From positions 18,132 through 82,131 of the forward strand of contig JBAYIQ010000004.1 in assembly GCA_041665545.1 (NCBI GenBank): a stretch of 64,000 nt of DNA, in the 5' to 3' direction. Both the position numbers and the translations under genes were made by a program. Shown here piece by piece: positions 1-64,000 of this stretch. The notes under the pieces were generated by a model. That model was not told the DNA's origin, did not search any database, and was given only the letters and a program-made list of their open reading frames with translations. The first letter of the stretch is position 1, and every line of letters begins with the position of its first letter. The stretch comes from Patescibacteria group bacterium. Lineage in GTDB: Bacteria; Patescibacteriota; Patescibacteriia; UBA1558; GWA2-36-10.

Positions 1-1410
1 TAAATCACCCGCCTTAAAATCTATTGGTTTAATGTCGGTCAACTTCAAATCAACTGTTTTATTTTCTACCACAATATTTTTGGTGACTTCGTTGCTTAGA
101 CCAGCCGAATCGGTGACTTTTAATTTAATTAAATAATTACCAGCTTTTTCGTAAACATGATTTTCTTTAGCTTCATCACCATTTTGATTATCGCCAAAAT
201 CCCAAAAATATTTTAACTCCCCTTCTTCAGGGTCAATGGACTCACTGCCTGAAAAAATAATTTTTGTATTAGCAAAAAATTTATCACCTTCAATTTTTAA
301 CATTGCTTGCGGTGCTTGATTTTCAGGCAAAACATTGGCCTGTCCTGGTGTGGGACTTGGCGTCCAAGCAAACGAACCATTTATCAAGGCCAGACTTTTT
401 CCCTCTGGCGCCGAAGCATCATAAATAGCGCTGTCTAATAAATTATTGTCCGGCGAATAAACTTTCACACTATCACCGCCAGTATTATTCAGTGATATTT
501 TTGTTTGATTTTTGTAGAGTACTAAGTACGAATTGCCAGCCAAAAGCAAACCCTGCCCAATAGTATATTGTCCGGCCGAATTATCCTGCACTTTGAAGCC
601 AGACAAGTCAACGGTATTTTGTCCTTGATTAAATAACTCTATCCATTCAGCGTCGTCACTACCTACTGGATTGGGCAACAACTCTGATATTTTTATCTGC
701 GACCAATAATTGCTTGGCGCTCTGGTGCCACCGCCAACTGGTGTTTCGGGAGCTGGCGACTGTGGTTCTTCATCATCAGGAGGATCATCATCGCCGCTGT
801 CATCATCTGGTGGCAAGACAGAGCCTTGGCTTTTGACTACACTCGGAGTGCCACCCAATACAAAGCTCTCTTGCCAGTTACTCACCGCGCTTTCTTGGGT
901 CAAATTTATTTTTTCTAGTGTTTTGCCATTGCCATTTGCTCCCCAAGCAGAATCATAATCAGAACTAATACCTTGACTCTGTCCACCATCAAAACTCAGG
1001 GCAACAGTGCTACTAGAATTGCCTAAGCTCATGACTGTATCAAAAACCGCTAATGCAAATCCCGGATGCTCGGTCAAAAAATTTTGCGCATCAGAGGCAA
1101 TGATAAAATATTCGCTCACGGCAATAGTGCTAGTGCCATTGACCAAATTCAAAATGTGATTTGAGCCATCAAAAAAACGCCAAGTATTAGCGCCCGACCC
1201 AGCCAAAACTTCGACGGCTTCCGAACCAGCATTATAGACCTCAATCCACTCACGACCGCTATCTGATCCGTCCAAATCGTACATGATTTCAGAAATCACC
1301 AAATCGCCACTCCCTGCTTGACTAGCTTGCGGACAAATCAAAACAAATATTAAAATAACAAGCGCCCAAAGGGCGGTCGCCCTTTGGGCGGAAATCGCTT
1401 TTCTTTTCAT
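1..1410 (-). CDS. Large secreted surface protein with two lamin-tail-like (LTD) domains and a PKD-like repeat; C-terminal part lies outside the window
   Basis: Minus-strand reading frame is open from the window start up to an ATG at about 1408-1410, so it is absent from the ORF track. The N-terminus (MKRKAISAQRATALWALVILIFVLICPQASQA) looks like a signal peptide. The motifs LVISEIMYDLDGSDSGREWIEVYN and ISELLPNPVGSDDAEWIELFNQGQNTVDLSGFKV resemble lamin-tail domains. The motif GELKYFWDFGDNQNGDE...KVTDSAGLSNE resembles a PKD repeat. Confidence 0.55.
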   Translation of the reverse strand, partial: MKRKAISAQRATALWALVILIFVLICPQASQAGSGDLVISEIMYDLDGSDSGREWIEVYNAGSEAVEVLAGSGANTWRFFDGSNHILNLVNGTSTIAVSEYFIIASDAQNFLTEHPGFALAVFDTVMSLGNSSSTVALSFDGGQSQGISSDYDSAWGANGNGKTLEKINLTQESAVSNWQESFVLGGTPSVVKSQGSVLPPDDDSGDDDPPDDEEPQSPAPETPVGGGTRAPSNYWSQIKISELLPNPVGSDDAEWIELFNQGQNTVDLSGFKVQDNSAGQYTIGQGLLLAGNSYLVLYKNQTKISLNNTGGDSVKVYSPDNNLLDSAIYDASAPEGKSLALINGSFAWTPSPTPGQANVLPENQAPQAMLKIEGDKFFANTKIIFSGSESIDPEEGELKYFWDFGDNQNGDEAKENHVYEKAGNYLIKLKVTDSAGLSNEVTKNIVVENKTVDLKLTDIKPIDFKAGDL

Positions 1411-1429
1411 ATTTAATTGTTAATTATAA

Positions 1430-2083
1430 TTATTGACTAAACTCTAAGGTCTCCAACATATCATTAAAAATTTTTCTATTTTTTTCGTTATATTCTTTTT
1501 CATAATAACTAAAAGTCATGACCTGATTGGTAATATTATTTAATAAATAAACCGTGTCCGAATAAACCCAATCTCGCTGACTACTGTCTCTATAATTTCC
1601 TTTAATCCTATAATCCTCTAGGCTTCTAAAATGATCTATCTTTGGATCTTTCAATAATGCCACGTCAGCAACAAGACCAATTGGATAATCAATATAGCTG
1701 TTGATTACTATTTTATTTTTATCTTTAAAAAAATCATCTACAACTCCGTCATTAAAACCAATTGATAATAGACTAGTAGATTCTATTTGTTCATTATATT
1801 CTCTATAATTCCAGTCACTTGGATATTGCACTCTAAAACAGCCCGCTTTATTTACATAAATTTTCCAACTAGCTATTTTGGCATTGCTTTCAAATCTACA
1901 ATTACCCACTATTACCGGTCTAAAAATAAAATTACTAGCGTCCTCTTGTTTTTTTTCATCGAGGATAATAATATTTTTATTTACTTGATCATTTTTAATT
2001 TTTACTTGCCACATCAAAAATAAATTTAAAAACAAAATTGGAAGCAAAACGATTAACAAAAAATATTTTTTCATAATATTCAT
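1430..2083 (-). CDS. Hypothetical membrane-anchored or secreted protein
   Basis: ORF track 1430..2149. The likely true start is the internal Met MNIMKKYFLLIVLLPILFLNLFLMW (hydrophobic N-terminus), because the first 22 codons of the tracked ORF overlap a terminator hairpin. I recognise no conserved motifs. Confidence 0.4.
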   Translation of the reverse strand: MNIMKKYFLLIVLLPILFLNLFLMWQVKIKNDQVNKNIIILDEKKQEDASNFIFRPVIVGNCRFESNAKIASWKIYVNKAGCFRVQYPSDWNYREYNEQIESTSLLSIGFNDGVVDDFFKDKNKIVINSYIDYPIGLVADVALLKDPKIDHFRSLEDYRIKGNYRDSSQRDWVYSDTVYLLNNITNQVMTFSYYEKEYNEKNRKIFNDMLETLEFSQ

Positions 2084-2151
2084 ATTTAATCTAAAAATTA
2101 TAACAAAGTTTTGGGGAGCATGAAAGGTTTTCCTCTCATGCTCCTCCACGC

Positions 2152-2871
2152 CTACGCGCCGTAGACCAACAAAGAACGAATGGTGCCGTACAATGCCCTA
2201 CTGCTCTGACCCCAAGGATCGCGAACCAGGTAATTCGTGCCATCATAGGCATAAATCACCAAGTAATGACTGGGGGTAGTGCCAAAACTGACCCTTGCAA
2301 CGACTGGCCTACCAGTGGCCAGCTCTTTATAGATTTGGGTGTAAGCAATGTTGCGGTACGGCCTACTCACATAGCCATACTGCAGCGCTTCTGGCAAGCG
2401 AATAAGATCTCCGCATTCAGAGGTGGAAAAGGCATAGTGAGCCCTACCCTGGTAACTCCAGTTGTTAAGCACAACCGGCGTCATCGATGAGTAGCCCCAC
2501 CTCTTGTACAGCATGGCCAGGCAGGTGAGGTGACAGCCATACTTACCGATGGTCGAATTGCCGCAAGGGTAATTGAAACCAAGGGCAACATCCTTCCATG
2601 CCGGATCCAGCTGGCTGAAGTAAGGCACGTTCAGATAGATGCAGGCATTGGCCTTGTTCGGACTGACCTGCTCGGACGCCGCTCTGCCAGCAGCATTAAC
2701 CTCATCGGCAGAAATGTTGAGTTCGATGGGATCGTCGACCCCAGTATTCGGGTCAAAACTTCCGACTATCGGAGCCGTGACCATCGGCTCCTCCCTGTCA
2801 CAGCCCGCCATCCACGACAGCAGGCCCAGCGCCAGCAGTACGCTGACCAACAAACTCACTCGGCTCTTCAT
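2152..2871 (-). CDS. High-GC lipoprotein with a peptidase C39-like (papain-like cysteine peptidase) domain
   Basis: ORF track 2152..2904; the probable start is MKSRVSLL, with a GGAAGGA Shine-Dalgarno about 7 nt upstream. The signal peptide ends in LSWMAGC, a lipobox-like Cys. YFSQLDPAWKD...CGNSTIGKYGCHLTCLAMLY resembles the Peptidase_C39_2 (YvpB/BtrH-like) catalytic region. Local GC is about 50-60% against a roughly 37% background. Confidence 0.5.
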   Translation of the reverse strand: MKSRVSLLVSVLLALGLLSWMAGCDREEPMVTAPIVGSFDPNTGVDDPIELNISADEVNAAGRAASEQVSPNKANACIYLNVPYFSQLDPAWKDVALGFNYPCGNSTIGKYGCHLTCLAMLYKRWGYSSMTPVVLNNWSYQGRAHYAFSTSECGDLIRLPEALQYGYVSRPYRNIAYTQIYKELATGRPVVARVSFGTTPSHYLVIYAYDGTNYLVRDPWGQSSRALYGTIRSLLVYGA

Positions 2872-3104
2872 GACAAGTCCTTCCATGAAAAAGTCCAAGA
2901 ACAAACACGCGACTTGCTTTGAGGGTAATCCGCAAATAAACCTCCTTGGTTGTAAAGAACAAGTGCTCGTTCTTTTGCCCTCACAAAAGATTGAGCCAGC
3001 TAAAAATTTTCGCTTTTCTTAGCTTGGACAAGGCCCGAAAGATACAGGCAAACTTTTTAGGCCTTGCTCCAAGATAAAAAAATATCTTAAAAAATTATGA
3101 TAAA

Positions 3105-3518
3105 TTAATTATCTTCTTCAATTTGAATTTCCTCGATGTCAATTTCTTCCTCTTTGGCGTTTTCATCCCCTTTAGATTCCTTTTTTTGACTACCACCGAG
3201 CATGATCAAGTCAGAGGCCACAATCTCGGTCATATATTTTTTGACCTTATTCTTATCTTCCCAAGATCTGTTCTGCAAACGACCCTCGATAAAAACTTTG
3301 GAGCCCTTTTTCAAATAGACGGTGATGATTTCGGCCAAATGCCCCCAAGCCACCACCCGATGAAACTCAGCTCGATTCTTTTTTTCCTTGGTCTTGGCAT
3401 CGCGCCACACATAATTGGTAGCCAAAGTCATAGTGGCCACGGCTTGCCCGCTGGGCAAATTTTTACTGATCGGGTCTTTGGTAATGTTGCCGATCATACT
3501 AACCTTGTTTAGGTCCAT
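3105..3518 (-). CDS. ssb: Single-stranded DNA-binding protein
   Basis: OB-fold SSB signatures are present: MDLNKVSMIGNITKDP, EFHRVVAWG, KGSKVFIEGRLQNRSWEDKNKVKKYMTEIVA. The acidic C-terminal tail is EEIDIEEIQIEEDN. Confidence 0.9.
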   Translation of the reverse strand: MDLNKVSMIGNITKDPISKNLPSGQAVATMTLATNYVWRDAKTKEKKNRAEFHRVVAWGHLAEIITVYLKKGSKVFIEGRLQNRSWEDKNKVKKYMTEIVASDLIMLGGSQKKESKGDENAKEEEIDIEEIQIEEDN

Positions 3519-3582
3519 ATCGCTTTTCCTTTCTTTGTCTGCCGTTTTTCGACAGAATAATTATTAAGGCCAAACCAAAAAC

Positions 3583-3612
3583 CCCTATTTAACCCATGCC
3601 AAAATAGGGGTA
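3583..3612 (-). terminator. Rho-independent terminator-like hairpin, minus-strand orientation
   Basis: CCCCTATTT-12 nt loop-AAATAGGGG is a 9 bp stem. On the minus strand it is followed by TTTTTGGTTTGG. It lies just upstream of the ssb start, i.e. downstream of the rnhB transcription unit. Confidence 0.4.
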
Positions 3613-3919
3613 GTTGGATTGACAAAAATGATTATTTATTTTAGAATTCAAATTGAGGTTAACCATTCCTTCAGGGGATATGGCAATCTCAAAATCGCTT
3701 TTCTTAACAAAGTCCCGCCCATAAAGCGGGGTTTTGTTTTTTATGTAAAATAAATAATCGTAAAAAATGTTATTAATCCAAGTGGATTTAGCAGAAAAAT
3801 TTGTTTTATTGTTAAAAATATAAAACATCGCTTTTCTTTACCTTGTTTATAGCCGTCTATAAAAACAATGACGGCTTACCATGCCGTCATATTATCACCC
3901 GTTATTTTATTGTCAAGAC

Positions 3920-4522
3920 CTAGCCCAAATATCTTCCCAAAAAACTACGCCGATGCAGCGGACACAAGCCGTGCTCTTTTATTAATCGTAAATGTTCCTT
4001 GGTGCCATAGCCCTTATGTTGATAAAAATTATAAGCTGGAAACTCTTTGTGCCAATCTGTCATTAATTTGTCGCGATATACTTTGGCAATAATTGAGGCG
4101 GCGGCAATTTCTTCATGTCTGCTTTCACCGTGCTGGAAAAATTCAAGCTTAGTGTCGGGCCAATATTTTTTGGCCGCGCCCACATAGTCAGCCACCATGT
4201 TTATTTCTCCATGATTGATGTTAATAATTTTTTTTAATAAATCATTAAGCGCTTCTTGCATGACCAAAATATTAGCCACTTGGATACCGCGTTGATCAAT
4301 AATTTGATTATCAATTATTTTGATGCTAAACAAAAAATTTTCAACTATCAATTCGCTCAAAGCTTCTCTTTTTTTCTGAGACAACAATTTGGAATCACGA
4401 ACTTGTTTTAAAATATTTTTTTGCTCCTCCGAGCCCATAGAAAAAACTGCCGCGCCCACAATTGGCCCAGCCACTGGTCCTCTACCCACTTCGTCAATGC
4501 CAATTTTATATTTACTGATCAT
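3920..4522 (-). CDS. rnhB: Ribonuclease HII
   Basis: N-terminal MISKYKIGIDEVGRGPVAGPIVGAAV is the classic RNase HII catalytic motif (GIDEVGRGP). Confidence 0.9.
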   Translation of the reverse strand: MISKYKIGIDEVGRGPVAGPIVGAAVFSMGSEEQKNILKQVRDSKLLSQKKREALSELIVENFLFSIKIIDNQIIDQRGIQVANILVMQEALNDLLKKIININHGEINMVADYVGAAKKYWPDTKLEFFQHGESRHEEIAAASIIAKVYRDKLMTDWHKEFPAYNFYQHKGYGTKEHLRLIKEHGLCPLHRRSFLGRYLG

Positions 4523-4555
4523 TAAAATACTCTAAGTACCGTTGACGAGTTTTTG

Positions 4556-5779
4556 TTACTCTTTCATAGCTTCAGCTATTCGCTCAATAGCCAGTACAAA
4601 GGCCGCTGTTCGATAATCAATTCTTTTCTCTTTGGCTATATCAAAAACTTTTTGCCAAGCATCAATCATCTTGTCTTTAAGTTTGGTGCTTACTTCTTCT
4701 TCACTCCAATATTGATCAGCTTTGTTTTGCAACCACTCAAAGTATGAAACCGTCACACCACCCGCATTAGCCAAAACATCAGGTATTACCTCCACCCCTT
4801 TAGCAAAAAGTATTTCATCGGCTTCGGGTGTAGTTGGGCCATTGCCCATCTCCAAAATTACTTTGGCTTTGATACTTGGCGCGTTGTCGGCTGTAATTTG
4901 ATTTTCCAAGGCCGCTGGCACCAAAACATCAACTGGTAAGGCAAAAAATTCTTCCAAAGAAATTTCTTTAGTATCAGGTAAACCACTCAATGATTGTTTG
5001 TTTTCTTTGCGTGTCAAAATTTCATTGATGTTTAGTCCGCCTTCTTTATAGATAACATTTTTGGAATCAGCCACGGCTACTACTTTGTAGCCCCCATCAA
5101 ATAAAAACTTGGCCATGCCACCACCGACATTGCCTAGACCTTGGATAGCCACGGACATGTTTTTTGGATTCCAAGATCTTTTGGCCACCAAGTCAGACAA
5201 GACAAACATGCCACCTTTGGCCGTGGCTGGACCCCTTCCTTTTGAGCCACCCATATCTAGGGGCTTGCCAGTGACCACTCCTAACTGTTTTTCACCAACT
5301 AATTTTGAATATTCGTCAGCCATCCAAGCCATAGTTTGAGGATTGGTGTAGACATCTGGCGCTGGGATATCTTTGTCTGGTCCGATTAAGTCTTTGAAAG
5401 CCCCAACCCAAGCGCGAGAAATTTTTTCCAACTCATTGGCGGACAGCGTTTTGGTGTCTATTACCACCCCACCCTTGGCTCCGCCCATAGGTATGTCAAC
5501 CACCGCTGTTTTGATGCTCATCCAAAAAGCCAAGGCCTTGACCTCGGCAATGTCCACCTGCGGATGAAAGCGAATGCCTCCCTTGTATGGACCGCGAGCA
5601 TTGTTGTACTGCACGCGATAGCCCTCGTATATTTCCAAAGTATTGTCGTCTTTTTTTATTGCTAAATTAGCCGTGATTATTTTGTCAGGCACGCTTAATT
5701 TTTTCAATATTTCCGGACTCAATTTAATTATAGCAGCTGCTTTTGTCAGCTGTTGTAAAGCATTGTCAAATGGATTCAT
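4556..5779 (-). CDS. gdhA: NAD(P)-dependent glutamate dehydrogenase (Glu/Leu/Phe/Val dehydrogenase family)
   Basis: ORF track 4556..5938; the probable start is the internal Met MNPFDNALQQ. YKGGIRFHPQVDIAEVKALAFWMSIKTAVVDIPMGGAKGG is the GDH catalytic and dimerisation signature, with the Rossmann motif GLGNVGG. Confidence 0.85.
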   Translation of the reverse strand: MNPFDNALQQLTKAAAIIKLSPEILKKLSVPDKIITANLAIKKDDNTLEIYEGYRVQYNNARGPYKGGIRFHPQVDIAEVKALAFWMSIKTAVVDIPMGGAKGGVVIDTKTLSANELEKISRAWVGAFKDLIGPDKDIPAPDVYTNPQTMAWMADEYSKLVGEKQLGVVTGKPLDMGGSKGRGPATAKGGMFVLSDLVAKRSWNPKNMSVAIQGLGNVGGGMAKFLFDGGYKVVAVADSKNVIYKEGGLNINEILTRKENKQSLSGLPDTKEISLEEFFALPVDVLVPAALENQITADNAPSIKAKVILEMGNGPTTPEADEILFAKGVEVIPDVLANAGGVTVSYFEWLQNKADQYWSEEEVSTKLKDKMIDAWQKVFDIAKEKRIDYRTAAFVLAIERIAEAMKE

Positions 5780-5789
5780 TTTTTTTAGT

Positions 5790-6731
5790 TTATTTACTCC
5801 AGTCTGGACCAGATACCTGGCCCTTCTGAAGATATTTATAAGCTTGCAAGGCGGCCTTGGCTCCTTCGCCAGCCGAGATGACCACCTGCTTGTAGACAAT
5901 CTGAGAAATATCACCGGCCGCAAATATGCCGGGCACATTAGTTTCGCAATCGGCGTTAATTTTAATCTCGTGCAATTCGGTCAAGTCCAACAAATCTTTG
6001 ACCCAGTCGGTTTTGGCAATGTGGCCAATTTCTACAAATACACCGTCAACCTTTATTTCTTTATTCTCGCCCTTTGATTCGTAAATCAAGCTTTCTACTT
6101 TGGAACTGCCTTTAATTTCTTTGCTAACGGCCTCAAATAATATTTCTACCTTGGGATCATGGCTGACACGCTGAATCAAAACATCCTCACCCTTAAGTTG
6201 TGGCTGGCGTACCAAAAGATAAACCTTGGCCACAATTTTACTCAAATATTCAGCTGCATCCATAGCGGAATTTCCACCACCAACCACTACTACTGTTTTG
6301 CCTTTGTATAGCGGACCATCGCAAGTAGCGCAATAGGCCACCCCCCGACCAGTAAGCTCTTTTTCGCCAGGCACGTCTAGATTTCGAGGTGTCAGGCCAA
6401 AGGCCATGATTACTGCTTTGGTCTCAAATTTTTGATTATCGGCTGTCTGTAAAATAAAAAAATCATCTTTTTTTTCGACTCTACTTATTTCCGCTGTAAC
6501 TAGTGTGGCTCCGCTTTTTTCGGCCTGAGCCAACATCTTTTGACCCAAAACCGGTCCCTCTATTTCTTCGTAACCAGGATAATTTTCAATGCTGTTGGTC
6601 AAAGCCATTTGCCCGCCAATATCCATAGAAACTATCAGGGTTTTCAAAGCTCTTCGCGCCGCATAAATAGCGGCCGTAAGCCCTGCCGGTCCTCCGCCAA
6701 CAACCACCACGTCATATTTATTGTCCGTCAT
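5790..6731 (-). CDS. trxB: Thioredoxin-disulfide reductase
   Basis: FAD motif DVVVVGGGPAGLTAAIYAARR, redox-active CATCDG, and a second nucleotide-binding motif VVVGGGNSAMDAAEYL. Confidence 0.9.
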   Translation of the reverse strand: MTDNKYDVVVVGGGPAGLTAAIYAARRALKTLIVSMDIGGQMALTNSIENYPGYEEIEGPVLGQKMLAQAEKSGATLVTAEISRVEKKDDFFILQTADNQKFETKAVIMAFGLTPRNLDVPGEKELTGRGVAYCATCDGPLYKGKTVVVVGGGNSAMDAAEYLSKIVAKVYLLVRQPQLKGEDVLIQRVSHDPKVEILFEAVSKEIKGSSKVESLIYESKGENKEIKVDGVFVEIGHIAKTDWVKDLLDLTELHEIKINADCETNVPGIFAAGDISQIVYKQVVISAGEGAKAALQAYKYLQKGQVSGPDWSK

Positions 6732-6737
6732 AAAAAA

Positions 6738-7061
6738 TTATAATTGTTTATTAATTTTTTCTAACAAAACTTTTTTGGACTGCATACCCACCATATCCTC
6801 TACTACCTTTCCACCTTTAAAAATCTTTAAGGCCGGGATAGACATTATTTCAAACTCTTGGGACTTAAGTGGGTTTTCCTCAACATTAAATTTAGCAATT
6901 TTTATATTGCTTTTGTCTTTCAGCTCTTCGGCTAGCTGGTCAATGATTGGTCCTTGCATTTTGCAAGGCATACACCAAGAGGCCCAAAAATCCACCAAGG
7001 CCACTCCCTCAAAATTTTTTATTTCTTGATCAAAGTTTTGATCGTTTAATTCTAATGCCAT
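6738..7061 (-). CDS. trxA: Thioredoxin
   Basis: A 107 aa protein with active site WASWCMPCK, a variant of WCGPCK. It lies immediately upstream of trxB on the same strand. Confidence 0.85.
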   Translation of the reverse strand: MALELNDQNFDQEIKNFEGVALVDFWASWCMPCKMQGPIIDQLAEELKDKSNIKIAKFNVEENPLKSQEFEIMSIPALKIFKGGKVVEDMVGMQSKKVLLEKINKQL

Positions 7062-7078
7062 AAATTTGTTATTAATTA

Positions 7079-7342
7079 TTAACTAGTTTTAAATAATATT
7101 TCTATTAATTTATTTAATTCTTTTTTCTTATTTTTAGTTCCCGACTGATAACAGCCATTCACCTTGTCAGTAATTAGCAAACGAGTGACCGAGTCCAGTG
7201 AAGCGCGCGCAGCCATCACCACTCGCACCACTTCTTCCACTTCTCTTTTTTCGCCGTACATTTTTTCAATCGCGCGAATCTGACCCTCAATGCGATGAAG
7301 TTGAGAATAGATTTTTTGTGGATGACAGGATTGTTTGCTCAT
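7079..7342 (-). CDS. CsoR/RcnR/FrmR-family (DUF156) metal- or thiol-sensing transcriptional repressor, atypical ligand set
   Basis: QLHRIEGQIRAIEKM...ASL matches the CsoR-family helix alpha1/alpha2. The positions of the canonical Cu ligands (first Cys and His of the C-H-C set) are replaced (REVEEVV ... KVNGC). Only one Cys is retained, plus an N-terminal Cys-His (SCHP). Confidence 0.6.
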   Translation of the reverse strand: MSKQSCHPQKIYSQLHRIEGQIRAIEKMYGEKREVEEVVRVVMAARASLDSVTRLLITDKVNGCYQSGTKNKKKELNKLIEILFKTS

Positions 7343-7351
7343 ATACCCTCT

Positions 7352-7375
7352 GGGGGTATTATATCAAACCAGTAA
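7352..7375. promoter_or_regulatory. Putative CsoR-type operator overlapping the csoR-like start
   Basis: ATATACCCTCTGGGGGTATTATAT is a pseudo-palindrome ATACCC-N5-GGGTAT with a G-tract. It resembles, from memory, described CsoR operators of the TACCC...GGGGTA type. Confidence 0.35.
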
Positions 7376-7713
7376 AAACACGTCAAGTGTGGTGGTGGAA
7401 AATCACTAACCCCTCCAACCTCCCCTTAACAGGGGAGGAACATTTAAGCCCCCCTTGTCTCGCCCACAGGGCGATCACCCTCTGGGTGAAAAGGGGGTTC
7501 CTGCCTGCCGGTAGGCAGGAAGCAATCTACAAGCTTGTGGATTGCCACGCCCCGTCGCGTCAGACGCGACGGGGCTCGCAATGACGAACCGAAAAACTAA
7601 CTTCGGATCAACAAACTTCTCGACTCCCCCTCGACCTGGCTCGGGGTCGCTCGGGATTTCGCGAGACAAACAGGAGGATACTTTTTGTTTGAAGTCATTG
7701 TTAATATTTCAGT

Positions 7714-7780
7714 GTCATTCCTGCGAAGGCAGGAATCTAGCCAGATCCCGCAACAAGTGCGGCAAGTGCGGGATAACAAC
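7714..7780. mobile_element. MITE-like palindromic element, family A, compact copy
   Basis: TGTCATTCCTGCGAAGGCAGGAATCTA ... CAGATCCCGCAACAAGTGCGGCAAGTGCGGGATAACA. Each arm is itself a hairpin. It is homologous to the copy at 9385-9468 (TGTCATTCCCGCGAAAGCGGGAATCTA ... TAGATCCTGGATCAAGTCCGGGATGACA), with terminal inverted repeats TGTCAT/ATGACA. Confidence 0.5.
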
Positions 7781-7864
7781 ATGGTTGGGGGGTTTGTTTT
7801 AAATCCTCCTTGTCAAACGGCCCTGCCCGAGCTTGCTCGAAGAAATAGACCCTTGTGCGATATT

Positions 7865-7893
7865 TGACAATAATCTTAATAGGTGATATAATA
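7865..7893 (+). promoter_or_regulatory. Exact consensus sigma70 promoter (TTGACA-17-TATAAT) for the 7923 gene
   Basis: TTGACAATAATCTTAATAGGTGATATAAT sits about 30 nt upstream of a GGGAGG Shine-Dalgarno and the ATG. Confidence 0.6.
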
Positions 7894-7922
7894 TAGTGTT
7901 TCCATAACCGGGAGGTTCTTTC

Positions 7923-8183
7923 ATGGCAGACCGTAAGGGTCCTTCGGCTGTAAGCTCGGTCTTCATCTGGCTGGCGTATTTGTCGGCAATTGCCGGCGAA
8001 TCCCTTCTTCTCTGCAAGACTTGGTGGGAGTTTGCGGCGCTTGTGGGCATTGGCGTCGCTGTTTTCTTCCTCGTCGCGTTCTTCATTGGCCTATTTAGCA
8101 TCAAGCGCCACGGCGCCGTCCATGTCCTGCTGATAGCAGTACTCGTGCTTTCGGCAATGACTCACCTGGCCATCTTCGCGTGA
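7923..8183 (+). CDS. Small high-GC membrane protein (two predicted TM helices), unknown function
   Basis: An 86 aa ORF with its own consensus promoter, Shine-Dalgarno and terminator. It has two hydrophobic segments (VSSVFIWLAYLSAIAG, VGIGVAVFFLVAFFIGLF...VLLIAVLVLSAM). GC is well above the flanking DNA. Confidence 0.5.
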   Translation: MADRKGPSAVSSVFIWLAYLSAIAGESLLLCKTWWEFAALVGIGVAVFFLVAFFIGLFSIKRHGAVHVLLIAVLVLSAMTHLAIFA

Positions 8184-8211
8184 CAACACATCACCCAGAA
8201 TGGAGAATCGG

Positions 8212-8257
8212 CCCCGTAAGTGTACGCAACGCTACGGGGTCTTAATTTTGTTTAATT
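8212..8257 (+). terminator. Rho-independent terminator of the 7923 gene
   Basis: CCCCGTAAGTGTACGCAACGCTACGGGG hairpin followed by TCTTAATTTTGTTTAATTT. Confidence 0.6.
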
Positions 8258-8274
8258 TATCATGAGTTAGCTAA

Positions 8275-8385
8275 CCCAGTTAGAAATTTACCTTAGTTGG
8301 CATATGAGATAAACTTATATAAGCAACTAAGTGACAATTTTACTAATAATACGGCATAAAATATTCAAAATAATTTCTAACTGGG
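8275..8385. repeat. Inverted-repeat element of the CCCGTTAGAAATT family (copy E1)
   Basis: CCCAGTTAGAAATT at 8275-8288 and its reverse complement AATTTCTAACTGGG at 8372-8385 flank a 83 bp AT-rich interior. The arms match copies E2-E5 at 34666-34745, 46548-46626, 47786-47889 and 47896-48044. Confidence 0.5.
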
Positions 8386-8439
8386 CTAATATTAGCCAAA
8401 AGTATTGCTTCTGTAAAGAAATGGCAGTAAATATAGGGA

Positions 8440-8468
8440 TTGACAAAATTTGATAAAGGGTGTATAAT
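8440..8468 (+). promoter_or_regulatory. Exact consensus sigma70 promoter with extended -10 (TTGACA-17-TGTATAAT) for the 8652 gene
   Basis: TTGACAAAATTTGATAAAGGGTGTATAAT. It is followed by a leader of about 180 nt containing the palindromes TATCTATTATATAGATAG and CTTTACATGGTGTAAAG, then the Shine-Dalgarno AAAAGGAGAG and the ATG. Confidence 0.6.
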
Positions 8469-8651
8469 TTTATGTTACTTTAAGTACCTTAATATTTACT
8501 TGCAAACAGCCATAATAGCCCCAGCGTTTAGATTATCTATTATATAGATAGTTTAACCGCTGCGGCTATTCGATAGTCGCTTCTACTGGTGTGCCTTGTG
8601 TCTTTACATGGTGTAAAGATAAGAGGTGTACCGAAAAAAGGAGAGAAAACC

Positions 8652-9242
8652 ATGGCTCGTCAGAAGAGTGAGTTCGTGAGTGCCCTGGGCACGGCCTTCG
8701 AGATGATCAAGCTGATCGCCGAGGAGGTCTACTTCCTGGGTGGTAACGACAACAACATGCGGACGATCCTCAAGGATCGCAAGCTGCGTCAGCAGATCGC
8801 CAAGTTGTTGGTCGCCAACACCGGTGATGTCTGCGCGTTGGACATCTTCGGCAAGAGCATCGATGAGCTGGTAAGGCAGGGTAACTACGACTGGGCCAAC
8901 AACAGCATCAACGACCACAACTTCAAGGCGGACGAGATGCACCAGACCGAAGTCTTTCTCAAGCACTTCGGCCAGAACATGAGTATGGAGGCCGTGCTCA
9001 ATGCTCTGGATGCCGACGGCCTGCGTCCGGCGACCATGTCCGAGCTGCTCGGGTTCGGCATTCGCTATCCCGAACTGCAGCGGCAGTTCCCCATCGTGGC
9101 CCTCGGCTCTGTCTTGCAGTTTACCGGTGGTGGACGTCGTGCCGGTTGCCTCTACGGCAGTGCTGACGAGCGCAGGCTCGGTCTGAACTGGGTCGACGGT
9201 GACTTGAGCGGTGCCTATCGCGTCGCTGCTGTTCGCAAGTAA
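8652..9242 (+). CDS. High-GC hypothetical cytoplasmic protein (197 aa), unknown function
   Basis: ORF track 8589..9242; the start is set at MARQKSEF, directly after a strong Shine-Dalgarno. There is no TM segment and I recognise no motifs. The clearly elevated GC gives the codon usage of a high-GC organism. Confidence 0.5.
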   Translation: MARQKSEFVSALGTAFEMIKLIAEEVYFLGGNDNNMRTILKDRKLRQQIAKLLVANTGDVCALDIFGKSIDELVRQGNYDWANNSINDHNFKADEMHQTEVFLKHFGQNMSMEAVLNALDADGLRPATMSELLGFGIRYPELQRQFPIVALGSVLQFTGGGRRAGCLYGSADERRLGLNWVDGDLSGAYRVAAVRK

Positions 9243-9313
9243 CTGGCACTTGGCCACTTGTGTCCTCGGGACTTGATTGTCCCTTTGACACTTGGCCTCG
9301 GCCAAATCGCAAG

Positions 9314-9359
9314 ACTCCGCTTTAATCGCTTCAGTGTGATGGGCGGAGTTTTCTTTTTT
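9314..9359 (+). terminator. Rho-independent terminator of the 8652 gene
   Basis: ACTCCGC...GCGGAGT hairpin followed by TTTCTTTTTT. Confidence 0.55.
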
Positions 9360-9384
9360 AAATAAAAAAACGCCAACCCCATAC

Positions 9385-9468
9385 TGTCATTCCCGCGAAA
9401 GCGGGAATCTACTATTATTATACCAATGGCAAATCAATGGTAGATCCTGGATCAAGTCCGGGATGACA
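9385..9468. mobile_element. MITE-like palindromic element, family A, full copy
   Basis: An 84 bp element with terminal inverted repeats TGTCATTCCCGCGAAAGCGGGAATCTAC / GTAGATCCTGGATCAAGTCCGGGATGACA. Each arm is a GC-rich hairpin. A second copy lies at 7714-7780. Confidence 0.5.
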
Positions 9469-9528
9469 ATGAAAAACGGCGAATTAAAAGTCTAGTATTC
9501 TTGCGAGAAACCAAAACCCCGCACCAAC

Positions 9529-9603
9529 TGGTCCCCTCACCAGGAATCGAACCTGGATCTAGAGCTTAGGAGTCTCTTGTTCTATCCATTGAACTATGAG
9601 AGG
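9529..9603 (-). tRNA. tRNA-Arg (anticodon CCU)
   Basis: A manual cloverleaf fits. The acceptor stem is CCTCTCA/TGAGGGG, followed by T8 A9. The D-stem is GTTC/GAAC. The anticodon loop CTCCTAA gives anticodon CCT. The T-arm is CCAGG-TTCGATT-CCTGG, and the discriminator A and CCA are encoded. The plus strand shows the diagnostic GGAATCGAACC. Confidence 0.8.
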
Positions 9604-9722
9604 GTCAAGTGGTGCGGGGCAAACTCCAATCCAATCTACAAAGCACACGAGTGCCCTGTTTATTAAAAATAAGGGCTAGTTGTTTGTCCCTAATATTAGC
9701 TAATAGTTTGAGTCGTAATATA

Positions 9723-9851
9723 TTACTGAAGCATTTTGGTCAAAAACTGAGTACGGCTCTCAATCATATAAACTACCAAATAAATTACTAGGATTGCTCC
9801 AACAATAATTCCCAACCTTTTTAGTTCTGCTTTAATATTTTTGTCAGTCAT
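9723..9851 (-). CDS. Possible small single-TM protein (42 aa)
   Basis: ATG...TAA ORF MTDKNIKAELKRLGIIVGAILVIYLVVYMIESRTQFLTKMLQ on the minus strand, not in the track because it is under 60 aa. It has a hydrophobic core and no obvious Shine-Dalgarno. Confidence 0.2.
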   Translation of the reverse strand: MTDKNIKAELKRLGIIVGAILVIYLVVYMIESRTQFLTKMLQ

Positions 9852-9985
9852 AATAGTGTTTATTAATTAATGCCGTGTAATTTTAGTATATACGGCTGTT
9901 TTTGTCCATGGTTTTTTGTATTTCTTTGACAATTTTGGCTCCTTAAACTAAAATTAAGGTCGTTAATTTATAATAAAAAAATAAT

Positions 9986-10429
9986 ATGTTTGGTAAAAAA
10001 GAAGCAGTAGTAAGCACAAAAAATATTGAAACAATAATCGGCCCCTCGGTAAAAGTAGAGGGTAATTTTGCGGGTGAAGGAGATTTGGTCATTGAAGGTA
10101 TGCTGGTTGGCACCCTAAACACCAAAAATAACCTCAAAATCGGCTCTAGTGCCGTAGTAGAGGCCACTGTCCGGGCCAATAACGCCTTTATTGCTGGCCG
10201 AGTCAAGGGCAATATCACTATCAAAGGGCGACTAGAAATCACTAGCTCAGCCGTAATTGTCGGCGACATCAAGGCCGCGGTTCTGTCCATAGAGAGTGGC
10301 GCCTTGATTCAGGGCAATGTGGCTATGCCTTTCGGCGAAGCAAAACACGAGGAACACCGCCCTAATCCCAAAAAAGAAGTGAAGCGAGCTGAAAATGAGT
10401 TGCCCGAAGAAAAACCTTTGGAGTCATAA
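9986..10429 (+). CDS. Bactofilin (polymer-forming cytoskeletal protein)
   Basis: Repetitive beta-helical bactofilin (DUF583) core GNFAGEGDLVIEGMLVGTLNTKNNLKIGSSAVVEATVRANNAFIAGRVKGNITIKGRLEITSSAVIVGDI, with a charged C-terminal tail. Confidence 0.7.
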   Translation: MFGKKEAVVSTKNIETIIGPSVKVEGNFAGEGDLVIEGMLVGTLNTKNNLKIGSSAVVEATVRANNAFIAGRVKGNITIKGRLEITSSAVIVGDIKAAVLSIESGALIQGNVAMPFGEAKHEEHRPNPKKEVKRAENELPEEKPLES

Positions 10430-10437
10430 ATTTTGTT

Positions 10438-11184
10438 ATGTATCTTTACATATACGATTCATTTTTGAGTGACAAAAAATATTCTGACCTCTTAGCCCAA
10501 ATTGAAAAACGCGTTACTGACTTGGGCATCAAGGGAAGAATTGCGCGTCTTTCGATTCTAAAAAATATGAAGGAGTTGATCACCGACGGAATCAAGTCTG
10601 GTGTTCAGACTGTGGTGGTCATTGGCAATGTTCAAACTTTTGCCAAAGTTATTAATATTGTGGCTGGCTTGGAAGTGGTGCTTGGTTTGATACCAGTGGA
10701 GAACGACAACAAGATTGCTAAGATGCTGGGCATACCACCAAAACTTTTGGCCTGCGATGTTATTGCTTCGCGCATTATAAAAAAAATTGACCTCGGTCTA
10801 ATCAATGGTCATTTTTTTGTGGGGCAAGCAGAAATTAATGATGCCAATGTTTTGATTGAGTATGACGGCTACAATGTGCGACCAACTACGGCTAATAATA
10901 ATATTACTATTTATAATTTTGCCGAGCGTTGTATAATACCAAATTCAACACCAGTTGATGGCGTGCTGGAGGTAGTGATCACACCAATGAAGTCTGGCGT
11001 CTTTGGTAAAAAAAATATTACTGGCACTATTTTACCTTTTTCCAAAATTAAAATAAGCACCGAGGGCGAGGAGCAGGTCTCCATCTTGACTGACGAACAG
11101 GTGATCATGAAGACGCCGGCTGAGATAAGTGTGGCGCCCCAAAAACTCCGAGTGATAGTGGGTCCAGAAAGATGTTTTGAATAA
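10438..11184 (+). CDS. Diacylglycerol-kinase catalytic-domain (DAGK_cat/YegS-like) family protein, divergent
   Basis: N-terminal fold pattern ...GVQTVVVIGNVQTFAKVINIVAG... resembles the DAGK_cat GGDGT region, with the motif degenerate. Confidence 0.4.
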   Translation: MYLYIYDSFLSDKKYSDLLAQIEKRVTDLGIKGRIARLSILKNMKELITDGIKSGVQTVVVIGNVQTFAKVINIVAGLEVVLGLIPVENDNKIAKMLGIPPKLLACDVIASRIIKKIDLGLINGHFFVGQAEINDANVLIEYDGYNVRPTTANNNITIYNFAERCIIPNSTPVDGVLEVVITPMKSGVFGKKNITGTILPFSKIKISTEGEEQVSILTDEQVIMKTPAEISVAPQKLRVIVGPERCFE

Positions 11185-11211
11185 AACCTAGTTTAGATAA
11201 CTAGTTTAGAT

Positions 11212-11251
11212 GTGCAAAAAAACCGCCTAAATTGAGGCGGTCTTTTTTTTG
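11212..11251. terminator. Bidirectional rho-independent terminator between convergent genes
   Basis: A-run, hairpin ACCGCC-TAAATTG-AGGCGGT, then TCTTTTTTTTG. It serves the plus-strand gene ending at 11184 and minus-strand yidC, whose stop lies within the stem. Confidence 0.7.
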
Positions 11252-11922
11252 AAACCCAGCACCATATATTGCTGGAGTATTGAGAAAAGTGTAGTAAATA
11301 GCCAATAAAGCGTCAAGCCAGCCGGCAAATTGCCACCGATGACGATCGTAAAAATCGGCATAAAATAAATCATCTGATTGGTCATTATTTTGGACATGCC
11401 GGTTTGTTGTGATTTGCCCATCAACATCTTGGACTGCCAAAATTGAGCCACTCCGGCTAATATAGCAATGATCCAATTCTTGCTAGCCAAATTAATAAAG
11501 CCAAAAGCAATTATGTTTAGTTGGCCGGGATTTTGAACAAAAGAATACAAGGCGCCATTGCTGTTGTCTTTGGTCAAGCCGTTTAAAAAAACTTGGTACA
11601 GGGCAATCAAAAATGGTAATTGTATTAAGGTTGGCAAACAAGAAGAAAAGGGATTTATTTTTCTTTCTTTGTAGAGGGCCATAAGCTCAGGCGCCATCTT
11701 TTCTTTGTCATCTTTGTATTTTTCTTTGATCTTTTCTATTTCCGGTTGAATGGTTTGCAATTCTTTTTGCGACTTGATGGCTTTTTGAGAAAAGGGATAT
11801 AAGGCCAATCTAATAACCAAAGTGATTAGAATGATGGCCACGCCCAAATCCTTACCAGGAACCAGGTTGTACAAAAAAATCAGTAAGTTGTAAATTGGTT
11901 GATAAAAAATTGTGTAAAACAT
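11227..11922 (-). CDS. yidC: Membrane protein insertase YidC (short form)
   Basis: AIILITLVIRLALYPFSQKAIKSQKELQTIQPEIEKIKEKYKDDKEKMAPELMALYKERKINPFSSCLPTLIQLPFLIALY matches the YidC/Oxa1 conserved core. Genomic context is rpmH-rnpA-yidD-yidC. Confidence 0.85.
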   Translation of the reverse strand: MFYTIFYQPIYNLLIFLYNLVPGKDLGVAIILITLVIRLALYPFSQKAIKSQKELQTIQPEIEKIKEKYKDDKEKMAPELMALYKERKINPFSSCLPTLIQLPFLIALYQVFLNGLTKDNSNGALYSFVQNPGQLNIIAFGFINLASKNWIIAILAGVAQFWQSKMLMGKSQQTGMSKIMTNQMIYFMPIFTIVIGGNLPAGLTLYWLFTTLFSILQQYMVLGFKKKTASI

Positions 11923-11925
11923 ATT

Positions 11926-12201
11926 TTATTTGATTGGATCAATTCCGCCCTTTGACCAGGGGTTACAGCGCGCTATGCGCCAAAGCGATAAATAAATTCC
12001 TTTTATGGTTCCGTGTTTTTCAAACGCCTGTCGACTATATTCCGAACAATGCGGATGAAAGCGACAAAAACCATGGGGGAAAAATATTTTTAAGTATCCT
12101 TGGTCTGGCGAAAATATTTTTTGATAAATTTTAATTAAAAAAATAAATATACTAGCCAACAAGTGGTCGATTATCTTTATTGCTCTTAACATTGCTTTCA
12201 A
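11926..12201 (-). CDS. yidD: Membrane protein insertion efficiency factor YidD
   Basis: A 91 aa protein with FCRFHPHCSEYSRQAFEKHG...RCNPWSKGGIDP (YidD signature). It overlaps the rnpA 3' end. Confidence 0.8.
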   Translation of the reverse strand: MKAMLRAIKIIDHLLASIFIFLIKIYQKIFSPDQGYLKIFFPHGFCRFHPHCSEYSRQAFEKHGTIKGIYLSLWRIARCNPWSKGGIDPIK

Positions 12202-12538
12202 TATACAGGCGAGTTGTTTTTAAAGCAAATTGGAATTGCTTCTGCAAATCTGGCAGAGTAAGCCCAACACAGCTTTTTTTGGCTATAAACAAAATGTCTA
12301 CTCCGACTTTAATTTTGCTTAGTTCTGGTCTAATGGCCTCCCGCATACGACGCTTGGTCTTGTTTCTAACAACGGCCCGCTTATCCACCTTAGTAGAAAC
12401 AACAAAGCCCAGACGTAGCAAATTTTGGTTATTATATTGATATTTGAGGGTTAATTGGGGTAAAAAAAAAGTTTTGCCCCCACGGACCAAGTTTTTGATA
12501 TCCTTATCTGCGTGTAGCCTAAATTTTTTAGGCAACAT
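12152..12538 (-). CDS. rnpA: Ribonuclease P protein component
   Basis: KRAVVRNKTKRRMREAI matches the RnpA RNR motif. It is positioned between rpmH and yidD. Confidence 0.85.
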   Translation of the reverse strand: MLPKKFRLHADKDIKNLVRGGKTFFLPQLTLKYQYNNQNLLRLGFVVSTKVDKRAVVRNKTKRRMREAIRPELSKIKVGVDILFIAKKSCVGLTLPDLQKQFQFALKTTRLYIESNVKSNKDNRPLVG

Positions 12539-12541
12539 AAT

Positions 12542-12682
12542 TTAGAGACTTATTTTCTTTCGGCCCCTGGCTTTTCGTCTTTTCAAGACTTTTCGACCAT
12601 CTTTGGTGGCCATGCGCTTCATAAAGCCGTGCTTTCTGGCTCTTTTTCTTTTTTTTGGTTGGTATGTCCTTTTTGTTGCCAT
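12542..12682 (-). CDS. rpmH: 50S ribosomal protein L34
   Basis: A 46 aa ORF missed by the 60 aa track cutoff: [46 protein letters not shown], near-consensus L34. It is immediately upstream of rnpA. Confidence 0.85.
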
Positions 12683-12841
12683 ATAAAATTAAATTACCTA
12701 AATAAAATAACATATTTACTTAATTTAATCAAGGGGAGTCACCAACTTGATTATACCCACATTTTATTAACAATTTATGCACTCTCGGTCTTATTTGAGC
12801 ATTTAAAAATATGTGGTATATTTACTGCAGTTTGTAAAAAC

Positions 12842-14212
12842 ATGGATAATTACGAAAAAATTTGGCAAAGTGTCCTGGGTCAACTGGAGTTATTGATCAG
12901 TAGGGCTAATTTTACCACCTGGTTCAAAAATACCTTTTTGGCCGAGTTTGATAACCAGCAAGTTGTGGTTGGGGTACCCAATTCCTTTACCAAGGTTTGG
13001 TTAGAAAAGAAGTATCACGATCACATTACTAAGGCCCTGGAAGACACCTTATCAAAAAGTAATCTACAAGTTATCTACAGGGTGGAAAATAGGGAAAGTT
13101 TAGCTAATATTAGCAAAAATGTTGAGATTGTTGACAAGCCAAGCGAGGAGCTTGTGCACAACCAAAGCCCACAGCCAAAGGCAAGTAATAAGTATGGTTT
13201 AAACCAAAATTATACCTTTAATTCCTTTGTTGTTGGCCCAGGCAATGAGCTGGCCCAGGCAGCAGCTATGGCCGCAGCCCAAAAACCCGGCGAAATGTAT
13301 AACCCTTTGTTTATATACGGGGGTGTGGGTTTGGGCAAAACCCATCTAGCCCAGGCCGTTGGTAACTATATTTTGGCTAAAAATCCACAAAAAAAGGTCC
13401 TTTATATCAATAGCGAAAAATTCACTAATGACTTTATTTTTGCTATAAAAAGGGGCCAAACAGATGAATTTAAGAACATTTATCGCAATGTGGATGTCTT
13501 ATTGATAGATGATATTCAGTTTATTGCTGGAAAAGAGCAGACCCAAGAGGAGTTTTTTCACACCTTCAACGCTCTACACCAAAATAACAAGCAAATTGTG
13601 CTTTCTTCTGATCGACCACCCAAAGCGCTGGGTGGGGTGGAAAATCGTTTGATTTCCCGTTTTGAGTGGGGCATGATTGCTGATATTTCTTTTCCTGACT
13701 TAGAAACCAGGGTGGCTATTTTGGAAATAAAATGCCAACAAAAAAATTATCATTTAGAAAAAGCCCTAGTACAACTGGTGGCCGAAAGTATTCAAGAAAA
13801 TATCCGCGAGCTAGAAGGAGCACTAAACAGGATTATTGCTTTTCATCAACTGAACAATACGCGACCTTCTTTGGAAAGTGTGCGCTCACTTTTGGGTGGC
13901 ATTTCCGCCAATCCAAAAAAAGCCGGACTAACTACTAAAAAATTATTAAAAACTGTTATTGAATTTTTTGATATTAGTATGGATGAGTTGCTTGGTGCCA
14001 GTCGCAAAAAAGAATTGGTCATGCCGCGACAAATTGCCATGTACTTGATGCGCGAACAACTAAAATCATCCTTCCCAAACATTGGACACGAAATTGGTAG
14101 TCGCGATCACACCACAGCCATGCATGCTTGTGTGAAAATATCTGAATTAGTAGCGACTGATGAACGCGTAAAAAATGATATTGCTGTACTCAAACAAAAG
14201 CTCTATGAATAA
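12842..14212 (+). CDS. dnaA: Chromosomal replication initiator protein DnaA
   Basis: ORF track 12629..14212; the start is set at MDNYEKIWQ, because the upstream part overlaps rpmH. AAA+ Walker A GVGLGKTHLAQA, sensor motifs, and a C-terminal DNA-binding domain (IAMYLMREQLKSSFPNIGHEIGSRDHTTAMHACVKI). Confidence 0.9.
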   Translation: MDNYEKIWQSVLGQLELLISRANFTTWFKNTFLAEFDNQQVVVGVPNSFTKVWLEKKYHDHITKALEDTLSKSNLQVIYRVENRESLANISKNVEIVDKPSEELVHNQSPQPKASNKYGLNQNYTFNSFVVGPGNELAQAAAMAAAQKPGEMYNPLFIYGGVGLGKTHLAQAVGNYILAKNPQKKVLYINSEKFTNDFIFAIKRGQTDEFKNIYRNVDVLLIDDIQFIAGKEQTQEEFFHTFNALHQNNKQIVLSSDRPPKALGGVENRLISRFEWGMIADISFPDLETRVAILEIKCQQKNYHLEKALVQLVAESIQENIRELEGALNRIIAFHQLNNTRPSLESVRSLLGGISANPKKAGLTTKKLLKTVIEFFDISMDELLGASRKKELVMPRQIAMYLMREQLKSSFPNIGHEIGSRDHTTAMHACVKISELVATDERVKNDIAVLKQKLYE

Positions 14213-14445
14213 ACTGTTGACTAGTTGGTGGGCGCTTGTGTAAATCTCCTGGAAAATAATTTTTTTTAAAAGACAAGATTAAAATCGCGACTTTCTGCAC
14301 AGAGTTATCAGGTGGTCGTGCACAAGACAAATAGATAAATAAACACAAAATCACTGAACAAATACTTTATACAGCTCAAACTTATCAACATATGCACCGC
14401 GCCTACTACGGCTATATAATATATATATAAATTAATAATAAGTAT

Positions 14446-15552
14446 ATGAAAATTATTTGCACGCAAGAAAATTTAAATTACGGATTGGGATTAGTTTCAC
14501 ATATCGCCAATAAAAACAGTAATTTGCCCATATTAAACAATGTTTTGATTAAAGCGGAGAAAGAGGGCATTACTCTAATAACCACTGATCTAGAAATCGG
14601 CGTAAAGGTTTTTGTGCGTAGCAAAGTAGAGGAGGAAGGCGCCTTTACCGTGGATGCTAAACTGTTAAATAGTTTTATTAATTTATTACCAAAAGAAAAC
14701 ATTACCCTGACCTTGGGCGAGGATAATAGTTTGGAAGTGAAAAGTAAAAATCAAGACACGGCCATTCGCGGCATGGAAGCCGAAGACTTTCCACTCATAC
14801 CAGAAATTTCTAAAGACAATGAAATTGAAGTGTCGTCTTTGGATCTCAAAAAAAGCTTGAGCCAAGTAATATTTGCCGCTTCACTGGACAACACTAGAAT
14901 AGAAATAAACGCGGTCAATTTTAATTTCAAGGGAGAGCAATTAACCTTGGCCGCCACTGATAGTTATCGTCTAGCCGAAAAGAAAATAAAAATTGCCAAC
15001 CAAAGTAAAGAAAGCAATTTAATAATCCCCCTAAAAACCCTACAAGAATTATTGCGCATTTTAAATGAAAATTCTGAAAAAAATCTAAAAATATATTTTA
15101 ACGAAAATCAAATAATGTTTTCACTGGATGGTGTGGAGCTAGTCTCCAGAGTAATTGACGGCAACTATCCAGACTACAAGCAAATTATTCCCGACAAATT
15201 TAATACCAACATCAAGTGCGATGCTGATAAATTATTGCCAGCCATCAAAGCAGTTTCTCTTTTTTGTAAGCAGGGGATTAACGACATTAGGGTAAGCTTC
15301 GACAACGCTACCAATGAAATTGTTATTACCACCGCCTCATCGCACGCTGGAAAAAGTCTGGCCAAGGTGCCAGCCGAAATAAGCGGAGAAAACAACGACA
15401 TTGTTTTCAATTATCGTTATATTATAGACGGATTAAACAATATTGATCAAAAAGAGGTGTTTATTAATATAAACAACAACACTTCGCCGGGATTGATAGG
15501 GCCAGTGGGCCATGACGACTATATTTACCTGGTTATGCCGATTAGACAATAG
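14446..15552 (+). CDS. dnaN: DNA polymerase III beta subunit (sliding clamp)
   Basis: N-terminal MKIICTQENLNYGLGLVSHIANKNSNLPILNNVLIKAEKEGITLITTDLEIG is the typical DnaN domain I. It follows dnaA. Confidence 0.85.
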   Translation: MKIICTQENLNYGLGLVSHIANKNSNLPILNNVLIKAEKEGITLITTDLEIGVKVFVRSKVEEEGAFTVDAKLLNSFINLLPKENITLTLGEDNSLEVKSKNQDTAIRGMEAEDFPLIPEISKDNEIEVSSLDLKKSLSQVIFAASLDNTRIEINAVNFNFKGEQLTLAATDSYRLAEKKIKIANQSKESNLIIPLKTLQELLRILNENSEKNLKIYFNENQIMFSLDGVELVSRVIDGNYPDYKQIIPDKFNTNIKCDADKLLPAIKAVSLFCKQGINDIRVSFDNATNEIVITTASSHAGKSLAKVPAEISGENNDIVFNYRYIIDGLNNIDQKEVFININNNTSPGLIGPVGHDDYIYLVMPIRQ

Positions 15553-15721
15553 CTTGTGGAAATGTTTTTTGGCAAATTATTATAAATTTGCTATAATATA
15601 TTGACACTCGAAAATACCTGCGTCGAACAGGGATTTGTCGGGCGCTATAGAGATATGTAATTTCAGAAATGAAGCAAGAAACATCCGTGCGCGATCTAGG
15701 GTGTTTTTTGTTTTATATAAA

Positions 15722-15756
15722 TGAAACCCGCCCACAGAACCGTAGTTCTGGGGCGG
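15722..15756 (-). terminator. Rho-independent terminator of the 15778..16248 gene
   Basis: ACCCGCCCACAGAAC-CGTA-GTTCTGGGGCGGGT hairpin. On the minus strand it is followed by TTTCATTTATATAAAACAAAA (T-rich). Confidence 0.55.
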
Positions 15757-15777
15757 GTGAGGGGTGGAAGTGGGGTC

Positions 15778-16248
15778 CTACTTCTTGGGCTTGATCTTGG
15801 CCAGGCTGGCGGTCTTGAAGCGCCCGAAGGCGCGCTTGACCTGGCGCTTGTAGTCCAGGCCATAGTGGACGGCCAACCACTGTCCCTGAAGCGCGAGCAC
15901 TTCGGGGTCGAGATGGAATTTCTTCCAATCCCTGAGAAGGTGGGCGGTCATGGCCGGCTTGATCCGAGTCACGCGGCGTCGGTTCTTGCTAGCGTCAGGC
16001 TTGACGCGGGCCAGCCGTTTGCGCAGCTTGCCCTGCCTGGAATGCAAGCCGCGAACCTCTTGTCGCAGACGAGAGCGCTGGGCGGATTGACGTCTGTTGG
16101 CCAACTCCAGGCGCGAGATCCTGGCCTGAGACGCTGCCAAACCGGCGGCCAGGTCTTTGAGCGCTTTGTCCACACGGCGCTCGAAGCGGGTCTGTGCTGC
16201 TGCTGTTGAGCGACGCAACGCTGGTAAGGATTGTTTTCGACGGGTCAC
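15778..16248 (-). CDS. High-GC basic coiled-coil-like hypothetical protein (156 aa), GTG start
   Basis: A strong Shine-Dalgarno (AAGGAGGA) lies 7 nt upstream of the GTG, with its own terminator and its own TTGACA-17-TATAAA promoter. GC is about 60%. The protein is very basic (RRKQSLPALRRS...RRQSAQRSRLRQEVRGLHSRQGKLRKRLARVKP). Confidence 0.5.
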   Translation of the reverse strand: MTRRKQSLPALRRSTAAAQTRFERRVDKALKDLAAGLAASQARISRLELANRRQSAQRSRLRQEVRGLHSRQGKLRKRLARVKPDASKNRRRVTRIKPAMTAHLLRDWKKFHLDPEVLALQGQWLAVHYGLDYKRQVKRAFGRFKTASLAKIKPKK

Positions 16249-16301
16249 GTAAGGTCCTCCTTGTGTTTGGGCGGAACAGCGGCTGAATTGCCGAACACTA
16301 T

Positions 16302-16330
16302 TTTATACACCATAATCACATTTTTGTCAA
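16302..16330 (-). promoter_or_regulatory. Near-consensus sigma70 promoter (TTGACA-17-TATAAA) for the 15778..16248 gene
   Basis: Minus-strand reading TTGACAAAAATGTGATTATGGTGTATAAA. Confidence 0.5.
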
Positions 16331-16372
16331 CAGTAAATTGCCCAGATATTTTAAATTTGTTATTATAAGGGC

Positions 16373-16939
16373 ATGATAGCTTATCTGAAGGGTAGTGTAT
16401 TAAAAAAAGACCAAAAAGCCACCATTATAAACGTTAATGGCGTTGGCTATGAGGTTTTTTTGAAAAATAAGGACATTGCCAATCTCCAAATCAACGAATT
16501 TGTGGAGTTTTTCATTCATTCTTATATAAAAGAAGACGCCTTAGACCTATACGGCTTTGTTAATCCAGAAGAATTAGCTTTTTTCAAGCAACTACTTCAG
16601 GTGTCTGGTGTTGGCCCAAGGACGGCCATGAGCGTCATGTCTTTGGCTGAAGTGTTGGATTTGAAGAGGGCCATTACCAGTGGCAATCCCAGCTTCTTAC
16701 AACAAGTCTCTGGTATTGGCAAAAAAACAGCCGAGCGCCTGGTGGTGGAGCTGAAGGAAAAATTTATTGATGAGGTGTCGGCCGACGGTGCTCTTATCAA
16801 CACGGACCAGCAAGTAATATCGGCCCTAGTCTCCTTGGGCTACAAAGAGCGCGAGGTCATGGACATGACCAGGGGCCTGGAACTAGAAGGCGATTTGTCA
16901 GACAAAATAAAACAAGTTTTAAAAAATACCAAAAAATAA
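16373..16939 (+). CDS. ruvA: Holliday junction DNA helicase RuvA
   Basis: MIAYLKGSVLKKDQKATIINVNGVGYEVFL (domain I), followed by the helix-hairpin-helix motifs LLQVSGVGPRTAMSVMS and VSGIGKKTAERLVVEL. Confidence 0.85.
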   Translation: MIAYLKGSVLKKDQKATIINVNGVGYEVFLKNKDIANLQINEFVEFFIHSYIKEDALDLYGFVNPEELAFFKQLLQVSGVGPRTAMSVMSLAEVLDLKRAITSGNPSFLQQVSGIGKKTAERLVVELKEKFIDEVSADGALINTDQQVISALVSLGYKEREVMDMTRGLELEGDLSDKIKQVLKNTKK

Positions 16940-16941
16940 TT

Positions 16942-17961
16942 ATGAACATAGTTGTTGACCAAGAAAAAAACTATGATAATTTGTTGTATCGAAATTTTAT
17001 TTCGAGCAACTTTTTGCAGAGCAGTATTTGGAAAGATTTTTTAAAAAGACAGAATAAAAAATATTGGCCACTAGTAGCCACAGATGACGGTGTTGTTTTA
17101 GCCCTGTGCTTAATGTATGAGACCGACCTACCATTGGGCTTGAGTTATTTGACAGCCCCCAAGGGCCCAATTTTTTTAAAAAAAATAAGTGAAGAAAAAA
17201 AACAAGAATTAAGTAAACTACTTTTATCAAAGGCCAGAGACATTTGTTTGTCAACAAAAAAAAGAGAAGAAATATTTTGTCGTTTGGAGCCAAATACGGA
17301 TATCAAAATTCCTAAATTAAGAAAAAGCAGAGACATTCACCCGCGTGATACTTGGATTTTAGACTTGCAACAAAGTGAAGAAGAAATTTTGAACAAGATG
17401 CATCCCAAAGCCAGATACAATATTTCTTTGGCCAAAAAAAATGGTGTCCAAATAAAATTTAGTAAAGAAAAAAATGATCTTAACGAATTTTTGCGCTTGA
17501 TAAAACTAACTGCGACGCGCAATCAGATTTCTGTACACAGCGAGGAGTATTATAAATTACTATGGGAAACATTGGTGGACAATCGGGCCGGCGTTTTGGC
17601 TGTGGCCGAATACCATAGCGAGGTAATTGCCGCCAACCTTTTGGTAAATTTTGGTCAGAGTTGCACCTATTTGCATGGCGGTTCAGATTATAAACACAGA
17701 CACTTGATGGCCCCACACCTTTTGCAGTGGGAGAGTATTAGGCAAGCCAAGCAGGCCGGCTTTCTGGTTTATGATTTTTGGGGTATTGCGCCCAAGGATT
17801 CAAGCCAACCTCGCTGGGAAGGCATTACGCGCTTTAAGAAGGGCTTTGGTGGGCAACGCGTAGCTTCGCCGGGGGCTTACGATTTTATTTATCATCCCAC
17901 CTGGTATCAGGTCTATCATCATGGTCGAATGTTAGCTAATAAAATAAGAAATTTCCGATGA
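16942..17961 (+). CDS. FemAB-family peptidoglycan aminoacyltransferase (FemX-like)
   Basis: C-terminal YDFWGIAP...RFKKGFGG matches the FemAB (PF02388) catalytic region. The length is about 340 aa. Confidence 0.55.
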   Translation: MNIVVDQEKNYDNLLYRNFISSNFLQSSIWKDFLKRQNKKYWPLVATDDGVVLALCLMYETDLPLGLSYLTAPKGPIFLKKISEEKKQELSKLLLSKARDICLSTKKREEIFCRLEPNTDIKIPKLRKSRDIHPRDTWILDLQQSEEEILNKMHPKARYNISLAKKNGVQIKFSKEKNDLNEFLRLIKLTATRNQISVHSEEYYKLLWETLVDNRAGVLAVAEYHSEVIAANLLVNFGQSCTYLHGGSDYKHRHLMAPHLLQWESIRQAKQAGFLVYDFWGIAPKDSSQPRWEGITRFKKGFGGQRVASPGAYDFIYHPTWYQVYHHGRMLANKIRNFR

Positions 17962-18680
17962 TCAAAAAAGTTTTGATTTCCGCCGCTGGTCGTGGCACCC
18001 GCATGCTTGATTTAGGTAAAGACAAACCCAAGCACTTAATTGAGGTTAATAATAAGCCCTTTTTGTATTATTTATTAAGTAATTTGAAAAAGGCTGGTTT
18101 TACCGACATAACCATGGTGGTTGGCTACAAGAAAGAATTTATGGAAAAATTTTTTAGTCAGCACCAGGATGAGTTTAACATTACTCTAGTGAATCAGTTT
18201 GAAATTTTGGGAGACCAGCGCTATGGTACGGCCTGTCCACTAGAGTGCGTTCGCCAACTGATGAGCGCGGACAATTTTTTGTCAGTGAATGGTGACAATA
18301 TTTATGCGGTGGAAGATTTGGCCAATCTAAACACAGACGACGGCTTTTCTTATGTGGCTGGTTTCCCGCACCCTGAGCCCCAAAATTACGGCGTCTTACA
18401 AGTAGATGAAAATGGTTTGTTAAAAAATATTATTGAAAAGCCAAAAGAATTTGTTGGCAACTTGATTAACACCGGTCTTTACAAATTTAGCTACGAGGTA
18501 TTTAATTATTTAGATAAAATTGGTTTGTCACCGCGCGGTGAGTATGAGCTGACCGACGTCGTCAATCTGATGGCCAAAGACGGCAAGGTTAAGGCAATGA
18601 GCGTCAAGGGAATTTGGTTAGATTTTGGAAAACCAACCGACATACCAAAAGTGGAAAACTATTTGAACGGGCATGATTAA
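17958..18680 (+). CDS. Sugar-phosphate nucleotidyltransferase (NTP_transferase family)
   Basis: N-terminal LISAAGRGTRMLDLGKDKPKHLIEVNNKPFLYYLL carries the G-x-G-T-R-M nucleotide-binding signature of sugar-1-phosphate nucleotidylyltransferases. It is translationally coupled to its neighbours. Confidence 0.6.
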   Translation: MIKKVLISAAGRGTRMLDLGKDKPKHLIEVNNKPFLYYLLSNLKKAGFTDITMVVGYKKEFMEKFFSQHQDEFNITLVNQFEILGDQRYGTACPLECVRQLMSADNFLSVNGDNIYAVEDLANLNTDDGFSYVAGFPHPEPQNYGVLQVDENGLLKNIIEKPKEFVGNLINTGLYKFSYEVFNYLDKIGLSPRGEYELTDVVNLMAKDGKVKAMSVKGIWLDFGKPTDIPKVENYLNGHD

Positions 18681-19983
18681 AAAAATAATAAAAAAATTAA
18701 TCGGAAAAAAAACATTGTCACGTTACCATTATTTTTTGGCGCGAACCGCCTCTTTTGTTTATGGATCGCCGAGCGAAAAAATGATTGTTATTGGTGTGAC
18801 GGGTACCAACGGCAAAACCACCACTGTAAATATTATTTCTCAATATTTGGATTGTCTGAATAAGAAAAATGGTTTGGCCTCAACGGTAAATTTTAAAATC
18901 AACGACAAGAAGTGGCTCAATAAAAAAAAGATGACCATGCTCGGTCGTTTTCAAACCCAGAGATTACTCAGACAAATGTTAAAAGCTGGTTGTGAATATG
19001 CCATCATTGAAACCTCTTCACAAGGTATTGAACAACACCGTCAGATTGGTATCAATTACGATGTGTTACTTTTTACTAATTTAAGTCCCGAGCACATTGA
19101 GGCACACGGCAGTTTTGAAAATTATCGAGCAGCCAAAGAAAAACTTTTTTCAGAATTTGCTTCCTTGCCAAAGAAAAATATCAATGGCCAGGAAATAAAA
19201 AAAATTATAATCAGCAATATTGATGATCCAGAAACAGCTCGTTTGAAAAAATATCAGGCGGACAAATTTTTAACCTATGGATTTGAAAATAGCGGTGATT
19301 ATCAGGGGAAGGATTTGCAAGCAGGAGAAGGCAGGATTTCTTTCAAGTTGGGTGGTCAGGAAATTAGTGCTAGATATTTGGGTAAATTCAATGGCTATAA
19401 TATTTTGGCTGCCCTAGCCTGTTTGGATGCCCTGGGATTAAACACCAAACAAGCAATTTCTTGTGGCCTGCGCAACATACCTGGTCGCCAAGAGTGGATT
19501 AAATTGGGGCAAAATTTCAAAATAATGGTTGATTATGCTCCAGAGCCAGAGAGCTTAAAACAACTTTATGAGGCCATCAAAGAGGTAAAGAGAAACAAAC
19601 TTATTCATGTTTTGGGCTCTTGTGGTGGTGGTCGGGATCAAGCTAGGCGCCCGATTTTGGGTAAAATGGCCGGCGAAACAGCTGATTTAGTGATAGTGAC
19701 CAATGAGGATCCCTATGACGAAGATCCGCAAATGATTATTGATAATGTGGCCCAAGGAGCATTGGAGGCTGGAAAAGAGCTTAATAAGACACTGTTAAAA
19801 TACTTAGATCGTAGAAAAGCCATTAAAAAAGCCCTGTCAGAGGCCAAGGAAAATGACCTGGTTCTAATAACTGGCAAGGGTGCCGAGCAGTTTATTTGTG
19901 TGGCCAATGAAAAAAAGATTCCCTGGGACGATAGGACAGTTGTCAAGGAAGAGCTGAAAAACCTTGATTCATCAATAAAATAG
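18673..19983 (+). CDS. Mur ligase family protein lacking the usual N-terminal domain
   Basis: The P-loop VIGVTGTNGKTTT sits at residue ~40, and MVDYAPEPESL matches the Mur ligase DYAHNP motif. The early P-loop position resembles FolC or CapB-like short forms rather than MurE. Confidence 0.55.
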   Translation: MIKKIIKKLIGKKTLSRYHYFLARTASFVYGSPSEKMIVIGVTGTNGKTTTVNIISQYLDCLNKKNGLASTVNFKINDKKWLNKKKMTMLGRFQTQRLLRQMLKAGCEYAIIETSSQGIEQHRQIGINYDVLLFTNLSPEHIEAHGSFENYRAAKEKLFSEFASLPKKNINGQEIKKIIISNIDDPETARLKKYQADKFLTYGFENSGDYQGKDLQAGEGRISFKLGGQEISARYLGKFNGYNILAALACLDALGLNTKQAISCGLRNIPGRQEWIKLGQNFKIMVDYAPEPESLKQLYEAIKEVKRNKLIHVLGSCGGGRDQARRPILGKMAGETADLVIVTNEDPYDEDPQMIIDNVAQGALEAGKELNKTLLKYLDRRKAIKKALSEAKENDLVLITGKGAEQFICVANEKKIPWDDRTVVKEELKNLDSSIK

Positions 19984-20016
19984 GGGTTTTTTAGTAAAAT
20001 AAAGTTTTTAAAGCAC

Positions 20017-20056
20017 GTGGCGGTGCTTGCACCGTTAGACGCAAGGCGTCTAACGG
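20017..20056 (+). terminator. Rho-independent terminator after the Mur-ligase operon
   Basis: GCACCGTTAGACGC-AAGG-CGTCTAACGGTGTG is a strong hairpin. A T-run (GGTTTTTGTGG) lies slightly downstream. Confidence 0.5.
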
Positions 20057-20215
20057 TGTGGATAAAGTGTGTGCAAAGAGTGGTTTTTGTGGATATTTTA
20101 GCAAAAACTAGTTAAAATTTGACAAACGTAAAAAATTGTATATACAGTATTTTTAGCTAATATTGGCGATTTATTTACAAAAAAAATATTTATAGCAAAA
20201 AAATGGGTTAAATCC

Positions 20216-20244
20216 TTGACATGGACCCTAAATTTTGTTATCAT
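20216..20244 (+). promoter_or_regulatory. Putative rpoB promoter (TTGACA-17-TATCAT)
   Basis: TTGACATGGACCCTAAATTTTGTTATCAT lies about 150 nt upstream of the rpoB ATG. Confidence 0.4.
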
Positions 20245-20395
20245 CCAGACATGAATTTTTTCGCGACTAATATAGATTAGTCAATTTGTAATCAAAGACT
20301 GACCCAAAATATATGGGTGAGCTTCTTTTTTTATGCTACAAAATAAGCAATTTTGTGACTGTTAGCTAAATATTTATTACTAAATATAAAGGTTT

Positions 20396-23300
20396 ATGTC
20401 CCAAACCAAGCTTGCGACCTCTCGTAAATATTTCACACCATTACGCGAGGCCATTCCCTTGCCCGACTTGATAGAAATCCAAAAAAAATCATATCATTGG
20501 TTTTTTCAAGATGGCTTAAAAGAATTATTTGATGAGATTTCGCCCATTAAAGATTTTATTGGTCGAGATTTAGAATTGTTCTTTTTAGAATATTATTTAG
20601 ATGAGCCGAAGTTTGATGAGGTGACTGCTAAAAGCAAGAACCTTACTTTTGAGGCGCCACTGAGGGTTAATGTTCGTTTATCAAACAAGCGCACCAATGA
20701 GGTCAAGGAGCAAGAGATTTATTTGGGAGATTTTCCTCTAATGACTGACCGAGGCACCTTCATAGTTAATGGTGTAGAAAGAGTAGTGGTGTCTCAATTG
20801 ATTCGCAGCGCTGGAGTTTTCTTTTCTTCAGAAGTACATCGTGGTCGTCGTTACTATGGCGCCAAAATTATTCCTAATCGTGGAGCTTGGTTAGAAATAG
20901 AGACCGATGCTAGCAATGTTATTTATGTAAAAATTGATCGCAAGCGCAAAGTACCAGTTACTTCGCTGTTGCGAGCTTTTGGTGTTTCTAGTGACGAAGA
21001 AATATTAAAATTATTTTCTGATGTCGATACTCACCCAGAAGTGAAGTTTATCAAAGCAACTGTTGCCAAAGATATTGCGCACAATGAAGCTGATGGTTTG
21101 CGGGAAGTATATCGTCGTATTAGACCGGGCGATCTAGCCACGGTTGATAACGCGCGCAGTTTGATCCGCTCCATATTTTTTAATTTTGATCGTTATGATT
21201 TTGGACGCGTGGGTCGCTACAAAATAAACGCCCGTTTTAGTTTGGATATTCCTAACAACAAAGAAACCAGAGTATTGCGCGTGGAAGATTTGGTTTTGGT
21301 TATTAAAGAAATTATTAGATTAAACCTGACCCAAGACGAAGCTGATGACATTGATCATTTGGGAAATCGTCGTGTCAGAGCAGTTGGCGAGTTGGTGCAA
21401 AACAGATTCCGCATTGGTTTGGCTCGTATGGAGCGCATTGTCAAAGACCGCATGAGTACTTTGGACATCAATAATTTGACACCCAGTCAATTGATTAATG
21501 CTCGACCGGTTATTGGTGTGATAAAGGAGTTTTTTATGAGCTCCCAACTTTCACAATTCATGGATCAAGTTAATCCTTTGGCCGAGCTAGAACACAAGCG
21601 CCGACTGTCAGCCATGGGACCAGGGGGCCTTTCTCGCGAAAGAGCGGGCTTTGAAGTCCGTGATGTGCACCGCACACACTATGGTCGCATTTGTCCAATT
21701 GCCACACCCGAAGGACCAAACATTGGTTTGGTGGGACACTTGGCCTCTTATGCCAGAGTCAATGATTTTGGTTTTATTGAAACACCATTTAGAAAAGTTT
21801 TGCACGACATTGAAAATGATCCAAAAATTACCGAAGGCAAGATTGCCAGAGTAGACATCAAGGATCCCAAGGGCAAAAAAGTTTTAATAAGTGCCAACGA
21901 AGTTATTAGCGCCAGCCAAGCCAGGGAACTAGCCAAAATAAAAGAGATAGAACTAGTGCCGATTAAACCACTGGTTACCAAAGAAATTGTTTATTTGGAC
22001 GCCTTTGAAGAAGAGAAATACAATACCTGCGCCTCAACCGCGGCTATAGATGAAAATGGTTATTTTGAAAATGGGTTTGCCGAAATAAGAATAAAAGGCA
22101 ACCCAACTTTTGATACAGTTGATAAAATAGACTTGATGGATGTGGCACCACATCAGATTATTAGTATTGCCACAGCATTGATTCCATTCCTAGAAAATGA
22201 CGATGCTACTCGCGCTTTGATGGGCACCAATATGCAACGTCAGTCTGTTTCCTTGATTAAGCCCGAAGCGCCAATTGTGGGCACCGGCGTTGAAGCCAAG
22301 GCCGCCATTGACTCAGGACAAGTAGTGGTGACCAAAGAGGATGGTGAAATTACCATGGTTGATGGACGTCGTATTGAGGTGACCAATAAAGATAAAGTTT
22401 CTACTATTTATCACTTGAATAAATTTGCTCGTTCCAATACCTCAACCAGCATGAATCAGCACCCTATAGTCAACAAGGGTGAGCATGTTAAAAAAGGCCA
22501 AGCCATTGCCGATGGCGCCGCCACTGATCAGGGCGAGCTAGCCCTAGGTCGCAATGTTTTGGTGGCCTACATGACTTGGGATGGTGGAAATTATGAAGAT
22601 GCTATTTTAATTTCGGAGCGAGTGGTCAAGGAAGATTTTTATACTTCAATTAGTATTGAAGATTATTCTATTGATGTGCGCGACACCAAATTGGGGCCAG
22701 AAATGGTTACCAGAGATATTCCGAACGTTAGTGAAGAAAAATTGAAAGATTTAGATCGCGAGGGGGTGGTCCGCATTGGCGCCAACGTTTCTTCCGGAGA
22801 TATTTTGGTTGGCAAGATTACGCCTAAAGGCGAGACCGAGCTTTCGGCTGAAGAAAAATTGTTACGCGCTATTTTTGGAGAAAAAGCCAAAGACGTTCGC
22901 GACACTTCATTGTATATAAAACATGGTGAGCGCGGAAAAGTAATTGATATAAAAATATTTTCCAGAGACAAGGGCGATAAGTTACCAGCTGGTGTTATTA
23001 AAACAATTCAGATTACCATTGCTCAACTTAGAAAAATTCAGGTTGGCGATAAAATGGCTGGTCGTCATGGTAACAAAGGAGTTATTTCTAGAGTAGTGGC
23101 TGATGCCGATATGCCTTTCTTGGCTGACGGTACTCCGGTGGATATTATTTTAAACCCCCTAGGTGTTATTTCTCGTATGAACCTAGGCCAGCTACTGGAA
23201 ACCCATCTTGGCTTGGCGGCTAGAACACTGGGCTACAAGGTGGCCAGCCCATCTTTAAATAGCGTGCCCGAAGAAATAATTCGCACCGAACTGAAGCGTG

Positions 23301-23833
23301 CTGGTTTACCAGAAAGCGGTAAATTACAACTTTATGATGGTCGTAATGGTCGGGCTTTTGAACACCAAACAACTATTGGTGTGGCCTACATGATGAAGTT
23401 GAATCACTTAGTAGAAGACAAGATTCACCAAAGATCAATTGGACCATACTCCTTGGTCACTCAGCAACCTTTGGGTGGTAAAGCTCAATTTGGTGGACAG
23501 CGTTTTGGTGAAATGGAAGTTTGGGCTCTTGAGGCCTATGGTGCTTCCAATACTTTGCAAGAAATGATTACCATCAAATCCGATGATGTACCTGGTCGCT
23601 CCAAGGCCTATGAATCAATTATTAAGGGTGAACCTATAACTCGTTTGAATATACCAGAGTCGTTCAATGTCTTGGTCAGGGAGTTAAAAGGCCTAGGTCT
23701 TGAAGTTGAGTTGATTGGTCAGCGAGAAAGAAAGATTGAGGAAGTAGACTACGAGACTAGAGAAATTTTGGATGAGCAGGCCCCAATCATTTTGGATGCG
23801 CCAGCTAGTGGTCCGGTTGAGAGCGAAGAATAA
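20396..23833 (+). CDS. rpoB: DNA-directed RNA polymerase subunit beta
   Basis: A 1145 aa protein with conserved RpoB blocks (GFEVRDVHRTHYGRICPIATPEGPNIGL, NMQRQSVSLI, KLNHLVEDKIHQRSIGPYSLVTQQPLGGKAQFGGQRFGEMEVWALEAYGA). Confidence 0.95.
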   Translation: MSQTKLATSRKYFTPLREAIPLPDLIEIQKKSYHWFFQDGLKELFDEISPIKDFIGRDLELFFLEYYLDEPKFDEVTAKSKNLTFEAPLRVNVRLSNKRTNEVKEQEIYLGDFPLMTDRGTFIVNGVERVVVSQLIRSAGVFFSSEVHRGRRYYGAKIIPNRGAWLEIETDASNVIYVKIDRKRKVPVTSLLRAFGVSSDEEILKLFSDVDTHPEVKFIKATVAKDIAHNEADGLREVYRRIRPGDLATVDNARSLIRSIFFNFDRYDFGRVGRYKINARFSLDIPNNKETRVLRVEDLVLVIKEIIRLNLTQDEADDIDHLGNRRVRAVGELVQNRFRIGLARMERIVKDRMSTLDINNLTPSQLINARPVIGVIKEFFMSSQLSQFMDQVNPLAELEHKRRLSAMGPGGLSRERAGFEVRDVHRTHYGRICPIATPEGPNIGLVGHLASYARVNDFGFIETPFRKVLHDIENDPKITEGKIARVDIKDPKGKKVLISANEVISASQARELAKIKEIELVPIKPLVTKEIVYLDAFEEEKYNTCASTAAIDENGYFENGFAEIRIKGNPTFDTVDKIDLMDVAPHQIISIATALIPFLENDDATRALMGTNMQRQSVSLIKPEAPIVGTGVEAKAAIDSGQVVVTKEDGEITMVDGRRIEVTNKDKVSTIYHLNKFARSNTSTSMNQHPIVNKGEHVKKGQAIADGAATDQGELALGRNVLVAYMTWDGGNYEDAILISERVVKEDFYTSISIEDYSIDVRDTKLGPEMVTRDIPNVSEEKLKDLDREGVVRIGANVSSGDILVGKITPKGETELSAEEKLLRAIFGEKAKDVRDTSLYIKHGERGKVIDIKIFSRDKGDKLPAGVIKTIQITIAQLRKIQVGDKMAGRHGNKGVISRVVADADMPFLADGTPVDIILNPLGVISRMNLGQLLETHLGLAARTLGYKVASPSLNSVPEEIIRTELKRAGLPESGKLQLYDGRNGRAFEHQTTIGVAYMMKLNHLVEDKIHQRSIGPYSLVTQQPLGGKAQFGGQRFGEMEVWALEAYGASNTLQEMITIKSDDVPGRSKAYESIIKGEPITRLNIPESFNVLVRELKGLGLEVELIGQRERKIEEVDYETREILDEQAPIILDAPASGPVESEE

Positions 23834-23854
23834 ATAAATTAGAGAATAAAATAT

Positions 23855-26800
23855 ATGCCAACTCCATCGTCAACCAAAACAACCTTTGTCGGTAATGACA
23901 AAAATACGGTTTTGGAATTTGATGCCATAAAATTACGCCTGGCCTCACCAGAAGATATTCATGGCTGGTCACATGGCGAAGTTTTAAAACCAGAGACACT
24001 GAATTATCGCACCCAAAAGCCGGAAAAAGACGGGTTGTTTTGCGAAAAAATATTTGGACCCACCAAAGATTGGGAGTGTTATTGTGGCAAATACAAGCGC
24101 ATCAGATACAAGGGCATTGTTTGCGACAAATGCGGAGTGGAAGTTACCAGAGCCGTAGTTCGTCGTGAGCGCATGGGTCACATTGATTTGGCTGCCCCAG
24201 TGTCTCACATTTGGTTTTTACGAGGCATCCCCTCAAAAATTGGTTTGGTGCTTGATTTGAGCATTCAGTCATTGGAAAAAATAATTTATTTTGCTTCTTT
24301 TATTGTGATCAAAATTGATGAGCCAGCTCGTCAAGAAACGCTAGAGCAAATAAAAACCGAATTAAAAAGTAAGCGCAAACAAATTGATAATGAGTTCAAT
24401 CAGCGCTCTCAGGAAATAAATAAAAGTAAAGTAAAAATGTTGGCCGACGGTGAAGCCAAAGAAAAAGTAGATAAAAAAACTGAACAGGAATTGTTAGCCC
24501 TAAATGTTGCTAAAATTGATAAAATTAAAACTCTAGAAGAAGCCGCTGAAACCGCCATTAAGGAGCTGAAAGATCTGCACGAATTACAAATTGTTTCTGA
24601 AAATAAATATCAAGAACTTTCTTTGCGCTATGGGCATGTTTTTGAGGCAGGCATTGGCGCGGAAGCAATTTTTGATTTACTCAAAAAAATTAGCTTGCCA
24701 AAATTGTTGAGCGACCTAGAAGAAGAAATCAAAACAGCTCTACCATCTAAGACAAAAAAACTCATTAGACGCTCACGCCTGATTAAGAGTTTGATCATCA
24801 ACAAAATCAGACCAGAGTGGATGATAATGTCAGCCATACCAGTCATACCTCCGGATTTGCGTCCTATGGTTCAGTTGGACGGCGGACGCTTTGCTTCCTC
24901 CGATCTTAATGATTTGTATCGTCGAGTAATCAATCGCAACAATCGTTTGAAGAGATTGAAGGAATTGAATGCCCCAGAAGTTATACAGCGCAATGAAAAA
25001 AGAATGTTGCAAGAGGCTGTTGACGCCTTGATAGATAATAATGCCAGACACGGCAAAACAGTTACGGCCTCAACTGGTCAAAAACGCATGCTCAAGAGCA
25101 TTGCCGACATGTTGAAGGGTAAGCAGGGTCGTTTTCGACAGAACTTACTTGGCAAAAGGGTTGACTACTCTGGTCGCTCAGTCATTGTTGTTGGTCCGCA
25201 TTTAAAATTGCACCAATGCGGTTTGCCAAAAATAATGGCCTTGGAACTATTCAGACCATTTGTAATTTCCAAATTAATCAAAGCCGAACTAGTGCATAAT
25301 GTGCGTAGCGCTAACAAATATATTGAAGCCGGACATCCAGAGGTTTGGGCCATCTTGGAAGATATTATTAAAGACGCCCACGTGCTACTTAACCGCGCTC
25401 CAACTTTGCATCGTTTGGGCATTCAAGCTTTTCGGCCAATATTAATTGAGGGCAAAGCCATACAACTGCACCCACTTGTCTGCACAGCTTTCAACGCTGA
25501 CTTTGATGGCGACCAAATGGCCGTACACGTGCCTTTGACTGAAGAAGCCAAGGCCGAAGCATCAAGCTTAATGCTTTCATCTAACAACTTATTAAAACCA
25601 GCTACTGGTGAACCAGTAACCATGCCAACACAAGACATGGTCTGGGGTGGCTACTATATGACCTATATTCGTAAAGACGCTAAGGTAGTTAAGGTATTTA
25701 CCGATGAAGATGAGGCCGAGAAAGTTTTTACCCTGGGTTTGATAAAATTGCAAGATTTGATAAAGGTAAGAGTTGAAAAGATAAATGATCAAATTATAGA
25801 AACCTCAATTGGTCGTATTTTATTTAATAAAATTTTGCCAAAAGAAATTTCTTTTGTGAATCACGCTGTGGACAAGAAAGCTATGAAAAATATTGTGGCC
25901 GAAGCTTTCCGCATTTTGCCACACGACAGAACCGTTCGCTTGTTAGACGACATTAAAGATTTGGCCTTCCGCTATATTACTGATTCTGGTATGTCCTGGG
26001 GCATGGATGATATACCGCGGGTAGAAGCCAAAGCGGCCCTGATCAAGGAAGCGGAAAAACAGGTGGAAGAAATAAAGGAACAATATAATAATGGTTTGTT
26101 GACTAACCACGAGCGTTATATAAAAGTAATTGAAGTTTGGAATGAAATTAAAAATCGTATTAGTGAACAGTGCAAATTAGTGTTTAACCAAGAAAATTCC
26201 ATTGCTTCAATCATTAACTCTGGTGCCCGCGGTACTTGGTCACAGATGTTGCAGATCATGGGTTTGAAGGGCACGGTTATTAATCCAGCTGGTGAGGTTA
26301 TCGAATTACCCATCAAGGCCAGTTTCCGAGAAGGTTTGGACGTTTTGGAATATTTTATTTCCACTCACGGCACTAGAAAAGGACTTTCTGATACGGCCTT
26401 GCGTACGGCCAGCGCTGGTTATTTGACCAGACGCTTGGTTGATGTTTCTCAAGACGTGGTGGTTTTGGAAGAAGACTGTGGAGACAAGGAGGGTTTACTT
26501 ATCGACAGAGAGGAGAGTGCCAATTTTAATGAGCCGTTGCATGAGCGCATTATTGGTCGTACTTTGGTGAATGATATCAAGGATCCAAATAGCAAAAAAG
26601 TTTTAATTAAAAAAGGAATATTAGTTACCAAAGAATTGGCCGATCATGTTGCCAAAGTCGACTTAGAATCTATCCGTATTCGTTCTGTCTTAACTTGTAA
26701 AGCCATACGTGGCGTGTGTCAAAAGTGCTATGGTTATGACCTGGGTTACAATCGTTTGGTAGAAAAAGGCACGGCCGTTGGTATCGTGGCCGCTCAAAGT

Positions 26801-27745
26801 ATTGGTGAGCCCGGTACGCAGTTGACTATGCGCACCTTCCACACTGGCGGTGTGTCCGAAGGTGACATCACCCAAGGTTTGCCTAGGGTTGAAGAATTAT
26901 TTGAAGCCCGCTTACCAAAGAAGCCGGCTATCATTGCTCCAGTCAATGGTGTGGTTTTGATTACGGAAACAAACAAATTGATTAGCAAGGATAATCAAGT
27001 TATTAAAATAGAACCACAGGGTGCGCGTATTGCTAGGTATGATTTGGACAAGTCCACAGAGCTCAAAGTCAAAGACGGAGAAGAAGTGGCCAAAGAACAA
27101 TTATTAATCATCAATGAAGAGCAAGAAATAAGAGCCACCTTTGCTGGTGTTGCCAAATTGACAGACGATCAATTACAAATAATCAGTCACAAAAATGAAG
27201 TGATTGACGTTATTATACCAGCCGGCTACAAACTTTATGTAAAAAATAAAGACATAGTAGTTGAGGGTCAATCCATGACCGAGGGTAGTGTTGATTTGCA
27301 CGAATTGTATCAGATCAAGGGCCAGTTGGCAGTGCAAAAATATATTATTAAAGAGATTAAAAGTATTTATTCTTTGCAAGGTCAAAATTTAAATGATAAG
27401 CACGTCGAGCTTATTGTTAAACAAATGTTTTCTCGAATTTTTATCAAGGATATTGGTGATACCGATTTATTACCCGGAGAAATTATTACCAGTACGCAGT
27501 TTAGTGAGGCCAATCTCAAGACCAAGGGCCAAGAGGCCAAGGGAGAGGTTTTATTGATGGGTATTACTAAGGCCGCCTTGACCTCAGATTCATTTTTGTC
27601 AGCGGCCTCGTTTCAAGAAACAGCCAGGGTCTTAATTGATGCCGCTATTTCTGGTCGCGTTGATCATCTCAAGGGATTGAAAGAGAATGTGATTATTGGT
27701 CGTAAAATACCAGCTGGCACAGGATTTATAGATAAGACTAAATAA
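23855..27745 (+). CDS. rpoC: DNA-directed RNA polymerase subunit beta'
   Basis: A 1296 aa protein with zinc motif [23 protein letters not shown], catalytic [15 protein letters not shown], and trigger-loop regions. Confidence 0.95.
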
Positions 27746-27747
27746 AA

Positions 27748-27777
27748 AAAGCCCCCAATATTGGGGGCTTTTTTGTT
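27748..27777 (+). terminator. Rho-independent terminator after rpoC
   Basis: AAAAAAAGCCCCCAATATTGGGGGCTTTTTTGTT. Confidence 0.8.
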
Positions 27778-27852
27778 AGGGATGGGTTTTATTTTTATAC
27801 TAGATTGTGATAAAATACACTGATAAGATAGCTGTATAATAAGCTTTTTATT

Positions 27853-30084
27853 ATGTCTAGAAAAAACAAGCGAAAGCAGGAGGAAAAATTGAACCAAGAT
27901 CTGGCCGCGGGCTTTAGTATGTCGCCAGATACCAAGGGCGCCATAATTACTATTGTGGTATTTTTGGTGGCTTTTTTGTCCATCTTGTCATTTTTTAATT
28001 TAGCCGGACCATTTGGCCGAGCGCTAAATTATGGTCTGGGGTTTTTATTTGGTTGGGCCGATTGGTTGTTTATTATCATTCTATTGTTAGTTGGTTATTT
28101 TCTTTTGCGTAGCCAAAGCCATCGCCTGAAGTTTGTAACCTACTTAGGTTTATTTTTATTGATATTGGCTCTCACTGGTTTACTTAATTTTCTGGTGCCA
28201 GATTATACCTTTTCTGAAATCAGCAAAACTGGGATTGGCGGCGGTTCTTTGGGCTTTGGGGTTGCTTATCTTTTTTCTACTTTTTTAGGTTTTTGGGGGT
28301 CGTTGGCAGTCTTGGTGGCCATGATGATTATTGGTTTGTTTATTAGTTTCAATACCTCATTCAAGGATATTAGCGCCAGAGCCAGATCCTTTGGTTTGTT
28401 GAAAGAAAAAATAATTCCCCCCACTCCTCAAGAAGAGGAAGACGAGGAAGAATTTGTGCCCGAAGAAATATTGAACACAGAAAAAGAAGCGTCTCTTGAG
28501 CCCGAAGAAATAATTAGAGCTGATAGTGGTGGCGAGACAAACGTTGAACCAAATGAGCCCAGTCGTAGGCCTAGGAAAAAGATTGTGATACCCATGGACC
28601 TACTGACCAGGTCAAATACCAAACCAGACTCCGGAGACATCGACGCTAACACTCAAAAAATAAAAAAAACATTTGAGAATTTTGGTATTGAAGTCACTAT
28701 GGGCGAAGTCAATGTTGGTCCAACCGTCACTCAATATACTTTGCGCCCAGCTGAGGGGGTGCGCTTGGCTCAAGTTTTGACCTTACAAAATGATTTGGCC
28801 TTGGCTTTGGCCGCGCATCCTATCAGAATGGAAGCCCCTATCCCCGGAAAATCTTTGGTGGGCATAGAGGTACCAAACCAGAGTATTTCTATAGTTAAGG
28901 TTAGAGATGTGTTGGAAAGTCCAGCCTACACTAGGCGCAAGAGCAACCTGAGCATTGTCTTGGGTAAGGATGTTTCTGGTACAGCCGTAATGGCTAATTT
29001 GGCTAGCATGCCCCATCTTTTGATAGCTGGTTCCACTGGCTCAGGAAAATCTATTTGCATCAACAGCATTATTTTGAGTTTGATGTATCAAAACTCACCC
29101 GATGATTTGCGTTTTATTTTGATTGATCCCAAGCGAGTGGAGCTTTCAATTTACAATGACATTATTTATTTGGAGTCGCCAGTTATTACTGATACTGATA
29201 AAATTATTAATGCTTTGCGTTTTGTGGTTAATGAAATGCATGAGCGTTATAAATTATTACAGGCGGCCAACAAAAAAAATATTGACTCTTATAACAAAGC
29301 AGTGATCGTCAATCGTTTGCCATATTACGTGGTAATAGTTGATGAATTTGCCGCTCTGATGTCACTGGCCTCCAAAGAAGTAGAGGCAGCCGTAGTCAGT
29401 CTGGCTCAATTAGGTCGAGCCGCTGGTATTCATTTAATTTTGGCCACCCAGCGTCCTTCGGTTGATGTTATTACCGGCTTAATTAAGGCCAACATCACTT
29501 CACGCATTGCTTTTGCGGTGGCCTCGGCCATGGATTCGCGAACCATCTTAGACTCATCGGGTGCTGACAAATTACTTGGCAAGGGAGACATGTTGTTCAT
29601 GACTTCGGATTCATCAAAATTAAAACGCATCCAAGGCGCTTATGTTACTGATGAGGAAATTTCTGATGTGGTGGCCTTCTTAAAAGAACAGGGCGAGCCA
29701 CAATACAATCCCAAAGTTACTGAGCACCAAGGCGGAGCAACTATTGTTGGTGGGGGATACAACAACCAAGACGACACTCTTTCCCAAGAAGCCAAGGAAG
29801 TAGTAATCAGGGCTGGCAAGGCCTCGGCCACTCTATTACAGCGTCGTTTGAGAGTCGGCTATGCACGAGCCGCTAGGTTGCTAGATATTTTGGAAGAAAT
29901 GGGAGTGGTGGGTCCGGCTGATGGCTCCAAGGCCAGAGACGTTTTGATCAAACAAAGTGATTTGGAAGAAAATTTTTCATCGGCCTTGGACGAAGAAGTG
30001 GTGGCCGATGATGAAATAAGTGAAGATGAAAAAGAGGATGGCGGAGAAGATTATTTGGCCAGCCAAGATCATAAAAATTATTAA
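27853..30084 (+). CDS. ftsK: DNA translocase FtsK/SpoIIIE
   Basis: N-terminal TM helices, a long acidic linker, the motor domain (Walker A GSTGSGKS, ILATQRPSVDVITG), and a C-terminal gamma winged-helix (LLQRRLRVGYARAARLLDILEEMGVVGP). Confidence 0.9.
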   Translation: MSRKNKRKQEEKLNQDLAAGFSMSPDTKGAIITIVVFLVAFLSILSFFNLAGPFGRALNYGLGFLFGWADWLFIIILLLVGYFLLRSQSHRLKFVTYLGLFLLILALTGLLNFLVPDYTFSEISKTGIGGGSLGFGVAYLFSTFLGFWGSLAVLVAMMIIGLFISFNTSFKDISARARSFGLLKEKIIPPTPQEEEDEEEFVPEEILNTEKEASLEPEEIIRADSGGETNVEPNEPSRRPRKKIVIPMDLLTRSNTKPDSGDIDANTQKIKKTFENFGIEVTMGEVNVGPTVTQYTLRPAEGVRLAQVLTLQNDLALALAAHPIRMEAPIPGKSLVGIEVPNQSISIVKVRDVLESPAYTRRKSNLSIVLGKDVSGTAVMANLASMPHLLIAGSTGSGKSICINSIILSLMYQNSPDDLRFILIDPKRVELSIYNDIIYLESPVITDTDKIINALRFVVNEMHERYKLLQAANKKNIDSYNKAVIVNRLPYYVVIVDEFAALMSLASKEVEAAVVSLAQLGRAAGIHLILATQRPSVDVITGLIKANITSRIAFAVASAMDSRTILDSSGADKLLGKGDMLFMTSDSSKLKRIQGAYVTDEEISDVVAFLKEQGEPQYNPKVTEHQGGATIVGGGYNNQDDTLSQEAKEVVIRAGKASATLLQRRLRVGYARAARLLDILEEMGVVGPADGSKARDVLIKQSDLEENFSSALDEEVVADDEISEDEKEDGGEDYLASQDHKNY

Positions 30085-30087
30085 GCC

Positions 30088-30765
30088 ATGTCAAACTTTG
30101 AACGCAAAGAACTTCGGCGCACACACACCATGGCTGACAAGCTAAAAAATTTGCGGCTAAACAAGGAAATCACCGTAGAAGCTTTAGCCAAAAAAATAAA
30201 CATTCCGACTAAATATATTGTCAGTTTGGAAAATGGTCAGCACGATAATTTGCCGGGAGATATTTATGTGCGCGCTTGGCTAAAAAAAATAGCTAGTTTT
30301 TATGAAGTTGATGCTAATGGTTTGCTAGTGGACTATCATTTAGAAAAAAAGATAAATCACAAGATCAACAAAGACATAAAAACAGAAAACAAGAAGGCGG
30401 TCAAAAGCAGTCGATTTTTAAGGCCAAGAACTTTGCGTTGGTTAGTAGTCGGAGGAGTAGTTTTATCTTTGTTAGTCTATTTGGCTTTTGAAATAGTTAA
30501 TATTATTTTTCCACCATATTTAAACATCACTCAACCCAGTAACAATTTCAGAACCAAAGAAGCCAGCGTAGAAATAATCGGTCAAACAAAAAAAGAGGCC
30601 CAATTAATGATCAATGGAGAGTTGATAGCCCTAGATCAAGAAGGAAAGTTCAAAAAAGCGGTTAATTTGACGATTGGCTTGAATAATTTACAGATTAGTG
30701 CTAAAAAGAAGCATAGTCGAACCAAATATTTAGAATTATTAATTTTAAGAGAATCATTAGAATAA
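30088..30765 (+). CDS. rodZ: RodZ-like cytoskeleton-associated protein (N-terminal XRE-type HTH, single TM)
   Basis: LRLNKEITVEALAKKINIPTKYIVSLENGQHDNLPGDIYVRAWLKKIASFYEVDANGLL matches the RodZ HTH_25 region. The TM segment is LRWLVVGGVVLSLLVYLAFEI. Confidence 0.6.
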   Translation: MSNFERKELRRTHTMADKLKNLRLNKEITVEALAKKINIPTKYIVSLENGQHDNLPGDIYVRAWLKKIASFYEVDANGLLVDYHLEKKINHKINKDIKTENKKAVKSSRFLRPRTLRWLVVGGVVLSLLVYLAFEIVNIIFPPYLNITQPSNNFRTKEASVEIIGQTKKEAQLMINGELIALDQEGKFKKAVNLTIGLNNLQISAKKKHSRTKYLELLILRESLE

Positions 30766-30814
30766 TTAATAGCAAGCTTTCGCAGGCAGGTTTGCAGAAA
30801 GGAGCTATTTGTAT

Positions 30815-31840
30815 ATGGCGCAAGAGAAAGAGAAAAAAGTAAAGAATAACTTTGATCAGGCCACCAAGACGGCTATTGATCAGATACGGGAGCGTTTTGG
30901 TGAGGGCGCGATCATGAGTTTGGGTGATGCTAAAGCCATGAATGTTGACACCATTAGCACGGGTTGTTTGTCTTTGGATTTGGCCTTGGGTGTAGGTGGT
31001 GTGCCAAAGGGTAGGATTATTGAAATATATGGTCCAGAGGCCTCAGGTAAGACCACCTTAGCCCAACACATTGTGTCTGAAGCCCAAAAAGCTGGCATAG
31101 TAGCCGCCTTTATTGACGCTGAACATGCCCTAGACCCAGATTACGCTAAGCGCATTGGAGTAAATGTCAACGAGTTGTTGATTTCCCAGCCCGATACTGG
31201 TGAGCAGGCCTTGGAAATAGTAGAGGCCCTGGTCAGATCCGGAGGCGTAGGGGTCATTGTGGTTGACTCAGTGGCTGCTCTAGTGCCTAAGGCAGAGATA
31301 GAGGGTGAGATGGGCGCCCAACACATGGGTTTGCAAGCCAGATTGATGAGCCAGGCTTTGCGTAAATTAGCCGGCATAGTTAGCAAGAGCAATACTTTGG
31401 TAATTTTTATCAATCAAATTAGGATGAAAATTGGAGTATTTTTTGGCAACCCCGAAACCACTACCGGCGGTAATGCTTTAAAATTTTATTCTTCAGTCAG
31501 GATAGAAGTCAGGCGTTCGGCTCAAATCAAGCAGGGTGAGAAGATTATTGGCAATCAAGTCAAGGCCAAGGTAGTAAAAAATAAAGTAGCCGCTCCATTT
31601 AAGGCCTGTACTTTTGACATCATGTATAATGAGGGTATTTCTGTAGCTGGCGATGTCTTGGATATGGGCTTGGAATATCACATTATTAATAAGAGTGGCA
31701 ATTCTTATTCTTACGGGGAGACCAAGCTAGGAGTCGGTCGTGAAAATGCTAAGAGCTACTTGAAAGAAAATCCCGATTTGATGGCCACTATAAAAAAAGA
31801 AGTTTGGAAAGTGCATAAGGCCGCAGAAACAGAAGTTTAA
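30815..31840 (+). CDS. recA: Recombinase RecA
   Basis: Walker [10 protein letters not shown], with the L1 and L2 loops and other conserved blocks ([42 protein letters not shown]). The ORF track starts at 30809 (MYMAQ); MAQEKEK is the more likely start. Confidence 0.95.
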
Positions 31841-31867
31841 ATTTTTTTACAAAACATTCCCGCCGTA

Positions 31868-31915
31868 GTTGATCGTGCTTGACGCGATGACGCGGCGGGT
31901 TTGTTTTATTCGCGA
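31868..31915 (+). terminator. Rho-independent terminator after recA
   Basis: CCCGCCG...CGCGGCGGG is a long GC stem, followed by TTTGTTTTATT. Confidence 0.6.
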
Positions 31916-31935
31916 CAAATTAGTATAATAGACTC

Positions 31936-33357
31936 ATGTCTGTAATGAGTAAAATATTTACCAATACTATTTGGCAGATAGTAATAAGGTTTTTTGATGT
32001 TATTGTTGGGGTTGTAAACATCGGCATAATTACCCGTGTTTTGGGTCAAACACAATTTGGATTTTATACCACAATTTTTGTGTTCTTGCAGACAGTAATG
32101 ACCATAGGCGATTTTGGCCTGTATTTGACCCTATTGAACGAAGTGTCGGCTACTCAAGACAAAAAAGAGGAGAAAAAAAGGATTGATAATATTTTTACCA
32201 TTCGCTTGGTTTCATCGCTGATAATTTTTGCTCTAGCGCCACTGTTGATAAAATTTTTCCCCTACGATCAAGCAGTAAAGGTCGGGGTTATTTTTTTGGC
32301 CGGCGCATTTTTTTGGCAAAGCTTGGTTTCTACTTTGACAGCGGTGTTTGCCAAATATTTGGACATGGCCAAGGCAACGCTAGTTTATCTGATTGCAAGA
32401 TTGGTTTATTTGTGGCCCCTCATATATATTTATCAACACAGCGGTACCTTAAATCAAGTACTTTTTTGGAATACACTTAGCACCGCCGTTGGTTTTTTTG
32501 CTTTATTGATTTTTATACAAAAGCACCAGCGCTTAGGGATGGGCTGGAATTTTGCCTATTGGAAAAAAGTTTTTAAAATTGCTTGGCCATTGTCTTTGGG
32601 TGTAGTACTTAATCTGGTTTATTTCAAGGCCGACACTCTTATTTTGTCGGCCTATCATTCAGCGGAAAAAGTCGGTCTCTATGGCGCGGCCTACAAAGTA
32701 TTGGAGGTTTTGGTGACCTTCCCACACATGTTTATGGGTTTGATTTTACCCCTTTTTGTAGCCTCTTGGGTGAAAAAAGATTTTGAAAAGTTGAGAGTAA
32801 TTCAACAGAGTACTTTTAACTTTTTTTCTATCATCAATATTTGGATGATTTTGATTGTTTGGTTGATGAGCAGAAAAATAATGTTGTTAATCACTGGACC
32901 AGAGTTTGTCCAGTCAGCGCCGATTCTAAATATTTTGGTTTTGGCTGTGGTGGCCATATTTTTTGGCACCATGTTCACCTACTTAGTCGTGGCCATGGGT
33001 TTGCAGAAAAAAATGCTTAAATTTTATTTTTTGACAGCTGTTTTTGGTCTGACCGCTTATTTTTTATTTATTCCCGAATATGGCTATTGGGCCGCGGCTA
33101 TTATTACGGTGCTAGCCGAAGTTTTTGTTTGGGTAGCCGCTTACTTTTTGGTCAAAAAAAGTGCCAATTTTAGCTTAAAAACAGGAATTATGTGGCGTTC
33201 TGTGCTGGCGGCGATATTAAGTTTTGTTTTGTTTTGGCCACTGCGTGGTTGGCCAGTTATATTTTTGGGACTTGGCGTTTCAGTCTTTTATTTCTTGATG
33301 CTTTTTGTTTTGCGGGCCATCAAAAAAGATGAGCTAAAAATTATATTAAATAAGTAA
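31936..33357 (+). CDS. Polysaccharide-biosynthesis or flippase family membrane protein (Wzx/MurJ-like MOP superfamily)
   Basis: A 473 aa polytopic protein (about 12-14 TM). The N-terminus (IWQIVIRFFDVIVGVVNIGIITRVLGQTQFGFY) and overall pattern are typical of Wzx-type oligosaccharide flippases. Confidence 0.5.
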   Translation: MSVMSKIFTNTIWQIVIRFFDVIVGVVNIGIITRVLGQTQFGFYTTIFVFLQTVMTIGDFGLYLTLLNEVSATQDKKEEKKRIDNIFTIRLVSSLIIFALAPLLIKFFPYDQAVKVGVIFLAGAFFWQSLVSTLTAVFAKYLDMAKATLVYLIARLVYLWPLIYIYQHSGTLNQVLFWNTLSTAVGFFALLIFIQKHQRLGMGWNFAYWKKVFKIAWPLSLGVVLNLVYFKADTLILSAYHSAEKVGLYGAAYKVLEVLVTFPHMFMGLILPLFVASWVKKDFEKLRVIQQSTFNFFSIINIWMILIVWLMSRKIMLLITGPEFVQSAPILNILVLAVVAIFFGTMFTYLVVAMGLQKKMLKFYFLTAVFGLTAYFLFIPEYGYWAAAIITVLAEVFVWVAAYFLVKKSANFSLKTGIMWRSVLAAILSFVLFWPLRGWPVIFLGLGVSVFYFLMLFVLRAIKKDELKIILNK

Positions 33358-33358
33358 A

Positions 33359-34648
33359 ATGTTGAATTTATTTTTTATTTTAATCGCTGGATTTATCTTC
33401 GCTTACGTCGCTAAAAAAAATATTTTGTGGGGCCTGTCATTAATTATTATTTTTTTGCCAAGTTATCTTTGGCGTTTCCAGATATTGTCCTTGCCCTCAA
33501 CTTTTTTAGAGCTGATGATTTTGATATTATTTTTTATTTGGCTGATTTATTCTAAGCCCTATAAAAAAGAATTTTGGTTGGCACAAAAAATAGAAAAAAA
33601 ATGGTTTTATTTATCAATACTTTGGCTAATAGTTAGCTTTGTAGCTTGGCTGTATAATCCAACCATAAAATCTTTGGGTCTTTGGCGCGCTTATTTCTTG
33701 GAGCCGTTGTTATTTTTTGCGGTGCTTATCACCAGCTTGAAAAATGCCAAAGATTACCAGATAATAATAAAATCAACAGCCATTTTAATTTTCTGGTTGG
33801 CTATTTTTGCTATCATCCAAAATTTTACCGGCGCTAATTTACCAGCAGCCTTCGATTTCCCGAAAACCAAGAGATTAACCAGTGTCTTTTTGTATCCCAA
33901 CTCTTTGAGCCTGTTGACGGCCGGTATTAGCGGATTTTTGGTGGCCTATTATATTTATGTTCAGCGGAGGTGGGAATATTTAGCTATTGGGATCTTAGGA
34001 ATTTTTTTATCTTGGTGGGCAGTGAGCCAAGGGGCTCTAATGGCAATATTTTTCGCTTTTATTTTATTTGGGGCAGTGAAATTATATAAAAGATTAAAAA
34101 ATAAAAAACAAAAATATTTATTTTTTTTAATAATCATTTCTTTGCTGTTAATATTTTTTAATAGTCGCTTATGGACTGATGTTAATCAACAGCTTTTTCA
34201 TCCAACTCTTGATTTGCAGGCTACTTCATTAGAAATACGCAGTAGCCAGTGGCAAGAAACTTATGTTTTGCTTAAAGACAATTGGTTTAAGGGCGCAGGA
34301 CTCAATGCTTATCAAATCAAATTTATACCGTATCACAAAATAGCTTGGTTAGAAATATTTTTATATCCACATGATATATTTTTAAATTTTTGGGTTGAGT
34401 TGGGACTCCTTGGCTTGTTGACTTTTTTACTTATTTTGTATTTTATTGGTCAGGAAATAAAAAAATTGTTTTTTGAAAAAAATAATTTAGCTTGGCCACT
34501 GCTTATTTTCTGGCTTATCTGGCTGATTCAGGGTTTAGTAGATGCACCTTATTTTAAAAACGATTTGAGTTTATTGTTTTTTATATTTTTGGCTCTGACC
34601 ACGCAAGCTAGAAACATAAAAACAATTTACAAGGAAGCTGAATTTTAG
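33359..34648 (+). CDS. O-antigen ligase / O-oligosaccharyltransferase family (Wzy_C, WaaL/PglL-like) membrane protein
   Basis: A polytopic protein with a periplasmic-loop region resembling the Wzy_C domain (AYYIYVQRRWEYLAIGILGIFLSWWAVSQGALMAIFFAFILFGA). It is translationally coupled to the upstream flippase gene. Confidence 0.45.
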   Translation: MLNLFFILIAGFIFAYVAKKNILWGLSLIIIFLPSYLWRFQILSLPSTFLELMILILFFIWLIYSKPYKKEFWLAQKIEKKWFYLSILWLIVSFVAWLYNPTIKSLGLWRAYFLEPLLFFAVLITSLKNAKDYQIIIKSTAILIFWLAIFAIIQNFTGANLPAAFDFPKTKRLTSVFLYPNSLSLLTAGISGFLVAYYIYVQRRWEYLAIGILGIFLSWWAVSQGALMAIFFAFILFGAVKLYKRLKNKKQKYLFFLIIISLLLIFFNSRLWTDVNQQLFHPTLDLQATSLEIRSSQWQETYVLLKDNWFKGAGLNAYQIKFIPYHKIAWLEIFLYPHDIFLNFWVELGLLGLLTFLLILYFIGQEIKKLFFEKNNLAWPLLIFWLIWLIQGLVDAPYFKNDLSLLFFIFLALTTQARNIKTIYKEAEF

Positions 34649-34665
34649 TATAATATACACATGTA

Positions 34666-34745
34666 CCCCGTTAGAAATTCACGGGGATTAAATAATTGCC
34701 AAGCAAGTAGTATATTAGCTTATTATAATGATGATTTCTAACGGG
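34666..34745. repeat. Inverted-repeat element of the CCCGTTAGAAATT family (copy E2), ending at the galU start
   Basis: CCCCGTTAGAAATT at 34666-34679 is itself a local hairpin (CCCCG-TTAGAAATTCA-CGGGG). Its partner ATTTCTAACGGG at 34734-34745 is followed immediately by GTGAAAAAGAT. The 25-mer ATTTCTAACGGG[G/A]TGAAAAAGAT is nearly identical to the one at 46615-46639. Confidence 0.5.
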
Positions 34746-35612
34746 GTGAAAAAGATTAGGAAGGCAGTAATTCCGGTGGCGGGATTTGGCACTAGATTTT
34801 TACCAGCCACCAAGGCTCAGCCCAAGGAAATGTTGACCGTGGTTGACAAGCCGATCATCCAATATATTGTGGAAGAAGCCGTGCAATCGGGCATTGAAGA
34901 GATAATTTTTGTTACTTCAGCTAATAAACGCGCTATTGAAGATCACTTTGATCGCAATTTCGAGCTAGAATACCGCTTGCGACAAAAAGGGAAAAAAACC
35001 GAGCTGGCCGAGATGCTGAAAATTTCGGACATGGCCAAATTTATTTATGTCCGCCAAAAAACACCAAAGGGCTTGGGGCATGCCGTACTGACTGCTCGAG
35101 AGCTGATCGGCGATGAGCCGTTTGTGGTGATTGCTGGTGATGACATTATTGACTCTAAGGTGCCGGCCATAAAACAACTAATGCGGGTTTATGAAAGGTA
35201 TGAAGATATAGTTTTGGGCGTCACCAAAGTAGATAAAAAAGAAACTTACAAATACGGCATTATTGATCCTATAAAAATTGACGAGCGCACAGTCGAGATA
35301 AGAAGGCTGGTCGAAAAACCCGCTTCCAACAAAGCGCCTTCTAACTTGGCAGTCACTGGTCGCTATATATTGACCCCAGAAATATTTGATTTTTTAGCCA
35401 AACAAAAGCCCGGTGCTGGTGGTGAAATACAATTGACTGACGCCATTGCCCGCTATATCAAAGAACGGGCTGGCTACGCCTGTCTTTATGAGGGAGATTA
35501 TTATGACTGTGGTAACAAACTAGAGTTTATGAAGGCCATTATAAATTTTGGTCTAAAAAGATCGGCCTTTAAGAAAGAGTTAAAAAAATATTTACGTCAA
35601 ATAGTAAATTAA
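34728..35612 (+). CDS. galU: UTP--glucose-1-phosphate uridylyltransferase
   Basis: KAVIPVAGFGTRFLPATKAQPKEMLTVVDKPIIQYIVEEA is the GalU N-terminal signature. An alternative in-frame GTG start at 34746 directly follows the repeat element. Confidence 0.85.
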   Translation: MMISNGVKKIRKAVIPVAGFGTRFLPATKAQPKEMLTVVDKPIIQYIVEEAVQSGIEEIIFVTSANKRAIEDHFDRNFELEYRLRQKGKKTELAEMLKISDMAKFIYVRQKTPKGLGHAVLTARELIGDEPFVVIAGDDIIDSKVPAIKQLMRVYERYEDIVLGVTKVDKKETYKYGIIDPIKIDERTVEIRRLVEKPASNKAPSNLAVTGRYILTPEIFDFLAKQKPGAGGEIQLTDAIARYIKERAGYACLYEGDYYDCGNKLEFMKAIINFGLKRSAFKKELKKYLRQIVN

Positions 35613-35613
35613 T

Positions 35614-36978
35614 ATGCGTGGCTACAAAATAATTACATTATTATTAATCGGGGTGTTTGTCATTACCTCTGGTTTTGGTTGCAAGGGTTTGGGCTGTTCT
35701 ACAGATAGCGCTAGTCAGCCCGTAGCCCTTACTTACTGGGGAGTTTGGGACAGTCCCACGCAAGTTTCTGGTTTGATTCAAGAATATCAGTCCAGTCACC
35801 CGACCGTAAAAGTCATCTACAAACAACTTCGCTATGAAGAGTACGAAAGAAAACTATTGGAAGCCTGGGCTGATGATAGAGGGCCAGATATTTTTGCCAT
35901 TCCAGCCAGCTGGCTCAATAAATATCAAAACCGCATCGTGCCCATGCCCAGTGTTGTCCAAATTCCAGTGCAGGAAATAAAAGGCACATTAAAAAAAGAA
36001 ACAGTCGTGACCGTACAAACAGTAAAAGGGCTTAAGGCCGATGAGGTTAAGGACCAATACGTTGATGTGGTCTACAACAACGTTGTTAAGAACAACCAAA
36101 TATATGCCCTACCCTATTCGCTAGACACGCTAGTCACTTTTTACAATGAAGATTTACTTGATCAGGCCAGCTTGCCAGAAAAAATTGTTACCTTCAATGA
36201 TCTAGTGGATCAGACTAGCCAGCTGACCAAAGTGACTACGGACAACAAAATAGTTCAATCAGGCGTGGCCTTGGGTACGGCTGACAACATACCAAGATTT
36301 TTTGACATAGTTTCTAGTTTGATGCTTCAAACCGAGGTCAATCTGAAAGGGACAAAATTTAATCCAAGTAGTGGAGAGCAATCAGCTGCTCGTTTTCAGG
36401 AGGCCATAAATTTTTATATTAGTTTTGCTCGTCCGGGCTTGGCTTCGTATTCTTGGGACAAAAGTCTGCCCAATGCTTTTGATATGTTTAGCTCTGGTAA
36501 ATTAGCTTATTTTTTTGGCTATAGCTATCACGCGGATGCTTTGCGTAAAGCGGGCGTGCCATTTGAGTGGGGTATTACCAATTTCCCACAAACCGAAGGG
36601 TCGCAAGGCACAAAATACTACGCTGATTACTGGGTCAATGTTGTAGCCAAAAAATCCAAGAATCAAGGCGTGGCTTGGAACTTTGTGCAAAATACAGCCA
36701 GCGCCCAAAATGTCAAAAAATATTTGGATCAAAATAAAAAACCAACTGCCTTGCGCTCTTTGATTACTGGTCAAAAAAATGATCCTGACATTGCCCCTTT
36801 TGCCAATCAGGTTTTGACAGCCGACAACTGGTACACTGGCTATGATTACCCCAAAGCCGAGGCGTACATGGCCGAGTTTATCAATGGACTAGCTGACAAC
36901 AAGATTGACATCAACAACCAAGCTGATTTGAAATTATTTATTGATAGAATAAATCAAACCTATCAACCCAATCAATGA
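35614..36978 (+). CDS. Secreted or lipoprotein-like protein resembling family 1 extracellular solute-binding proteins
   Basis: Signal peptide with Cys residues (ITSGFGCKGLGCS). LTYWGVWDSP...YEEYERKLLEAWADDRGPDIFAIPASW is typical of ABC sugar-binding proteins, but no permease or ATPase genes are adjacent. The stop overlaps the next ATG (ATGA). Confidence 0.45.
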   Translation: MRGYKIITLLLIGVFVITSGFGCKGLGCSTDSASQPVALTYWGVWDSPTQVSGLIQEYQSSHPTVKVIYKQLRYEEYERKLLEAWADDRGPDIFAIPASWLNKYQNRIVPMPSVVQIPVQEIKGTLKKETVVTVQTVKGLKADEVKDQYVDVVYNNVVKNNQIYALPYSLDTLVTFYNEDLLDQASLPEKIVTFNDLVDQTSQLTKVTTDNKIVQSGVALGTADNIPRFFDIVSSLMLQTEVNLKGTKFNPSSGEQSAARFQEAINFYISFARPGLASYSWDKSLPNAFDMFSSGKLAYFFGYSYHADALRKAGVPFEWGITNFPQTEGSQGTKYYADYWVNVVAKKSKNQGVAWNFVQNTASAQNVKKYLDQNKKPTALRSLITGQKNDPDIAPFANQVLTADNWYTGYDYPKAEAYMAEFINGLADNKIDINNQADLKLFIDRINQTYQPNQ

Positions 36979-37667
36979 AATACTTTAAAATAATAATTTT
37001 AGTAGCCGTTACTTTGCCCTTGCTAGCTTTTGCCCAAACAACACCACCAGGGTTTTTGGACACCTTGGGGGGAGATTGTATGAAAAACGGCGACTGTCAA
37101 CTAGCCGACGTAGCCACTGGTTTTATTTTGTTGACCAAGTTACTGCTCGGGGCTATGGGAGCCGTGGCTTTGCTGTATTTTGTAATTGGTGGCTTCCAGT
37201 GGATGACTTCCCAAGGCAACCAGGAAAGAGTGCGTAAGGGCCAGCAGACCATGACCAACACTGTTATTGCTTTGTGTATTGCCTTTACTAGTTATTTACT
37301 ATTGAACTTTTTTGTTAATGATATTTTGGGAGTAAAAAGTGATTACATGATTGGCGATGCTCCAACTCAGTGTGAAGGTAAGTCAGATGGGACGGCTTGT
37401 AATGTGGTTGCTGGTAGCACATATATAAACCCCTATGAATGTTTTTCGGGAGAGTGCGTCACTAAGTGTAAAGTAAAAGCCAACATGACCAGTTTGAATT
37501 GGCAGTGCTATACTGTGCCAAATCCAGAATTAATATCAACAGACACTACTTATTATGAAAGAAATTTGTGCCCCGGTGATGAATACACTGTTTGCACCTT
37601 GTTAAATGCCAGTGGAGAACCAGCTGATCCAGCTTATCAAGCGTTCCTACATCGTTTTGTTCCTTGA
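36975..37667 (+). CDS. TrbC/VirB2-like T4SS-pilin-family paralog 1, with Cys-rich C-terminal extension
   Basis: Signal peptide, then the conserved core GAMGAVALLYFVIGGFQWMTSQGNQERVRKGQQTMTNTVIALCIAFTSYLLLNFF (two TM helices around a GGFxWxTSxGN loop). A roughly 110 aa tail carries 10 Cys (QCEGKSDGTACN...ECFSGECVTKCK...WQCY...NLCPGDEYTVCTLL). Confidence 0.55.
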   Translation: MKYFKIIILVAVTLPLLAFAQTTPPGFLDTLGGDCMKNGDCQLADVATGFILLTKLLLGAMGAVALLYFVIGGFQWMTSQGNQERVRKGQQTMTNTVIALCIAFTSYLLLNFFVNDILGVKSDYMIGDAPTQCEGKSDGTACNVVAGSTYINPYECFSGECVTKCKVKANMTSLNWQCYTVPNPELISTDTTYYERNLCPGDEYTVCTLLNASGEPADPAYQAFLHRFVP

Positions 37668-37785
37668 TTATAAAATTATGCACATTCACTCCGTTAAATA
37701 AAATTTAAACACAGTTTAAATTTTAAATTTGCTACATGACCACATATAAATTATACGCCAATGAAAAATATAAAAAATAAATCTG

Positions 37786-37866
37786 TCATTGCGAGTCCCG
37801 TCGAGCTGAGCTCGACGGGATGTGGCAATCCCGATGAGATTGCTTCGCTCCGCTCGCAATGACAAT
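37786..37866. mobile_element. MITE-like palindromic element, family B
   Basis: An 81 bp element with perfect 12 bp terminal inverted repeats TGTCATTGCGAG / CTCGCAATGACA. It contains an 11 bp-stem hairpin TCCCGTCGAGC-TGA-GCTCGACGGGA. A related fragment (CCCCGTCGCG-TCAGA-CGCGACGGGG followed by CTCGCAATGAC) is at 7551-7583. It lies 10 bp upstream of the pilin paralog 2 start. Confidence 0.5.
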
Positions 37867-37875
37867 CATAAATAT

Positions 37876-38205
37876 ATGAAAAAAATAATAAATTTATTTT
37901 GGTTAGCCACTCTTCCTCTATCTGCTTGGTCGGCAACAGACGGGAAAATTGAGCTTGAAAACCCCGTATCAGCAGATAGTGTGCCAGAACTTATCAATAC
38001 TGTAATTAAAGCAATTTTAGGCATAGTCGGCGCCGTAGCTTTGTTGTATTTGGTGTTGGGTGGTTTCACTTGGCTGACTTCCCAAGGCAATCCGGAAAAA
38101 GTAAAAAAAGGCCGAGAGACATTGGTTTGGGCGATCTTTGGTCTAGCTATGATTTTCTTTAGCTACGTGATATTGAATTATGTCTTTACCGAATTTTTAA
38201 AATAA
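37876..38205 (+). CDS. TrbC/VirB2-like T4SS-pilin-family paralog 2
   Basis: ORF track 37822..38205; the true start is MKKIINLF, because the upstream part is the MITE. Signal peptide LATLPLSAWSA, then the core ILGIVGAVALLYLVLGGFTWLTSQGNPEKVKKGRETLVWAIFGLAMIFFSYVILNYVF. Confidence 0.55.
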   Translation: MKKIINLFWLATLPLSAWSATDGKIELENPVSADSVPELINTVIKAILGIVGAVALLYLVLGGFTWLTSQGNPEKVKKGRETLVWAIFGLAMIFFSYVILNYVFTEFLK

Positions 38206-38223
38206 ATATAATTTTTTTGGTTC

Positions 38224-38252
38224 TTGATGTTTTGTGGTTTTTAGACTATAAT
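38224..38252 (+). promoter_or_regulatory. Putative promoter for pilin paralog 3 (TTGATG-17-TATAAT)
   Basis: TTGATGTTTTGTGGTTTTTAGACTATAAT lies about 65 nt upstream of a strong Shine-Dalgarno (AGGGGGTGA) and the ATG at 38317. Confidence 0.4.
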
Positions 38253-38316
38253 ATTATTAGTAAAAAGTACCTTGTTATTAATTATTAAAATCCTAAAAAT
38301 GAAAGGGGGTGAAGAA

Positions 38317-38682
38317 ATGAAAAAATTATTAGTTTCATTAATGCTTTTAGCGCCATCAATGGCCATGGCTCAAGCTCCTGTTGTGGAAGATGACCCATTT
38401 GGTCGAAACACCTTACAAGAGCTTTCAACAGCTGGTGAAAGTAAAGATATATTTGTGGTTATTTCAAACATTGTTAATATTATCTTGACTTTCTTAGGCG
38501 CTATTGCTGTGTTGTTATTCCTTTATGGTGGATTCAAGTGGTTCACCTCTCAAGGTAATAGTGAGCAAATTGAAGCTGCCAAGAAAATCATGGGCGCTGC
38601 CGTTGTTGGCTTGGCCATTATTTTCGCTTCATACGCCGCCGCTCAATACATCTTCGATCAGTTGTCGAATCAACTTTTATAG
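38317..38682 (+). CDS. TrbC/VirB2-like T4SS-pilin-family paralog 3
   Basis: Start MKKLLVSLMLLAPSMAMAQA (signal peptide) after the Shine-Dalgarno. Core LTFLGAIAVLLFLYGGFKWFTSQGNSEQIEAAKKIMGAAVVGLAIIFASYAAAQYIF. Confidence 0.55.
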   Translation: MKKLLVSLMLLAPSMAMAQAPVVEDDPFGRNTLQELSTAGESKDIFVVISNIVNIILTFLGAIAVLLFLYGGFKWFTSQGNSEQIEAAKKIMGAAVVGLAIIFASYAAAQYIFDQLSNQLL

Positions 38683-38756
38683 TGGTATATTTGGATTCAA
38701 GACATATAGTCTAGACTATAGTAGGCAAGCTTTTTGCCTACTAAGGTGTGAATTAT

Positions 38757-39146
38757 ATGTATAAATATATTATTTCATTATTTCTATTGTTGCCCTTTAC
38801 TGTCCTAGCAGTGAATCCTTTGGATTCTTTGAATGAGGCAGCCGGAGGCACTGGCTTGGTGAGTAATAAAACTCCGATTCAGATTGTTACTAGCATCATC
38901 AACACCATCCTTTATTTTGTGGGGGCTATAGTTATTGTCCTGATGCTTTGGGCGGGCTTCAAGTGGATGACTTCAGCTGGCAACACTGAAGCCATCAAAA
39001 AATCTAGAGAAACTATTATCAATGCCGTGATTGGCTTGGTAATTATTTTTGCGTCTTATGTGATAGTCAATTTTGTGATGTTAAGACTTATTGAGGGTAT
39101 TGGTGTTGGTGGCACTGGAGGTTCTCCGGCGACAGTTGCTGATTAA
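38757..39146 (+). CDS. TrbC/VirB2-like T4SS-pilin-family paralog 4, Gly/Thr/Ser/Pro-rich C-terminal tail
   Basis: ORF track 38748 (GTG); the ATG at 38757 has the better Shine-Dalgarno (AAGGTG). Signal peptide ISLFLLLPFTVLA. Core LYFVGAIVIVLMLWAGFKWMTSAGNTEAIKKSRETIINAVIGLVIIFASYVIVNFV. Tail GIGVGGTGGSPATVAD. Confidence 0.55.
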   Translation: MYKYIISLFLLLPFTVLAVNPLDSLNEAAGGTGLVSNKTPIQIVTSIINTILYFVGAIVIVLMLWAGFKWMTSAGNTEAIKKSRETIINAVIGLVIIFASYVIVNFVMLRLIEGIGVGGTGGSPATVAD

Positions 39147-39169
39147 GGGTTCTAGTTAAATTTTTATAA

Positions 39170-39215
39170 AATAAAGCGGCTCCAGTCCATTGCGACTAGA
39201 GCCGTTTTTTCGATG
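39170..39215. terminator. Bidirectional terminator between pilin paralog 4 (+) and the 39230 lipoprotein (-)
   Basis: CGGCTCCAGTCCATTGCGACTAGAGCCG hairpin with an A/T-run on the upstream side and GTTTTTTCG on the downstream side. Confidence 0.5.
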
Positions 39216-39229
39216 AGGTGTGTGTTTTT

Positions 39230-39913
39230 TTATAGCCTGATACAGCCACCCCTGTCCAGCAGCATACCCTGATTGTTGTTGGGGATAAAGTCATTGATCA
39301 AGAAGACAGCGTCAACTGACCGACCCTGCCACGGCACCTTGTGTCCGGGCGCAAGATTTCGACAGCCACGGATGACTCGTCCTCTGTCTTCCCAAACCAG
39401 TACGAAGTCGCCAGCTGCGATGAAGATGATTTTCTCTTCGTGGGGACGAAGAGTAAACACCGGCCCTTGTATGTTTTGGAAGGTTTTGGTCTGAGAGCTG
39501 ATGTTTTTTACCACTACCTCTAGCCGCGCCCAGCCTTGCACGAGGAATTCATCAACGATAATTGGCTCGCCAGTGTACAGACCGACTACGTGGTTTTCTT
39601 CCCCGTGTAGCACCTGGTCATTTCCTACCCATGGAGCCGTCCAGATTTCGTAACGTATGTATTTTTGTGCTCTCGTTTCTACAGGGAAGTCCCTTCCGTA
39701 GGGGAGTGGGATCTTGGGTCCACCGTTGACTGACACAACGGCCCAGCCAATGTAGTGCCGTTGGAAGGTCAATGTGACGGTGGGTGGGTTATCGCCGTAG
39801 GGATGATCGAGAGCGCGACCCTGTTCGTCGCGGAACTCGGTGCCGAGGCCCAAGCAGCCACAAAGGGGCAACAGGGCCATCAGGCACAGGGAGATAAGCA
39901 CATAGCGACGCAT
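39230..39913 (-). CDS. High-GC lipoprotein, unknown function
   Basis: ORF track 39230..39925 (GTG); the ATG at 39913 (MRRYVLISLCLMALLPLCGC lipobox-like) is preceded by Shine-Dalgarno GTGAGGTG. GC is about 53%. It has its own exact TTGACA-17-TATAAT promoter. I recognise no domain. Confidence 0.5.
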   Translation of the reverse strand: MRRYVLISLCLMALLPLCGCLGLGTEFRDEQGRALDHPYGDNPPTVTLTFQRHYIGWAVVSVNGGPKIPLPYGRDFPVETRAQKYIRYEIWTAPWVGNDQVLHGEENHVVGLYTGEPIIVDEFLVQGWARLEVVVKNISSQTKTFQNIQGPVFTLRPHEEKIIFIAAGDFVLVWEDRGRVIRGCRNLAPGHKVPWQGRSVDAVFLINDFIPNNNQGMLLDRGGCIRL

Positions 39914-39976
39914 ATAGCACCTCACTTGTTGAATGTTCTTTTTTTAGGCCCAAAATAGGGCTTTTACTAACACTAT

Positions 39977-40005
39977 ATTATACACCACATAGCCAAAATT
40001 GTCAA
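39977..40005 (-). promoter_or_regulatory. Exact consensus sigma70 promoter (TTGACA-17-TATAAT) for the 39230..39913 lipoprotein gene
   Basis: Minus-strand reading TTGACAATTTTGGCTATGTGGTGTATAAT. Confidence 0.6.
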
Positions 40006-40042
40006 TGTCTAGTTTTGAAAACAACCCGTCGGGTTGAATTAG

Positions 40043-41950
40043 TTGTGCTATAATTATTGTATGAATTTTGTTAGTAAAATAAAATTGGCTATAGCCAAAC
40101 ATAGCCAAAGATATTTGTGGGTTAGCATTTTAGCTTTTATTTTGCTATTTACTTTTTTGGTTCTTAAGAAATATTATTATTTTGGCTACAATATTTCTGA
40201 TTTGGGAATTTTTAATCAAACCTTTTTTAATACTTTGCAGGGGCGCTGGTTTGCTGAAACTATTACTTTGAACAATTATCTAGCTGATCATTTTTCACCT
40301 GGCTTGATTTTTTTATTGCCATTTTACGCTATCAAGCCATCAGCTATTACTCTGTTAATTATTCAGGTAGTGATTACCGCCCTATGCGCTTGGCCAATTT
40401 ATCTTATTGCCAAAAAATATTCCAGCAATGTTATTTTCGCTTATGGTGCAGCTTTTTTGTGGCTGATTAATCCTTTTGTTCATCGTCAGGTGTTATTTGA
40501 GTTTCACATGTTGCACCTGATGGTCTTTTTATTTTTTTGGGCTTTTTATTTTTATCAACAAAAAAAGATTAAGTGGTTTGTATTATTTTTTATTCTTACC
40601 CTACTTACTCGTGAAGATGCTGTTTTTTTATTTTTGGGTCTGGCCCTGTTTAATGTGCTAGAAAAAAGATCACTAAAGTTTAGTGTTAATATTTTTACTT
40701 GTTCACTAATATATTTTTTTGTGGCCACTTATATTATTCATTTGATTTCGCCAGCTGGTAGTTTCAAATTTTTGGTATATTATGATTGGCTAGGAGGCAA
40801 TAGTTTTGTTAGCATTATTTTTAATTGGTTAAAGCACCCTCTGGCCGTGCTTGGCCATATTTTTACCATAAATAATATTATTCTTATTTTTTATTATTTT
40901 TTGCCATTTCTTTTTATTCCTTTTTTAGCCAAGAAATATTTACTTTTGTCATTAGTTCCATTTTCGCTATATCTGATGAAGAACGGCGGTATCAATGGTG
41001 TCCAGTTACAAACGCATTATGTCATGTTTTTGATGCCCGGAATTTTCTTGGCCTATATTTTTGGGCTTTGGGGTATATTTAGTAAAAAAAATGATCGAAA
41101 ATTAAGATTGGTTTATAAGCACCAGCCGTTTTTTATTGCTTTATTTATTTTTTCGATTTTATTTTTTTTGATATTTGACACACCCATTCCTTCATTATTT
41201 AGCAAGAAATTTTTACCAAATTATCACCAAGATCGGCAAAAAATAATTGACTTGATTCCACCCCAGTCAGCAGTATGCGCCGATTCATCATTTTTGCCGG
41301 CCCTGAGCTTACGCGAGAAGCTTTATAATATTGATTATGCTTATTATGGCAAAACAATATTTGCGGAAAGAGATTTTAGCTTGCCAAAAGTAGACTATAT
41401 ATTGATGGACATGAGCCAGTTTATTTCCACCAAAAATGACAGTAATGGTCCACTGTATTGGAAGCACGGTGATCCGCTGACTATGCCGGATCGTTGGGGG
41501 GCTGTTTTGGCAGATTATGATTTGACTTATGCTCAAGACAATATTTTTTTGTGGCAGAGCAAAGATGCTTTTGTTAGAAAAAGCTTGCCGTATTTTGAGC
41601 TTAGACCAGTGGAGGGCGGAGAAGGTGATCTGCTCACAAATTGGTCATTGACCCAGTCGGCTGAGGCGCAGATATTGAAAATAAATTACAACAAGTTGGA
41701 CACCAATTATTATTTAGTTAGATTTTATCAGAATGATCAATACTGGGAAACACTTTTTGATTATGGGCTTTACTCAAAAGCGCAAAATGAAGCTGGTCAA
41801 ACAGCAACAGTTTATTATTATTTAAACAGTGCAGTGGATTCTTTTGAGATTTATCATTATGAAAGTCGCAATGTTTTGGGTGACTGGAGTAATCTTGGTC
41901 TGCTTATCAAAAGAGAAAAAGTATTTGATAGGACTTATTTTAGTAAATAA
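40043..41950 (+). CDS. Large polytopic membrane protein (about 14 TM), DUF2079-like; possible GT-C-fold glycosyltransferase
   Basis: A 635 aa protein with N-terminal FGYNISDLGIFNQTFFNTLQGRWF, then many TM helices and a about 250 aa extracytoplasmic C-terminal domain. The family assignment is from memory of DUF2079-type N-termini. Confidence 0.35.
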   Translation: MCYNYCMNFVSKIKLAIAKHSQRYLWVSILAFILLFTFLVLKKYYYFGYNISDLGIFNQTFFNTLQGRWFAETITLNNYLADHFSPGLIFLLPFYAIKPSAITLLIIQVVITALCAWPIYLIAKKYSSNVIFAYGAAFLWLINPFVHRQVLFEFHMLHLMVFLFFWAFYFYQQKKIKWFVLFFILTLLTREDAVFLFLGLALFNVLEKRSLKFSVNIFTCSLIYFFVATYIIHLISPAGSFKFLVYYDWLGGNSFVSIIFNWLKHPLAVLGHIFTINNIILIFYYFLPFLFIPFLAKKYLLLSLVPFSLYLMKNGGINGVQLQTHYVMFLMPGIFLAYIFGLWGIFSKKNDRKLRLVYKHQPFFIALFIFSILFFLIFDTPIPSLFSKKFLPNYHQDRQKIIDLIPPQSAVCADSSFLPALSLREKLYNIDYAYYGKTIFAERDFSLPKVDYILMDMSQFISTKNDSNGPLYWKHGDPLTMPDRWGAVLADYDLTYAQDNIFLWQSKDAFVRKSLPYFELRPVEGGEGDLLTNWSLTQSAEAQILKINYNKLDTNYYLVRFYQNDQYWETLFDYGLYSKAQNEAGQTATVYYYLNSAVDSFEIYHYESRNVLGDWSNLGLLIKREKVFDRTYFSK

Positions 41951-41954
41951 TCAA

Positions 41955-43556
41955 CTAGTAAGTTATTTTATAAATTAGAAAATATTTATCTTCATAAGAC
42001 AGGGAAATATTCCGGTCTTTTTTTATATTGGCAATCAGGTTTTCGTGTCGATTTTTTTCCACGAAAATATAGCTACTCTTGAAATTACTTTTAATTTCCC
42101 AAGCCAAGTTGTCTTTTAGGTCACCCCTGGCGATATCAATGTATTTTTTTTGTAAATCAGGATGCGAAAAATACATAAAAGAAAAGTCTAAACCAACAAT
42201 GTAATAATTGTGGTCGTTATAATAAAAAAGCATTGGCCACTCATCCCAATCTTCGTGAAAGACTATACTATTTTTGGGGGTATTATTTTTTAACCAATTA
42301 GCGCTTGGCTGATAGCGATCAATTGGGAGATCTTTAGGCGTTTTGGTATCCAAGATTTTTTTGTAAATATTTGGTTGCGCAAGAATACAAAAAATAGCTA
42401 AATAAATTAGCAAGAAAGTTTTTTGCCACCTCAGTAGAGATTTGAAATACTTAGTAATTGTTTTAAGGCCAATTTTTTTTATAATATCGGTCCAAGCGCT
42501 GGCTGTAAAAATTAATAAAAAAGGCAGATAATATTCAATAAAACGATATGATTTTATGGTCAATAACAAAAATAAAAAACTTAGTAAAAAACTGAACCAG
42601 CTCAAATGGCTTATTTTTTTGTAGTTGAAAAACAAAATTATTATAGCAATTACCCCTAGGATAAAAAAATAGTCTCCCGCAGAGATTACTTGCGGAATTG
42701 AGCGACCATACCACTCACCGCCAACGGAAAAAAGATAGCCATAGTTGATGACGCCAATTAGAAAAAATTGCTCGTAATAAAACTTTAAATTGTGGGGGAA
42801 ATAGGGGTTGATTATTACTCCTGCTAATAAACCACCCACCAAGAATAGCAAGGTTTTTTTATCAGCAATGAATTTATTTTTATCATCCCAAGATATGAGC
42901 AGGCGTTGGTGAAAAAGCTTGATTTTTTTGTGGTGTATAAAATCATAAATAGCCGTAGCCAGCAAAAAAATAAGGCCTATTAACATGGCGATTGGCCAGC
43001 CACCATATAGCCAGACAAAAAGAAAACACAGAATGAAAATTAGCCAGCGTTTTTTGTAATATAAGGCATAAATTAAAAAACAGACAAATATTAAAGACAA
43101 GCTATTTACCTTGATTAAGGTCAGGCGAAAAGTAAGGTCAGGCAAGCTGATGAGTAAAAAAGTCCACAGCCATGGCCAGATAATACTTAGCTTTTTAAAC
43201 AGCCAGTAGAAAGTGAGTCCCATTAAAGCGGCAAAAAATATTGTGGCCACCTTGACTCCGATTAGCGGTGATTGGATATAAGTAAAAGGCACTAATAATA
43301 AGTGATAAAGCAGGTGATGGTCAGTAAAGTGCTCAGTAATTGAGCTGTATTGCATCCACGGCAAGCTTTTGAGTAATATACCGTGTCTTAGGAAATCAGC
43401 CACCTTGGCGTGGTAAAAGCCGTCAGGATCGCCTATATAGCCACCCCACTGCAAACAAGCATAATAAAACGCTAAAACCAAAAAAATCAGCCAATAATCT
43501 AATTTGAGCTGGAAGAATATTTTTTTAAATTTTAGCCATTTTTCTTCAGCTGTCAT
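41955..43556 (-). CDS. Large polytopic membrane protein, GT-C-like (PMT/ArnT-type) candidate glycosyltransferase
   Basis: A 533 aa protein. The first extracytoplasmic loop carries a GDPDGFYHAKVA acidic motif reminiscent of the GT-C DxD/DE...Y motif. It has many TM helices and a C-terminal soluble domain. Confidence 0.35.
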   Translation of the reverse strand: MTAEEKWLKFKKIFFQLKLDYWLIFLVLAFYYACLQWGGYIGDPDGFYHAKVADFLRHGILLKSLPWMQYSSITEHFTDHHLLYHLLLVPFTYIQSPLIGVKVATIFFAALMGLTFYWLFKKLSIIWPWLWTFLLISLPDLTFRLTLIKVNSLSLIFVCFLIYALYYKKRWLIFILCFLFVWLYGGWPIAMLIGLIFLLATAIYDFIHHKKIKLFHQRLLISWDDKNKFIADKKTLLFLVGGLLAGVIINPYFPHNLKFYYEQFFLIGVINYGYLFSVGGEWYGRSIPQVISAGDYFFILGVIAIIILFFNYKKISHLSWFSFLLSFLFLLLTIKSYRFIEYYLPFLLIFTASAWTDIIKKIGLKTITKYFKSLLRWQKTFLLIYLAIFCILAQPNIYKKILDTKTPKDLPIDRYQPSANWLKNNTPKNSIVFHEDWDEWPMLFYYNDHNYYIVGLDFSFMYFSHPDLQKKYIDIARGDLKDNLAWEIKSNFKSSYIFVEKNRHENLIANIKKDRNISLSYEDKYFLIYKITY

Positions 43557-43859
43557 GGGTCAATTCTAGCAGAAAAAAAATAAACAATAAAGAAAAAATA
43601 TCTCCGCCCATTCGATCTGGTTCGACTTCGCTCACCACAAGCCACTCAGGGCGTCGATAACAAAATATCTCCGCCAGGCATGGGCGCGGAGATATGGTAG
43701 TTTTGGGATATGGGCGTTTTGCTCAAGAGCAAGGAGTTTGTAACTGCTTCTAGTTTATTATTATTCAAAAGCGAAGTCAAGTGCATAAGTAAAAATGGTT
43801 GATTTTTTACCCCAATATTGTTAAGATACCTACATAAATTAAGATTATATTTTTCTTTT

Positions 43860-44564
43860 ATGAGCGGACATTCCAAGTGGGCAACAACCAAAAGAGCCAA
43901 ATCAGCCATTGACGCTAAGCGGGGCAATATTTTTACTAAATTGTCCAAAAATATCACCATTGCTGCCAGGAGCGGTGTTGATCCGGAAACAAATTTTAAA
44001 TTGCGCATTGCCATTGATAAGGCCAGGGGTTTTAATATGCCCAAAGACAATATTGAGCGGGCTGTCAAAAGAGCCACCGGAATAGGTGGTGATAGCAATA
44101 TTGAAAATTTATTGTACGAAGCTTATGGTCCAGAGGGAGTCGCTATATTGATAGAAGCCATTACTGATAATAAAAACCGAGCCGTGGCTACTCTCAAGCA
44201 GTCATTGGGAAAACACGACGGTAGCTTGGCCGGCAGTGGTAGCGTGTTGTGGATGTTTGATATGAGAGGCGAGATAATTTTGAATAAAAAAAACCTCAAT
44301 GAGCAAGAGGAACTGCAAGTCATTGAAATGGGTATTATTGATGTTGTCAATGAAGAACCAGTCAAGCTGATTACAGAAATAAATGACTTAGAAAAAATAA
44401 AAAATAATTTGCAAGCCAAGGGTTTTGAAATCAGTTCTTCGGAAATGGTTTATTTATCAAAAAATAAAGTAGAAGTAAAGGATAGTGAAAAATTGATAAA
44501 ATTATTGGATGAATTAGACGAGCTGGATGATGTCAACAACATCTACACCAACGCCAATATATAA
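43860..44564 (+). CDS. yebC: YebC/PmpR-family transcriptional regulator
   Basis: MSGHSKWATTKRAKSAIDAKRGNIFTKLSKNITIAARSGVDPETNFKLRIAIDKARGFNMPKDNIERAVKRATG is a near-consensus YebC N-terminus. The ORF track starts at 43818. Confidence 0.85.
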   Translation: MSGHSKWATTKRAKSAIDAKRGNIFTKLSKNITIAARSGVDPETNFKLRIAIDKARGFNMPKDNIERAVKRATGIGGDSNIENLLYEAYGPEGVAILIEAITDNKNRAVATLKQSLGKHDGSLAGSGSVLWMFDMRGEIILNKKNLNEQEELQVIEMGIIDVVNEEPVKLITEINDLEKIKNNLQAKGFEISSSEMVYLSKNKVEVKDSEKLIKLLDELDELDDVNNIYTNANI

Positions 44565-44567
44565 ATC

Positions 44568-45062
44568 ATGACAAAAAAATTTACTATTTTAGGATTTGAT
44601 CCGGGTCTGGCTGATACTGGTTTTGGTGTGATTTGTCGGGAAAACAATAAATTGCAGTATTTGACCTGTGGTAGTATAAAAACCAGAGCTGGGGAAAGTT
44701 TTTCTAGCCGAATATTGGAGATATATCAAGAAGTGAGTGGATTGCTTGGGGAATATAAACCAGATTTGGTGGCTGTAGAAAAGCTTTTTTTTGCCAAAAA
44801 CACTAAGACAGCCATTGATGTCAGTCAGGCCAGAGGAGTGCTGTTGCTAGCCATCGTTGAGCAGAAAAAAACTTTGGTAGAACTGACGCCTTTGCAGGTG
44901 AAGCAGGCAGTGACTGGCTCGGGGCAGGCCAGTAAACGGCAGATTGGTGTCATGGTCAAGACTTTGCTACAGTTATCAGCCGTGCCAAAGTCCGATGATG
45001 CGGCCGATGCTTTGGCCATTGCTATTGCTGGCGCTTCGTTTAATACATTGTTAAGAAAATAA
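44568..45062 (+). CDS. ruvC: Crossover junction endodeoxyribonuclease RuvC
   Basis: ILGFDPGLADTGFGVI (catalytic Asp), and C-terminal DDAADALAIAIAG. Confidence 0.85.
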   Translation: MTKKFTILGFDPGLADTGFGVICRENNKLQYLTCGSIKTRAGESFSSRILEIYQEVSGLLGEYKPDLVAVEKLFFAKNTKTAIDVSQARGVLLLAIVEQKKTLVELTPLQVKQAVTGSGQASKRQIGVMVKTLLQLSAVPKSDDAADALAIAIAGASFNTLLRK

Positions 45063-45076
45063 TTTATCCTATTAGG

Positions 45077-46555
45077 ATGAAAAAATTAAAAATAGTTTCA
45101 ATTTCAGCCGAGGTCCATCCCTATTCCAAGACCGGTGGTTTGGGTGATGTAGCTAGATCACTGCCCAAGGCCTTTCATCGTTTGGGGCACGAGGTTATTA
45201 TTATCACTCCGTTTTATGCTAAGGTCATAGATCAGGGAAAGTTTAAGATTGAAAAAATTTTTAGCGATGTCAAATTAAGTATTGATGCCGAAAATGAAGA
45301 ATCGGTCAGCTACTATCGCACCGAATTATTGTCCGGATTGAAAGTATATCTTATTGGTAATGAAAAATATTTTTCTCGTCACAAAAAATTATATGGTTCG
45401 GAGCACGAAAATGCCCGTTTTTATCTTTTTGACATAGCGGCTCTCAAGTTGATATCGTTGTTAAAATTTAAAGCGGACATTATTCATTGTCACGACTGGC
45501 ACTCAGGACTAGTGCCCTATTTGAAACAAAATCGTTTCAAAAAAAGCGAAACACTGTCTAAGGCGGCCACGGTTTATACTATTCATAATTTAGTATTTCA
45601 GCTGGGGCACAATTGGTGGGAAGTGCCAGAGAAATATAAGGACAAAGGAGTCAAATCTTTGCCACTATTTGATGATAAAAAAATTGAGTATATCAATTTT
45701 GCTAAGCGGGGCATTCTCAATGCCGATGTTATCAACACGGTTTCCGAAACTTACGCCGAAGAAATATTGCGACCAAGTTTTGGACAGGATTTACATCGTA
45801 TTTTGAGGAACAGAAAAGAAAATTTATTTGGCATCGTCAATGGTATTGATTACAAGGATTATAATCCCATCAACGATCCTAATTTGGTGCTGAATTATGA
45901 TCACAAAAAAATTCAACGAAAAAAAGTGAACAAAGAGCACATCCAAAAATTATTTAATCTTAAAGTTGATCAAGATGCGCCAGTGTTGTGCACCACTTCG
46001 CGAGTCACTTACCAGAAGGGTTTTGAATTAATATTGAATACCATCAATAATATCATGGATATGGGTGCTCAGCTGATTGTCATCGGCGCTGGTGATAAAA
46101 GCTACATCAATGAATTCATGAAGCTGGCCAAAAAGTATCCCAAACAATTGGCAGTCATACCCTCACACAAGGAAAACCAAAAATATGAGACTTTAGTTTA
46201 TGCTGGCTCAGATATGTTTTTATTGCCTTCACACCATGAGCCCTGTGGCATCAACCAGCTTATTAGTTTTCGTTATGGTTGCGTACCCATTGTCAGGCAA
46301 ACTGGTGGCTTGAATGACACGGTAGAAAATTTTGAACCAAACAATGAAGCCAGTAATGGTTTTACTTTCAAAAATTACGATCAAAAAGAATTTTTGATTG
46401 CCTTGACTAGGGCCTTGGAAACCTACAAACATAAGAAGGTCTGGCGCGACTTGGCTTGTCGTGGCATGAAGGCCTCCTATTCCTGGGAAATACCAGCCAA
46501 AGAATATTTAGAACTTTATCAGCACGCCATTAAGATAAAAAATGATTCCCGTTAG
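45077..46555 (+). CDS. glgA: Glycogen/starch synthase (GT5), paralog 1
   Basis: KIVSISAEVHPYSKTGGLGDVARSLPKAFHRLGHEVIIITPFY is the GlgA N-terminal ADP-glucose-binding signature, with the C-terminal GT-B domain. Confidence 0.8.
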   Translation: MKKLKIVSISAEVHPYSKTGGLGDVARSLPKAFHRLGHEVIIITPFYAKVIDQGKFKIEKIFSDVKLSIDAENEESVSYYRTELLSGLKVYLIGNEKYFSRHKKLYGSEHENARFYLFDIAALKLISLLKFKADIIHCHDWHSGLVPYLKQNRFKKSETLSKAATVYTIHNLVFQLGHNWWEVPEKYKDKGVKSLPLFDDKKIEYINFAKRGILNADVINTVSETYAEEILRPSFGQDLHRILRNRKENLFGIVNGIDYKDYNPINDPNLVLNYDHKKIQRKKVNKEHIQKLFNLKVDQDAPVLCTTSRVTYQKGFELILNTINNIMDMGAQLIVIGAGDKSYINEFMKLAKKYPKQLAVIPSHKENQKYETLVYAGSDMFLLPSHHEPCGINQLISFRYGCVPIVRQTGGLNDTVENFEPNNEASNGFTFKNYDQKEFLIALTRALETYKHKKVWRDLACRGMKASYSWEIPAKEYLELYQHAIKIKNDSR

Positions 46556-46626
46556 AAATTTTCGATATCTAGCGGGTAGATAGGCATATTTTTTAATGAA
46601 TAAATTTTACGATAATTTCTAACGGG
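46548..46626. repeat. Inverted-repeat element of the CCCGTTAGAAATT family (copy E3), ending at the ATG of the GH57-like gene
   Basis: CCCGTTAGAAATT at 46548-46560 overlaps the last codons and stop of glgA. Its partner AATTTCTAACGGG at 46614-46626 is followed directly by the ATG at 46627. Confidence 0.5.
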
Positions 46627-47778
46627 ATGAAAAAGATAACTTGGGTTAATTTTTTACACATCTACCAGCCACCATGGCAGACAGTCGGAGTGGTACAGCA
46701 GATAGCTAGTCAGAGCTACGAGTACTTGGTTTATCTTTTTAAAAAATATTCAAAATATCGAGCCACTATAAATATTAGTGGGTGTTTGCTGGACATGCTT
46801 TTCGAAATTCGACCAGACTTGGTCAAAGAATTGCAAAAATTGGTGAGTAATAAACAAATTGAATTAACAGCCACAGCTAAATTTCATCCGCTTTTGCCAC
46901 TGCTTGAGCAAGAAGAAGTAATTAGGCAAATACAATTGAACGCCGAGACCTTAAAAAAGTTTTTTCCCAATTTGAAGCCAAGTGGTTTTTATTTGCCGGA
47001 AATGGCTTACAGCTTAGGGGTGGCAAAGATTATTAAACAATTAGGTTATAAATGGATAATATTAGACCCAATATGCGCTAATGAAAAAATTGATAATAAT
47101 ACACATTACAGTATTAAAAATATTGGGTTGACAGTTGTTTTTCGCGATAGAATAATATCAAAAAAATATCCAGCTGAAGAAATTTATAATAAACTAGAGA
47201 AACTAACAGCCAATGAAACAATAATTACAGCTACTGATGGTGAAATATACGGTCATCACCATGAAGATTGGCAAGGACATATTGAAAAAGTGATTTCTCA
47301 TAAAGATTTGGAAAGCAAAACAGTGTCTCAATATATACTTGGGTTAGTCAAGAAAAAAACCATTGCCTTGCGCTCCGGAACTTGGGAGTCGACCTTACAG
47401 GAGATAAAAGCTGATAAGCCATTTGTCATGTGGGCGGATCCGCATAATAAAATTCAGCAAGATTTGTGGGCCTTAGTTAATTTGGCCAGTAAATTGCTAA
47501 AAAAATACAAAAAAGATCCAAATTTTCAATGGGCCAGAATGCACCTTGATCAGGGTTTGATTTCTTGTACTTTTTGGTGGGCTTCGGCTCGTAAACCATC
47601 AGACTTTTCACCGCTGACTTGGCATCCGGACATGATTGACAATGGCGTGGAAGAGTTGGTGCGTAGTGTGCGCTCTTTACAACGAGCAACAACTAAAGAA
47701 AAAATGCAGGCCGAGAAGTTATATCTAGAAGTTAAAAAAAATACCTGGATGACTCATTGGAAAAAATATAGCAAATAA
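46627..47778 (+). CDS. Glycoside hydrolase family 57-like alpha-glucan-active enzyme
   Basis: N-terminal FLHIYQPPWQ (GH57 H-x-HQP region), TATAKFHPLLPLL (region II-like), and EMAYS. The size is 383 aa. Confidence 0.5.
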   Translation: MKKITWVNFLHIYQPPWQTVGVVQQIASQSYEYLVYLFKKYSKYRATINISGCLLDMLFEIRPDLVKELQKLVSNKQIELTATAKFHPLLPLLEQEEVIRQIQLNAETLKKFFPNLKPSGFYLPEMAYSLGVAKIIKQLGYKWIILDPICANEKIDNNTHYSIKNIGLTVVFRDRIISKKYPAEEIYNKLEKLTANETIITATDGEIYGHHHEDWQGHIEKVISHKDLESKTVSQYILGLVKKKTIALRSGTWESTLQEIKADKPFVMWADPHNKIQQDLWALVNLASKLLKKYKKDPNFQWARMHLDQGLISCTFWWASARKPSDFSPLTWHPDMIDNGVEELVRSVRSLQRATTKEKMQAEKLYLEVKKNTWMTHWKKYSK

Positions 47779-47785
47779 TATTTAT

Positions 47786-47889
47786 CCCGTTGCAAATTCA
47801 CTACACAATGTAACGGGCAAAAATAGGAATTAGAAATAATTGTTTTACCTTTATTTTTTTAAACATTTTATCAAATAATTTGCAACGGG
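47786..47889. repeat. Inverted-repeat element of the CCCGTTAGAAATT family (copy E4), with compensatory G/C variants
   Basis: CCCGTTGCAAATT at 47786-47798 pairs with AATTTGCAACGGG at 47877-47889, both carrying the same two-base variant. An internal hairpin CCCGTT-20 nt-AACGGG is present. An ATG follows at 47890, opening a 21-codon ORF. Confidence 0.5.
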
Positions 47890-47895
47890 ATGGAT

Positions 47896-48044
47896 CCAGT
47901 TAGAAATTCACGATATTTAGCCATTGTGGTAAGGTGTAGTGGTATAAGATAAATTTACATTACCACATAAGAGACAAGCTAATGCTTAGAAACAATTATT
48001 TTACTTTAATTTTTTAAATATTTTATTAGATAATTTGTAACTGG
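47896..48044. repeat. Inverted-repeat element of the CCCGTTAGAAATT family (copy E5), ending at the ATG of the kinase-like gene
   Basis: CCAGTTAGAAATT at 47896-47908 pairs with AATTTGTAACTGG at 48032-48044, with a compensatory CCAG/CTGG change. It is followed directly by the ATG at 48045. Confidence 0.5.
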
Positions 48045-49106
48045 ATGGAAATCACAAGCATCAAACGATACATGGACAAATTGCTGAACTTGGATTTTAT
48101 TACTACTTTGTTTAATCAAGGTCTTAATAAATTTTATCCAGATTTCAAGCAAGTGGATGGTCTGGTTTTTCACCCCTACAAGCGCCATGTTGGCAAAACC
48201 AGCATGATAATGGTGGTGGAATATGTCTTGAGTTATTTAACAATTGATGAAAAAATAAAAACAATCAGTCTATTTTCTTCAGCGCACTCGGACGGCTCTA
48301 GAACTAGGTCTTTTTATGGTCAAAGTTATTTATATGATCACGGTTTTGGTCAAGGCAATTTCTTAGTTGGTCGACCCCTGTTTTATCTTGATGAGCAGTT
48401 TGCCTTTTTTTATGAAGCAGTGCTGGGTCGTACTTTTCGTAAAGTTATGCAGGAAAAACCAAATGAAGATTTTTCCGTTATTTTGGATTTGGCAGCTAAG
48501 TGGATAAAAAAAATGCACGATTGTCCCATTGATAAAGAAAATAAATTTGTCTCTTTTGATTTCAGTGAAATGTCGCCCAAGCCACAAAGATTTTTGGATG
48601 ATATGACCAAAGTTTATCCAGAATTAGGTCAGCGTCTGGACAGCACCTTTCATCGTTTAGCTGATTTGAAGAAAAAAAATTTCAATACCTTTCCGGTGTC
48701 GATTATACACGGCGATTATCATCCAGAAAATATTATTGTAAAGAGCGCGGAGCCAGATAAAATAAAAGTTATTGACTTTACTGATTTATCTTTGGGTGAT
48801 CCTATGGTGGACTTGGGGTCATTCATCCAGCAGATAGATTTTATGGGCTTTGAGTGTTTGAGTAGAGGTAATATAAATAAGTATAAAACTATTTTTTTGG
48901 AATATTATTTTAATAAAAAATTTGAGGACATTGATATTAACGATTTAAACAGAATAAATTTGTATCAAGCTTGGGTAGTTTTGCGCACTACTTTGTTGCT
49001 TTTTTATGCTAAGTCAGCCAGTCACCCGCTTGGCGAGTTGATTGAAGAGATAGATCGCTACTTGAGCTTGGCGGAGGGCAGTCAAAGAAAAATAAACTTG
49101 TATTAA
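48045..49106 (+). CDS. Protein-kinase-like (APH/maltokinase-type) phosphotransferase
   Basis: Catalytic loop IIHGDYHPENIIV (HGDxHxxN) and activation motif VIDFTDLSLGDPMVDLG (DFxxxxxGDPxxDL), as in aminoglycoside phosphotransferase and maltokinase-fold enzymes. Confidence 0.5.
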   Translation: MEITSIKRYMDKLLNLDFITTLFNQGLNKFYPDFKQVDGLVFHPYKRHVGKTSMIMVVEYVLSYLTIDEKIKTISLFSSAHSDGSRTRSFYGQSYLYDHGFGQGNFLVGRPLFYLDEQFAFFYEAVLGRTFRKVMQEKPNEDFSVILDLAAKWIKKMHDCPIDKENKFVSFDFSEMSPKPQRFLDDMTKVYPELGQRLDSTFHRLADLKKKNFNTFPVSIIHGDYHPENIIVKSAEPDKIKVIDFTDLSLGDPMVDLGSFIQQIDFMGFECLSRGNINKYKTIFLEYYFNKKFEDIDINDLNRINLYQAWVVLRTTLLLFYAKSASHPLGELIEEIDRYLSLAEGSQRKINLY

Positions 49107-49115
49107 TTTTTAGCT

Positions 49116-50612
49116 ATGCCAAACAAAAATAAAACTAATACTACCAGCCAAGTGAAGCGAATAAAAATACTATTTTGCGCTGCCGAAGCCAACCCTCTAG
49201 CCAAGGTGGGTGGTTTGGCAGACGTGGTTGGTTCTCTGCCCAAAGCGCTCAATAAGATCGGCCTAGAAGTGCGCTTGATTTTGCCATATTATGCTGTCAT
49301 CAGAGGAAAATATAAAACCAAGTTAGTAAAAAAAGATTTGCCCATTAGCTTGGATGGTCAGCAACAGCGTTTTGATCTTTATCAAACTACATTGCCAAAT
49401 AGCAAAGTACCAGTGTATTTAGTCAAACACAAATTTTTTGATTATCCAGAAATATATTTTGGCACTAAAAAAATTAGTTTAAATAAAAGATTAATAGGCG
49501 ACGTCGAGCGCTATACTTTTTTTTCTAAGGCCGTGGTTGAGGTTATGAAAGCGCTCAATTGGCAAATAGACATAGTTCACTGCCATGATTGGCACACTGC
49601 TTTAGTGCCAACTTTCATTGATGAATACTCGGTGAAATATAGTAGTTTTCCCAATACCAAGACACTGCTGACTATACACAATTTAGCTAATCAAGGTCTT
49701 AGCCCTTTGGACATATTAGACTACGCTGGTTTGCATCACGATCTGACTCCGGCCGTGATGGAAGATTATTATGATCAAGATGGTCAGATTTTGGATTTGA
49801 TGAAAATCGGCATTTTGTCGGCTGACCACATAAATACGGTCAGTCCCAGCTATGCCCAAGAAATATTGACCAAGCAATATGGCGAGCATTTGGAAAAGTA
49901 TTTACTGAGGCGCCATAAAAATCTTAGTGGTATAGTCAATGGTATTGATGTTGATTTTTTTGATCCCAATAAAGACAAATTAATTTATCAAAAATATAAT
50001 TACAAAAATTTTGGAACTGGCAAGAAAACAAATAAACAAAAATTACAAAAATCTCTGGACTTAAGCCCTGATCAGAGCGTACCGCTATTTGGTCTGGTGA
50101 CACGCCTATTTAAGCAAAAGGGTTTGGACATTATACTTCCGGCCATTGAAGAGCTTTTGAAAAAAACCAAGTTTCAACTAGTGGTCTTAGGTTCTGGCCA
50201 AGCAGAGTATGAAAAAGCTTTGCAAAATTTGCAAATCAAATACCCAAAAACAGTGGCTGTCAAAATTGGCTTTGATGCTCGTTTGGCGCAAAAAATTTAC
50301 GCAGCTTCGGATTTTTTCTTAATGCCTTCTTTTTTTGAGCCCTGTGGCTTGGGACAGATGATTGCCATGCGCTATGGCTCTATACCCATTGTCAGGGCAA
50401 CTGGCGGTCTCAAAGACACAGTCACCAGCCAGAGCGGTTTGGTTTTCAAAAATTATAGCCAAAGCGAATTACAAAGAATGATTAAAAAAGCCCTAAGACT
50501 ATATAGCGCCCCTCGGATGTTTAATGGTATGGTAAAATACGATATGCAGTTGGATTTTTCTTGGAAAAAATCAGCCCTCGCTTACCAAAAACTTTATCAA
50601 AAATTAATTTAG
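49116..50612 (+). CDS. Glycogen/starch synthase (GT5), paralog 2
   Basis: ILFCAAEANPLAKVGGLADVVGSLPKALNKIGLEVRLILPYY is the GT5 signature. About 25-30% identity to paralog 1 by eye. Confidence 0.75.
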   Translation: MPNKNKTNTTSQVKRIKILFCAAEANPLAKVGGLADVVGSLPKALNKIGLEVRLILPYYAVIRGKYKTKLVKKDLPISLDGQQQRFDLYQTTLPNSKVPVYLVKHKFFDYPEIYFGTKKISLNKRLIGDVERYTFFSKAVVEVMKALNWQIDIVHCHDWHTALVPTFIDEYSVKYSSFPNTKTLLTIHNLANQGLSPLDILDYAGLHHDLTPAVMEDYYDQDGQILDLMKIGILSADHINTVSPSYAQEILTKQYGEHLEKYLLRRHKNLSGIVNGIDVDFFDPNKDKLIYQKYNYKNFGTGKKTNKQKLQKSLDLSPDQSVPLFGLVTRLFKQKGLDIILPAIEELLKKTKFQLVVLGSGQAEYEKALQNLQIKYPKTVAVKIGFDARLAQKIYAASDFFLMPSFFEPCGLGQMIAMRYGSIPIVRATGGLKDTVTSQSGLVFKNYSQSELQRMIKKALRLYSAPRMFNGMVKYDMQLDFSWKKSALAYQKLYQKLI

Positions 50613-50624
50613 CCGGATACAAAT

Positions 50625-51113
50625 ATGGATCAAAATTTGATTGTTGTAAATGAAAATAACGAAGTTGTTAAAATAGTTGATTCAGTTGAAGTACATCATA
50701 GCAATTTATTACATCGCTCAGTACACGTTATTGTTGTTGGCAAAGGAGAAAAATTTTTTTGTCGGCAAATTAGTTCCACCAGTTCCCTTTATGCAAATTA
50801 TTGGTCAACGGCCACAGGTGCTCATATATTGGCTAATCATGAGCCACTTGAGACAGCGCAGTATTCTTTAAAAGATTTATTGGGCATATCTATGGATTTA
50901 GAATTTATTGGAGATGTACGCATTAACGATGGTGTTGAAAATGAAATAAGTTCAACATACGTGGGTTATTACGATGGGATATTTAATTTAAATAAGAGTA
51001 AGTTGACCGACGGCAAATTTTTTACCGATGAAGAATTAAGTATTCTTTTTGAGTCAGAAAAAGTTACACCACACTTAGTTAAATCAATTGAATTATATAG
51101 AAAAATTAAATAA
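50625..51113 (+). CDS. NUDIX-fold protein (IPP-isomerase-like), Nudix box degenerate
   Basis: LHRSVHVIVVGKGEKFFCRQIS...YANYWSTATGAHILANHEPLETAQYSLKDLLGI matches the Nudix-fold topology. The catalytic REx2EE positions are not conserved. Confidence 0.4.
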   Translation: MDQNLIVVNENNEVVKIVDSVEVHHSNLLHRSVHVIVVGKGEKFFCRQISSTSSLYANYWSTATGAHILANHEPLETAQYSLKDLLGISMDLEFIGDVRINDGVENEISSTYVGYYDGIFNLNKSKLTDGKFFTDEELSILFESEKVTPHLVKSIELYRKIK

Positions 51114-51121
51114 ACAAAAAT

Positions 51122-52054
51122 ATGCGTTCAGAATTTAGAAAAGATTATATTCAAGAAAAATATGTAATCATTGCTCCACGGCGGATAAGGCGCCCCAATG
51201 ATGTCAGGGTACCAGTCGATCAAACTACCAAGCAATTTGATGATGCTTGTCAGTTTTGCCCTGATCATCTGAAAGGCGAAAAACTTCTCTATCATCTTGG
51301 ACCAGCCAAAAATTGGCGCATTGCCACCAAGGCCAACAAATATCCAGTAGTGACTCTCAATAACCCCTTGGCCTATGGTCAGCAGGAAGTGGTTATAGAA
51401 ACACCAGATCATCTTAGGGAGCTTGAAGACTTGCCAGTGGAGCATTTGGCCGAGTTGCTGACAACTTATGCGGAAAGAACCAAGGCCATTACCAAAAATA
51501 AAAAAATTGAATATATTTTGATATTCAAAAATAATGGTGGCACAGCTGGCGCCTCTCTACAACACTCGCATTCGCAAATTTTTGCTACTAATTTTCTACC
51601 GCCACATTTGGCTGACAAATCACAGCGCCAGCAAGCTTATAAATTGCAAAAAGGTACTTGTGTTTATTGCGATGTAATAAAAAAAGAAAAAAAGGGTCCG
51701 CGCTTTGTCTGGCAGGACAAAAATATTATTGCCTTCACGCCTTATGCTTCGATGTTTAATTATGAAATATGGATTATGCCCAAAAGGCACATTGATAATA
51801 TTACTTTACTTACTGCCGAGGAAAAGTTATCTTGGGCTAAGATTTTAAAACACAGCTTGAAAAAAATCAGTTTGCTCAACCTGCCTTACAATTATTATTT
51901 TCATCAGGTGATTCACGATGAGGACCAGCATTTATATATGAAGATAGTGCCTCGTGGCTCGGTCTGGGCGGGAGTAGAGATTGGTTCAGGATTGATAATC
52001 AATCCAATTGCTCCAGAGGAAGCGGCTAAGTTTTATAGATTGGGATTGAAATAA
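51122..52054 (+). CDS. Galactose-1-phosphate uridylyltransferase family (GalT-like, HIT superfamily) protein
   Basis: Zinc-knuckle CQFCPDH, and the histidine motif LQHSHSQIFA (HxHxQ) as in GalT-type nucleotidyltransferases. Confidence 0.55.
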   Translation: MRSEFRKDYIQEKYVIIAPRRIRRPNDVRVPVDQTTKQFDDACQFCPDHLKGEKLLYHLGPAKNWRIATKANKYPVVTLNNPLAYGQQEVVIETPDHLRELEDLPVEHLAELLTTYAERTKAITKNKKIEYILIFKNNGGTAGASLQHSHSQIFATNFLPPHLADKSQRQQAYKLQKGTCVYCDVIKKEKKGPRFVWQDKNIIAFTPYASMFNYEIWIMPKRHIDNITLLTAEEKLSWAKILKHSLKKISLLNLPYNYYFHQVIHDEDQHLYMKIVPRGSVWAGVEIGSGLIINPIAPEEAAKFYRLGLK

Positions 52055-52221
52055 TACCGCCCATAGGGCGACCGTCCTTTGGACGGGAAAGTTGAAAGTA
52101 AAAAGTAGAAAGTTAATAGCTTTCTACTTTTTTTGGCTAATATTAGGTAAATATTTATTTAATATTATCAATAGTTATTATATAATCCTTAAAATCTATA
52201 TAATTATTTTTTTGGTATTTT

Positions 52222-52650
52222 TTATTGGTTAATATTTTGAGCAATAAATTGATAAAGCGCCATTGCAGCGTATTCTGCATAGGTATTGTTGGTGCAACTG
52301 AAGCGATAGTAATCATCGATTGATCGTATAATATTATCGGGAGCAGTAGACCCTATTCTTTTGGTCCGCTCTAAAATATAATTAAGCTTTTCAATGATTT
52401 TTTCTATAGTCGTGCCAGAGTCTTTTTCTTTTTGTAATTCAGCAGTAACTTCTTGAATAATGTTTAGATATTTTTGGTAAATTGGTTTTAAATGTTTTTC
52501 TATTAGCAAGTCTTTTTCACTCGCCTGAATCCACCCGATATCTAGAGCATAAGTAAGGCATTCTTCGTAATATGTATTTTCATCCAGGATTTTTCCCCTG
52601 TCTTCATTTTGTATTTCTGGCCATTGTCCTGGTAATCTTGTTTTTTCCAT
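52222..52650 (-). CDS. Hypothetical cytoplasmic protein (142 aa)
   Basis: The ORF is preceded by a 104 bp sequence identical to the one upstream of the 52745..53308 gene. I recognise no motifs. Confidence 0.4.
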   Translation of the reverse strand: MEKTRLPGQWPEIQNEDRGKILDENTYYEECLTYALDIGWIQASEKDLLIEKHLKPIYQKYLNIIQEVTAELQKEKDSGTTIEKIIEKLNYILERTKRIGSTAPDNIIRSIDDYYRFSCTNNTYAEYAAMALYQFIAQNINQ

Positions 52651-52745
52651 ATTTTATTATTTCACTTTTCCAAATTTCCTTTTTCCAGCTTGCACCACAT
52701 CGCCGGATTTGATGATGATATCTTTGTCCCAAGCTGATATTTTTT
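52642..52745. repeat. 104 bp perfect direct repeat, copy 1 (contains a duplicated fragment of the tyrS 3' end)
   Basis: Identical to 53300-53403. It comprises the last ~29 codons of tyrS (...SGDVVQAGKRKFGKVK*), plus the intergenic ATAAAAT and a start codon. Confidence 0.8.
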
Positions 52746-53308
52746 TATATTACCATTGCTATCCCCATAGCCATTAGAGTATTCCACCATATATATAAAT
52801 AAGCAAATCCTATTTCAGGATGCAATTCCTTATATTCTAAAAAATCATTAATAGTACTTGTATAGATGGGGTTCTGTAGAGGGGTTGTGTTATATTCAGC
52901 TAGTAGCCACACAAAAGCAATTACCCCAGCCAATAAAGATAAAAATATTATACTGTTTTTTGAAATTTTGGTTATAGATCCTAAGCCAATAAGCATAATC
53001 AATCCACCCACAAAACCAGCTACTAGGAAAGAAAAAGGTGGTTTTATAATAGCTTCAGCTATGACCACCCAAAAAGATGCATGATAAGCAATAGCGCAAC
53101 AGGCGAGCCATATTAAGGTATTCTCAGGATTCTTTTTTTCTTTTTTAATAATAAATATGGCCGGAAATATAAAAATCCCAAAAATTAATCCTGGCAATAG
53201 AGATAAGGCATAAAAGTTATGGGTAACATCAAAGAGCAGAATATAGTTAACTACTAGTGCGGACATAAGGCCAAACAGTGGCAAAATAATAAATTTTAAT
53301 TTTTCCAT
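52745..53308 (-). CDS. Hypothetical polytopic membrane protein (187 aa, about 6 TM)
   Basis: The gene is flanked by the two copies of the 104 bp direct repeat. It has a hydrophobic profile throughout. Confidence 0.45.
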   Translation of the reverse strand: MEKLKFIILPLFGLMSALVVNYILLFDVTHNFYALSLLPGLIFGIFIFPAIFIIKKEKKNPENTLIWLACCAIAYHASFWVVIAEAIIKPPFSFLVAGFVGGLIMLIGLGSITKISKNSIIFLSLLAGVIAFVWLLAEYNTTPLQNPIYTSTINDFLEYKELHPEIGFAYLYIWWNTLMAMGIAMVI

Positions 53309-53403
53309 ATTTTATTATTTCACTTTTCCAAATTTCCTTTTTCCAGCTTGCACCACATCGCCGGATTTGATGATGATATCTTTGTCCCAAGCTGATATTT
53401 TTT
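53300..53403. repeat. 104 bp perfect direct repeat, copy 2 (authentic tyrS 3' end plus downstream start region)
   Basis: Identical to 52642-52745. Confidence 0.8.
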
Positions 53404-54523
53404 CGTGGTTTAATTTAAAACCACCACCATCAATCAGGCGCCTGGCTTCACCTTTTGAATTTACTAATTTCATTTGTAATAGCAAATCAATAGGATTTAT
53501 TTTATTTTTGCCAATAATAAATTCAGGCATTTCGTCAGGATTGGCTTTTTTAGCAAAAATGTTGGTGAATTCTTGGCCAGCTTTTGTAGCCACATTTTCA
53601 CCAAAATAAATTTTTACAACTTCATTGGCTAGCTGGAATTTTATGTCGCGGGGATTTTTGCCAGCCCGCAAATCTTTAGCAAGCTGTTTTATTTCATTCA
53701 GCGGCACTCTAGTACAGAGCTCAAAGCCGGAAATAATCATACCGTCAGTCCAAGACATAATTTTGCCAAACATATCTTGAGCTGTATCTGATAGGGCGAC
53801 CATGTTGCCCTCGGATTTACCCATTTTTTTGCCACTGGTGTCAGTCAGTAGGCGCATGGTAATGACAAACTTTTCCTTGTGTTTCAGTTCTTTCATAAGA
53901 TCGCGGCCAGCCAACATATTGAAAGTCTGGTCATTGCCACCTATTTCGCCATCAACATCCATAGCCACGCAGTCATAGGCCTGCAGGACTGGATACATGA
54001 ATTCGTGTAAGTAGATCGGCTTAGCTGATTTGATGCGCTCTTGGAACATATCTCGCTCTAGCAAGCGCTGGACAGTAAAGTGTTTGGCCAAATCCATGAC
54101 TTGATTAAAATTCATTTTGCTCTGCCACTGGCTATTGAATTTTATTTCCGCCTTATTACTGCCCGAAAAGTTTATTAGTTTGCTAGCTTGATTTTTGTAG
54201 CTTTTGGCATTTGTCAAAACCTGCTCCCTAGTCAAGGCTTGGCGGGCGGCTGTTTTATCTGTCGGGTCACCAACCATGCCAGTAAAATCGCCAATCAATA
54301 ATATTATTTTATGACCCAATTCTTGGAATTGTCGGAGCTTCTCTATGGTTATGGCATGACCCAAATGCAGTGTCGGGCCAGTAGGATCAACACCCAAATA
54401 CAAGGTTAGCTGTTTGCCAGAGGACAACTGTTTTTTTAGGTATTCCTTATTAGGGTAGACATTTTCCATACCCCTTTCCAATAGTTCTTGAATTTTTGCT
54501 TGATCCGTGCTAATTTTAGCCAT
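53315..54523 (-). CDS. tyrS: Tyrosine--tRNA ligase
   Basis: Class I motifs HLGH (HIGH) and KMGKSEGN (KMSKS), and a C-terminal S4-like domain. Confidence 0.9.
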   Translation of the reverse strand: MAKISTDQAKIQELLERGMENVYPNKEYLKKQLSSGKQLTLYLGVDPTGPTLHLGHAITIEKLRQFQELGHKIILLIGDFTGMVGDPTDKTAARQALTREQVLTNAKSYKNQASKLINFSGSNKAEIKFNSQWQSKMNFNQVMDLAKHFTVQRLLERDMFQERIKSAKPIYLHEFMYPVLQAYDCVAMDVDGEIGGNDQTFNMLAGRDLMKELKHKEKFVITMRLLTDTSGKKMGKSEGNMVALSDTAQDMFGKIMSWTDGMIISGFELCTRVPLNEIKQLAKDLRAGKNPRDIKFQLANEVVKIYFGENVATKAGQEFTNIFAKKANPDEMPEFIIGKNKINPIDLLLQMKLVNSKGEARRLIDGGGFKLNHEKISAWDKDIIIKSGDVVQAGKRKFGKVK

Positions 54524-54680
54524 AGTTTCGATTTTTCTTAATTTCAGCCCGTGGAATAATCCCGCCTAAGCGGGATTAGTGCCACGTTATGATTATTAAT
54601 TATATTTTATTTTACATTACTATAAAACCCAAATTTAGCAAAATAGTGTTCAGTGGCACTATTCCACGGGCTAAAGTATA

Positions 54681-54714
54681 TTCAAATTATAGCTTATTTT
54701 TGCTATAATTCAAA
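54681..54714. promoter_or_regulatory. Overlapping divergent promoters for tyrS (-) and the PBP gene (+)
   Basis: Plus strand reads TTCAAA-17-TATAAT (54681-54709), with a about 13 nt leader to the ATG at 54729. Minus strand reads TTGAAT-16-TATAAT (54687-54714). Confidence 0.4.
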
Positions 54715-54728
54715 TACTAATTACAAAT

Positions 54729-57611
54729 ATGCCTATCCCCCAATTAGAACCAACTTTTCAACATAAAAAAATAGACCAAAAGCCAAGTTTTTTTTCCAAA
54801 GGACTGGTCGGCTCTGGTCACAGACAATCCAAGGCCCCGAAGAAGGGATTTTTTGGAAGATGGTTTAAAAAATATTGGCTACATATTGTTGCCCTGATTT
54901 TGTTACTGGGCATTGCTTTTATTGCTCTGGTGGCCTGGTATTCCAAGGACTTGCCAGATGTCAACAAATTGATTGACCGTAGCTCACCTTTGAGCACCAA
55001 GATTTATGACAGCAAGGGCGAGACACTGCTTTATGAAGTGCATGGACCAGAGCAAAGAACTTTGGTGACTATTAGCGAGTTGCCCGACTATATCAAACAA
55101 GCCACCATTGCTATTGAAGATAAAGATTTTTATAACCATAGCGGAATTTCTATCAAGGGGATTATTCGCGGGCAGATTGTACCCCGCTTAAGCGGACAAA
55201 GAGCGCAGGGTGGCTCGACCTTGACTCAGCAATTTGTAAAAAATGCTATTTTGACTAATGAGCGTCGCGTGTCCAGAAAAATAAAAGAATGGGTTTTGTC
55301 TTATCGCATTGAACAAAAATTTACCAAAGATGAAATCCTACAAATGTATTTGAATGAAATTCCTTATGGCGGATCAGCTTATGGCATTGAGTCTGCGGCG
55401 CATTATTATTTTGACAAGTCAGCCAAAGATTTGACCCTAGGCGAAGCCGCAGTGTTGGCTGCTCTACCGCAGTCACCAACATATTTGTCGCCATTTGGCA
55501 ACAACAAAGATAAATTAATTACTCGTCAGCACACAGTTTTGAATTTGATGGTTGATCAAGGATATATTACTAAAGAAAAAGCCGAAGAAGCCAAACAGCA
55601 AGAATTAAAATTTAAAAAAAGAGCGGAGAATATGCGCGCCCCGCATTTTGTCACCTATGTCAAACAGCAGTTAGAGGAAGAATATGGTACTACCATGGTT
55701 GAACAAAGCGGTTGGAAAATAACCACTTCGCTAGATTGGGAAATGCAACAAGCTGCCGAACGAGCTGTGGCTGAAGTGGCGCCAAAGAATAAAGAAAAAT
55801 ACGACGCTGATAATGCCGCTCTAGTGGCTATTGATGTGGCTACTGGTGATATCAAGGCCATGGTGGGCTCCAAAGACTTTTTTGATGATACGATTGATGG
55901 ACAGGTCAATGTGGCCATAGCCGATAGACAGCCCGGTAGCTCCATCAAACCAATTGTCTATTTAACAGCTTTTATCAAGGGTTATAGACCTGACACTATT
56001 CTTTTTGACTTGGCTACCAAGTTTGGCATCAAGGCCGATGGCACACCCTACAAGCCACTGGACTACGACGGCAAAGAAAGAGGCCCAGTTTCTATTAGGC
56101 AGGCCTTAGCCGGCTCATTGAATATTCCAGCAGTTAAAGTACTGTATCTAGCTGGAGTAAAAAGTGTCACTGATTTGGCTACTCAACTCGGCTATACTAC
56201 CCTGACCAATCCAGATCGTTATGGCTTGTCACTAGTCTTGGGAGGAGCAGAAGTGAAATTATTGGAGCACGTCAATGCTTATGCGGCTATTGCCAGAGAA
56301 GGAGTAGCTCAAGATTATCGCTCGGTATTGAAGATAGAAGACTCTAAGGGTGAGATAGTCAAAGAAAATAAAGAAAACAAAGGACGCCGAGTAGTTGATA
56401 AAAAATATACTAGAATTTTGTCTGATGTTATGTCAGACAATTCAGCTCGCGCCTTTATTTTTGGGGAAGCAAACTTTTTAACCTTGCCAGATAGACCAGT
56501 GGCGGCCAAGACTGGTACTACCAATGATTACCATGATGCTTGGACAGTGGGCTTTACGCCTGATATTGCGGCTGGCGTCTGGGTGGGCAACAGTAATAAT
56601 CGAGCTATGAAGCCAGGGGCTGATGGTTCGATTGTGGCGGCGCCAATTTGGAACAAATTTATGCGCGAGGTGACAGCCAAAATGCCGGTCAAGGGTTTTG
56701 AAAAAGAAGTTTTGGAGCCCTGTGACAAAACTATGCTTTGCGGTCAGCTAGCCAAAGAACAAATTGTAAAAATTGATAAAGTCACTGGCAAACTAGCTAC
56801 GGCCTATACGCCCTATGACCAAATTGAAGAAAAAAAATATTTGGAAGTGCATGAAATTTTACAATATGTAAATATCAACGATCCGTTTGGTCCACCACTT
56901 GATAATCCTAGCAACGATCCACAGTATATGGCTTGGGAAGAGCCAATCAAAAAATGGGCCACCGATAATGGGTACAATACTGATCCCGTGCCAACAGAAT
57001 TTGATGATACTCATAAGCCAGAGAATCAGCCGAGCATCAGCATCCTGTCCCCCAGCGAAAACCAAACCATCAATTCCACTAGTGTTAATATTTCCGTGCA
57101 AGTTAGCGCTCCACTTGGCGTAACAAAAGTAGAATACTTTTTGGACAATGATAAAGTTGGCGAAAGCATTAGCGCGCCGTTTGGTTTGAATTACAGTATC
57201 AATCCATTTGTCAGCAATGGCTCGCATCGTTTGCGGGCAATTGCTTCAGATGATATTGGTGATTACAAAGAAGTTAGTATCAATATCAATATCCAACTTG
57301 ACCCGTCATTAAGACAATTTAATTTGCAATGGGTTGATCCGCAAAATAATGCCAACATCTCTGCTACCAGTCTACCCTACAATCTGCGAGTCAGTTTAGA
57401 CAAGCCACAAAATATAAAAAAAATAGATTTTTATTATAAAGATCAGAGTAATAATTCTCAGTGGTTTGCTTATATTGAAAATCCAAGCAATTCACCGAGC
57501 ACGCTCTGGGGCAAGGGCTTGTTGCCTGGCACTTACCGGCTTTATATGGTGGTTCAGGATCAGGGTAATAGTTTAATGACTACACCGGAAATAAGCGTCA
57601 ATATACAATAA
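54729..57611 (+). CDS. Class A penicillin-binding protein (glycosyltransferase GT51 + transpeptidase) with a about 300 aa C-terminal extension
   Basis: N-terminal TM. GT51 motifs (EDKDFYNHSGISIKGI, QGGSTLTQQFVKN, RKIKEWVLSYRIE). Transpeptidase motifs SSIKP and KTGTT. The C-terminal about 300 residues are Ser/Asn-rich and Ig-like. Confidence 0.85.
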   Translation: MPIPQLEPTFQHKKIDQKPSFFSKGLVGSGHRQSKAPKKGFFGRWFKKYWLHIVALILLLGIAFIALVAWYSKDLPDVNKLIDRSSPLSTKIYDSKGETLLYEVHGPEQRTLVTISELPDYIKQATIAIEDKDFYNHSGISIKGIIRGQIVPRLSGQRAQGGSTLTQQFVKNAILTNERRVSRKIKEWVLSYRIEQKFTKDEILQMYLNEIPYGGSAYGIESAAHYYFDKSAKDLTLGEAAVLAALPQSPTYLSPFGNNKDKLITRQHTVLNLMVDQGYITKEKAEEAKQQELKFKKRAENMRAPHFVTYVKQQLEEEYGTTMVEQSGWKITTSLDWEMQQAAERAVAEVAPKNKEKYDADNAALVAIDVATGDIKAMVGSKDFFDDTIDGQVNVAIADRQPGSSIKPIVYLTAFIKGYRPDTILFDLATKFGIKADGTPYKPLDYDGKERGPVSIRQALAGSLNIPAVKVLYLAGVKSVTDLATQLGYTTLTNPDRYGLSLVLGGAEVKLLEHVNAYAAIAREGVAQDYRSVLKIEDSKGEIVKENKENKGRRVVDKKYTRILSDVMSDNSARAFIFGEANFLTLPDRPVAAKTGTTNDYHDAWTVGFTPDIAAGVWVGNSNNRAMKPGADGSIVAAPIWNKFMREVTAKMPVKGFEKEVLEPCDKTMLCGQLAKEQIVKIDKVTGKLATAYTPYDQIEEKKYLEVHEILQYVNINDPFGPPLDNPSNDPQYMAWEEPIKKWATDNGYNTDPVPTEFDDTHKPENQPSISILSPSENQTINSTSVNISVQVSAPLGVTKVEYFLDNDKVGESISAPFGLNYSINPFVSNGSHRLRAIASDDIGDYKEVSININIQLDPSLRQFNLQWVDPQNNANISATSLPYNLRVSLDKPQNIKKIDFYYKDQSNNSQWFAYIENPSNSPSTLWGKGLLPGTYRLYMVVQDQGNSLMTTPEISVNIQ

Positions 57612-57646
57612 TAAAAAACCCGCGTAAAAAGCGGGTTTTTTGACAA
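57612..57646 (+). terminator. Rho-independent terminator after the PBP gene
   Basis: AAAAAACCCGCGTAAAAAGCGGGTTTTTTG. Confidence 0.8.
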
Positions 57647-57738
57647 ATTTAATTTATAGATTTAAGATACTTTCGGTGTCTTGACGACTGGTTCTAGCGT
57701 CTTGACCGTTTGACCACCCATAACGCGGGAGAATAGAC

Positions 57739-58235
57739 ATGTTGGATTTGACTCGGCCCCGCACTTCGGATGAGGTCTATGTTTCTGGCGCATTGACCAA
57801 TGCCAAGTTGAAAGGAGGAGTCGATCCCAGGGAGCTTTATAAGCTGATCGGCGATCTCTGTCGGCGTAAGGGTCTCAATCCCTACGTACCGCATTTGCAC
57901 ACCGATCCGGTCTTGCACAAGGACATTCATCCCACGTACGTCTACGAAATGGACCATCAGAAGGTGCTGGATGCCTGCCTGCTCATTGCCTATGTGGGCC
58001 AGGCCAGTGGTGTGTTGGTATGGAGATGGAGATGGCCAGAGCCAATTTCACCCCGATCATCGTGCTGTACGAGGCCGATGTTCCGGTCACCAACATCTCA
58101 CGCATGTATCGGGGAAATCGGGCTGTGAAGGCAGTGGTCCGCTTCATGGACATGGATGACGCTTTGGCTAAGCTGGAGCTGGCCATTGAAGTGGTGCTGG
58201 CAAGGTGGGTTCGGTCTCAACCGCTGATCTTCTAG
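57739..58235 (+). pseudogene. High-GC nucleoside 2-deoxyribosyltransferase-family gene, interrupted by a -1 frameshift
   Basis: Two overlapping ORFs in different frames (57739..58128 and 58020..58235) together reconstitute an NDT-like protein. The N-terminus is VYVSGALTN, the catalytic region is ...YVGQASGV(L)GMEMEMARANFTPIIVLYEAD (compare GLGMELGYA...VLLVIPDED), and the frames join at GGTGTGTTGGTATGGAGATGG. GC is about 55-60%. Confidence 0.55.
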
Positions 58236-58282
58236 CGTTTTCTCGAACAAGTTCTTAACCACAGGACACAGTCCTGACCACA

Positions 58283-58322
58283 AGGAGCTCGTCCGCACGG
58301 GCTCCTTTGATTTTGTTTAACA
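58283..58322 (+). terminator. Rho-independent terminator after the NDT-like cassette
   Basis: GGAGCTCGTCCGCACGGGCTCC hairpin followed by TTTGATTTTGTTT. Confidence 0.55.
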
Positions 58323-58361
58323 CTTGCCACATAGCCCAAAAAACACTATTATATCTTAGAT

Positions 58362-60326
58362 ATGGACTTCAAATTGGTTTCACAATTTAAGCCAGCCGGC
58401 CACCAAGCTCCAGCTATCAAAAAGTTGATGCAAGGACTAAAAGCTGGCTATCAGGATCAAACATTGCTGGGAGTCACGGGCTCAGGCAAGACTTTTACTA
58501 TTGCCAATGTGGTAGCGCAAATCAACAAGCCGACTTTAGTAATTTCTCACAACAAGACTTTGGCCGCCCAGCTGGCTTCTGAGTTTCAGGATTTTTTTCC
58601 GGAGAACGCCGTTCATTATTTTGTTTCCTATTATGATTATTATCAACCCGAGGCCTACATACCATCTTCAGATACATATATAGAGAAAGAAACGCAAATC
58701 AATGAAGAAATTGATCGTCTGCGTCATGTCAGTACCCAGAGTTTGTTGACTAGACGCGATGTTTTGATTGTGGCTTCGGTTTCTTGTATTTATAATTTAG
58801 GCAATCCAGCCGAGTATCAGAATTTTAGGATAAATTTGAAAGTCGGTGAGAGCTACAATAGATTTAAGTTGCTCAAGAATTTGAATAATTTACAATATCA
58901 CCGCAATGATTTAGTTTTGACGCGTTCCAATTATACAGTCAAAGGTGAGATCATTGATATTTTTGCTTCCGGTCAAGAAAAAGAATTCTATCGACTAACT
59001 TTTTTTGCTGATGTCTTAGAAAGCATAGAAACAATCAATTTGTTGGGTCACAAAGTAATAGACAAGCCCCAAGAAATATTTATTTTTCCAGCCAAGCATT
59101 TTATGGTCAGTCCGGAAAATATAAAAGACATTGTAGCGGAGATAAGATATGATTTAGATTTGGAATTAGCCGAATTTCAAAAGCAGGGCAAAATTTTGGA
59201 AGCCGAAAGATTGAAAACCAGAGTCAACAATGATTTGGAAATGATTTTGGAAACTGGTTTTTGCAATGGCATTGAAAACTACTCTCGTTATTTTGATGGT
59301 CGGCAAAAAAATGATTCACCCAATAGTTTGATGGATTATTTTCCCGATGATTTTCTATTGATTGTTGATGAATCGCATATGACCTTGCCCCAAATTGGTG
59401 GCATGTATTTGGGAGATAGAGCCCGCAAGAAAAATTTGATTGACTTTGGCTTTCGTCTGCAAGCGGCTTATGACAATCGTCCTTTGAATTTTGAAGAATT
59501 TAATCAACAGTACAAGCAAGCCATATATATTTCCGCTACACCAGCCGAGTATGAATTAAATAAATCGCAAAGTATTGCCGAGCAATTAGTGCGACCGACT
59601 TTTATTTTGGATCCGACTATCGAAATTCGTCCCAGCAAAGATCAGCTGGATGATTTGATTAAAGAAATTAAAACCAGAGTGGCCAAAAAAGAAAGAGTTT
59701 TAGTAGCCACTATCACCAAGAGATTGTCAGAAGATTTGACTGAGATATTGTTGGAAAAAAACATTAAAGTTCAGTATTTGCATTCCGAGGTAAAGACCCT
59801 AGACCGCATTCAGATTTTACATGATTTACGCAGTGGCAAATATGATGTTTTGGTGGGTGTCAATTTATTGCGCGAGGGCTTGGATTTGCCTGAGGTTTCA
59901 CTGGTGGCTATTTTGGATGCGGATAAAGAGGGCTTTTTACGCTCGCGGATGTCATTGATACAGGTAATGGGTCGCGCCGCTAGACACAAAGATGGGCGAG
60001 TGATTATGTATGCTGATAACATTACTGGCTCCATGCAAGCAGCTATTGATGAGACTAATCGCCGAAGAAAAGTGCAGGAGCAATACAATAAAGATAATAA
60101 AGTAGAGCCACAGTCTATCTCCAAGTTGCTTAAGGAAGTTGGCTTGAAAGAACTAGATACCAAAACCAGTTTTGCGGAAAGCATCAAACTGATGTCCAAA
60201 CAGGAAAAACAAGCTCTGTTAGAAACTTTGCGTCAGGAAATGGAGTTGTCAGCCGACAATTGGGACTTTGAAAAAGCTATAATTTTGAGAGACCAGATAG
60301 ACATACTGGCCAATAATAAAAAATAA
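58362..60326 (+). CDS. uvrB: Excinuclease ABC subunit B
   Basis: Walker A GVTGSGKTFT, helicase motifs, and the C-terminal UvrB-UvrC interaction domain. Confidence 0.95.
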   Translation: MDFKLVSQFKPAGHQAPAIKKLMQGLKAGYQDQTLLGVTGSGKTFTIANVVAQINKPTLVISHNKTLAAQLASEFQDFFPENAVHYFVSYYDYYQPEAYIPSSDTYIEKETQINEEIDRLRHVSTQSLLTRRDVLIVASVSCIYNLGNPAEYQNFRINLKVGESYNRFKLLKNLNNLQYHRNDLVLTRSNYTVKGEIIDIFASGQEKEFYRLTFFADVLESIETINLLGHKVIDKPQEIFIFPAKHFMVSPENIKDIVAEIRYDLDLELAEFQKQGKILEAERLKTRVNNDLEMILETGFCNGIENYSRYFDGRQKNDSPNSLMDYFPDDFLLIVDESHMTLPQIGGMYLGDRARKKNLIDFGFRLQAAYDNRPLNFEEFNQQYKQAIYISATPAEYELNKSQSIAEQLVRPTFILDPTIEIRPSKDQLDDLIKEIKTRVAKKERVLVATITKRLSEDLTEILLEKNIKVQYLHSEVKTLDRIQILHDLRSGKYDVLVGVNLLREGLDLPEVSLVAILDADKEGFLRSRMSLIQVMGRAARHKDGRVIMYADNITGSMQAAIDETNRRRKVQEQYNKDNKVEPQSISKLLKEVGLKELDTKTSFAESIKLMSKQEKQALLETLRQEMELSADNWDFEKAIILRDQIDILANNKK

Positions 60327-61084
60327 TGTTAGCCCAAAAGACCAACCAGAAAAAAATTGAGGCAATATTGACTGACGAAAAGGCCGGCCTATATTTAGTC
60401 GATAAACCAAAAAGTTTGCAATCTTTTAGTATTGTGTCTAAAGTCAGAAAAATATTAAATACCAGTCAGGTGGGATTTTCTGGCACCTTAGATCCCTTGG
60501 CTTCTGGCTTGATGATAGTGGCTAGCGGACAAGCTACTAAGCTGTTGGATTTGTTCCACATTTTACCCAAAGAATACGAGGCCGATATTATTTTTGGTAA
60601 AAGTAGTCCTTCTTTTGATTTGGAGCTGGCTACTACCACAAATGAATCAGCCGAAAAATTCAATCAGGCACAACTCAAAGAATCAATAACAAAATTTACA
60701 GGTGAACAATGGCAACAAGTGCCAATATACTCGGCCATAAAAGTAGCTGGCCAAAAATTGCACGAGTCAGCACGACGTGGTAAAAAAGTCGTGGCGCCAA
60801 AAAAGAAAATAAATATTTACAAGATTGATATTTTACAGTTTGATTATCCCAAGGCCAAAATTTTAGTAACTTGTTCAGCTGGCACTTATATCAGAAGTTT
60901 GGTCAATGATTTGGGTCAGGATTTAAAAACCGGAGCGGTTTTGAGTGATCTGCGGCGTACAGCCATCGGCGATTTATCAATAAAAAAAGCCGCCAAATTT
61001 GACGACTTGGATAAAGATAAGCTACTCGGTAGTAGAGTGCCCGAAGAAAAGATTAGAGACTATCTAAGTGAATATTTTGTTTAG
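60326..61084 (+). CDS. truB: tRNA pseudouridine(55) synthase
   Basis: Catalytic motif GFSGTLDPLASGLMIVASGQATKL (TruB Asp). The start overlaps the uvrB stop. Confidence 0.85.
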   Translation: MLAQKTNQKKIEAILTDEKAGLYLVDKPKSLQSFSIVSKVRKILNTSQVGFSGTLDPLASGLMIVASGQATKLLDLFHILPKEYEADIIFGKSSPSFDLELATTTNESAEKFNQAQLKESITKFTGEQWQQVPIYSAIKVAGQKLHESARRGKKVVAPKKKINIYKIDILQFDYPKAKILVTCSAGTYIRSLVNDLGQDLKTGAVLSDLRRTAIGDLSIKKAAKFDDLDKDKLLGSRVPEEKIRDYLSEYFV

Positions 61085-61322
61085 TGACATCGTGGATATG
61101 CTGTTGAATTTGGTGGTGTTCGAAGTGGGGCTTTATGGTGCGAGCAAAATCATGAAGTGACATAGTAACCTTGCCTATGTGATCATTGCCAATTTTGGCT
61201 CTCAAATTGTGTATGGCACTAACGCCATCATCTGAATTATAAAGCATTTTTACGACTTTTTCTTGTTGATCTGGGCTTATTTCTTGGGTCGACATAGTAT
61301 TTTGGCCCGTAAAATCCCGCAA
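61053..61322 (-). CDS. Possible small His-rich hypothetical protein, convergent with and overlapping the truB 3' end
   Basis: An 89 aa ORF with no recognisable motifs. The C-terminal part is His-rich (HFEHHQIQQHIHD). It may be spurious. Confidence 0.2.
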   Translation of the reverse strand: MRDFTGQNTMSTQEISPDQQEKVVKMLYNSDDGVSAIHNLRAKIGNDHIGKVTMSLHDFARTIKPHFEHHQIQQHIHDVTKQNIHLDSL

Positions 61323-61478
61323 TGGATTTTTTCGGGCAAATTAATGATTAAATATTTAGATAATTGTTTATTTTTGTAAAATCTTATTTTCAGGCGGGTA
61401 TTACTGGGCTTGACTAAATTAATTAATTATGTTAATCTCTGGAGAGTCTTATTAATATTATAAGTTAAAAATCGAATT

Positions 61479-61751
61479 ATGCCAAATAAACAAGCTTCTA
61501 TCAAACACCTCAGACAGACTGTGAAACGCACCAAGAGCAATAACTTGGTTAAGCGTAATATTAAACAATTGATAAAATCTGGCCACAAAGCAATTATTGA
61601 GGGCTCAATCAAGGATCAGCATCAAGAAATGGCCAAAAAGCTCCAGAAAGCCGTTGATAAGGCCGTTAAAGCTGGTATTATTAAGAAAAATACCGGCAAT
61701 AGAAAGAAGGCCAGATTTATGAATAGTTTAAATAAAACGGTGGTTAAATAA
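61479..61751 (+). CDS. rpsT: 30S ribosomal protein S20
   Basis: MPNKQASIKHLRQTVKRTKSNNLVKRNIKQLIK... is the typical S20 basic N-terminus. The size is 90 aa. Confidence 0.8.
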   Translation: MPNKQASIKHLRQTVKRTKSNNLVKRNIKQLIKSGHKAIIEGSIKDQHQEMAKKLQKAVDKAVKAGIIKKNTGNRKKARFMNSLNKTVVK

Positions 61752-61769
61752 TAAATTTTTCTAAATAAA

Positions 61770-61803
61770 AATACCCCTTGAATAGTAGGGGGTATTTTTT
61801 TAT
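61770..61803. terminator. Bidirectional rho-independent terminator (rpsT + / holA -)
   Basis: AAAATACCCCTTGAATAGTAGGGGGTATTTTTTTA. Confidence 0.75.
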
Positions 61804-62750
61804 AAATTATTAATCAACTTAGTAAATAGTAGAGAATCGTTGACAGCTGATGATTTTAGTTGCTGATCAAGCTCTAATAATTCCGAATAGATTTTTTTTA
61901 GTTTATCCATGGTATAGAGCTGACTTTGCCGAAAGGCCTTGTCAGCTAGCCAAGGTGGTAATTTCAAGGCCTGGGCTATGGCGCCTGGGTAGCTGGCTTG
62001 TTTGGACAGAGCCTTGACTTTTATAAGCAGTCGATATTGCCTGACCACCATGCTCAAAAGATATTGAGCATTTGTGCCACTGTTAAATTTTTCATCCAAA
62101 AGTTTCAAAGCCAAAGCTTTGTTTTGTTGGCCCAAGGCCTCGACTAAATTAAATATATTATCATCGATTTTGGATACCACAATATTTTTAATATCTTCCA
62201 CGGTAATCTTTTCTTCAGCTAGATGCACCAACTTATCTAGTTCTTGGCTTAATGACCACATATCATTGCCAACATAAGCAATAAGCACATTGGCCGTTTC
62301 ATTATCAAGAGTTCTTTTTTTTAGTTGAGCTTGTTTTTTTAGCCAAGTGATTAGTTCGGCACTGGAAAAATTTTTGAACTCTTCTACAAAGCGAAATTTT
62401 TTTAAAGCTTTGTAGAGCTTAGTGCGTACATCGGGCTTGTCAGTCTGCCAAAAAATAATATAATTTTCATCAGCCGTATCTTTTTGTTGGCTCAAAAAAT
62501 TAAGCAAAGAATCTTGCCAAGCGCTGAGCTTTTTGTTATTAAAAATATTTTTGACAATGATTAGTTTTTTGCTAGCTAAAAATCCATTAGCCGAAGCGGC
62601 TTCAAAAAAATTAGCGGCGCTTATTTCTTCGCCGTCCATATTCAAAATATTGTGACCTTGGGGGTCAACATCTGTTTGGAATTTTTTTTTGATGGCTCGG
62701 ATTTTTTGTCGAGCCAGCCAAGAATTTTCGCCGTAGTAGAAAAAAATCAT
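61800..62750 (-). CDS. holA: DNA polymerase III delta subunit
   Basis: N-terminal MIFFYYGENSWLARQKIRAIKKKF with the HolA-like domain organisation; 316 aa. Confidence 0.65.
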   Translation of the reverse strand: MIFFYYGENSWLARQKIRAIKKKFQTDVDPQGHNILNMDGEEISAANFFEAASANGFLASKKLIIVKNIFNNKKLSAWQDSLLNFLSQQKDTADENYIIFWQTDKPDVRTKLYKALKKFRFVEEFKNFSSAELITWLKKQAQLKKRTLDNETANVLIAYVGNDMWSLSQELDKLVHLAEEKITVEDIKNIVVSKIDDNIFNLVEALGQQNKALALKLLDEKFNSGTNAQYLLSMVVRQYRLLIKVKALSKQASYPGAIAQALKLPPWLADKAFRQSQLYTMDKLKKIYSELLELDQQLKSSAVNDSLLFTKLINNL

Positions 62751-62751
62751 A

Positions 62752-64000
62752 CTATTTAATTTTTTCTAAATTACCCCAATTATCTCCAGTTTCTATATCA
62801 ACTACCAGTGGCACAGTCAAAGTATAAATATTTTCCATGCTGGTTTTGACAAAATTAGCCACTTTTTTTACGTCATTTTTTGGCACTTCCAAGACCAACT
62901 CATCATGAACTTGGAGTATTAGTCTACTTTGGGCACTAATTTTTGGCAAGCCAGCTTGGATGGCAATCATGGCCATTTTCATTAGATCGGCTGCTGTGCC
63001 TTGCAAAGGCATATTGATAGCCATGCGTTCGGCCGCTGATCGCAACATAGGCATAGAAGAGTGAATGTCTGGCAGGTAGCGACGTCGACCAAAGATGGTT
63101 TGAGCATAACCTTGCTGGTAGGCAATTTTTTTGCTGTCGTCAATGTAATCTTTAATTTTTTTGTAAATTGTAAAATATTTTTCTATAAATTCTTTGGCCT
63201 CAGTGCGACTCAAGCCCGTGCGCTGAGCCAGACCCAAAGAGCCCAAACCATAAAGAACACCAAAATTAACTTCTTTGGCTGTGCGGCGAATATCTTTGGT
63301 CACCGCAGTCAGTGGGATTTTGTGAATTTCAGCGGCAGTGCGAGCATGGATGTCTTCATTGTTTTGGAAACTGGCTAGCATTATCGGATCCTTGGACAAA
63401 GCAGCCGCCAAGCGCAGTTCTATTTGTGAATAATCAGCTGATAACAAAATAAAATTTTTGGGGGCCACAAAAGCTTTGCGAATTTCGCGTCCTAATTCGG
63501 TGCGAATAGGAATGTTTTGCAGATTAGGGTCAGAAGAAGATAAACGGCCAGTGGCTGTAATAGTCTGATTGAAGCTGGTATGCACGCGGTGAGTTTTTTG
63601 GTCAGCAATAGCTGGCAGGGCAATGATGTAGGTAGACTGGAGTTTAGTTAATTCACGGTATTCAATTATAAGTGGGATAATAGGGTGAGCGTCAAACATT
63701 TTATCCAATTCTTGGGCGGCAGTTGATAGGCCGGTTTTATTTTTTTTGATACCAACTATACTGATTTTCAAGTCCTCAAAAAGTATGGCTTTTAGTTGCA
63801 GGGGAGAAGAGATGTTAAACTCTTTACCGGCCAGATCATATATTTTTTGGCTGATTTTTTTTATTTCCGACTCAAATTTGACAGCCATTTTTTGTAAGAA
63901 AGGCACATCCAGTAAAATGCCATGTATTTCCATGTCAGCTAAGACTGGGATTAGAGGAATATCAATATTTTCTAGTAAATCAAAGTTTTTGTTGGTTTTG
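62752..64000 (-). CDS. polA: DNA polymerase I, C-terminal polymerase domain (N-terminal part outside window)
   Basis: Family A motifs: motif A region LLSADYSQIELRLAA, RRTAKEVNFGVLYG, and motif C VHDELVLEV. The reading frame continues open past 63933 to the window end. Confidence 0.85.
   Translation of the reverse strand, partial: KTNKNFDLLENIDIPLIPVLADMEIHGILLDVPFLQKMAVKFESEIKKISQKIYDLAGKEFNISSPLQLKAILFEDLKISIVGIKKNKTGLSTAAQELDKMFDAHPIIPLIIEYRELTKLQSTYIIALPAIADQKTHRVHTSFNQTITATGRLSSSDPNLQNIPIRTELGREIRKAFVAPKNFILLSADYSQIELRLAAALSKDPIMLASFQNNEDIHARTAAEIHKIPLTAVTKDIRRTAKEVNFGVLYGLGSLGLAQRTGLSRTEAKEFIEKYFTIYKKIKDYIDDSKKIAYQQGYAQTIFGRRRYLPDIHSSMPMLRSAAERMAINMPLQGTAADLMKMAMIAIQAGLPKISAQSRLILQVHDELVLEVPKNDVKKVANFVKTSMENIYTLTVPLVVDIETGDNWGNLEKIK

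Follow-up and report, generated by a model that had tools for sequence, protein, structure and literature searches.

Factor H-binding protein of Neisseria meningitidis contains variable segments that fall into discrete lineages and are variously combined at short invariant linkers, and these combinations indicate that alleles of a single chromosomal locus recombine with one another. O-antigen and capsule loci, together with the "flexible genomic islands", have their contents replaced by recombination in conserved flanks and follow phage-driven constant-diversity dynamics; such islands tend to have a lower GC content than the genome, whereas that of the lipoprotein gene described here is higher. 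In Borrelia, the mean GC content of the vls cassettes is 49.1%, compared with 28.6% for the chromosome, and their coding-strand GC skew averages 0.52 (PMC11499132). The locus analysed here lies in a stretch of 64 kb from a Patescibacteria group bacterium (hereafter the window) and resembles each of these systems in part. As in factor H-binding protein, its product is a modular mosaic lipoprotein joined at conserved linkers, although the two proteins belong to unrelated families and folds, the bacterium studied here is not a pathogen under antibody selection, and the meningococcal gene lacks the GC anomaly and the consensus promoter seen here. As in O-antigen and capsule loci and flexible islands, divergent contents occupy a fixed slot with conserved flanking anchors in a neighbourhood of envelope genes, but what is exchanged here is one gene of 0.7 kb, and the breakpoints fall in the conserved 5' end and the terminator of that gene itself.

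The gene (CDS at 39230..39913, minus strand; 227 aa from the ATG, plus stop; GC 0.539, GC3 0.61) was recognized in the first-pass annotation as a lipoprotein gene of about 53% GC on the strand opposite the pilins, and both the ORF with its lipobox and the composition are borne out, at 53.9% GC against 39.7% for the window. Specifically, GC1/2/3 are 0.60/0.40/0.61, compared with a window mean GC of 0.397 and a typical GC3 of ~0.39, and the profiling proposed with that annotation gave an atypical rather than a normal composition: the CDS stands at z = 2.98 among 684-bp windows, and GC reaches 0.50 or more in 4% of such windows. The excess is confined to the CDS, with 0.337 in the 5'UTR and promoter, 0.386 in the 3' intergenic region and 0.33-0.40 in the adjacent genes. 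Rfam matches in the window amount to one tRNA only, hence no known structured RNA accounts for the GC-rich block. Selection for mRNA structure was also considered and set aside, as the whole-mRNA fold z of -2.64, from just 20 shuffles and with the terminator and 5' hairpin included, is too weak. The long antisense ORFs within the gene, which show no conservation between the loci compared, are the usual by-product of GC-rich sequence.

In all placed loci the gene order is DUF2079, lipoprotein, 3-4 PF18895 pilins, SBP-like, NTP_transferase, Wzy_C, flippase and RecA, and the same order is found in the distant members P0022, P0030 and P0037, retrieved by profile only; the pilin paralogues of the window match PF18895 (VirB2-like). 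Envelope functions encoded near the locus are Wzy_C, a flippase, a sugar nucleotidyltransferase and the GT-C-like DUF2079 protein; the SBP-like gene product is a 454-aa lipoprotein. The family is small and restricted: 20 homologues share 33-100% identity, 24 proteins are found at E<=1e-3 among 1.84 billion (1.84e9) protein representatives, and only 5 of 185,579 species genomes carry a member. Judged by RecA, the closest relatives that bear a name are Candidatus Komeilibacteria and the Parcubacteria group.

The first-pass annotation implied a foreign GC-rich cassette, namely a recently acquired islet downstream of the pilin array with a promoter and terminator of its own. Such an origin would suit the sharp limitation of the atypical composition to the CDS and the self-contained character of the unit; moreover, other GC-rich ORFs of the window do look foreign (G-ending Lys, Glu and Gln codons reach 0.71-0.93 in ORF 8652 and ORF 15778), and one GC-rich region of the window abuts a tRNA-Arg gene. 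Nonetheless, a recent foreign acquisition is highly improbable. The presence/absence comparison proposed with the annotation revealed no patchiness: all relatives that could be placed have the gene in this slot, between DUF2079 and the VirB2-like pilin array, even where RecA is just 78% identical and where the member was retrieved by profile only. The gene is a positional orthologue conserved across the lineage, its promoter and terminator conserved along with it, and this is the outcome (a conserved core gene) that the annotation itself had named as refuting it. No homologue outside the lineage was found among the protein representatives, the species genomes or the viral sets, and a phage origin was rejected after both the viral-contig scan and tblastn against phage genomes came back empty. 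Neither repeats nor mobility genes flank the gene, whose neighbours are the pilin and DUF2079, the sole tRNA of the window being at 9529..9603. The word "cassette" keeps its meaning in one respect only: related genomes exchange the interior of the ORF as one piece, the breakpoints lying in the conserved 5' coding end and at the terminator, whereas the foreign origin is lost.

The composition itself is a property of the family. The lipoprotein gene has a GC of 0.50-0.56 (GC3 0.55-0.74) in 12 of 12 syntenic genomes, in flanks of 0.31-0.43, and is the sole ORF of more than 100 aa with GC above 0.47 in each of 11 scanned loci of 7-21 kb; a marine member (L017) is not GC-rich, at 0.247 versus 0.243. 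The high GC in all 12 syntenic genomes indicates that it is maintained, and since the excess persists despite saturated synonymous sites, there has been no drift towards the host composition. GC-richness is therefore a maintained trait of the lipoprotein family and no residue of foreign origin.

Codon usage may account for part of this trait. Among codons, the C-ending ones for Phe, Tyr, Ile, Asn, Asp and His gain the most (0.76-0.79 versus 0.2-0.35); for Phe, Tyr, Ile and Asn, the C-ending fraction is 0.79 in the window gene and 0.68 in 11 orthologues, compared with ~0.2 in ordinary genes. Sharp et al. 2005 are said to have found such C-ending codons to be generally preferred in bacterial highly expressed genes. 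The GC-richness could accordingly be purely the codon signature of an extremely abundant, Lpp-like lipoprotein whose variability is incidental, and the nearly unmoved purine-ending Lys, Glu and Gln codons of the window allele, the consensus promoter, the strong Shine-Dalgarno sequence and the 5' hairpin all agree with this possibility. It is nevertheless unlikely as the whole explanation, because the shift extends to the amino acids, with Lys falling from 0.082 to 0.026, Arg rising from 0.042 to 0.075 and GC1 at 0.60 versus 0.46, changes for which codon selection cannot account. Furthermore, G-ending NNR codons are also raised, slightly in the window allele (0.39 versus ~0.32) and to 0.52 across the 11 orthologues, and the small shift in the window fits neither pure GC pressure nor pure translational selection. 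The genes rpoB and rpoC show no preference for C-ending codons (0.20-0.24), so that translational selection in this genome looks weak, and RecA is likewise unbiased; ribosomal-protein and EF-Tu genes, sought for codon calibration, are absent from the 64 kb window. The best guess is that a strong C-ending codon preference of a very highly expressed gene combines with a recombination-associated GC bias, with the reservation that the GC differences ascribed to GC-biased gene conversion are gene-class averages and apparently far below the 15-25 points found here (PMC4450053).

The resemblance to Borrelia VlsE/vls is close in that a surface lipoprotein gene is much GC-richer than an AT-rich genome (here 50-56% versus 31-43%), recombination creates diversity in the form of mosaic alleles, and the unusual composition persists throughout the lineage. 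These likenesses would agree with programmed antigenic variation, in which silent cassettes would overwrite segments of the expressed lipoprotein gene by gene conversion within a single cell line. The remaining evidence makes this very doubtful. The 64 kb window contains no array of promoterless silent cassettes, which in a vls system are about 90% identical to the central part of the expressed gene: searches for partial copies or paralogues by tblastn with the family proteins and by blastn gave, outside the gene, a best E of 0.009 over 42 aa, and each examined locus carries a single copy. The coding-strand GC skew is -0.014 in the window gene and -0.13 to +0.04 in the orthologues, compared with the vls average of 0.52, and G-runs are not enriched (12 versus 13 C-runs). 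VlsE is alpha-helical, whereas a beta-sandwich fold is predicted here. Lastly, the diversity resides between genomes, as whole-domain classes with saturated dS, rather than in recent segmental patches converted within a lineage.

The manner in which this diversity arises is best seen among close relatives. The flanking DNA of L022, L002 and L011 is 0.83-0.93 identical to that of the window, and L022 retains the allele of the window at 0.82-1.0 identity; in contrast, L002 and L011 are 0.2-0.6 identical or unalignable to it from gene nt ~30-110 to ~700, and their alleles are also unlike one another. The signal-peptide segment can still be aligned (0.76-0.85 nt identity) in the close relatives with a replaced ORF body, the left breakpoint falls at gene nt ~30-110, and identity resumes at the terminator. 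Between the window and L002 or L011, the flanking genes differ by a pS of 0.3-0.5 and a pN of 0.01-0.07, compared with 0.66-0.75 and 0.36-0.38 for the lipoprotein. Within the gene, the two domains have separate histories: domain 2 of the window protein is 83% identical to that of the L008 allele and domain 1 is 45% identical, with identity rising from 0.4-0.5 to 0.8 across the interdomain linker, and P0002 consists of the N-type of P0011/P0012 joined to the C-type of the window. Among 22 proteins, a threshold of 75% identity separates at least 14 types of domain 1 and at least 11 of domain 2. At the level of sequence comparison, these patterns show that domain types have been reassorted and whole ORF interiors replaced between related genomes. 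Within allele types, dN/dS is 0.03-0.2 with dS above 1; the saturation of synonymous sites within types indicates that the types are old, and the ratios show each of them evolving under what such values denote, purifying selection. A diversity-generating retroelement (DGR) target was considered and rejected, given that the 64 kb hold no second copy of parts of the gene, that the scanned ORFs and neighbour lists include no reverse transcriptase, and that variation spans whole domains.

The encoded protein begins with a signal peptide and lipobox (residues 1-20; 39854..39913, minus strand) within the N-terminus MRRYVLISLCLMALLPLCGC, with the putatively lipidated residue at Cys20; Gly19 and Cys20 do not vary among 20 homologues. 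The lipobox reads L-C-G-C20 in the window and L-[AS]-G-C in the orthologues, in agreement with the pattern [LVI][ASTVI][GAS]C, and a comparable N-terminal Cys is found in 16 of 16 retrieved distant family members. Lgt and LspA are not among the scanned ORFs of the 64 kb window. The signal peptide is followed by the motif FRDEQGRALDHPYGD (residues 27-41; 39791..39835, minus strand), a tether of near-invariant columns that forms the left recombination anchor, and the low AlphaFold pLDDT in this segment suggests that it is flexible. The AlphaFold2 model (pLDDT 80) comprises two beta-sandwiches: variable domain 1 at residues ~44-120 (39554..39784, minus strand) and variable domain 2 at residues ~128-207 (39293..39532, minus strand; pLDDT ~90), the latter followed by a short C-terminal helix and a tail to 39233. 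They are connected by the interdomain linker GLYTGEPIIVDEFLVQGW (residues 111-128; 39530..39583, minus strand), which is kept even in the most distant members and is the junction at which domain types recombine.

The function of the protein had been called unknown, and sequence-profile searches of Pfam, NCBIfam, PHROG, PADLOC and PDB indeed gave no usable match. The structure comparison that had been proposed returned generic beta-sandwich matches: the best hits of the model are PepT1/2 extracellular domains, Gram-positive pilin/adhesin domains and TssJ. With 8-15% identity and TM-scores of 0.2-0.3, the PepT1/PepT2 extracellular domain and the Gram-positive CnaB-type domains share the fold class and allow no transfer of function. 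As modelled, the fold is thus a pair of generic beta-sandwiches without a functional homologue. The papers searched contain no description of this lipoprotein family or of GC-rich hypervariable genes in Patescibacteria.

The expression signals surrounding the gene are conserved. The exact TTGACA-17-TATAAT promoter claimed in the first-pass annotation is present at 40005..39977 on the minus strand, i.e., a sigma-70-type promoter (39977..40005) with the -35 element TTGACA at 40005..40000, a 17-nt spacer and the -10 element TATAAT at 39982..39977, matching the consensus at 12 of 12 positions. The 64 kb window contains three such exact sites against 0.02 expected. The promoter is identical in 12 of 13 placed GC-rich loci, the exception (L019) having TATGAT, and the -10 element of the non-GC-rich marine member L017 is TATATT. 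Approximately 10 nt from the predicted transcript start, RNA folding gives a 5'UTR stem-loop GCCC-UAUUUU-GGGC (39948..39961, minus strand), and a leader hairpin occupies the same position in 12 of 13 leaders of the GC-rich clade with differing stems (GCCU/GGGC, GGCCUA/UAGGCC, GCCAUC/GAUGGC); it would stabilise the mRNA. The Shine-Dalgarno sequence GAGGTG (39918..39923, minus strand), read directly from the sequence, lies 4 nt 5' of the ATG and is kept in the orthologous leaders. At the opposite end, a bidirectional intrinsic terminator (39177..39204) with an 11-bp stem and T-runs on both strands sits between the convergent stops of the pilin (39146) and the lipoprotein (39230) and is common to the pilin gene at 38748..39146, in accordance with the terminator that the annotation had assigned jointly to pilin paralog 4; its stem is kept with compensatory changes in six loci.

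The shared terminator and the constant adjacency to the pilin array raise the possibility that the protein is an accessory lipoprotein of the array, comparable to VirB7, TraV or TssJ and variable through fast evolution. Pilin arrays are common among Patescibacteria, one cultured species of which cannot do without its array, and VirB7 has been described as a small fast-evolving lipoprotein (PMC12102498). A role of this kind is improbable here. The faint match to TraV (NCBIfam) reaches 13.6 bits against a cut-off of 150, with E = 0.06 over 15 residues, no sequence match to VirB7, TraV or TssJ is significant, and the resemblance to TssJ may be no more than that of a generic transthyretin-like sandwich. 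Unlike these proteins, the lipoprotein has two domains in 227 aa and its own promoter on the opposite strand, and this convergent transcription places it outside the pilin operon. Moreover, the adjacent pilins are 85-95% identical where the lipoprotein allele has been swapped, with no co-variation, indicating that the variable surfaces do not co-evolve with the pilins, and no VirB4-type ATPase or T4SS core family appears in the Pfam lists within +/-8 kb in eight loci. An accessory role also leaves the old allele classes and the GC content unexplained.

As judged from sequence and synteny, the gene is probably the single expression locus of a lineage-specific surface lipoprotein that is highly expressed and subject to balancing selection, and the alleles of which are exchanged by homologous recombination. 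In the proposed sequence of events, transcription would start from the invariant consensus sigma-70 promoter, and the 5' stem-loop, strong Shine-Dalgarno sequence and strong bidirectional terminator are predicted to give constitutive high expression. The product would be exported and lipid-anchored at Cys20, and the putatively flexible conserved tether would present the two beta-sandwich domains outside the cell. Homologous recombination is anchored in the conserved 5' end (from promoter to tether motif), the interdomain linker and the terminator, and negative frequency-dependent (balancing) selection on the exposed binding surface may keep the diversity. The selective agent can be guessed, by analogy, to be most likely phage adsorption or host-cell recognition by these probably episymbiotic bacteria.

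A broader and rather unlikely reading is that the clade keeps a few "exchangeable expression slots", in which strong signals and a signal peptide are fixed, the ORF body is swapped, and a dedicated or recombination-coupled process keeps GC high. A second candidate slot is occupied by a C39-like lipoprotein adjoining ssb, for which a close relative fuses the same signal peptide to an unrelated, equally GC-rich mature domain, and each of the three exact consensus promoters of the window precedes a GC-rich ORF. The two independent loci support the existence of such slots, and the association of promoter and GC-rich ORF points the same way, more weakly. Regarding this association, the annotation had attributed the same architecture to four other cassettes, which is only partly true: exact consensus promoters are found before two other GC-rich ORFs, at 7864 and 8440, and the GC-rich ORFs at 2.2, 15.7 and 57.7 kb lack an exact one. 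If such slots exist, a hot spot of allele exchange would be marked by its composition or would give rise to it.

Few Patescibacteria have been cultured, and many probably live attached to other cells. The lipoprotein, probably abundant and exposed, would be a concrete candidate for a determinant of host or phage specificity, and its alleles, as old and recombining classes, could be used as a natural marker for typing strains. The locus is also a clear case in which calling horizontal transfer from composition would mislead: it is a sharp GC island of +15 points and yet an ancient, vertically placed gene, the composition of which is actively maintained. In addition, the persistence of high GC without the skew or the silent cassettes of vls makes it a tractable case in which to ask if recombination hot spots or extreme expression can keep a bacterial gene distant from the mutational equilibrium of its genome.

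Beyond the promoter, in the divergent promoter region common to the DUF2079 gene, lies the small palindrome CAACCCGTCGGGTTG (40022..40036). The hairpin noted near the promoter in the first-pass annotation is therefore real, although its supposed kinship with the family B MITE is unsupported: its core CAACCCGNCGGGTTG, sought with up to two mismatches, has no second copy in the 64 kb window, the sole match being the hairpin itself, and the repeats present in the window are unrelated to it. The palindrome is kept in the closest relatives only, in one case (L002) with a compensatory change (CAAGCCGTCGGCTTG). Two apparent truncations of the gene proved spurious: the "partial" copy in L010 is broken by a run of Ns at an assembly gap, and the 103-aa product listed for a sibling MAG is an annotation artefact and no pseudogene, the DNA being 100% identical over 931 nt. 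The VirB2-like pilin array that the unit adjoins is of the type that is essential in one cultured Patescibacterium.

The lipoprotein gene belongs to a Patescibacteria (CPR) bacterium and lies in a chromosomal segment carrying, among other genes, dnaA, dnaN, ruvA, rpoB, rpoC, ftsK, recA, uvrB, and polA, and the nearest named relatives of its RecA are found in Candidatus Komeilibacteria and the Parcubacteria group (80-83% identity). The cumulative GC-skew minimum falls at ~7-9 kb of the window, with rnpA, yidC, dnaA (12629..14212), and dnaN close by, so that positions ~7000..15600 are a probable replication origin region, which would place the lipoprotein locus ~25-30 kb from the origin. The ORF (39230..39913, minus strand, 227 codons, N-terminus MRRYVLISLCLMALLPLCGC) has a GC content of 0.539, with GC1/2/3 of 0.60/0.40/0.61, against 0.397 for the window overall and a GC3 of ~0.39 in its ordinary genes; this corresponds to z = 2.98 among 684-bp windows, only 4% of which have GC >=0.50. 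The excess is limited to the coding sequence, as the 5'UTR with the promoter (0.337), the 3' spacer (0.386), and the adjoining genes (0.33-0.40) do not share it. The physical description in the first-pass annotation is correct: the gene is preceded by an exact TTGACA-17-TATAAT promoter (40005..39977, minus strand), one of three such sites in the window, where chance predicts 0.02; a Shine-Dalgarno GAGGTG lies 4 nt 5' of the ATG on the minus strand; a terminator hairpin with an 11-bp stem and T-runs on each side (39177..39204, both strands) separates the stop codons on which the lipoprotein gene and the fourth PF18895 (VirB2-like) pilin gene converge; and the palindrome CAACCCGTCGGGTTG (40022..40036) is located upstream of the promoter. 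The proposed kinship of this palindrome with a MITE found no support, as the window holds no second copy at <=2 mismatches.

The lipoprotein has no match in Pfam, NCBIfam, PHROG, PADLOC, or PDB sequences. A word-index search retrieved 20 clusters, and a profile search run exhaustively over 1.84 billion representatives retrieved 24 proteins at E<=1e-3; a member is present in only 5 of 185,579 species genomes, and viral searches found no relatives. Except for one member on a 1-kb marine contig, all those with readable contigs share one slot, ordered as DUF2079 membrane protein, lipoprotein, three to four VirB2-like pilins, a 454-aa SBP-like lipoprotein, NTP_transferase, Wzy_C, flippase, and RecA. 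The same slot houses three members recognisable by profile search only (P0022, P0030, and P0037; E 1e-22 to 5e-4), in genomes whose RecA is 78-85% identical to that of the window. Moreover, 12 of the 13 placed GC-rich loci have an identical TTGACA-17-TATAAT, the 5'UTR hairpin keeps its position while its stem sequence varies, and the terminator stem is conserved through compensatory changes. What had been described as a GC-rich cassette is a lineage-specific gene conserved across relatives, with a constant slot and invariant strong expression signals, an outcome that the first-pass annotation had itself named as refuting its proposal. A leader element, GAACCTTGAAAGAGGTG, is also conserved upstream of the lipoprotein start in six of the compared loci (L001, L005, L007, L009, L011, and L013); its CCUU can pair with the Shine-Dalgarno GAGG as a short hairpin, and it may be a translational control element. 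The window and locus L004 carry another leader variant, ..CAACAAGTGAGGTG.

The GC-richness is likewise maintained. In 12 of 12 syntenic genomes the gene has a GC of 0.50-0.56 and a GC3 of 0.55-0.74, against 0.31-0.43 GC in the flanks, and in each of 11 loci scanned over 7-21 kb it is the sole ORF >100 aa with GC >0.47. Because synonymous sites between alleles are saturated, the excess is no remnant of a foreign origin and some force must hold it; a recently acquired foreign cassette is contradicted both by this stability despite saturation and by the synteny. The marine member is not GC-rich (0.247 vs 0.243), which makes the trait clade-specific. Codon usage points to more than one force. C-ending Phe/Tyr/Ile/Asn codons reach 0.79 in the window allele and 0.68 in 11 orthologues, against ~0.2 in ordinary genes; the corresponding values are 0.39, 0.52, and ~0.32 for G-ending Lys/Glu/Gln codons and 0.38, 0.43, and ~0.30 for C at fourfold sites. 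In the window allele, Lys is depleted (0.026 vs 0.082 in ordinary genes) and Arg enriched (0.075 vs 0.042). Translational selection on a gene expressed at a very high level would produce the C-ending preference, which is in keeping with the expression signals; neither rpoB nor rpoC has this bias. Translational selection as the only cause accounts for the NNC bias but leaves the GC1 and amino-acid shifts unaccounted for, and explaining the latter takes a wider GC pressure. The obvious candidate is GC-biased gene conversion at a recombination hot spot, although its documented effects in bacteria are, on our reading, much smaller (PMC4450053). The gene shows neither coding-strand GC skew (-0.13 to +0.04) nor an excess of G-runs, and whole-mRNA folding gives z = -2.64, as estimated from only 20 shuffles.

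Comparison of close relatives revealed replacement of the ORF interior. Loci L022, L002, and L011 match the window at 83-93% identity in flanking DNA. The window's allele persists in L022 (0.82-1.0 identity), whereas in L002 and L011 identity drops to 0.2-0.6, or the sequence becomes unalignable, over a stretch that starts at about gene nt 30-110 and ends near nt 700 (ORF = nt 1-684), and across the replaced stretch these two are also unlike each other. Their lipoproteins share only 36-47% protein identity with that of the window, against mostly 85-99% for the flanking proteins (69% for one pilin, 98-99% for RecA). Correspondingly, the flanking genes differ from the window by pS 0.3-0.5 and pN 0.01-0.07, and the lipoprotein by a saturated pS of 0.66-0.75 and pN of 0.36-0.38, so the alleles far predate the genomes in which they now reside. 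Reassortment also occurs between domains: the lipoproteins of the window and L008 are 83% identical in the C-terminal domain and only 45% in the N-terminal one, DNA identity rising from ~0.4-0.5 to ~0.8 at the conserved interdomain linker, and the family protein P0002 joins the N-type of P0011/P0012 to the window's C-type. At a 75% identity threshold, 22 lipoproteins comprise at least 14 N-domain and at least 11 C-domain types. Within types, dN/dS is 0.03-0.2 at dS >1; this conservative evolution under purifying selection rules out ongoing hypermutation and identifies the diversity as old allele classes shuffled by recombination. The breakpoints match three conserved stretches, namely the promoter/signal peptide/FRDEQGRALDHPYGD motif, the linker GLYTGxPIxIDEFLLR, and the terminator, which serve as the anchors of exchange between related genomes.

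Hypervariable recombining surface-protein loci are already known as a kind, and programmed variation of the vls type shares with this locus the theme of a GC-rich lipoprotein (PMC11499132). Nonetheless, vls combines skew with silent cassettes, whereas here a persistent 15-25-point GC excess comes without either: the gene lacks GC skew, no silent cassettes occur within 64 kb, and the variation shows no segmental patterns. The locus is distinguished by a family that lacks annotation and is restricted to one Patescibacteria clade, a constant slot adjoining a VirB2-like pilin array, module-level allele classes, and an invariant consensus promoter.

A number of family contigs are very short or stop at the lipoprotein gene, many members being located on contigs of 0.9-2 kb or at the edge of a contig; such breaks affect the contigs of P0003, P0006, P0014, P0016, and P0018 and loci L008, L013, and L014, and in L010 a scaffold N-gap (~2800..2900) covers the 3' ends of the lipoprotein and pilin genes. 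These breaks fit, without proving, population or strain heterogeneity. In the sibling MAG GCA_041662385.1 (L021), whose DNA matches the window at 100% identity over 931 nt, the annotation covers no more than the C-terminal 103 aa (MFA6253237.1; 3001..3312, equal to window 39230..39541); this short product is an artefact of annotation, to which the atypical composition may have led.

An AlphaFold2 model built on a 20-sequence alignment (mean pLDDT 80) comprises a signal helix, a low-confidence tether, two beta-sandwiches (~residues 44-120 and 128-207), and a short C-terminal helix. C184 and C224 of the window protein are both present in six alleles and jointly missing from most others, a pattern that suggests an extracytoplasmic disulfide. 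The neighbourhood is one of envelope functions (Wzy_C, flippase, sugar nucleotidyltransferase, the GT-C-like DUF2079 protein, and the pilin array), and arrays of VirB2-like pilins occur widely among Patescibacteria, in one cultured species of which such an array is essential (PMC12102498). The constant adjacency to the pilins would suit a VirB7-, TraV-, or TssJ-like accessory of the array, but significant homology to such proteins is lacking, no T4SS core genes lie nearby, and the gene forms a separate convergent transcription unit. Nor does it co-vary with the pilins, which remain 85-95% identical despite the swapped allele, indicating that the variable surfaces do not co-evolve with them. 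While the evolutionary description is well established, the biological role is a hypothesis. The best overall explanation, which we consider rather probable, is a conserved-slot surface lipoprotein with exchanged old alleles, selected diversity, and maintained GC. The protein would be plentiful and displayed at the cell surface, negative frequency-dependent selection on a binding surface would keep it diverse, most likely through phage adsorption or host-cell recognition, and its composition may derive from expression-linked codon preference together with recombination-linked GC bias.

Other GC-rich loci occur in the window, and the architecture once thought common to them extends in part: the exact promoter recurs at two further GC-rich ORFs (7864..7892 and 8440..8468, both plus strand) and is absent from the rest. 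The first ORF encodes an 86-aa membrane protein (7923..8183; orthologue L020 364..636, GC 0.571), and the second a 196-aa product without a family match (8652..9242, GC 0.57, G-ending Lys/Glu/Gln codons 0.93). Adjoining ssb, a C39-like lipoprotein gene (2152..2871, minus strand, Peptidase_C39_2 domain, GC 0.535) has a counterpart in the close relative L020 (6001..6624, GC 0.579) with an identical signal peptide and linker (MKSRVSLLVSVLLALGLLSWMAGCD.EEPMVTAP) and an unrelated mature domain (P0052), and in P0051 the linker is joined to another C39-like domain, only 33% identical; the slot shows swapping of modules behind an export signal that stays fixed. These loci hint at a class of GC-rich, strongly promoted, exchangeable loci in the clade. 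The patchy GC-rich region 7100..9420 abuts the window's only tRNA gene, tRNA-Arg(CCT) (9529..9603), carries the hairpin element GTCATTCC(C/T)GCGAA(A/G)GC(G/A)GGAATC in two copies (7714..7737 and 9386..9409), and may be an integrated island. A short intergenic repeat, ~CC(C/A)GTTAGAAATT(C/T)AC, present in 4-5 copies (34661, 46542, 47780, 47890, and 8276), is unrelated to the palindrome at 40022. A 112-nt direct repeat (52634..52745 and 53292..53403, 97% identical) flanks a 187-aa ORF (52745..53308) that, like its 142-aa neighbour, has no family match. The most GC-rich block (0.63) occupies the dnaN-ruvA interval (15721..16248), with long ORFs on both strands, the minus-strand one encoding a 156-aa basic coiled-coil-like product with a weak PADLOC DruG match (E = 2e-4). 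Lastly, the PBP1a-uvrB interval (57739..58235, GC 0.54) contains two overlapping frames (57739..58128 and 58020..58235), suggesting either a frameshifted gene or an error in assembly.

Follow-up and report, generated by a model that had tools for sequence, protein, structure and literature searches.

The question raised by this locus is why one short inverted repeat should enclose AT-rich DNA several times over and end, each time, exactly at what looks like the start of a gene. The DNA is a stretch of 64,000 nucleotides, which we call the window, and its host is a Patescibacteria (Komeilibacteria-like) genome. The original prediction had left two readings side by side, a regulatory RNA stem that hides the start codons of carbohydrate genes and a miniature mobile element that carries a start codon with it. 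We came to favour the second in an altered form: with a probability of roughly 0.8, each pair of arms is the terminal inverted repeat of a short, non-coding, mobile (MITE-like) element, from a family with an unusual manner of targeting.

The window has five paired copies of CCCGTTAGAAAT...ATTTCTAACGGG, E1 to E5. The arms of E3, E4, E5 and the copy at galU (E2) were found where they had been placed, and their excess over chance was confirmed: at one mismatch or fewer, ATTTCTAACGGG has 7 arm matches in the window against 0.43 expected, a number reached in 0 of 100 shuffles; once two mismatches are allowed, 11 matches stand against 6.7 expected, a weak excess. The arms are 13-18 nt long and 94% complementary in E1 and E3, those of E5 having one G/G mismatch between them, and the copies are 81-151 nt, AT-rich (interiors of 23-30% G+C) and without an ORF of their own. 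In the following list, ranges marked "arms" take in both arms in full, with the interior between them, and element ranges are one base wider on each side.

E1, arms 8276-8384, element 8275-8385, no strand assigned, 111 nt, C-CCAGTTAGAAATT...AATTTCTAACTGG-G, a copy absent from the original prediction
Ancestral galU upstream sequence, 34649-34663, plus strand, TATAAT 34649-34654, 6 nt, relic ATG 34661-34663, upstream of E2
E2, arms 34667-34745, element 34666-34746, plus strand, 81 nt, upstream of galU
glgA, 45077-46555, its stop now the TAG within the 5' arm of E3
E3, arms 46548-46626, element 46547-46627, plus strand, 81 nt, at the boundary of glgA and the GH57 gene
GH57 gene, 46627-47778, directly 3' of E3
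E4, arms 47786-47889, element 47785-47890, plus strand, 106 nt, 3' of the GH57 stop, an older copy
Relic start of the kinase-like gene, ATG 47890-47892, ORF 47890-47952, plus strand, 20 codons, running into E5 (MDPVRNSRYL...)
E5, arms 47896-48044, element 47895-48045, plus strand, 151 nt, on the start codon of the next gene (kinase-like, APH family)
Kinase-like gene, APH family, 48045-49106, directly 3' of E5

E1 is flanked by a perfect 4-bp duplication, CTAA (8271-8274 and 8386-8389), and E5 by another, TGGA (47891-47894 and 48046-48049), the left copy of which is at once the right flank of E4. The interiors of these two neighbours are related, and E5 is a second insertion, made beside E4. 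At E3, a young copy, ATGA stands twice (46542-46545 and 46627-46630), one base off the register of the wider family, and the flanks can be read as TGAT/TGAA or as a perfect ATGA with an extra T. E2 has unlike flanks, TGTA (34662-34665) on the left and TGAA (34747-34750) on the right.

Related genomes supplied empty sites for four copies, E2, E3, E4 and E5. E3 is missing in six of them (L001-L004, L006, L007), where the empty site reads AAAAATGAAAAAG / AAGATAAAAAATGAAAAAGAT, and in BLAST alignments with the E3-less relatives window positions 46546-46626 stay unaligned and 4 nt are aligned twice. E4 is shared with L001 and absent in L004, L006 and L007 (the empty site of L004 being AAATAATATGGAAATC), and its 5' arm is lost or decayed in L002, L003 and L005, with outright loss in L002 and L005; E5 is absent in L001, L002 and L003, which have only an E4-like copy there. 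The empty site of E2 is that of L132, TATAATATAGACATGTTAAAAATC; among E2 orthologues the arms are intact at 95% protein identity and lost at 90, 88 and 84%, and the orthologues with decayed arms still conserve the upstream TATAAT and an internal ATAATG. Older orthologous copies as a whole show arm decay without compensatory changes.

This history bears on the idea of a cis-regulatory RNA, in which the paired arms would hide the start region and put carbohydrate genes under coordinated translational control. The idea had its attractions: the arms are complementary and their variants co-vary, the predicted hairpins of the elements are more stable than those of shuffles (z -2.8 to -5.0), the conserved TATAAT of galU would place both arms in the transcript, and structure at a start codon could matter in a genome nearly devoid of Shine-Dalgarno motifs. 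Translational riboregulators such as RNA thermometers and riboswitch expression platforms are likewise known for a stem that ends at the start codon. However, they differ from these copies, which are not conserved at orthologous sites, match nothing in Rfam, contain neither a ligand-binding nor a thermometer motif, and lose their arms by decay after insertion. Relatives whose GH57 proteins are 91% identical differ in the presence of the element, orthologous arms are lost without compensation, E1 precedes no gene, and the same arms surround unrelated interiors and tRNA genes, occur as in-frame insertions and recur in another phylum. At its gathering threshold Rfam gave only a tRNA (tRNA-Arg) in the whole window, and in E-value mode it gave chance-level matches only in 7300-9000 and 46400-48200. 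The genes downstream are also unrelated: beside the GH57 gene and galU they include, here or at other loci, the APH-family kinase-like gene after E5, a type II/IV secretion ATPase, a Mur ligase and dehydratases, so that "carbohydrate genes" was loose at best as a description. The carbohydrate riboregulator as a conserved device thus found no support, and we consider it very unlikely, although the hairpin may well affect expression at young copies as a side effect of insertion.

The absence of Shine-Dalgarno motifs from these leaders, to which attention had been drawn, is real and not peculiar to them: even a weak motif is found in only 6 of the 51 window genes, and the scarcity is genome-wide. 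Scans of 46300-48300 gave no excess of sigma-70 promoters, with nothing significant and none in the elements, and a single terminator-like site, inside the GH57 gene and in no element; the local hairpins beside the 5' arm have no T run after them, unlike an intrinsic terminator.

The abutment of arm and start codon holds for E2, E3 and E5, whereas E1 adjoins no start codon and the ATG at E4 is a relic. That ATG, which in the original prediction opened a 21-codon ORF and might have been a decayed copy, is no decayed gene start; the kinase-like gene once began there, and the ATG is the left of two copies of its start codon, severed from the gene by the insertion of E5. Nor does the shared TGAAAAAGAT that follows E2 and E3 belong to the element, since relatives with an empty GH57 site have ATGAAAAAGATAA there already and GalU of relatives starts MKKIRK; it is duplicated target followed by Lys-rich first codons. 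The suggestion that the element carries its own start codon is better put differently: only the first base (A or G) comes from the element, the TG comes from the duplicated target, and an ATG is present in the empty sites.

These observations suggest how a mobile element could come to sit so precisely. The element consists of C or T, then CCCGTTAGAAAT...ATTTCTAACGGG, then G or A, and duplicates 4 bp of target, usually T-R-A-A after a purine, a target that resembles a stop codon plus A (TAA-A, TGA-A) or the overlap of a start and a stop (A-TGA-A). The element always ends in a purine. On insertion into TGAA or TGGA, that purine and the following TG form (A/G)TG at the edge of the 3' arm, so that the gene downstream keeps a start codon. 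The upstream gene stops in the left target copy or at the TAG of CCCGT-TAG, and among the copies at large the stop of the upstream ORF is indeed often in the left duplicate or at the TAG of the arm. Insertions at ATGA junctions therefore spare both genes, and arm and start codon abut exactly because such insertions are tolerated where intergenic DNA is almost nil. The AT-rich, gene-proximal half may in addition serve as a new upstream region for leaderless or nearly leaderless expression, to judge from the -10-like GATAAT, AATAAT or TATAAT that overlaps the inner edge of the 3' arm.

At galU, the TATAAT upstream of E2 is unchanged in 7 of 7 orthologous loci, the empty site included, and probably represents an ancestral, promoter-like box. 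The GTG start of galU consists of the G at 34746, the last base of E2, and TG; in-frame ATGs lie inside E2 at 34728 and 34731, and it appears that an ATG inside the element was adopted later as the start codon.

A scan of metagenome_contigs widened the family to at least 120 further loci with the same termini and unrelated interiors, of which a rough hand calculation would assign only a few to chance. At least one locus is from a second phylum (Thermodesulfobacteriota-like), and the 12-nt termini are identical in the two phyla. The mobile-element alternative of the original prediction is thus supported: relatives differ in presence, target duplications flank the copies, and at well over 100 loci the same termini have unrelated interiors. 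Element sizes across the family are about 45-340 nt. When the element is written as N+CCCG...CGGG+N', a perfect 4-bp duplication flanks 85 of 136 copies among the matches listed, and the terminal pair N/N' is C/G in 102 and T/A in 27 of those listed. Other registers (offset 0 or 2; length 2, 3, 5 or 6) were rejected by their counts, 0-2 perfect duplications among the matches listed, save for registers that overlap the chosen one. The target consensus is R-T-R-A-A, and the duplication is mostly T-R-A-A and rarely TTAA. In our reading of the listed flanks, the base 5' of a TGAA duplication is nearly always A (a few are G and one is T), and a relic start codon is therefore formed. By a hand tally among the matches listed, about 45 of 138 copies adjoin the beginning of an ORF that is 60 or more codons long. 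Nested or tandem copies occur in L040, L035 and L064, as in E4 and E5 with their common TGGA.

The subfamilies keep flanks of their own (TAAA versus TGAA) and a fixed orientation: among the matches listed, all 34 oriented copies of a 93-nt subfamily point the same way relative to the asymmetric target, as do 24 of 29 oriented copies that possess a third, inner arm. Such behaviour recalls a site-specific recombination cassette, either integron-attC-like or Xer/tyrosine-recombinase-like, in which the joined ends would be the core site; two 13-nt arms would lie about an asymmetric spacer of 4-6 nt, a layout that, judged from sequence, would be like that of loxP or dif, and integration would proceed one way at sites that share the spacer. 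Besides fixed orientation, asymmetric target and subfamily-specific flanks, an integrase-like ORF in the element-rich locus L129 speaks for it. Against it, the empty sites contain no arm-like binding sites, and many different 4-mers are perfectly duplicated among the matches listed, so a staggered cut fits better than a fixed core; the order GTT...AAC (GTTAGAA...TTCTAAC) is the reverse of attC (RYYYAAC...GTTRRRY), and no integrase adjoins the copies in the window. We give the cassette a slim chance. For the MITE-like element, we would envisage cut-and-paste movement in the manner of piggyBac or IS1380, with a 4-nt flank travelling along; a travelling flank would explain both the subfamily-specific duplication and the fixed orientation. 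Several features count against the MITE-like reading: strict orientation on an asymmetric target of 4-5 nt is unexpected from a symmetric DDE transposase, and one would hardly look for selfish DNA with the same 12-nt termini in two phyla. The one-base shift of the duplication at E3, the copies with unlike flanks described below and the lack of an autonomous partner in the DNA fetched weigh on the same side.

The co-varying arm variants, GCAA with TTGC in E4 and CCAG with CTGG in E1 and E5, are real and as originally described. They reflect spreading sub-lineages whose ends match each other or pair in a DNA intermediate, and are a trait of the spreading family, not of an mRNA structure selected locus by locus. 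Covariation also disfavours, under fixed protein specificity, a paired operator, that is, two half-sites for a dimeric regulator with a DNA loop between them. A conserved motif in two inverted copies near promoters would suit such an operator, but the arms can be as little as about 20 bp or more than 300 bp apart, copies lie within ORFs and around tRNA genes, and the target duplications and empty sites speak of insertion, all of which makes it scarcely credible. The termini are conserved in the 175 copies of a relaxed arm search, most of which had first been retrieved by a near-exact-arm pattern.

Copies inside genes and around tRNA genes called for separate thought. In-frame copies within ORFs, counted together with their duplication, measure 75, 99, 102 and 114 nt. 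Each of these lengths is divisible by 3, and the copies are open in one frame, PVRN...ISNG; their hosts include NuoG/FdhA-like, FtsX, ATPase and other ORFs. Other arms are located in the anticodon loops of tRNA genes, and some copies enclose tRNA genes. In L110 an element with tRNA-Ala inside it splits a tRNA-Gly(UCC) gene 3' of nucleotide 37, and there are further tRNA halves in which the 5' half is followed by a 5' arm or the 3' half is preceded by a 3' arm. Unlike flanks (TTCA...CAAG) recur in one class of copies, of which many surround tRNA genes; they may stem from recombination between arms.

From these copies one could argue for an intervening sequence cut from mRNAs and tRNAs, with the arms as its processing helix, as in archaeal-type or split tRNA genes. 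The interrupted tRNA-Gly(UCC), the anticodon-loop arms and the tRNA halves with matching arms all suit it, and in L098, L062 and L022 deletion of the element with one duplicate restores long ORFs. However, the window is bacterial in its gene content (DnaA, FtsK, PBP, UvrB), and the tRNA-adjoining junctions fold as an unbroken helix whose internal loop is either 1x2 or 6x5, and lack the bulge-helix-bulge (two 3-nt bulges about a 4-bp helix). In-ORF copies are translatable, so splicing is unnecessary; only 10 of 125 healed junctions among the matches listed have a read-through ORF; and the tRNA-flanking copies are without matching flanks, some of the halves having no partner. Trial splicing with ARAGORN was uninformative, nearly any junction being accepted. 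We regard excision from RNA as very unlikely. Somewhat less so, though we would still bet against it, is an undescribed, cross-phylum class of mobile DNA that inserts one way into R-T-R-A-A, carries its flank, rebuilds codons and delivers tRNA genes as cargo into anticodon loops; in a bolder form, the arms would also be an RNA helix that lets split tRNA genes (L110, L079, L125) yield working tRNAs.

The enzyme that would move the MITE-like elements was sought in several ways. No transposase gene bounded by these termini was present in about 0.97 Mb of fetched DNA, and none of any kind in the 6 kb past the left end of the window. Wherever arms 300-5000 bp apart had matching flanks, neighbouring small copies accounted for the pair; arms with no partner were listed as well. 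The ORF clusters that recurred near the elements consisted of housekeeping genes, with no HUH-type transposase among the clusters checked. The ends of ISEcp1, a member of the IS1380 family, are CCTAGATTCTACGT and ACGTGGAATTTAGG, and a phmmer search with its transposase, run on the window and the fetched loci (ORFs of 100 aa or more), gave nothing; nor did ORFs of that size there include a piggyBac- or IS1380-like transposase. By BLAST, the 93-nt subfamily consensus had no plasmid match. In viral_contigs the paired-arm pattern had two matches, in contigs of 48-55% G+C with foreign interiors, which were judged unrelated. Full-text literature searches with the arm sequence returned only coincidental primers, and the literature on MITEs or tRNA introns in Patescibacteria gave only work on group I introns, these elements not being found in it.

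Among described systems, the Correia elements (CREE/nemis) of Neisseria come to mind, bacterial MITEs that measure about 100-150 bp, end in inverted repeats, duplicate their target and are present in many copies, usually just 5' of genes, some with outward promoters, and in sites whose occupation differs between strains; when transcribed, their inverted repeats form hairpins that RNase III cuts in Neisseria (PMC10969869). Correia elements duplicate TA, whereas here 4 bp (T-R-A-A) are duplicated, insertion is exact at start and stop codons, the terminal base rebuilds the start, orientation is fixed by the target, interiors are unrelated between subfamilies, termini are common to two phyla and no partner transposase is known. 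The piggyBac superfamily has features that include inverted repeats starting with CCC (PMC10813416). The likeness of our elements to piggyBac and IS1380 lies in the 4-bp duplication, a T-N-N-A outline like TTAA and termini of (C/T)CCCG...CGGG(G/A). The piggyBac repeat CCCTAGAAAG has CCC..TAGAAA in common with CCCGTTAGAAAT, and the related bacterial IS1380 family has CC ends, duplications of 4-5 bp and outward promoters that drive downstream genes. Here, unlike in either, the target is asymmetric and not TTAA, an extra base precedes CCC and insertion is oriented; we treat the resemblance as a lead, not as membership.

Rickettsia palindromic elements, palindromic repeats of about 100-150 bp that lie in frame in coding genes and are translated (PMC10969869), resemble the in-frame copies with PVRN...ISNG inside ORFs. 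Our elements, unlike those, are mostly at gene boundaries, with a clear 4-bp duplication and a defined target, and their hosts, Patescibacteria and a Thermodesulfobacteriota-like genome, are outside Rickettsia. REPINs and REP sequences, which RAYT transposases mobilise, share with our elements two inverted short repeats, a long hairpin, complementary arms, abundance and an intergenic position. REPINs have a conserved GTAG beside the hairpin, require a RAYT gene and are not known to make a target duplication; here a 4-bp duplication is present, and neither GTAG nor, among the ORF clusters checked, a RAYT gene was seen.

Selfish DNA in a very compact genome would, on this account, target the few bases between genes and rebuild the codons that it interrupts, and an insertion may bring new upstream sequence or break translational coupling, for example that of glgA and the GH57 gene. 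Oriented insertion with subfamily-specific flanks suggests a mechanism of target selection that we have not found described for bacterial MITEs, and the enzyme, if found, could be a compact, sequence-directed integrase or transposase. Termini common to Patescibacteria and a Thermodesulfobacteriota-like genome could be a sign that genes have moved between an episymbiont lineage and other bacteria of the sediment. For annotation in Patescibacteria and related metagenome genomes, GTG-for-ATG starts beside the arm and short additions to the N-terminus such as MMISNG are by-products of insertion, and it is because of the inserted element that public GalU entries differ in start codon, with lengths of 288, 293 or 294 aa.

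Five paired copies of an inverted repeat of 12-13 nt, with the consensus CCCGTTAGAAAT(T) ... (A)ATTTCTAACGGG, were found in the window. The ranges given include both arms, starting with the first 5'-arm base and ending with the last 3'-arm base:

E1, 8276-8384, left flank CTAA, right flank CTAA
E2, 34667-34745, left flank TGTA, right flank TGAA
E3, 46548-46626, left flank ATGA, right flank ATGA (TGAT and TGAA in the family register)
E4, 47786-47889, left flank TTTA, right flank TGGA; an old copy
E5, 47896-48044, left flank TGGA, right flank TGGA; its left flank is also the right flank of E4

Arm sequences with at most one mismatch occurred seven times in the window against 0.43 expected, a number that none of 100 shuffles reached, and at two mismatches there was only a weak excess. 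The interiors of these copies had a G+C content of 23-30%. The matched arm variants of the original prediction were borne out (GCAA/TTGC in E4, CCAG/CTGG in E1 and E5), and its observation that the 3' arm abuts a GTG or ATG held for E2, E3, E4 and E5, but not for E1, which no gene follows. Decayed copies were also seen before glgA (45055-45076, TTTATCCTATTAGG-ATG; TTTTCTAAGGGG-ATG in the related locus L001, at 4524) and after a pilin gene (37688-37705, CTCCGTTAAATAAAAT; CACCCCGTTAAATAAAAT in its counterpart in L130, the locus of a galU relative), while another such locus, L131, has an extra, intact copy before a pilin gene (5938-6063) without a counterpart in the window.

Comparison with relatives showed E2-E5 to be insertions. 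At the E3, E4 and E5 positions, seven related loci fetched via the GH57 protein (L001-L007) were compared. The E3 site was empty in six of the seven, with glgA running directly into the GH57 start (...AAGATAAAAAATGAAAAAGATAA), and the window reads AAAAATGA-TTCCCGTTAG...CTAACGGG-ATGAAAAAG. By BLAST, window 46546-46626 was absent from L001-L004, with 4 nt (ATGA) aligning on both sides; L005 has a different insert of ~40 nt at this site, with the end ACAGG-ATG. Between the GH57 and kinase-like genes, L004 has no element and reads AAATAATATGGAAATC, and L006 and L007 likewise lack one; L001 has E4 only, followed by ATGAAGATC, and L002, L003 and L005 have an E4-like copy whose 5' arm is lost or decayed. 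The window has both E4 and E5, with ATGGA at both edges of E5. Since E5 is flanked in this way and L001 has E4 only, the ATG after E4, originally suggested to mark a decayed copy, is instead where the kinase-like gene used to start, stranded by the insertion of E5. E2 is carried by two relatives with 95% identical GalU, and three more (GalU 90, 88 and 84% identical) have an E2-sized insert with decayed arms; in L132 (GalU 84%) the site is empty and reads TATAATATAGACATGTTAAAAATC in the alignment of orthologous galU loci.

The paired-arm pattern was found at no fewer than 120 loci, that is, at least 120, in metagenome contigs, and viral contigs gave just two matches, both unrelated-looking. The termini were constant among the metagenome loci listed, and the interiors differed:

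AT-rich, as in the window copies
a 93-nt form, abundant, with two G+C-rich hairpins
tiny units of 45-50 nt in tandem (L035, L064)
nested copies (L040)
a complete tRNA gene (L020, L026, L074/L079, L110, L125)

When the bounds of the element were set one base outside CCCG...CGGG at each end, a perfect 4-bp direct repeat surrounded 85 of 136 copies among the matches listed, and other duplication registers, excepting those overlapping the chosen one, gave 0-2. The outermost bases were complementary, C/G in 102 and T/A in 27 of the copies listed. The duplicated 4-mers were mostly TAAA, TGAA, TCAA and their complements, yielding an oriented target of R-T-R-A-A with no matching signal on the opposite side. 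With respect to the asymmetric duplication, the 93-nt subfamily showed a single orientation in all 34 copies that could be oriented. In AT-rich copies, a third segment resembling the arms lies beside the gene-distal arm and gives a local hairpin, and this segment was on the same side in 24 of 29 oriented copies. The flanks were also subfamily-specific (TAAA vs TGAA). A 4-nt flank that travels with the element, in a piggyBac-like mechanism, would produce both the subfamily-specific flanks and the fixed orientation. In its 4-bp T-N-N-A duplication and its CCC-type termini the element resembles piggyBac and the related bacterial IS1380 family (PMC10813416; ISEcp1 ends compared), but the target here is not TTAA and insertion is oriented. 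No transposase of the piggyBac/IS1380 type was found in the fetched loci, the window or flanking DNA.

These ends explain why the 3' arm meets a start codon. The element always ends in A or G, so that insertion at TGAA or TGGA yields ...CGGG-(A/G)-TG-A, a start codon. By our own tally, about 45 of the 138 copies listed lie directly against an ORF start (ORFs of 60 codons or more) on one or other of their sides. With flanks read by eye, the base preceding a TGAA duplication was A in almost every case, the exceptions being a few G and a single T; together with the following TG it forms what remains of the former start codon. For the upstream ORF, the stop codon is often supplied by the left duplicate (as TGA or TAA) or by the TAG of CCCGT-TAG, the latter being the case for glgA, which now ends inside a 5' arm. 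Removal of the element and one duplicate rarely produced a read-through ORF (10 of 125 cases among the matches listed), and the picture is of an element that inserts into the short junctions between genes. The TGAAAAAGAT that follows both E2 and E3, originally noted as identity extending into the first codons, is duplicated target plus Lys-rich first codons, since its GH57 part is present in empty sites and galU relatives begin MKKIRK. The gene-proximal half of the element is AT-rich, and GATAAT, AATAAT or TATAAT overlaps the inner edge of the 3' arm in the window copies, from which we infer that this end could drive transcription of a near-leaderless mRNA; no significant promoter came out of a generic scan.

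Among the genes of the window are those for DnaA, DnaN, RpoB/C, FtsK, a class A PBP, UvrB and type IV secretion pilins, and the public annotation of its GalU is Patescibacteria, with Komeilibacteria as the nearest named relatives. The element leaders do lack a Shine-Dalgarno motif, as had been noted, but this is not special to them: even a weak motif precedes only 6 of 51 window genes, and with such motifs almost absent genome-wide, leaders without a ribosome-binding site are the rule here. TATAAT 6-9 nt upstream of the ATG of several genes (e.g., 31922-31938, 16360-16375, 34649-34663) suggests that leaderless mRNAs are widespread in this genome.

The original prediction offered two readings, a MITE or a regulatory RNA stem of a carbohydrate regulon. 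The TATAAT box upstream of galU is invariant in all seven loci, and the E2 arms are intact in the closest relatives only, with an uncompensated change already in the 5' arm of L130. The three older copies have lost the start codon at its original position; what is conserved instead is an in-frame ATG within the insert (ATAATG). Called GalU proteins of 293-294 aa begin MMISNG or MIISKE, and among 12 public entries (P0001-P0012) the start is called at differing codons (288, 293 or 294 aa), an inconsistency caused by the presence of the element and the extent of its decay. The pattern resembles that of selfish DNA that inserts, then decays and is adopted piece by piece, rather than that of a maintained RNA stem. 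Young copies have stable predicted hairpins (z -2.8 to -5.0), which may affect expression as a consequence of insertion. Matched arm variants recur in many independent copies (AC/GT, GAAAG/CTTTC, AGAGTT/AACTCT, GACAT/ATGTC, GAAAC/GTTTC), in sets picked by arm complementarity and thus permitting no unbiased statistic. As orthologous copies decay, we take the covariation to reflect a need that arises while the element spreads: the two ends would have to match one enzyme, or pair in a DNA intermediate, and recombination between arms may homogenise them. The riboregulator reading is not supported, and the MITE reading is, with the corrections described.

In its anatomy the element is a bacterial MITE, a kind already known; undescribed, as far as we found, are its targeting of start/stop junctions with the start codon rebuilt, its fixed orientation, its cargo of tRNA genes and its cross-phylum spread. 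Correia elements likewise lie upstream of genes, with outward promoters and hairpins in transcripts (PMC10969869). RPEs reside in frame inside genes (PMC10969869), as do some copies here, of 75-114 nt (element plus duplication), within NuoG/FdhA-like, FtsX, ATPase and other ORFs:

L098, 1943-2035
L062, 444-536
L022, 2353-2445
L025, 769-837
L047, 10130-10198
L109, L114 and L118

Their lengths are multiples of three and they are open in frame, so would be translated as PVRN...ISNG; for 26 of 38 copies of the 93-nt subfamily, the combined length of element and duplication is divisible by three. An attC site, a REPIN, a bulge-helix-bulge intron and a terminator were also considered, and each fails a defining feature.

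One class of copies that recurs is flanked by unlike sequences (TTCA...CAAG) and is often located around tRNA genes. Complete tRNA genes (Ala, Pro, Val) are found inside elements with the family arms, and these elements lie in the anticodon loops of other tRNA genes:

L110, 3540-3990
L079, 7534-7640, and L074
L125, 1805-1906
L020, 628-735
L026, 359-462

In L110, an element with tRNA-Ala inside it splits a tRNA-Gly(UCC) behind nucleotide 37; the locus also has five tandem tRNA 5' halves, with a 5' arm after each, and two 3' halves, with a 3' arm before each. In L079/L074 and L125, an element with a tRNA-Pro gene interrupts the anticodon arm of an apparent other tRNA gene, whose body is clear and whose acceptor stem is Pro-type. 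A tRNA-Pro element in an anticodon arm is less clear in L020, where no spliced form was accepted as a tRNA, and at a second L110 site. These loci could be split or nested tRNA genes, in which the elements may have a role at the RNA level, or debris of recombination between copies; arm recombination between different copies could produce both the unlike flanks and the nested tRNAs.

Beside the 93-nt copy of L058, a protein is 87% identical to an acyl-CoA dehydrogenase annotated Thermodesulfobacteriota, a phylum far from the Patescibacteria host of the window, and PAS/GAF histidine kinases and acyl-CoA dehydrogenases are encoded nearby. Based on this match and these neighbours, the termini are common to at least two phyla; L073, L097 and others are similar contigs carrying the 93-nt subfamily with the same 12-nt termini.

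Other features of the window were observed. E1 shares a 1.3-kb non-coding stretch with a near-consensus promoter (TTGACA, 17 nt, TATAAT, ~8441-8469), followed by ~150 nt without a convincing ORF; the region (8400-8620) may encode an unannotated small RNA, and its Rfam matches were at chance level. A different inverted-repeat element, GCCCGTGGAATA...TATTCCACGGGC with the inner hairpin CCCGCCTAAGCGGG, lies between divergent genes at 54544-54673; it is present in L002 and exactly missing from L001 (CTTAATT|AAGTATA), with no clear target duplication and no further copies in the fetched DNA. Gene content also varies among close relatives: at 50625-51113 a 162-aa ORF without a Pfam match is present in the window, its place is taken in L001 (9800-10100) by a short ORF containing a GIY-YIG-like motif (KLYIGFTNNLKLRFEQHKKG), and L002 (5906-5955) has almost nothing. 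Finally, the adjacent minus-strand genes at 52222-52650 and 52745-53308 do not differ in their upstream sequence or their first codons (aggaaatttggaaaagtgaaataataaaat-ATGGAAAAA), a sign that they arose by recent tandem duplication.

What the first reader, a model, noticed from the sequence alone, without database searches (positions are those of the whole stretch)
52222..53403. 104 bp perfect direct repeat containing a tyrS 3' fragment brackets an inserted membrane-protein gene
The sequence 52642-52745 is identical to 53300-53403. The latter is the genuine end of tyrS (its last ~29 codons) plus the 7 bp spacer and the start codon of the next gene. Two different genes therefore begin with exactly the same upstream region: a 187 aa polytopic membrane protein and a 142 aa cytoplasmic protein. 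A dead tyrS tail fragment sits between them. This is the footprint of a gene cassette inserted or exchanged by recombination at the tyrS 3' end, an orphan-module-like arrangement. The 187/142 aa pair could be a variable accessory cassette, for example an effector and immunity pair or a phage-defence pair. Recombination between the repeats would delete the membrane-protein gene cleanly.
Basis: seen in the sequence. Interest (0 to 1): 0.6.

Follow-up and report, generated by a model that had tools for sequence, protein, structure and literature searches.

The report
Gene-insertion scar behind tyrS
A small membrane-protein gene was recently spliced in directly behind the essential tyrS gene of an uncultured Patescibacteria bacterium, duplicating 104 bases of the tyrS end; this is an ordinary recombination scar at a spot where close relatives carry many different genes, not a toxin or defence system.

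Summary
The 104-nt perfect direct repeat is real. It is the only exact repeat of 25 nt or more in the window. Independent k=31 assemblies of two sequencing runs break exactly at its edges, and two deposited MAGs carry the same gene order.

On the minus strand the order is tyrS, 187-aa six-helix membrane ORF, dead tyrS tail, 142-aa ORF. The closest relative, L007, has tyrS followed directly by the 142-aa gene, with no repeat. Deleting one 658-nt unit from the window reproduces that layout.

The position just after the tyrS stop codon is a hotspot. Relatives with about 88–93% tyrS nucleotide identity show six states: empty, 142, 187+142, a methyltransferase, a nucleotidyltransferase, and a 109-aa orphan plus a TPR gene. 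Two further scars are present:
- a 69-nt methyltransferase 3' remnant after the 142-aa gene;
- a decayed second tyrS end in L085.

The best explanation is recombination anchored in the tyrS 3' end: insertion-duplication by single crossover, or homology-facilitated illegitimate recombination, with serial displacement of older cargo.

The effector/immunity or defence-pair idea is not supported. The two genes do not co-occur elsewhere and match no known family. This is a known kind of event and of modest interest.

The parts
53315..54523 (-). tyrS, tyrosine--tRNA ligase, 402 aa, intact. Its last 28 codons lie inside repeat copy A.
   Evidence: Pfam tRNA-synt_1b E=5e-72, plus SYY_C-terminal and S4. 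NCBI name 'tyrosine--tRNA ligase'.
53300..53403 (-). Repeat copy A: the functional tyrS tail, stop TAA, 6-nt spacer TAAAAT and ATGGAAAAA of the 187-aa ORF.
   Evidence: Identical to 52642-52745.
52745..53308 (-). Inserted cargo: a 187-aa membrane protein with six predicted membrane helices. It has no promoter of its own and is low in GC (32.6%, GC3 27%).
   Evidence: ORF. Absent from L007, L002, L080, L083 and L085. One close homolog, P0002, at 58% identity. 17 distant relatives, besides the query itself, by HMMER. AlphaFold2 pLDDT 85.8 with six long helices. GC values. No promoter-like site on the minus strand between tyrS and the slot genes.
52642..52745 (-). Repeat copy B. It holds the displaced, dead tyrS tail fragment (coding part 52660-52745, stop 52657-52659), the spacer, and ATGGAAAAA of the 142-aa ORF.
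   Evidence: In-frame stop codons lie upstream and there is no start codon.
52222..52650 (-). The resident 142-aa soluble all-helical protein, in an orphan family with 8 members. This is the older occupant of the slot.
   Evidence: Ortholog at 89% aa identity directly behind tyrS in L007. Family. AlphaFold2 pLDDT 70.8, all helices.
52155..52223 (-). 3' remnant (22 codons plus stop, KKYQKNNYIDFKDYIITIDNIK*) of a SAM-methyltransferase gene. That gene occupies the slot intact in relative L080. This is the scar of an earlier displacement.
   Evidence: 94% nt identity over 137 nt to the L080 methyltransferase end plus intergenic region. Translation. Pfam methyltransferase domains in L080.
52056..52134 (.). 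Hairpins between the convergent tyrS operon and the galT-like gene. GTAGAAAG-loop-CTTTCTAC at 52105-52127 is flanked by A and T runs. GTCGCCC...GGGCGGT lies at 52056-52072. These are the likely terminators of both transcription units and the conserved right flank of the slot.
   Evidence: Sequence. Terminator-like site. Conserved in L002, L080 and L083.
54599..54713 (-). Promoter-like sites upstream of tyrS. These are consensus matches only, but they are the only candidates that could drive tyrS, the 187-aa gene and the 142-aa gene.
   Evidence: 10 of 12 matches at 54713->54686 and 54626->54599.
51122..52054 (+). Convergent galT-like (GalP_UDP_transf/HIT) gene. It is the conserved right border of the variable slot.
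   Evidence: Pfam. Present next to the slot in L002, L007, L004, L080, L083 and L085.

Best explanation
This is a recent insertion-duplication at a recombination hotspot.

Starting state. In this Patescibacteria lineage the position just after the tyrS stop codon holds promoterless accessory genes. They are probably read from the tyrS transcript (inferred). The ancestor of the window genome had tyrS, a 6-nt spacer, then the 142-aa gene. That gene had itself displaced most of an older methyltransferase gene.

The event. A 554-nt segment then entered. It is exactly the 187-aa ORF from its fourth codon to its stop. Entry was by recombination that used the tyrS 3' end as homology. Two routes give this product:
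- a single (Campbell-type) crossover of a small circularised fragment carrying the tyrS tail plus the 187-aa gene;
- an incoming linear fragment (tyrS...tail-187) with a homologous left crossover and an illegitimate right join in the A-run AAAAAATAT at the start of the repeat.
Because the right join lies upstream of the end of the homology, the tail is duplicated instead of resident DNA being deleted.

Consequences. Both genes keep the same upstream 95 nt. The displaced tail is a by-product with no function. RecA-type recombination between the copies would remove the 187-aa gene and restore the L007-like state.

Shown: the repeat, the empty-site relative, the hotspot and the remnants. Inferred: the recombination route, the donor and co-transcription.
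For: - The repeat is exact and unique in the window.
- Both junctions are present in two independent k=31 assemblies, and the gene order is the same in two MAG records.
- L007 represents the one-copy, no-insert state, and the window minus 658 nt is colinear with it.
- The two copies differ at 0 of 104 positions, whereas the window and L007 differ at 11 of 104. The event is therefore young relative to that split, or the copies are kept identical by gene conversion.
- The hotspot shows six cargo states at about 88-93% tyrS nt identity. Two different states co-occur in the same JGI samples.
- In the window, L007 and L080 the cargo starts right after a tyrS stop plus TAAAAT or TAAAAAAT spacer. In L083 and L085 the spacer is different (15 nt and 3 nt).
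- There are two more scars of the same polarity. One is the methyltransferase 3' remnant directly after the 142-aa stop, joined in an A-run (AATAAAAAATA). The other is a second, decayed tyrS end (14 nt exact, about 30 nt recognisable) downstream of the 109-aa gene in L085.
- The cargo genes have low GC3: 27% against about 42% for tyrS and the window ORFs.
- No minus-strand promoter-like site lies between tyrS and the slot genes.
- Experimental precedent exists. Single crossover of recircularised DNA in E. coli gave duplications of 109-950 bp of the homologous segment. HFIR gives insertion plus deletion, usually with 3-10 bp microhomology (PMC3240628).
- A serial-displacement model has been proposed for T6SS effector/immunity arrays (PMC5361080).
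- Natural competence has been shown in Saccharibacteria (PMC10187176 and PMC10633639).
Against: - No donor was found. The only close 187 homolog is 58% identical and does not sit next to tyrS. A tyrS-187 donor arrangement is therefore hypothetical.
- The native start of the 187 family is also ATGGAAAAA (P0002 has an internal MEKIKF). The left edge of the repeat could therefore be a 9-nt microhomology joint rather than a homologous crossover.
- Among 68 related tyrS loci, none has a comparable duplication of the tail. The only other trace is the short decayed copy in L085, a locus not among those 68, so long duplication is not the regular outcome.
- Read-level copy number and population heterogeneity could not be checked.
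- Competence has not been shown for this lineage.
Confidence: 0.7

Rival explanations
1. Replicative template switching or double illegitimate joining. The 187-aa ORF was copied from an unrelated locus. Copying entered at the shared ATGGAAAAA and returned at the A-run 104 nt behind, so both repeat copies derive from the recipient itself.
For: - ATGGAAAAA is native to both gene families.
- The upstream AATAAA..TATGGAAAAA is also similar in L073.
- This route explains 100% identity of the copies without needing an identical donor.
- The insert is exactly one ORF.
Against: - It needs two microhomology joints in one event.
- The other scars in the clade look like events anchored on one side.
- It cannot be told apart from the main model without the donor sequence.
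Confidence: 0.17
2. Site-specific integration of a mobile cassette whose attachment site is the tyrS 3' end. This would resemble prophage e14, which is flanked by icd and the icdC fragment, or an integron cassette, with a recombinase acting in trans.
For: - A displaced 3' fragment of a housekeeping gene is the classic mark of such elements (PMC13626634).
- Relatives L003 and L011 carry a tyrosine recombinase 0.8-1.9 kb downstream of tyrS.
- Many different cargos occupy one site.
Against: - The 554-nt insert holds only the ORF.
- The window gave no tblastn match to the integrase of L003 and L011 (best E 0.47).
- The repeat has no attC-like structure: the fold z-score is -0.11, and no inverted repeat of 20 nt or more lies within the repeat.
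- Duplication lengths differ between events: 104 nt, about 30 nt, or a deletion instead. That fits homology or microhomology better than a fixed core site.
Confidence: 0.06
3. Assembly artefact or a mixture. Examples are two strain variants chained together, a free 658-nt circle, or a tandem array collapsed to one unit.
For: - These are metagenome-assembled genomes.
- The repeat forms a loop in a de Bruijn graph, and k=31 graphs cannot resolve it.
- Strains with different cargos do co-occur in other samples.
Against: - The joint from the 187 stop into the interior of tyrS shares only an A-run with other sequence, so k-mer overlap cannot create it.
- Both boundaries are graph branch points in two runs.
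- Two MAG records show the same order.
- 104 nt is shorter than a typical read or the largest k, so assemblers can span it (general knowledge).
Confidence: 0.04
4. The 187-aa and 142-aa genes form a functional two-gene accessory module, either effector/immunity or phage defence, and the tyrS fragment marks an orphan module array.
For: - Both are small, low-GC, lineage-restricted genes in a variable slot.
- Other cargos include a nucleotidyltransferase and a methyltransferase with weak PADLOC hits.
Against: - The two genes never co-occur elsewhere.
- The 142-aa gene was in place before the 187-aa gene arrived (L007).
- There are no credible PADLOC, Pfam or NCBIfam hits; the best PADLOC E-values are 0.003-0.009.
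- Structure searches are uninformative.
- Neither protein is found in phage genomes.
Confidence: 0.03

Closest known systems
Insertion-duplication by single (Campbell-type) crossover of a circular or recircularised DNA that carries a short stretch of chromosomal homology
   Same: The insert is flanked by two identical direct copies of the homologous segment. Experimental duplications of 109-950 bp are reported (PMC3240628). Recombination between the copies reverses the event.
   Different: This is a natural event in an uncultured Patescibacteria genome. The unit is tiny (658 nt) and holds exactly one ORF. The circular intermediate is inferred, not observed.
Homology-facilitated illegitimate recombination with serial displacement, as proposed for V. 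cholerae T6SS effector/immunity arrays and for Rhs/CDI orphan modules (PMC5361080)
   Same: A conserved upstream gene acts as the anchor. New cargo enters next to it and older cargo is pushed downstream, leaving 3' remnants. Here these are the methyltransferase remnant and the tyrS tail copy. Joints lie in short A-rich microhomologies.
   Different: The anchor is a housekeeping tRNA synthetase, not a toxin gene. No toxin/immunity logic is visible. In the 187 event the illegitimate joint fell inside the anchor, which gave a duplication rather than the usual deletion.
Integrative elements that target the 3' end of a gene and carry a replacement end, such as prophage e14 between icd and the icdC fragment (PMC13626634)
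   Same: An intact housekeeping gene lies on one side and a dead C-terminal fragment of it on the other side of the inserted DNA. Excision fuses the two copies.
   Different: There is no integrase and no element-like content. The copies are 100% identical over their whole length rather than diverged arms around a core.
Integron gene cassettes
   Same: Promoterless single-ORF units accumulate behind a fixed point and appear to depend on upstream transcription. Newer units sit closest to that point.
   Different: No IntI and no attC were found.

Membership tests
Campbell-type insertion-duplication | The insert is flanked by identical direct repeats that equal one contiguous segment of the uninterrupted target | tested here: met
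   104 of 104 nt identical. L007 shows the uninterrupted target, and the window minus 658 nt is colinear with it.
Campbell-type insertion-duplication | A circular intermediate that carries the homology | not testable with these tools
   This needs read-level data or outward-facing PCR.
Homology-facilitated illegitimate recombination | A homologous anchor on one side and, on the other, an illegitimate joint that usually shows 3-10 bp microhomology | tested here: inconclusive
   The candidate joint lies in the A-run (TAAAAAAATATC against GAAAAAATATC). The donor is unknown, so microhomology cannot be measured.
Homology-facilitated illegitimate recombination | Insertion coupled to deletion of resident DNA | tested here: not met
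   Not met for the 187 event, which is the finding under test: it gave a duplication and no deletion. The older 142 event does meet the feature, because the 5' part of the methyltransferase gene is gone and 69 nt of its 3' end remain.
Site-specific integrative element (e14/icd type) | A recombinase encoded by the element or next to it | tested here: not met
   The insert is one ORF with no Pfam hit. tblastn with the clade's integrase found nothing in the window.
Integron cassette | An attC imperfect inverted repeat at the cassette end, and an IntI integrase | tested here: not met
   No inverted repeat lies within the repeat or at the cassette ends. The fold z-score is -0.11. No integrase was found.
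Polymorphic-toxin orphan module array (Rhs/CDI/T6SS) | The anchor gene encodes a toxin with a constant N-terminal part and a variable C-terminal domain, and each module carries a cognate immunity gene | tested here: not met
   The anchor is tyrS. The fragment is identical to the tyrS tail rather than an alternative C-terminal domain. No toxin or immunity family hits were found.
Known anti-phage defence systems (PADLOC) | A significant match of the proteins to a defence family model | tested here: not met
   The best E-values are 0.0026-0.0085, over partial stretches.
ECF-transporter S-component (a lead for the 187-aa protein) | The six-helix S-component fold and its sequence family | tested here: inconclusive

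The most novel reading that the evidence does not exclude
The tyrS stop-codon region of this Patescibacteria lineage may be a dedicated gene-capture platform that needs no recombinase. Promoterless single-ORF cassettes would be repeatedly captured behind an essential, constantly expressed gene by recombination anchored in its 3' end. Each would inherit the same translation-start context, and older cassettes would be pushed downstream. That would be an integron-like way of sampling accessory genes in very small genomes.
Probability: 0.1. Interest if true: 0.6.

Novelty: new member of a known kind. Interest (0 to 1): 0.3.

Why it matters
The locus is an unusually clean natural record of how a single gene enters a tiny Patescibacteria genome. 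It shows the empty site, the filled site, the exact joints and older scars, all at one hotspot. This gives a concrete and testable case for how such bacteria, some of which are known to be naturally competent, gain and lose accessory genes behind essential operons. It does not reveal a new type of system. The functions of the 187-aa and 142-aa proteins remain unknown.

Tried and rejected
- Exact scan of JGI metagenome contigs for the repeat core: 0 hits.
- Scan of the same collection for relatives of the 187-aa protein: none.
- Viral contigs for the 142 family: none.
- Phage genomes by tblastn, both proteins: none.
- Exact look-up of the 187-aa and tyrS proteins in the contig index: not on record. 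The source contig itself could not be re-read there.
- Pfam, NCBIfam, PADLOC and PDB sequence searches for both proteins gave only sub-threshold noise.
- I first read the sequence after the 142-aa stop as a decayed tyrS tail. Alignment against shuffles rejected that for the window's own tail and for L007's. L080 then showed it is a methyltransferase 3' remnant.
- I considered that the KIK* end of L002 tyrS is a deletion chimera. L085 has the same end on an intact locus, so the idea is unsupported.
- A structured RNA or attC-like element in the repeat was rejected (z = -0.11). Rfam finds only one tRNA in the window.
- A search for tail duplications in 68 other tyrS loci found none of note.
- A shared 10-mer, AAAAAATATC, lies at the 187/tail joint and at the site in the L080 methyltransferase gene that corresponds to the 142/methyltransferase joint. 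It looked like a possible signal. However, AAAAAATAT is common in this genome (39 copies in 64 kb), so I treat it as microhomology only.

Full report
**Observation**

Window 52642-52745 and 53300-53403 are identical over 104 nt, and identity ends abruptly on both sides. No other exact direct repeat of 25 nt or more exists in the 64 kb window. The repeat finder reports the pair as 112 nt at 97%.

All relevant genes lie on the minus strand:
- tyrS at 54523..53315, 402 aa, Pfam tRNA-synt_1b E=5e-72 plus S4;
- a 187-aa ORF at 53308..52745;
- a 142-aa ORF at 52650..52222;
- then hairpins and a convergent galT-like gene at 51122-52054.

Each repeat copy contains the following:
- 28 tyrS codons (KISAWDKDIIIKSGDVVQAGKRKFGKVK);
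- the stop TAA;
- ATGGAAAAA, the first three codons of the ORF that follows.

The second tail copy has stop codons upstream in its frame and no start codon, so it is dead.

**Is it an artefact?**

The organism is a Patescibacteria MAG (NCBI tags WCV69_03205/03210). Logan assemblies use k=31 and break at every branch of the graph.
- Contigs from two runs (SRR6484324, SRR18595301) start at window 53374, which is 30 nt inside the repeat on the tyrS-body side.
- A contig of SRR6484324 ends at 52671, which is 30 nt inside the repeat on the 142-aa side.
- The two tyrS-side contigs match the window with 0 mismatches, and the ends of the 142-side contig match it exactly.

Both repeat boundaries are therefore true branch points in the reads. 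The joint from the 187 stop into the interior of tyrS shares only an A-run with other sequence, so k-mer overlap cannot have created it.

The 142-aa, 187-aa and tyrS proteins carry consecutive accessions in two NCBI MAG records. What I could not test is copy number, and whether cells without the insert coexist with those that have it.

**Comparison with relatives**

A genome scan with tyrS gave 71 loci.
- L007 (tyrS 95% aa, 89.6% nt) has tyrS, the same TAAAAT spacer, a 142-aa ortholog (89% aa), then galT. It has no 187-aa gene and no repeat.
- Removing one 658-nt unit from the window gives a sequence colinear with L007.
- L002 (93% aa) has tyrS followed directly by the terminator and galT.

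Further members of the 90% tyrS cluster show more states:
- L080: a 260-aa SAM-methyltransferase;
- L083 and L084: a 253-aa NTP_transf_2 protein;
- L085 and L086: a 109-aa orphan plus a 524-aa TPR protein on the other strand.

The last two states come from the same two JGI samples. More distant relatives (75-80% tyrS identity) carry DUF1801 proteins, a Na/Ca exchanger, or small membrane or orphan ORFs. The position right after the tyrS stop is therefore a hotspot.

In the window, L007 and L080 three different genes start after nearly the same AAATAATAAAA(AA)T spacer. In L083 and L085 the spacer differs.

The cargo genes are low in GC. The 187-aa gene is 32.6% (GC3 27%) and the 142-aa gene is 33.6% (GC3 27%). 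tyrS is 40.5% (GC3 42%) and the window ORFs average 40.5% (GC3 42%).

No promoter-like site on the minus strand lies between tyrS and the slot genes. Such sites lie upstream of tyrS. Co-transcription with tyrS is inferred from this.

**Older scars at the same site**

- The 69 nt directly after the 142-aa stop (52155-52223) encode KKYQKNNYIDFKDYIITIDNIK*. This is the C-terminus of the L080 methyltransferase. Identity is 94% nt over 137 nt when the intergenic region is included. L007 has the same remnant. The 142-aa gene therefore replaced the 5' part of a methyltransferase gene, and the joint lies in an A-run (AATAAAAAATA).
- L085 carries a second, decayed tyrS end about 70 nt after its 109-aa gene: AAGATTAAATAAAT exact, about 30 nt recognisable. 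The sequence that follows tyrS in the empty site of L002 comes next.
- These scars have the same polarity as the 104-nt repeat. New DNA enters next to tyrS and older DNA is pushed downstream.
- None of 68 related tyrS loci has a comparable duplication of the tail. L085 was fetched later and was not among them. A duplication as long as the window's is therefore the exception.

**Mechanism**

The two copies differ at 0 of 104 positions, while the window and L007 differ at 11 of 104. Either the event is young relative to that split or gene conversion keeps the copies identical.

A flanking duplication of the homologous segment is the known product of a single crossover between the chromosome and a circular or recircularised molecule carrying that segment. 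Duplications of 109-950 bp were obtained in E. coli (PMC3240628). That paper also summarises homology-facilitated illegitimate recombination (HFIR): one homologous end and one illegitimate end, usually with 3-10 bp microhomology and a deletion.
- The 142/methyltransferase scar fits HFIR as usually described.
- The 187 event fits the same process if the illegitimate joint landed inside the anchor, at AAAAAATAT at the 5' edge of the repeat.
- It fits a Campbell-type integration of a 658-nt circle equally well.

A serial-displacement model of this kind has been proposed for T6SS effector/immunity arrays and Rhs orphans (PMC5361080). Natural competence is documented in Saccharibacteria (PMC10187176 and PMC10633639), which makes DNA uptake a plausible route. 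It is not shown for this lineage.

One open point remains. The only close 187 homolog (P0002, 58% aa, 71% nt) contains an internal MEKIKF encoded by ATGGAAAAA, and it lies behind an unrelated 471-aa gene. The left edge of the repeat may therefore be a 9-nt microhomology joint. In that case a double illegitimate or template-switch event, with both copies derived from the recipient, is a serious alternative. It would also explain the perfect identity of the copies. The donor is needed to decide.

A site-specific route (e14/icd-icdC type, PMC13626634; or integron type) is unlikely for these reasons:
- the insert is a bare ORF;
- the window shows no match to the tyrosine recombinase found near tyrS in L003 and L011;
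- the repeat has no structure (z = -0.11);
- the scars differ in length.

**What the genes are**

The 142-aa protein belongs to an 8-member family found only in uncultured bacteria. Its members sit in varied contexts, after secA or after a DUF2196 gene. The model is all-helical (pLDDT 70.8) and has no informative structural match.

Neither protein matches PADLOC or NCBIfam models credibly, and neither occurs in phage genomes. The two genes do not co-occur anywhere else. The effector/immunity or defence-pair reading therefore has no support.

**Verdict**

The reading "cassette inserted by recombination at the tyrS 3' end" is supported, and it extends to a hotspot with serial displacement. The functional speculation is not supported. 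This is a new instance of a known kind of event, insertion-duplication or HFIR at an integration hotspot. It is useful as a clean natural example in Patescibacteria but not surprising. Interest 0.3.

Noticed in passing
window 52155-52223 (-): A 69-nt 3' remnant of a SAM-methyltransferase gene lies directly after the 142-aa stop codon. The gene is intact in relative L080. It shows that the 142-aa gene itself displaced an earlier occupant of the slot.
   Followed up: yes
window 50625-51113 (+): There is a second variable slot between the glycogen-synthase-like gene and the galT-like gene. The window and L080 carry a 162-aa orphan there (GC 31.5%, no Pfam or PADLOC hit). L002 and L083 carry an 85-aa GIY-YIG protein. 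L007 has nothing. A shared 9-mer, AAAAATTAA, sits at both edges of the 162-aa gene, but it could be chance.
   Followed up: partly
L085 1690-1760: A decayed second copy of the tyrS 3' end (14 nt exact, about 30 nt recognisable) lies downstream of the 109-aa cargo gene. The empty-site sequence ATATTTACC... follows it. This is an older, shorter version of the window's duplication.
   Followed up: partly
L003 7028-7894 (-), L011 2566-3432 (-): A 288-aa tyrosine recombinase (Phage_integrase plus SAM-like N-terminal domain), 90% identical between the two loci, lies 0.8-1.9 kb downstream of tyrS in these relatives at about 80% tyrS identity. No att-like repeat of the tyrS tail was found in the flanks available.
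   Followed up: partly
L083/L084 and L085/L086 (JGI samples 3300037487 and 3300037492): Two strains whose tyrS proteins fall in the same 90% cluster co-occur in the same two metagenomes with different cargo behind tyrS: a nucleotidyltransferase in one, and a 109-aa orphan plus a TPR protein in the other.
   Followed up: partly
L007 about 6720-6790; L085 about 1745-1790: GC-rich palindromic inserts (for example ACCCCCTATTTTTCTCCCCCTAATTTAGGGGGAG... in L007 and ACCCCCGTGAACAGTTCGACTGTTCACGGGGGT in L085) replace or interrupt the AT-rich terminator hairpin seen in the window, L002, L080 and L083. They could be small hairpin elements.
   Followed up: no
window 54543-54563 and 54655-54675: A 21-nt inverted repeat (86% complementary, arms 91 nt apart) lies in the divergent intergenic region between tyrS and the PBP1A-like gene. 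Rfam at gathering threshold finds nothing there.
   Followed up: no
whole window: AAAAAATAT occurs 39 times, against 6.3 expected from shuffles. A6-7TAT runs sit at the 187/tail joint, at the site in the L080 methyltransferase gene that corresponds to the 142/methyltransferase joint, and in the L080 tyrS-cargo spacer. This is a possible preferred microhomology for illegitimate joints in this genome.
   Followed up: partly
window 52205-52220 (-) versus L007 about 6644: A 10-nt indel (AAATACCAAA) between A-runs distinguishes the window from L007 just after the 142-aa stop. It is consistent with slippage between A-runs.
   Followed up: no
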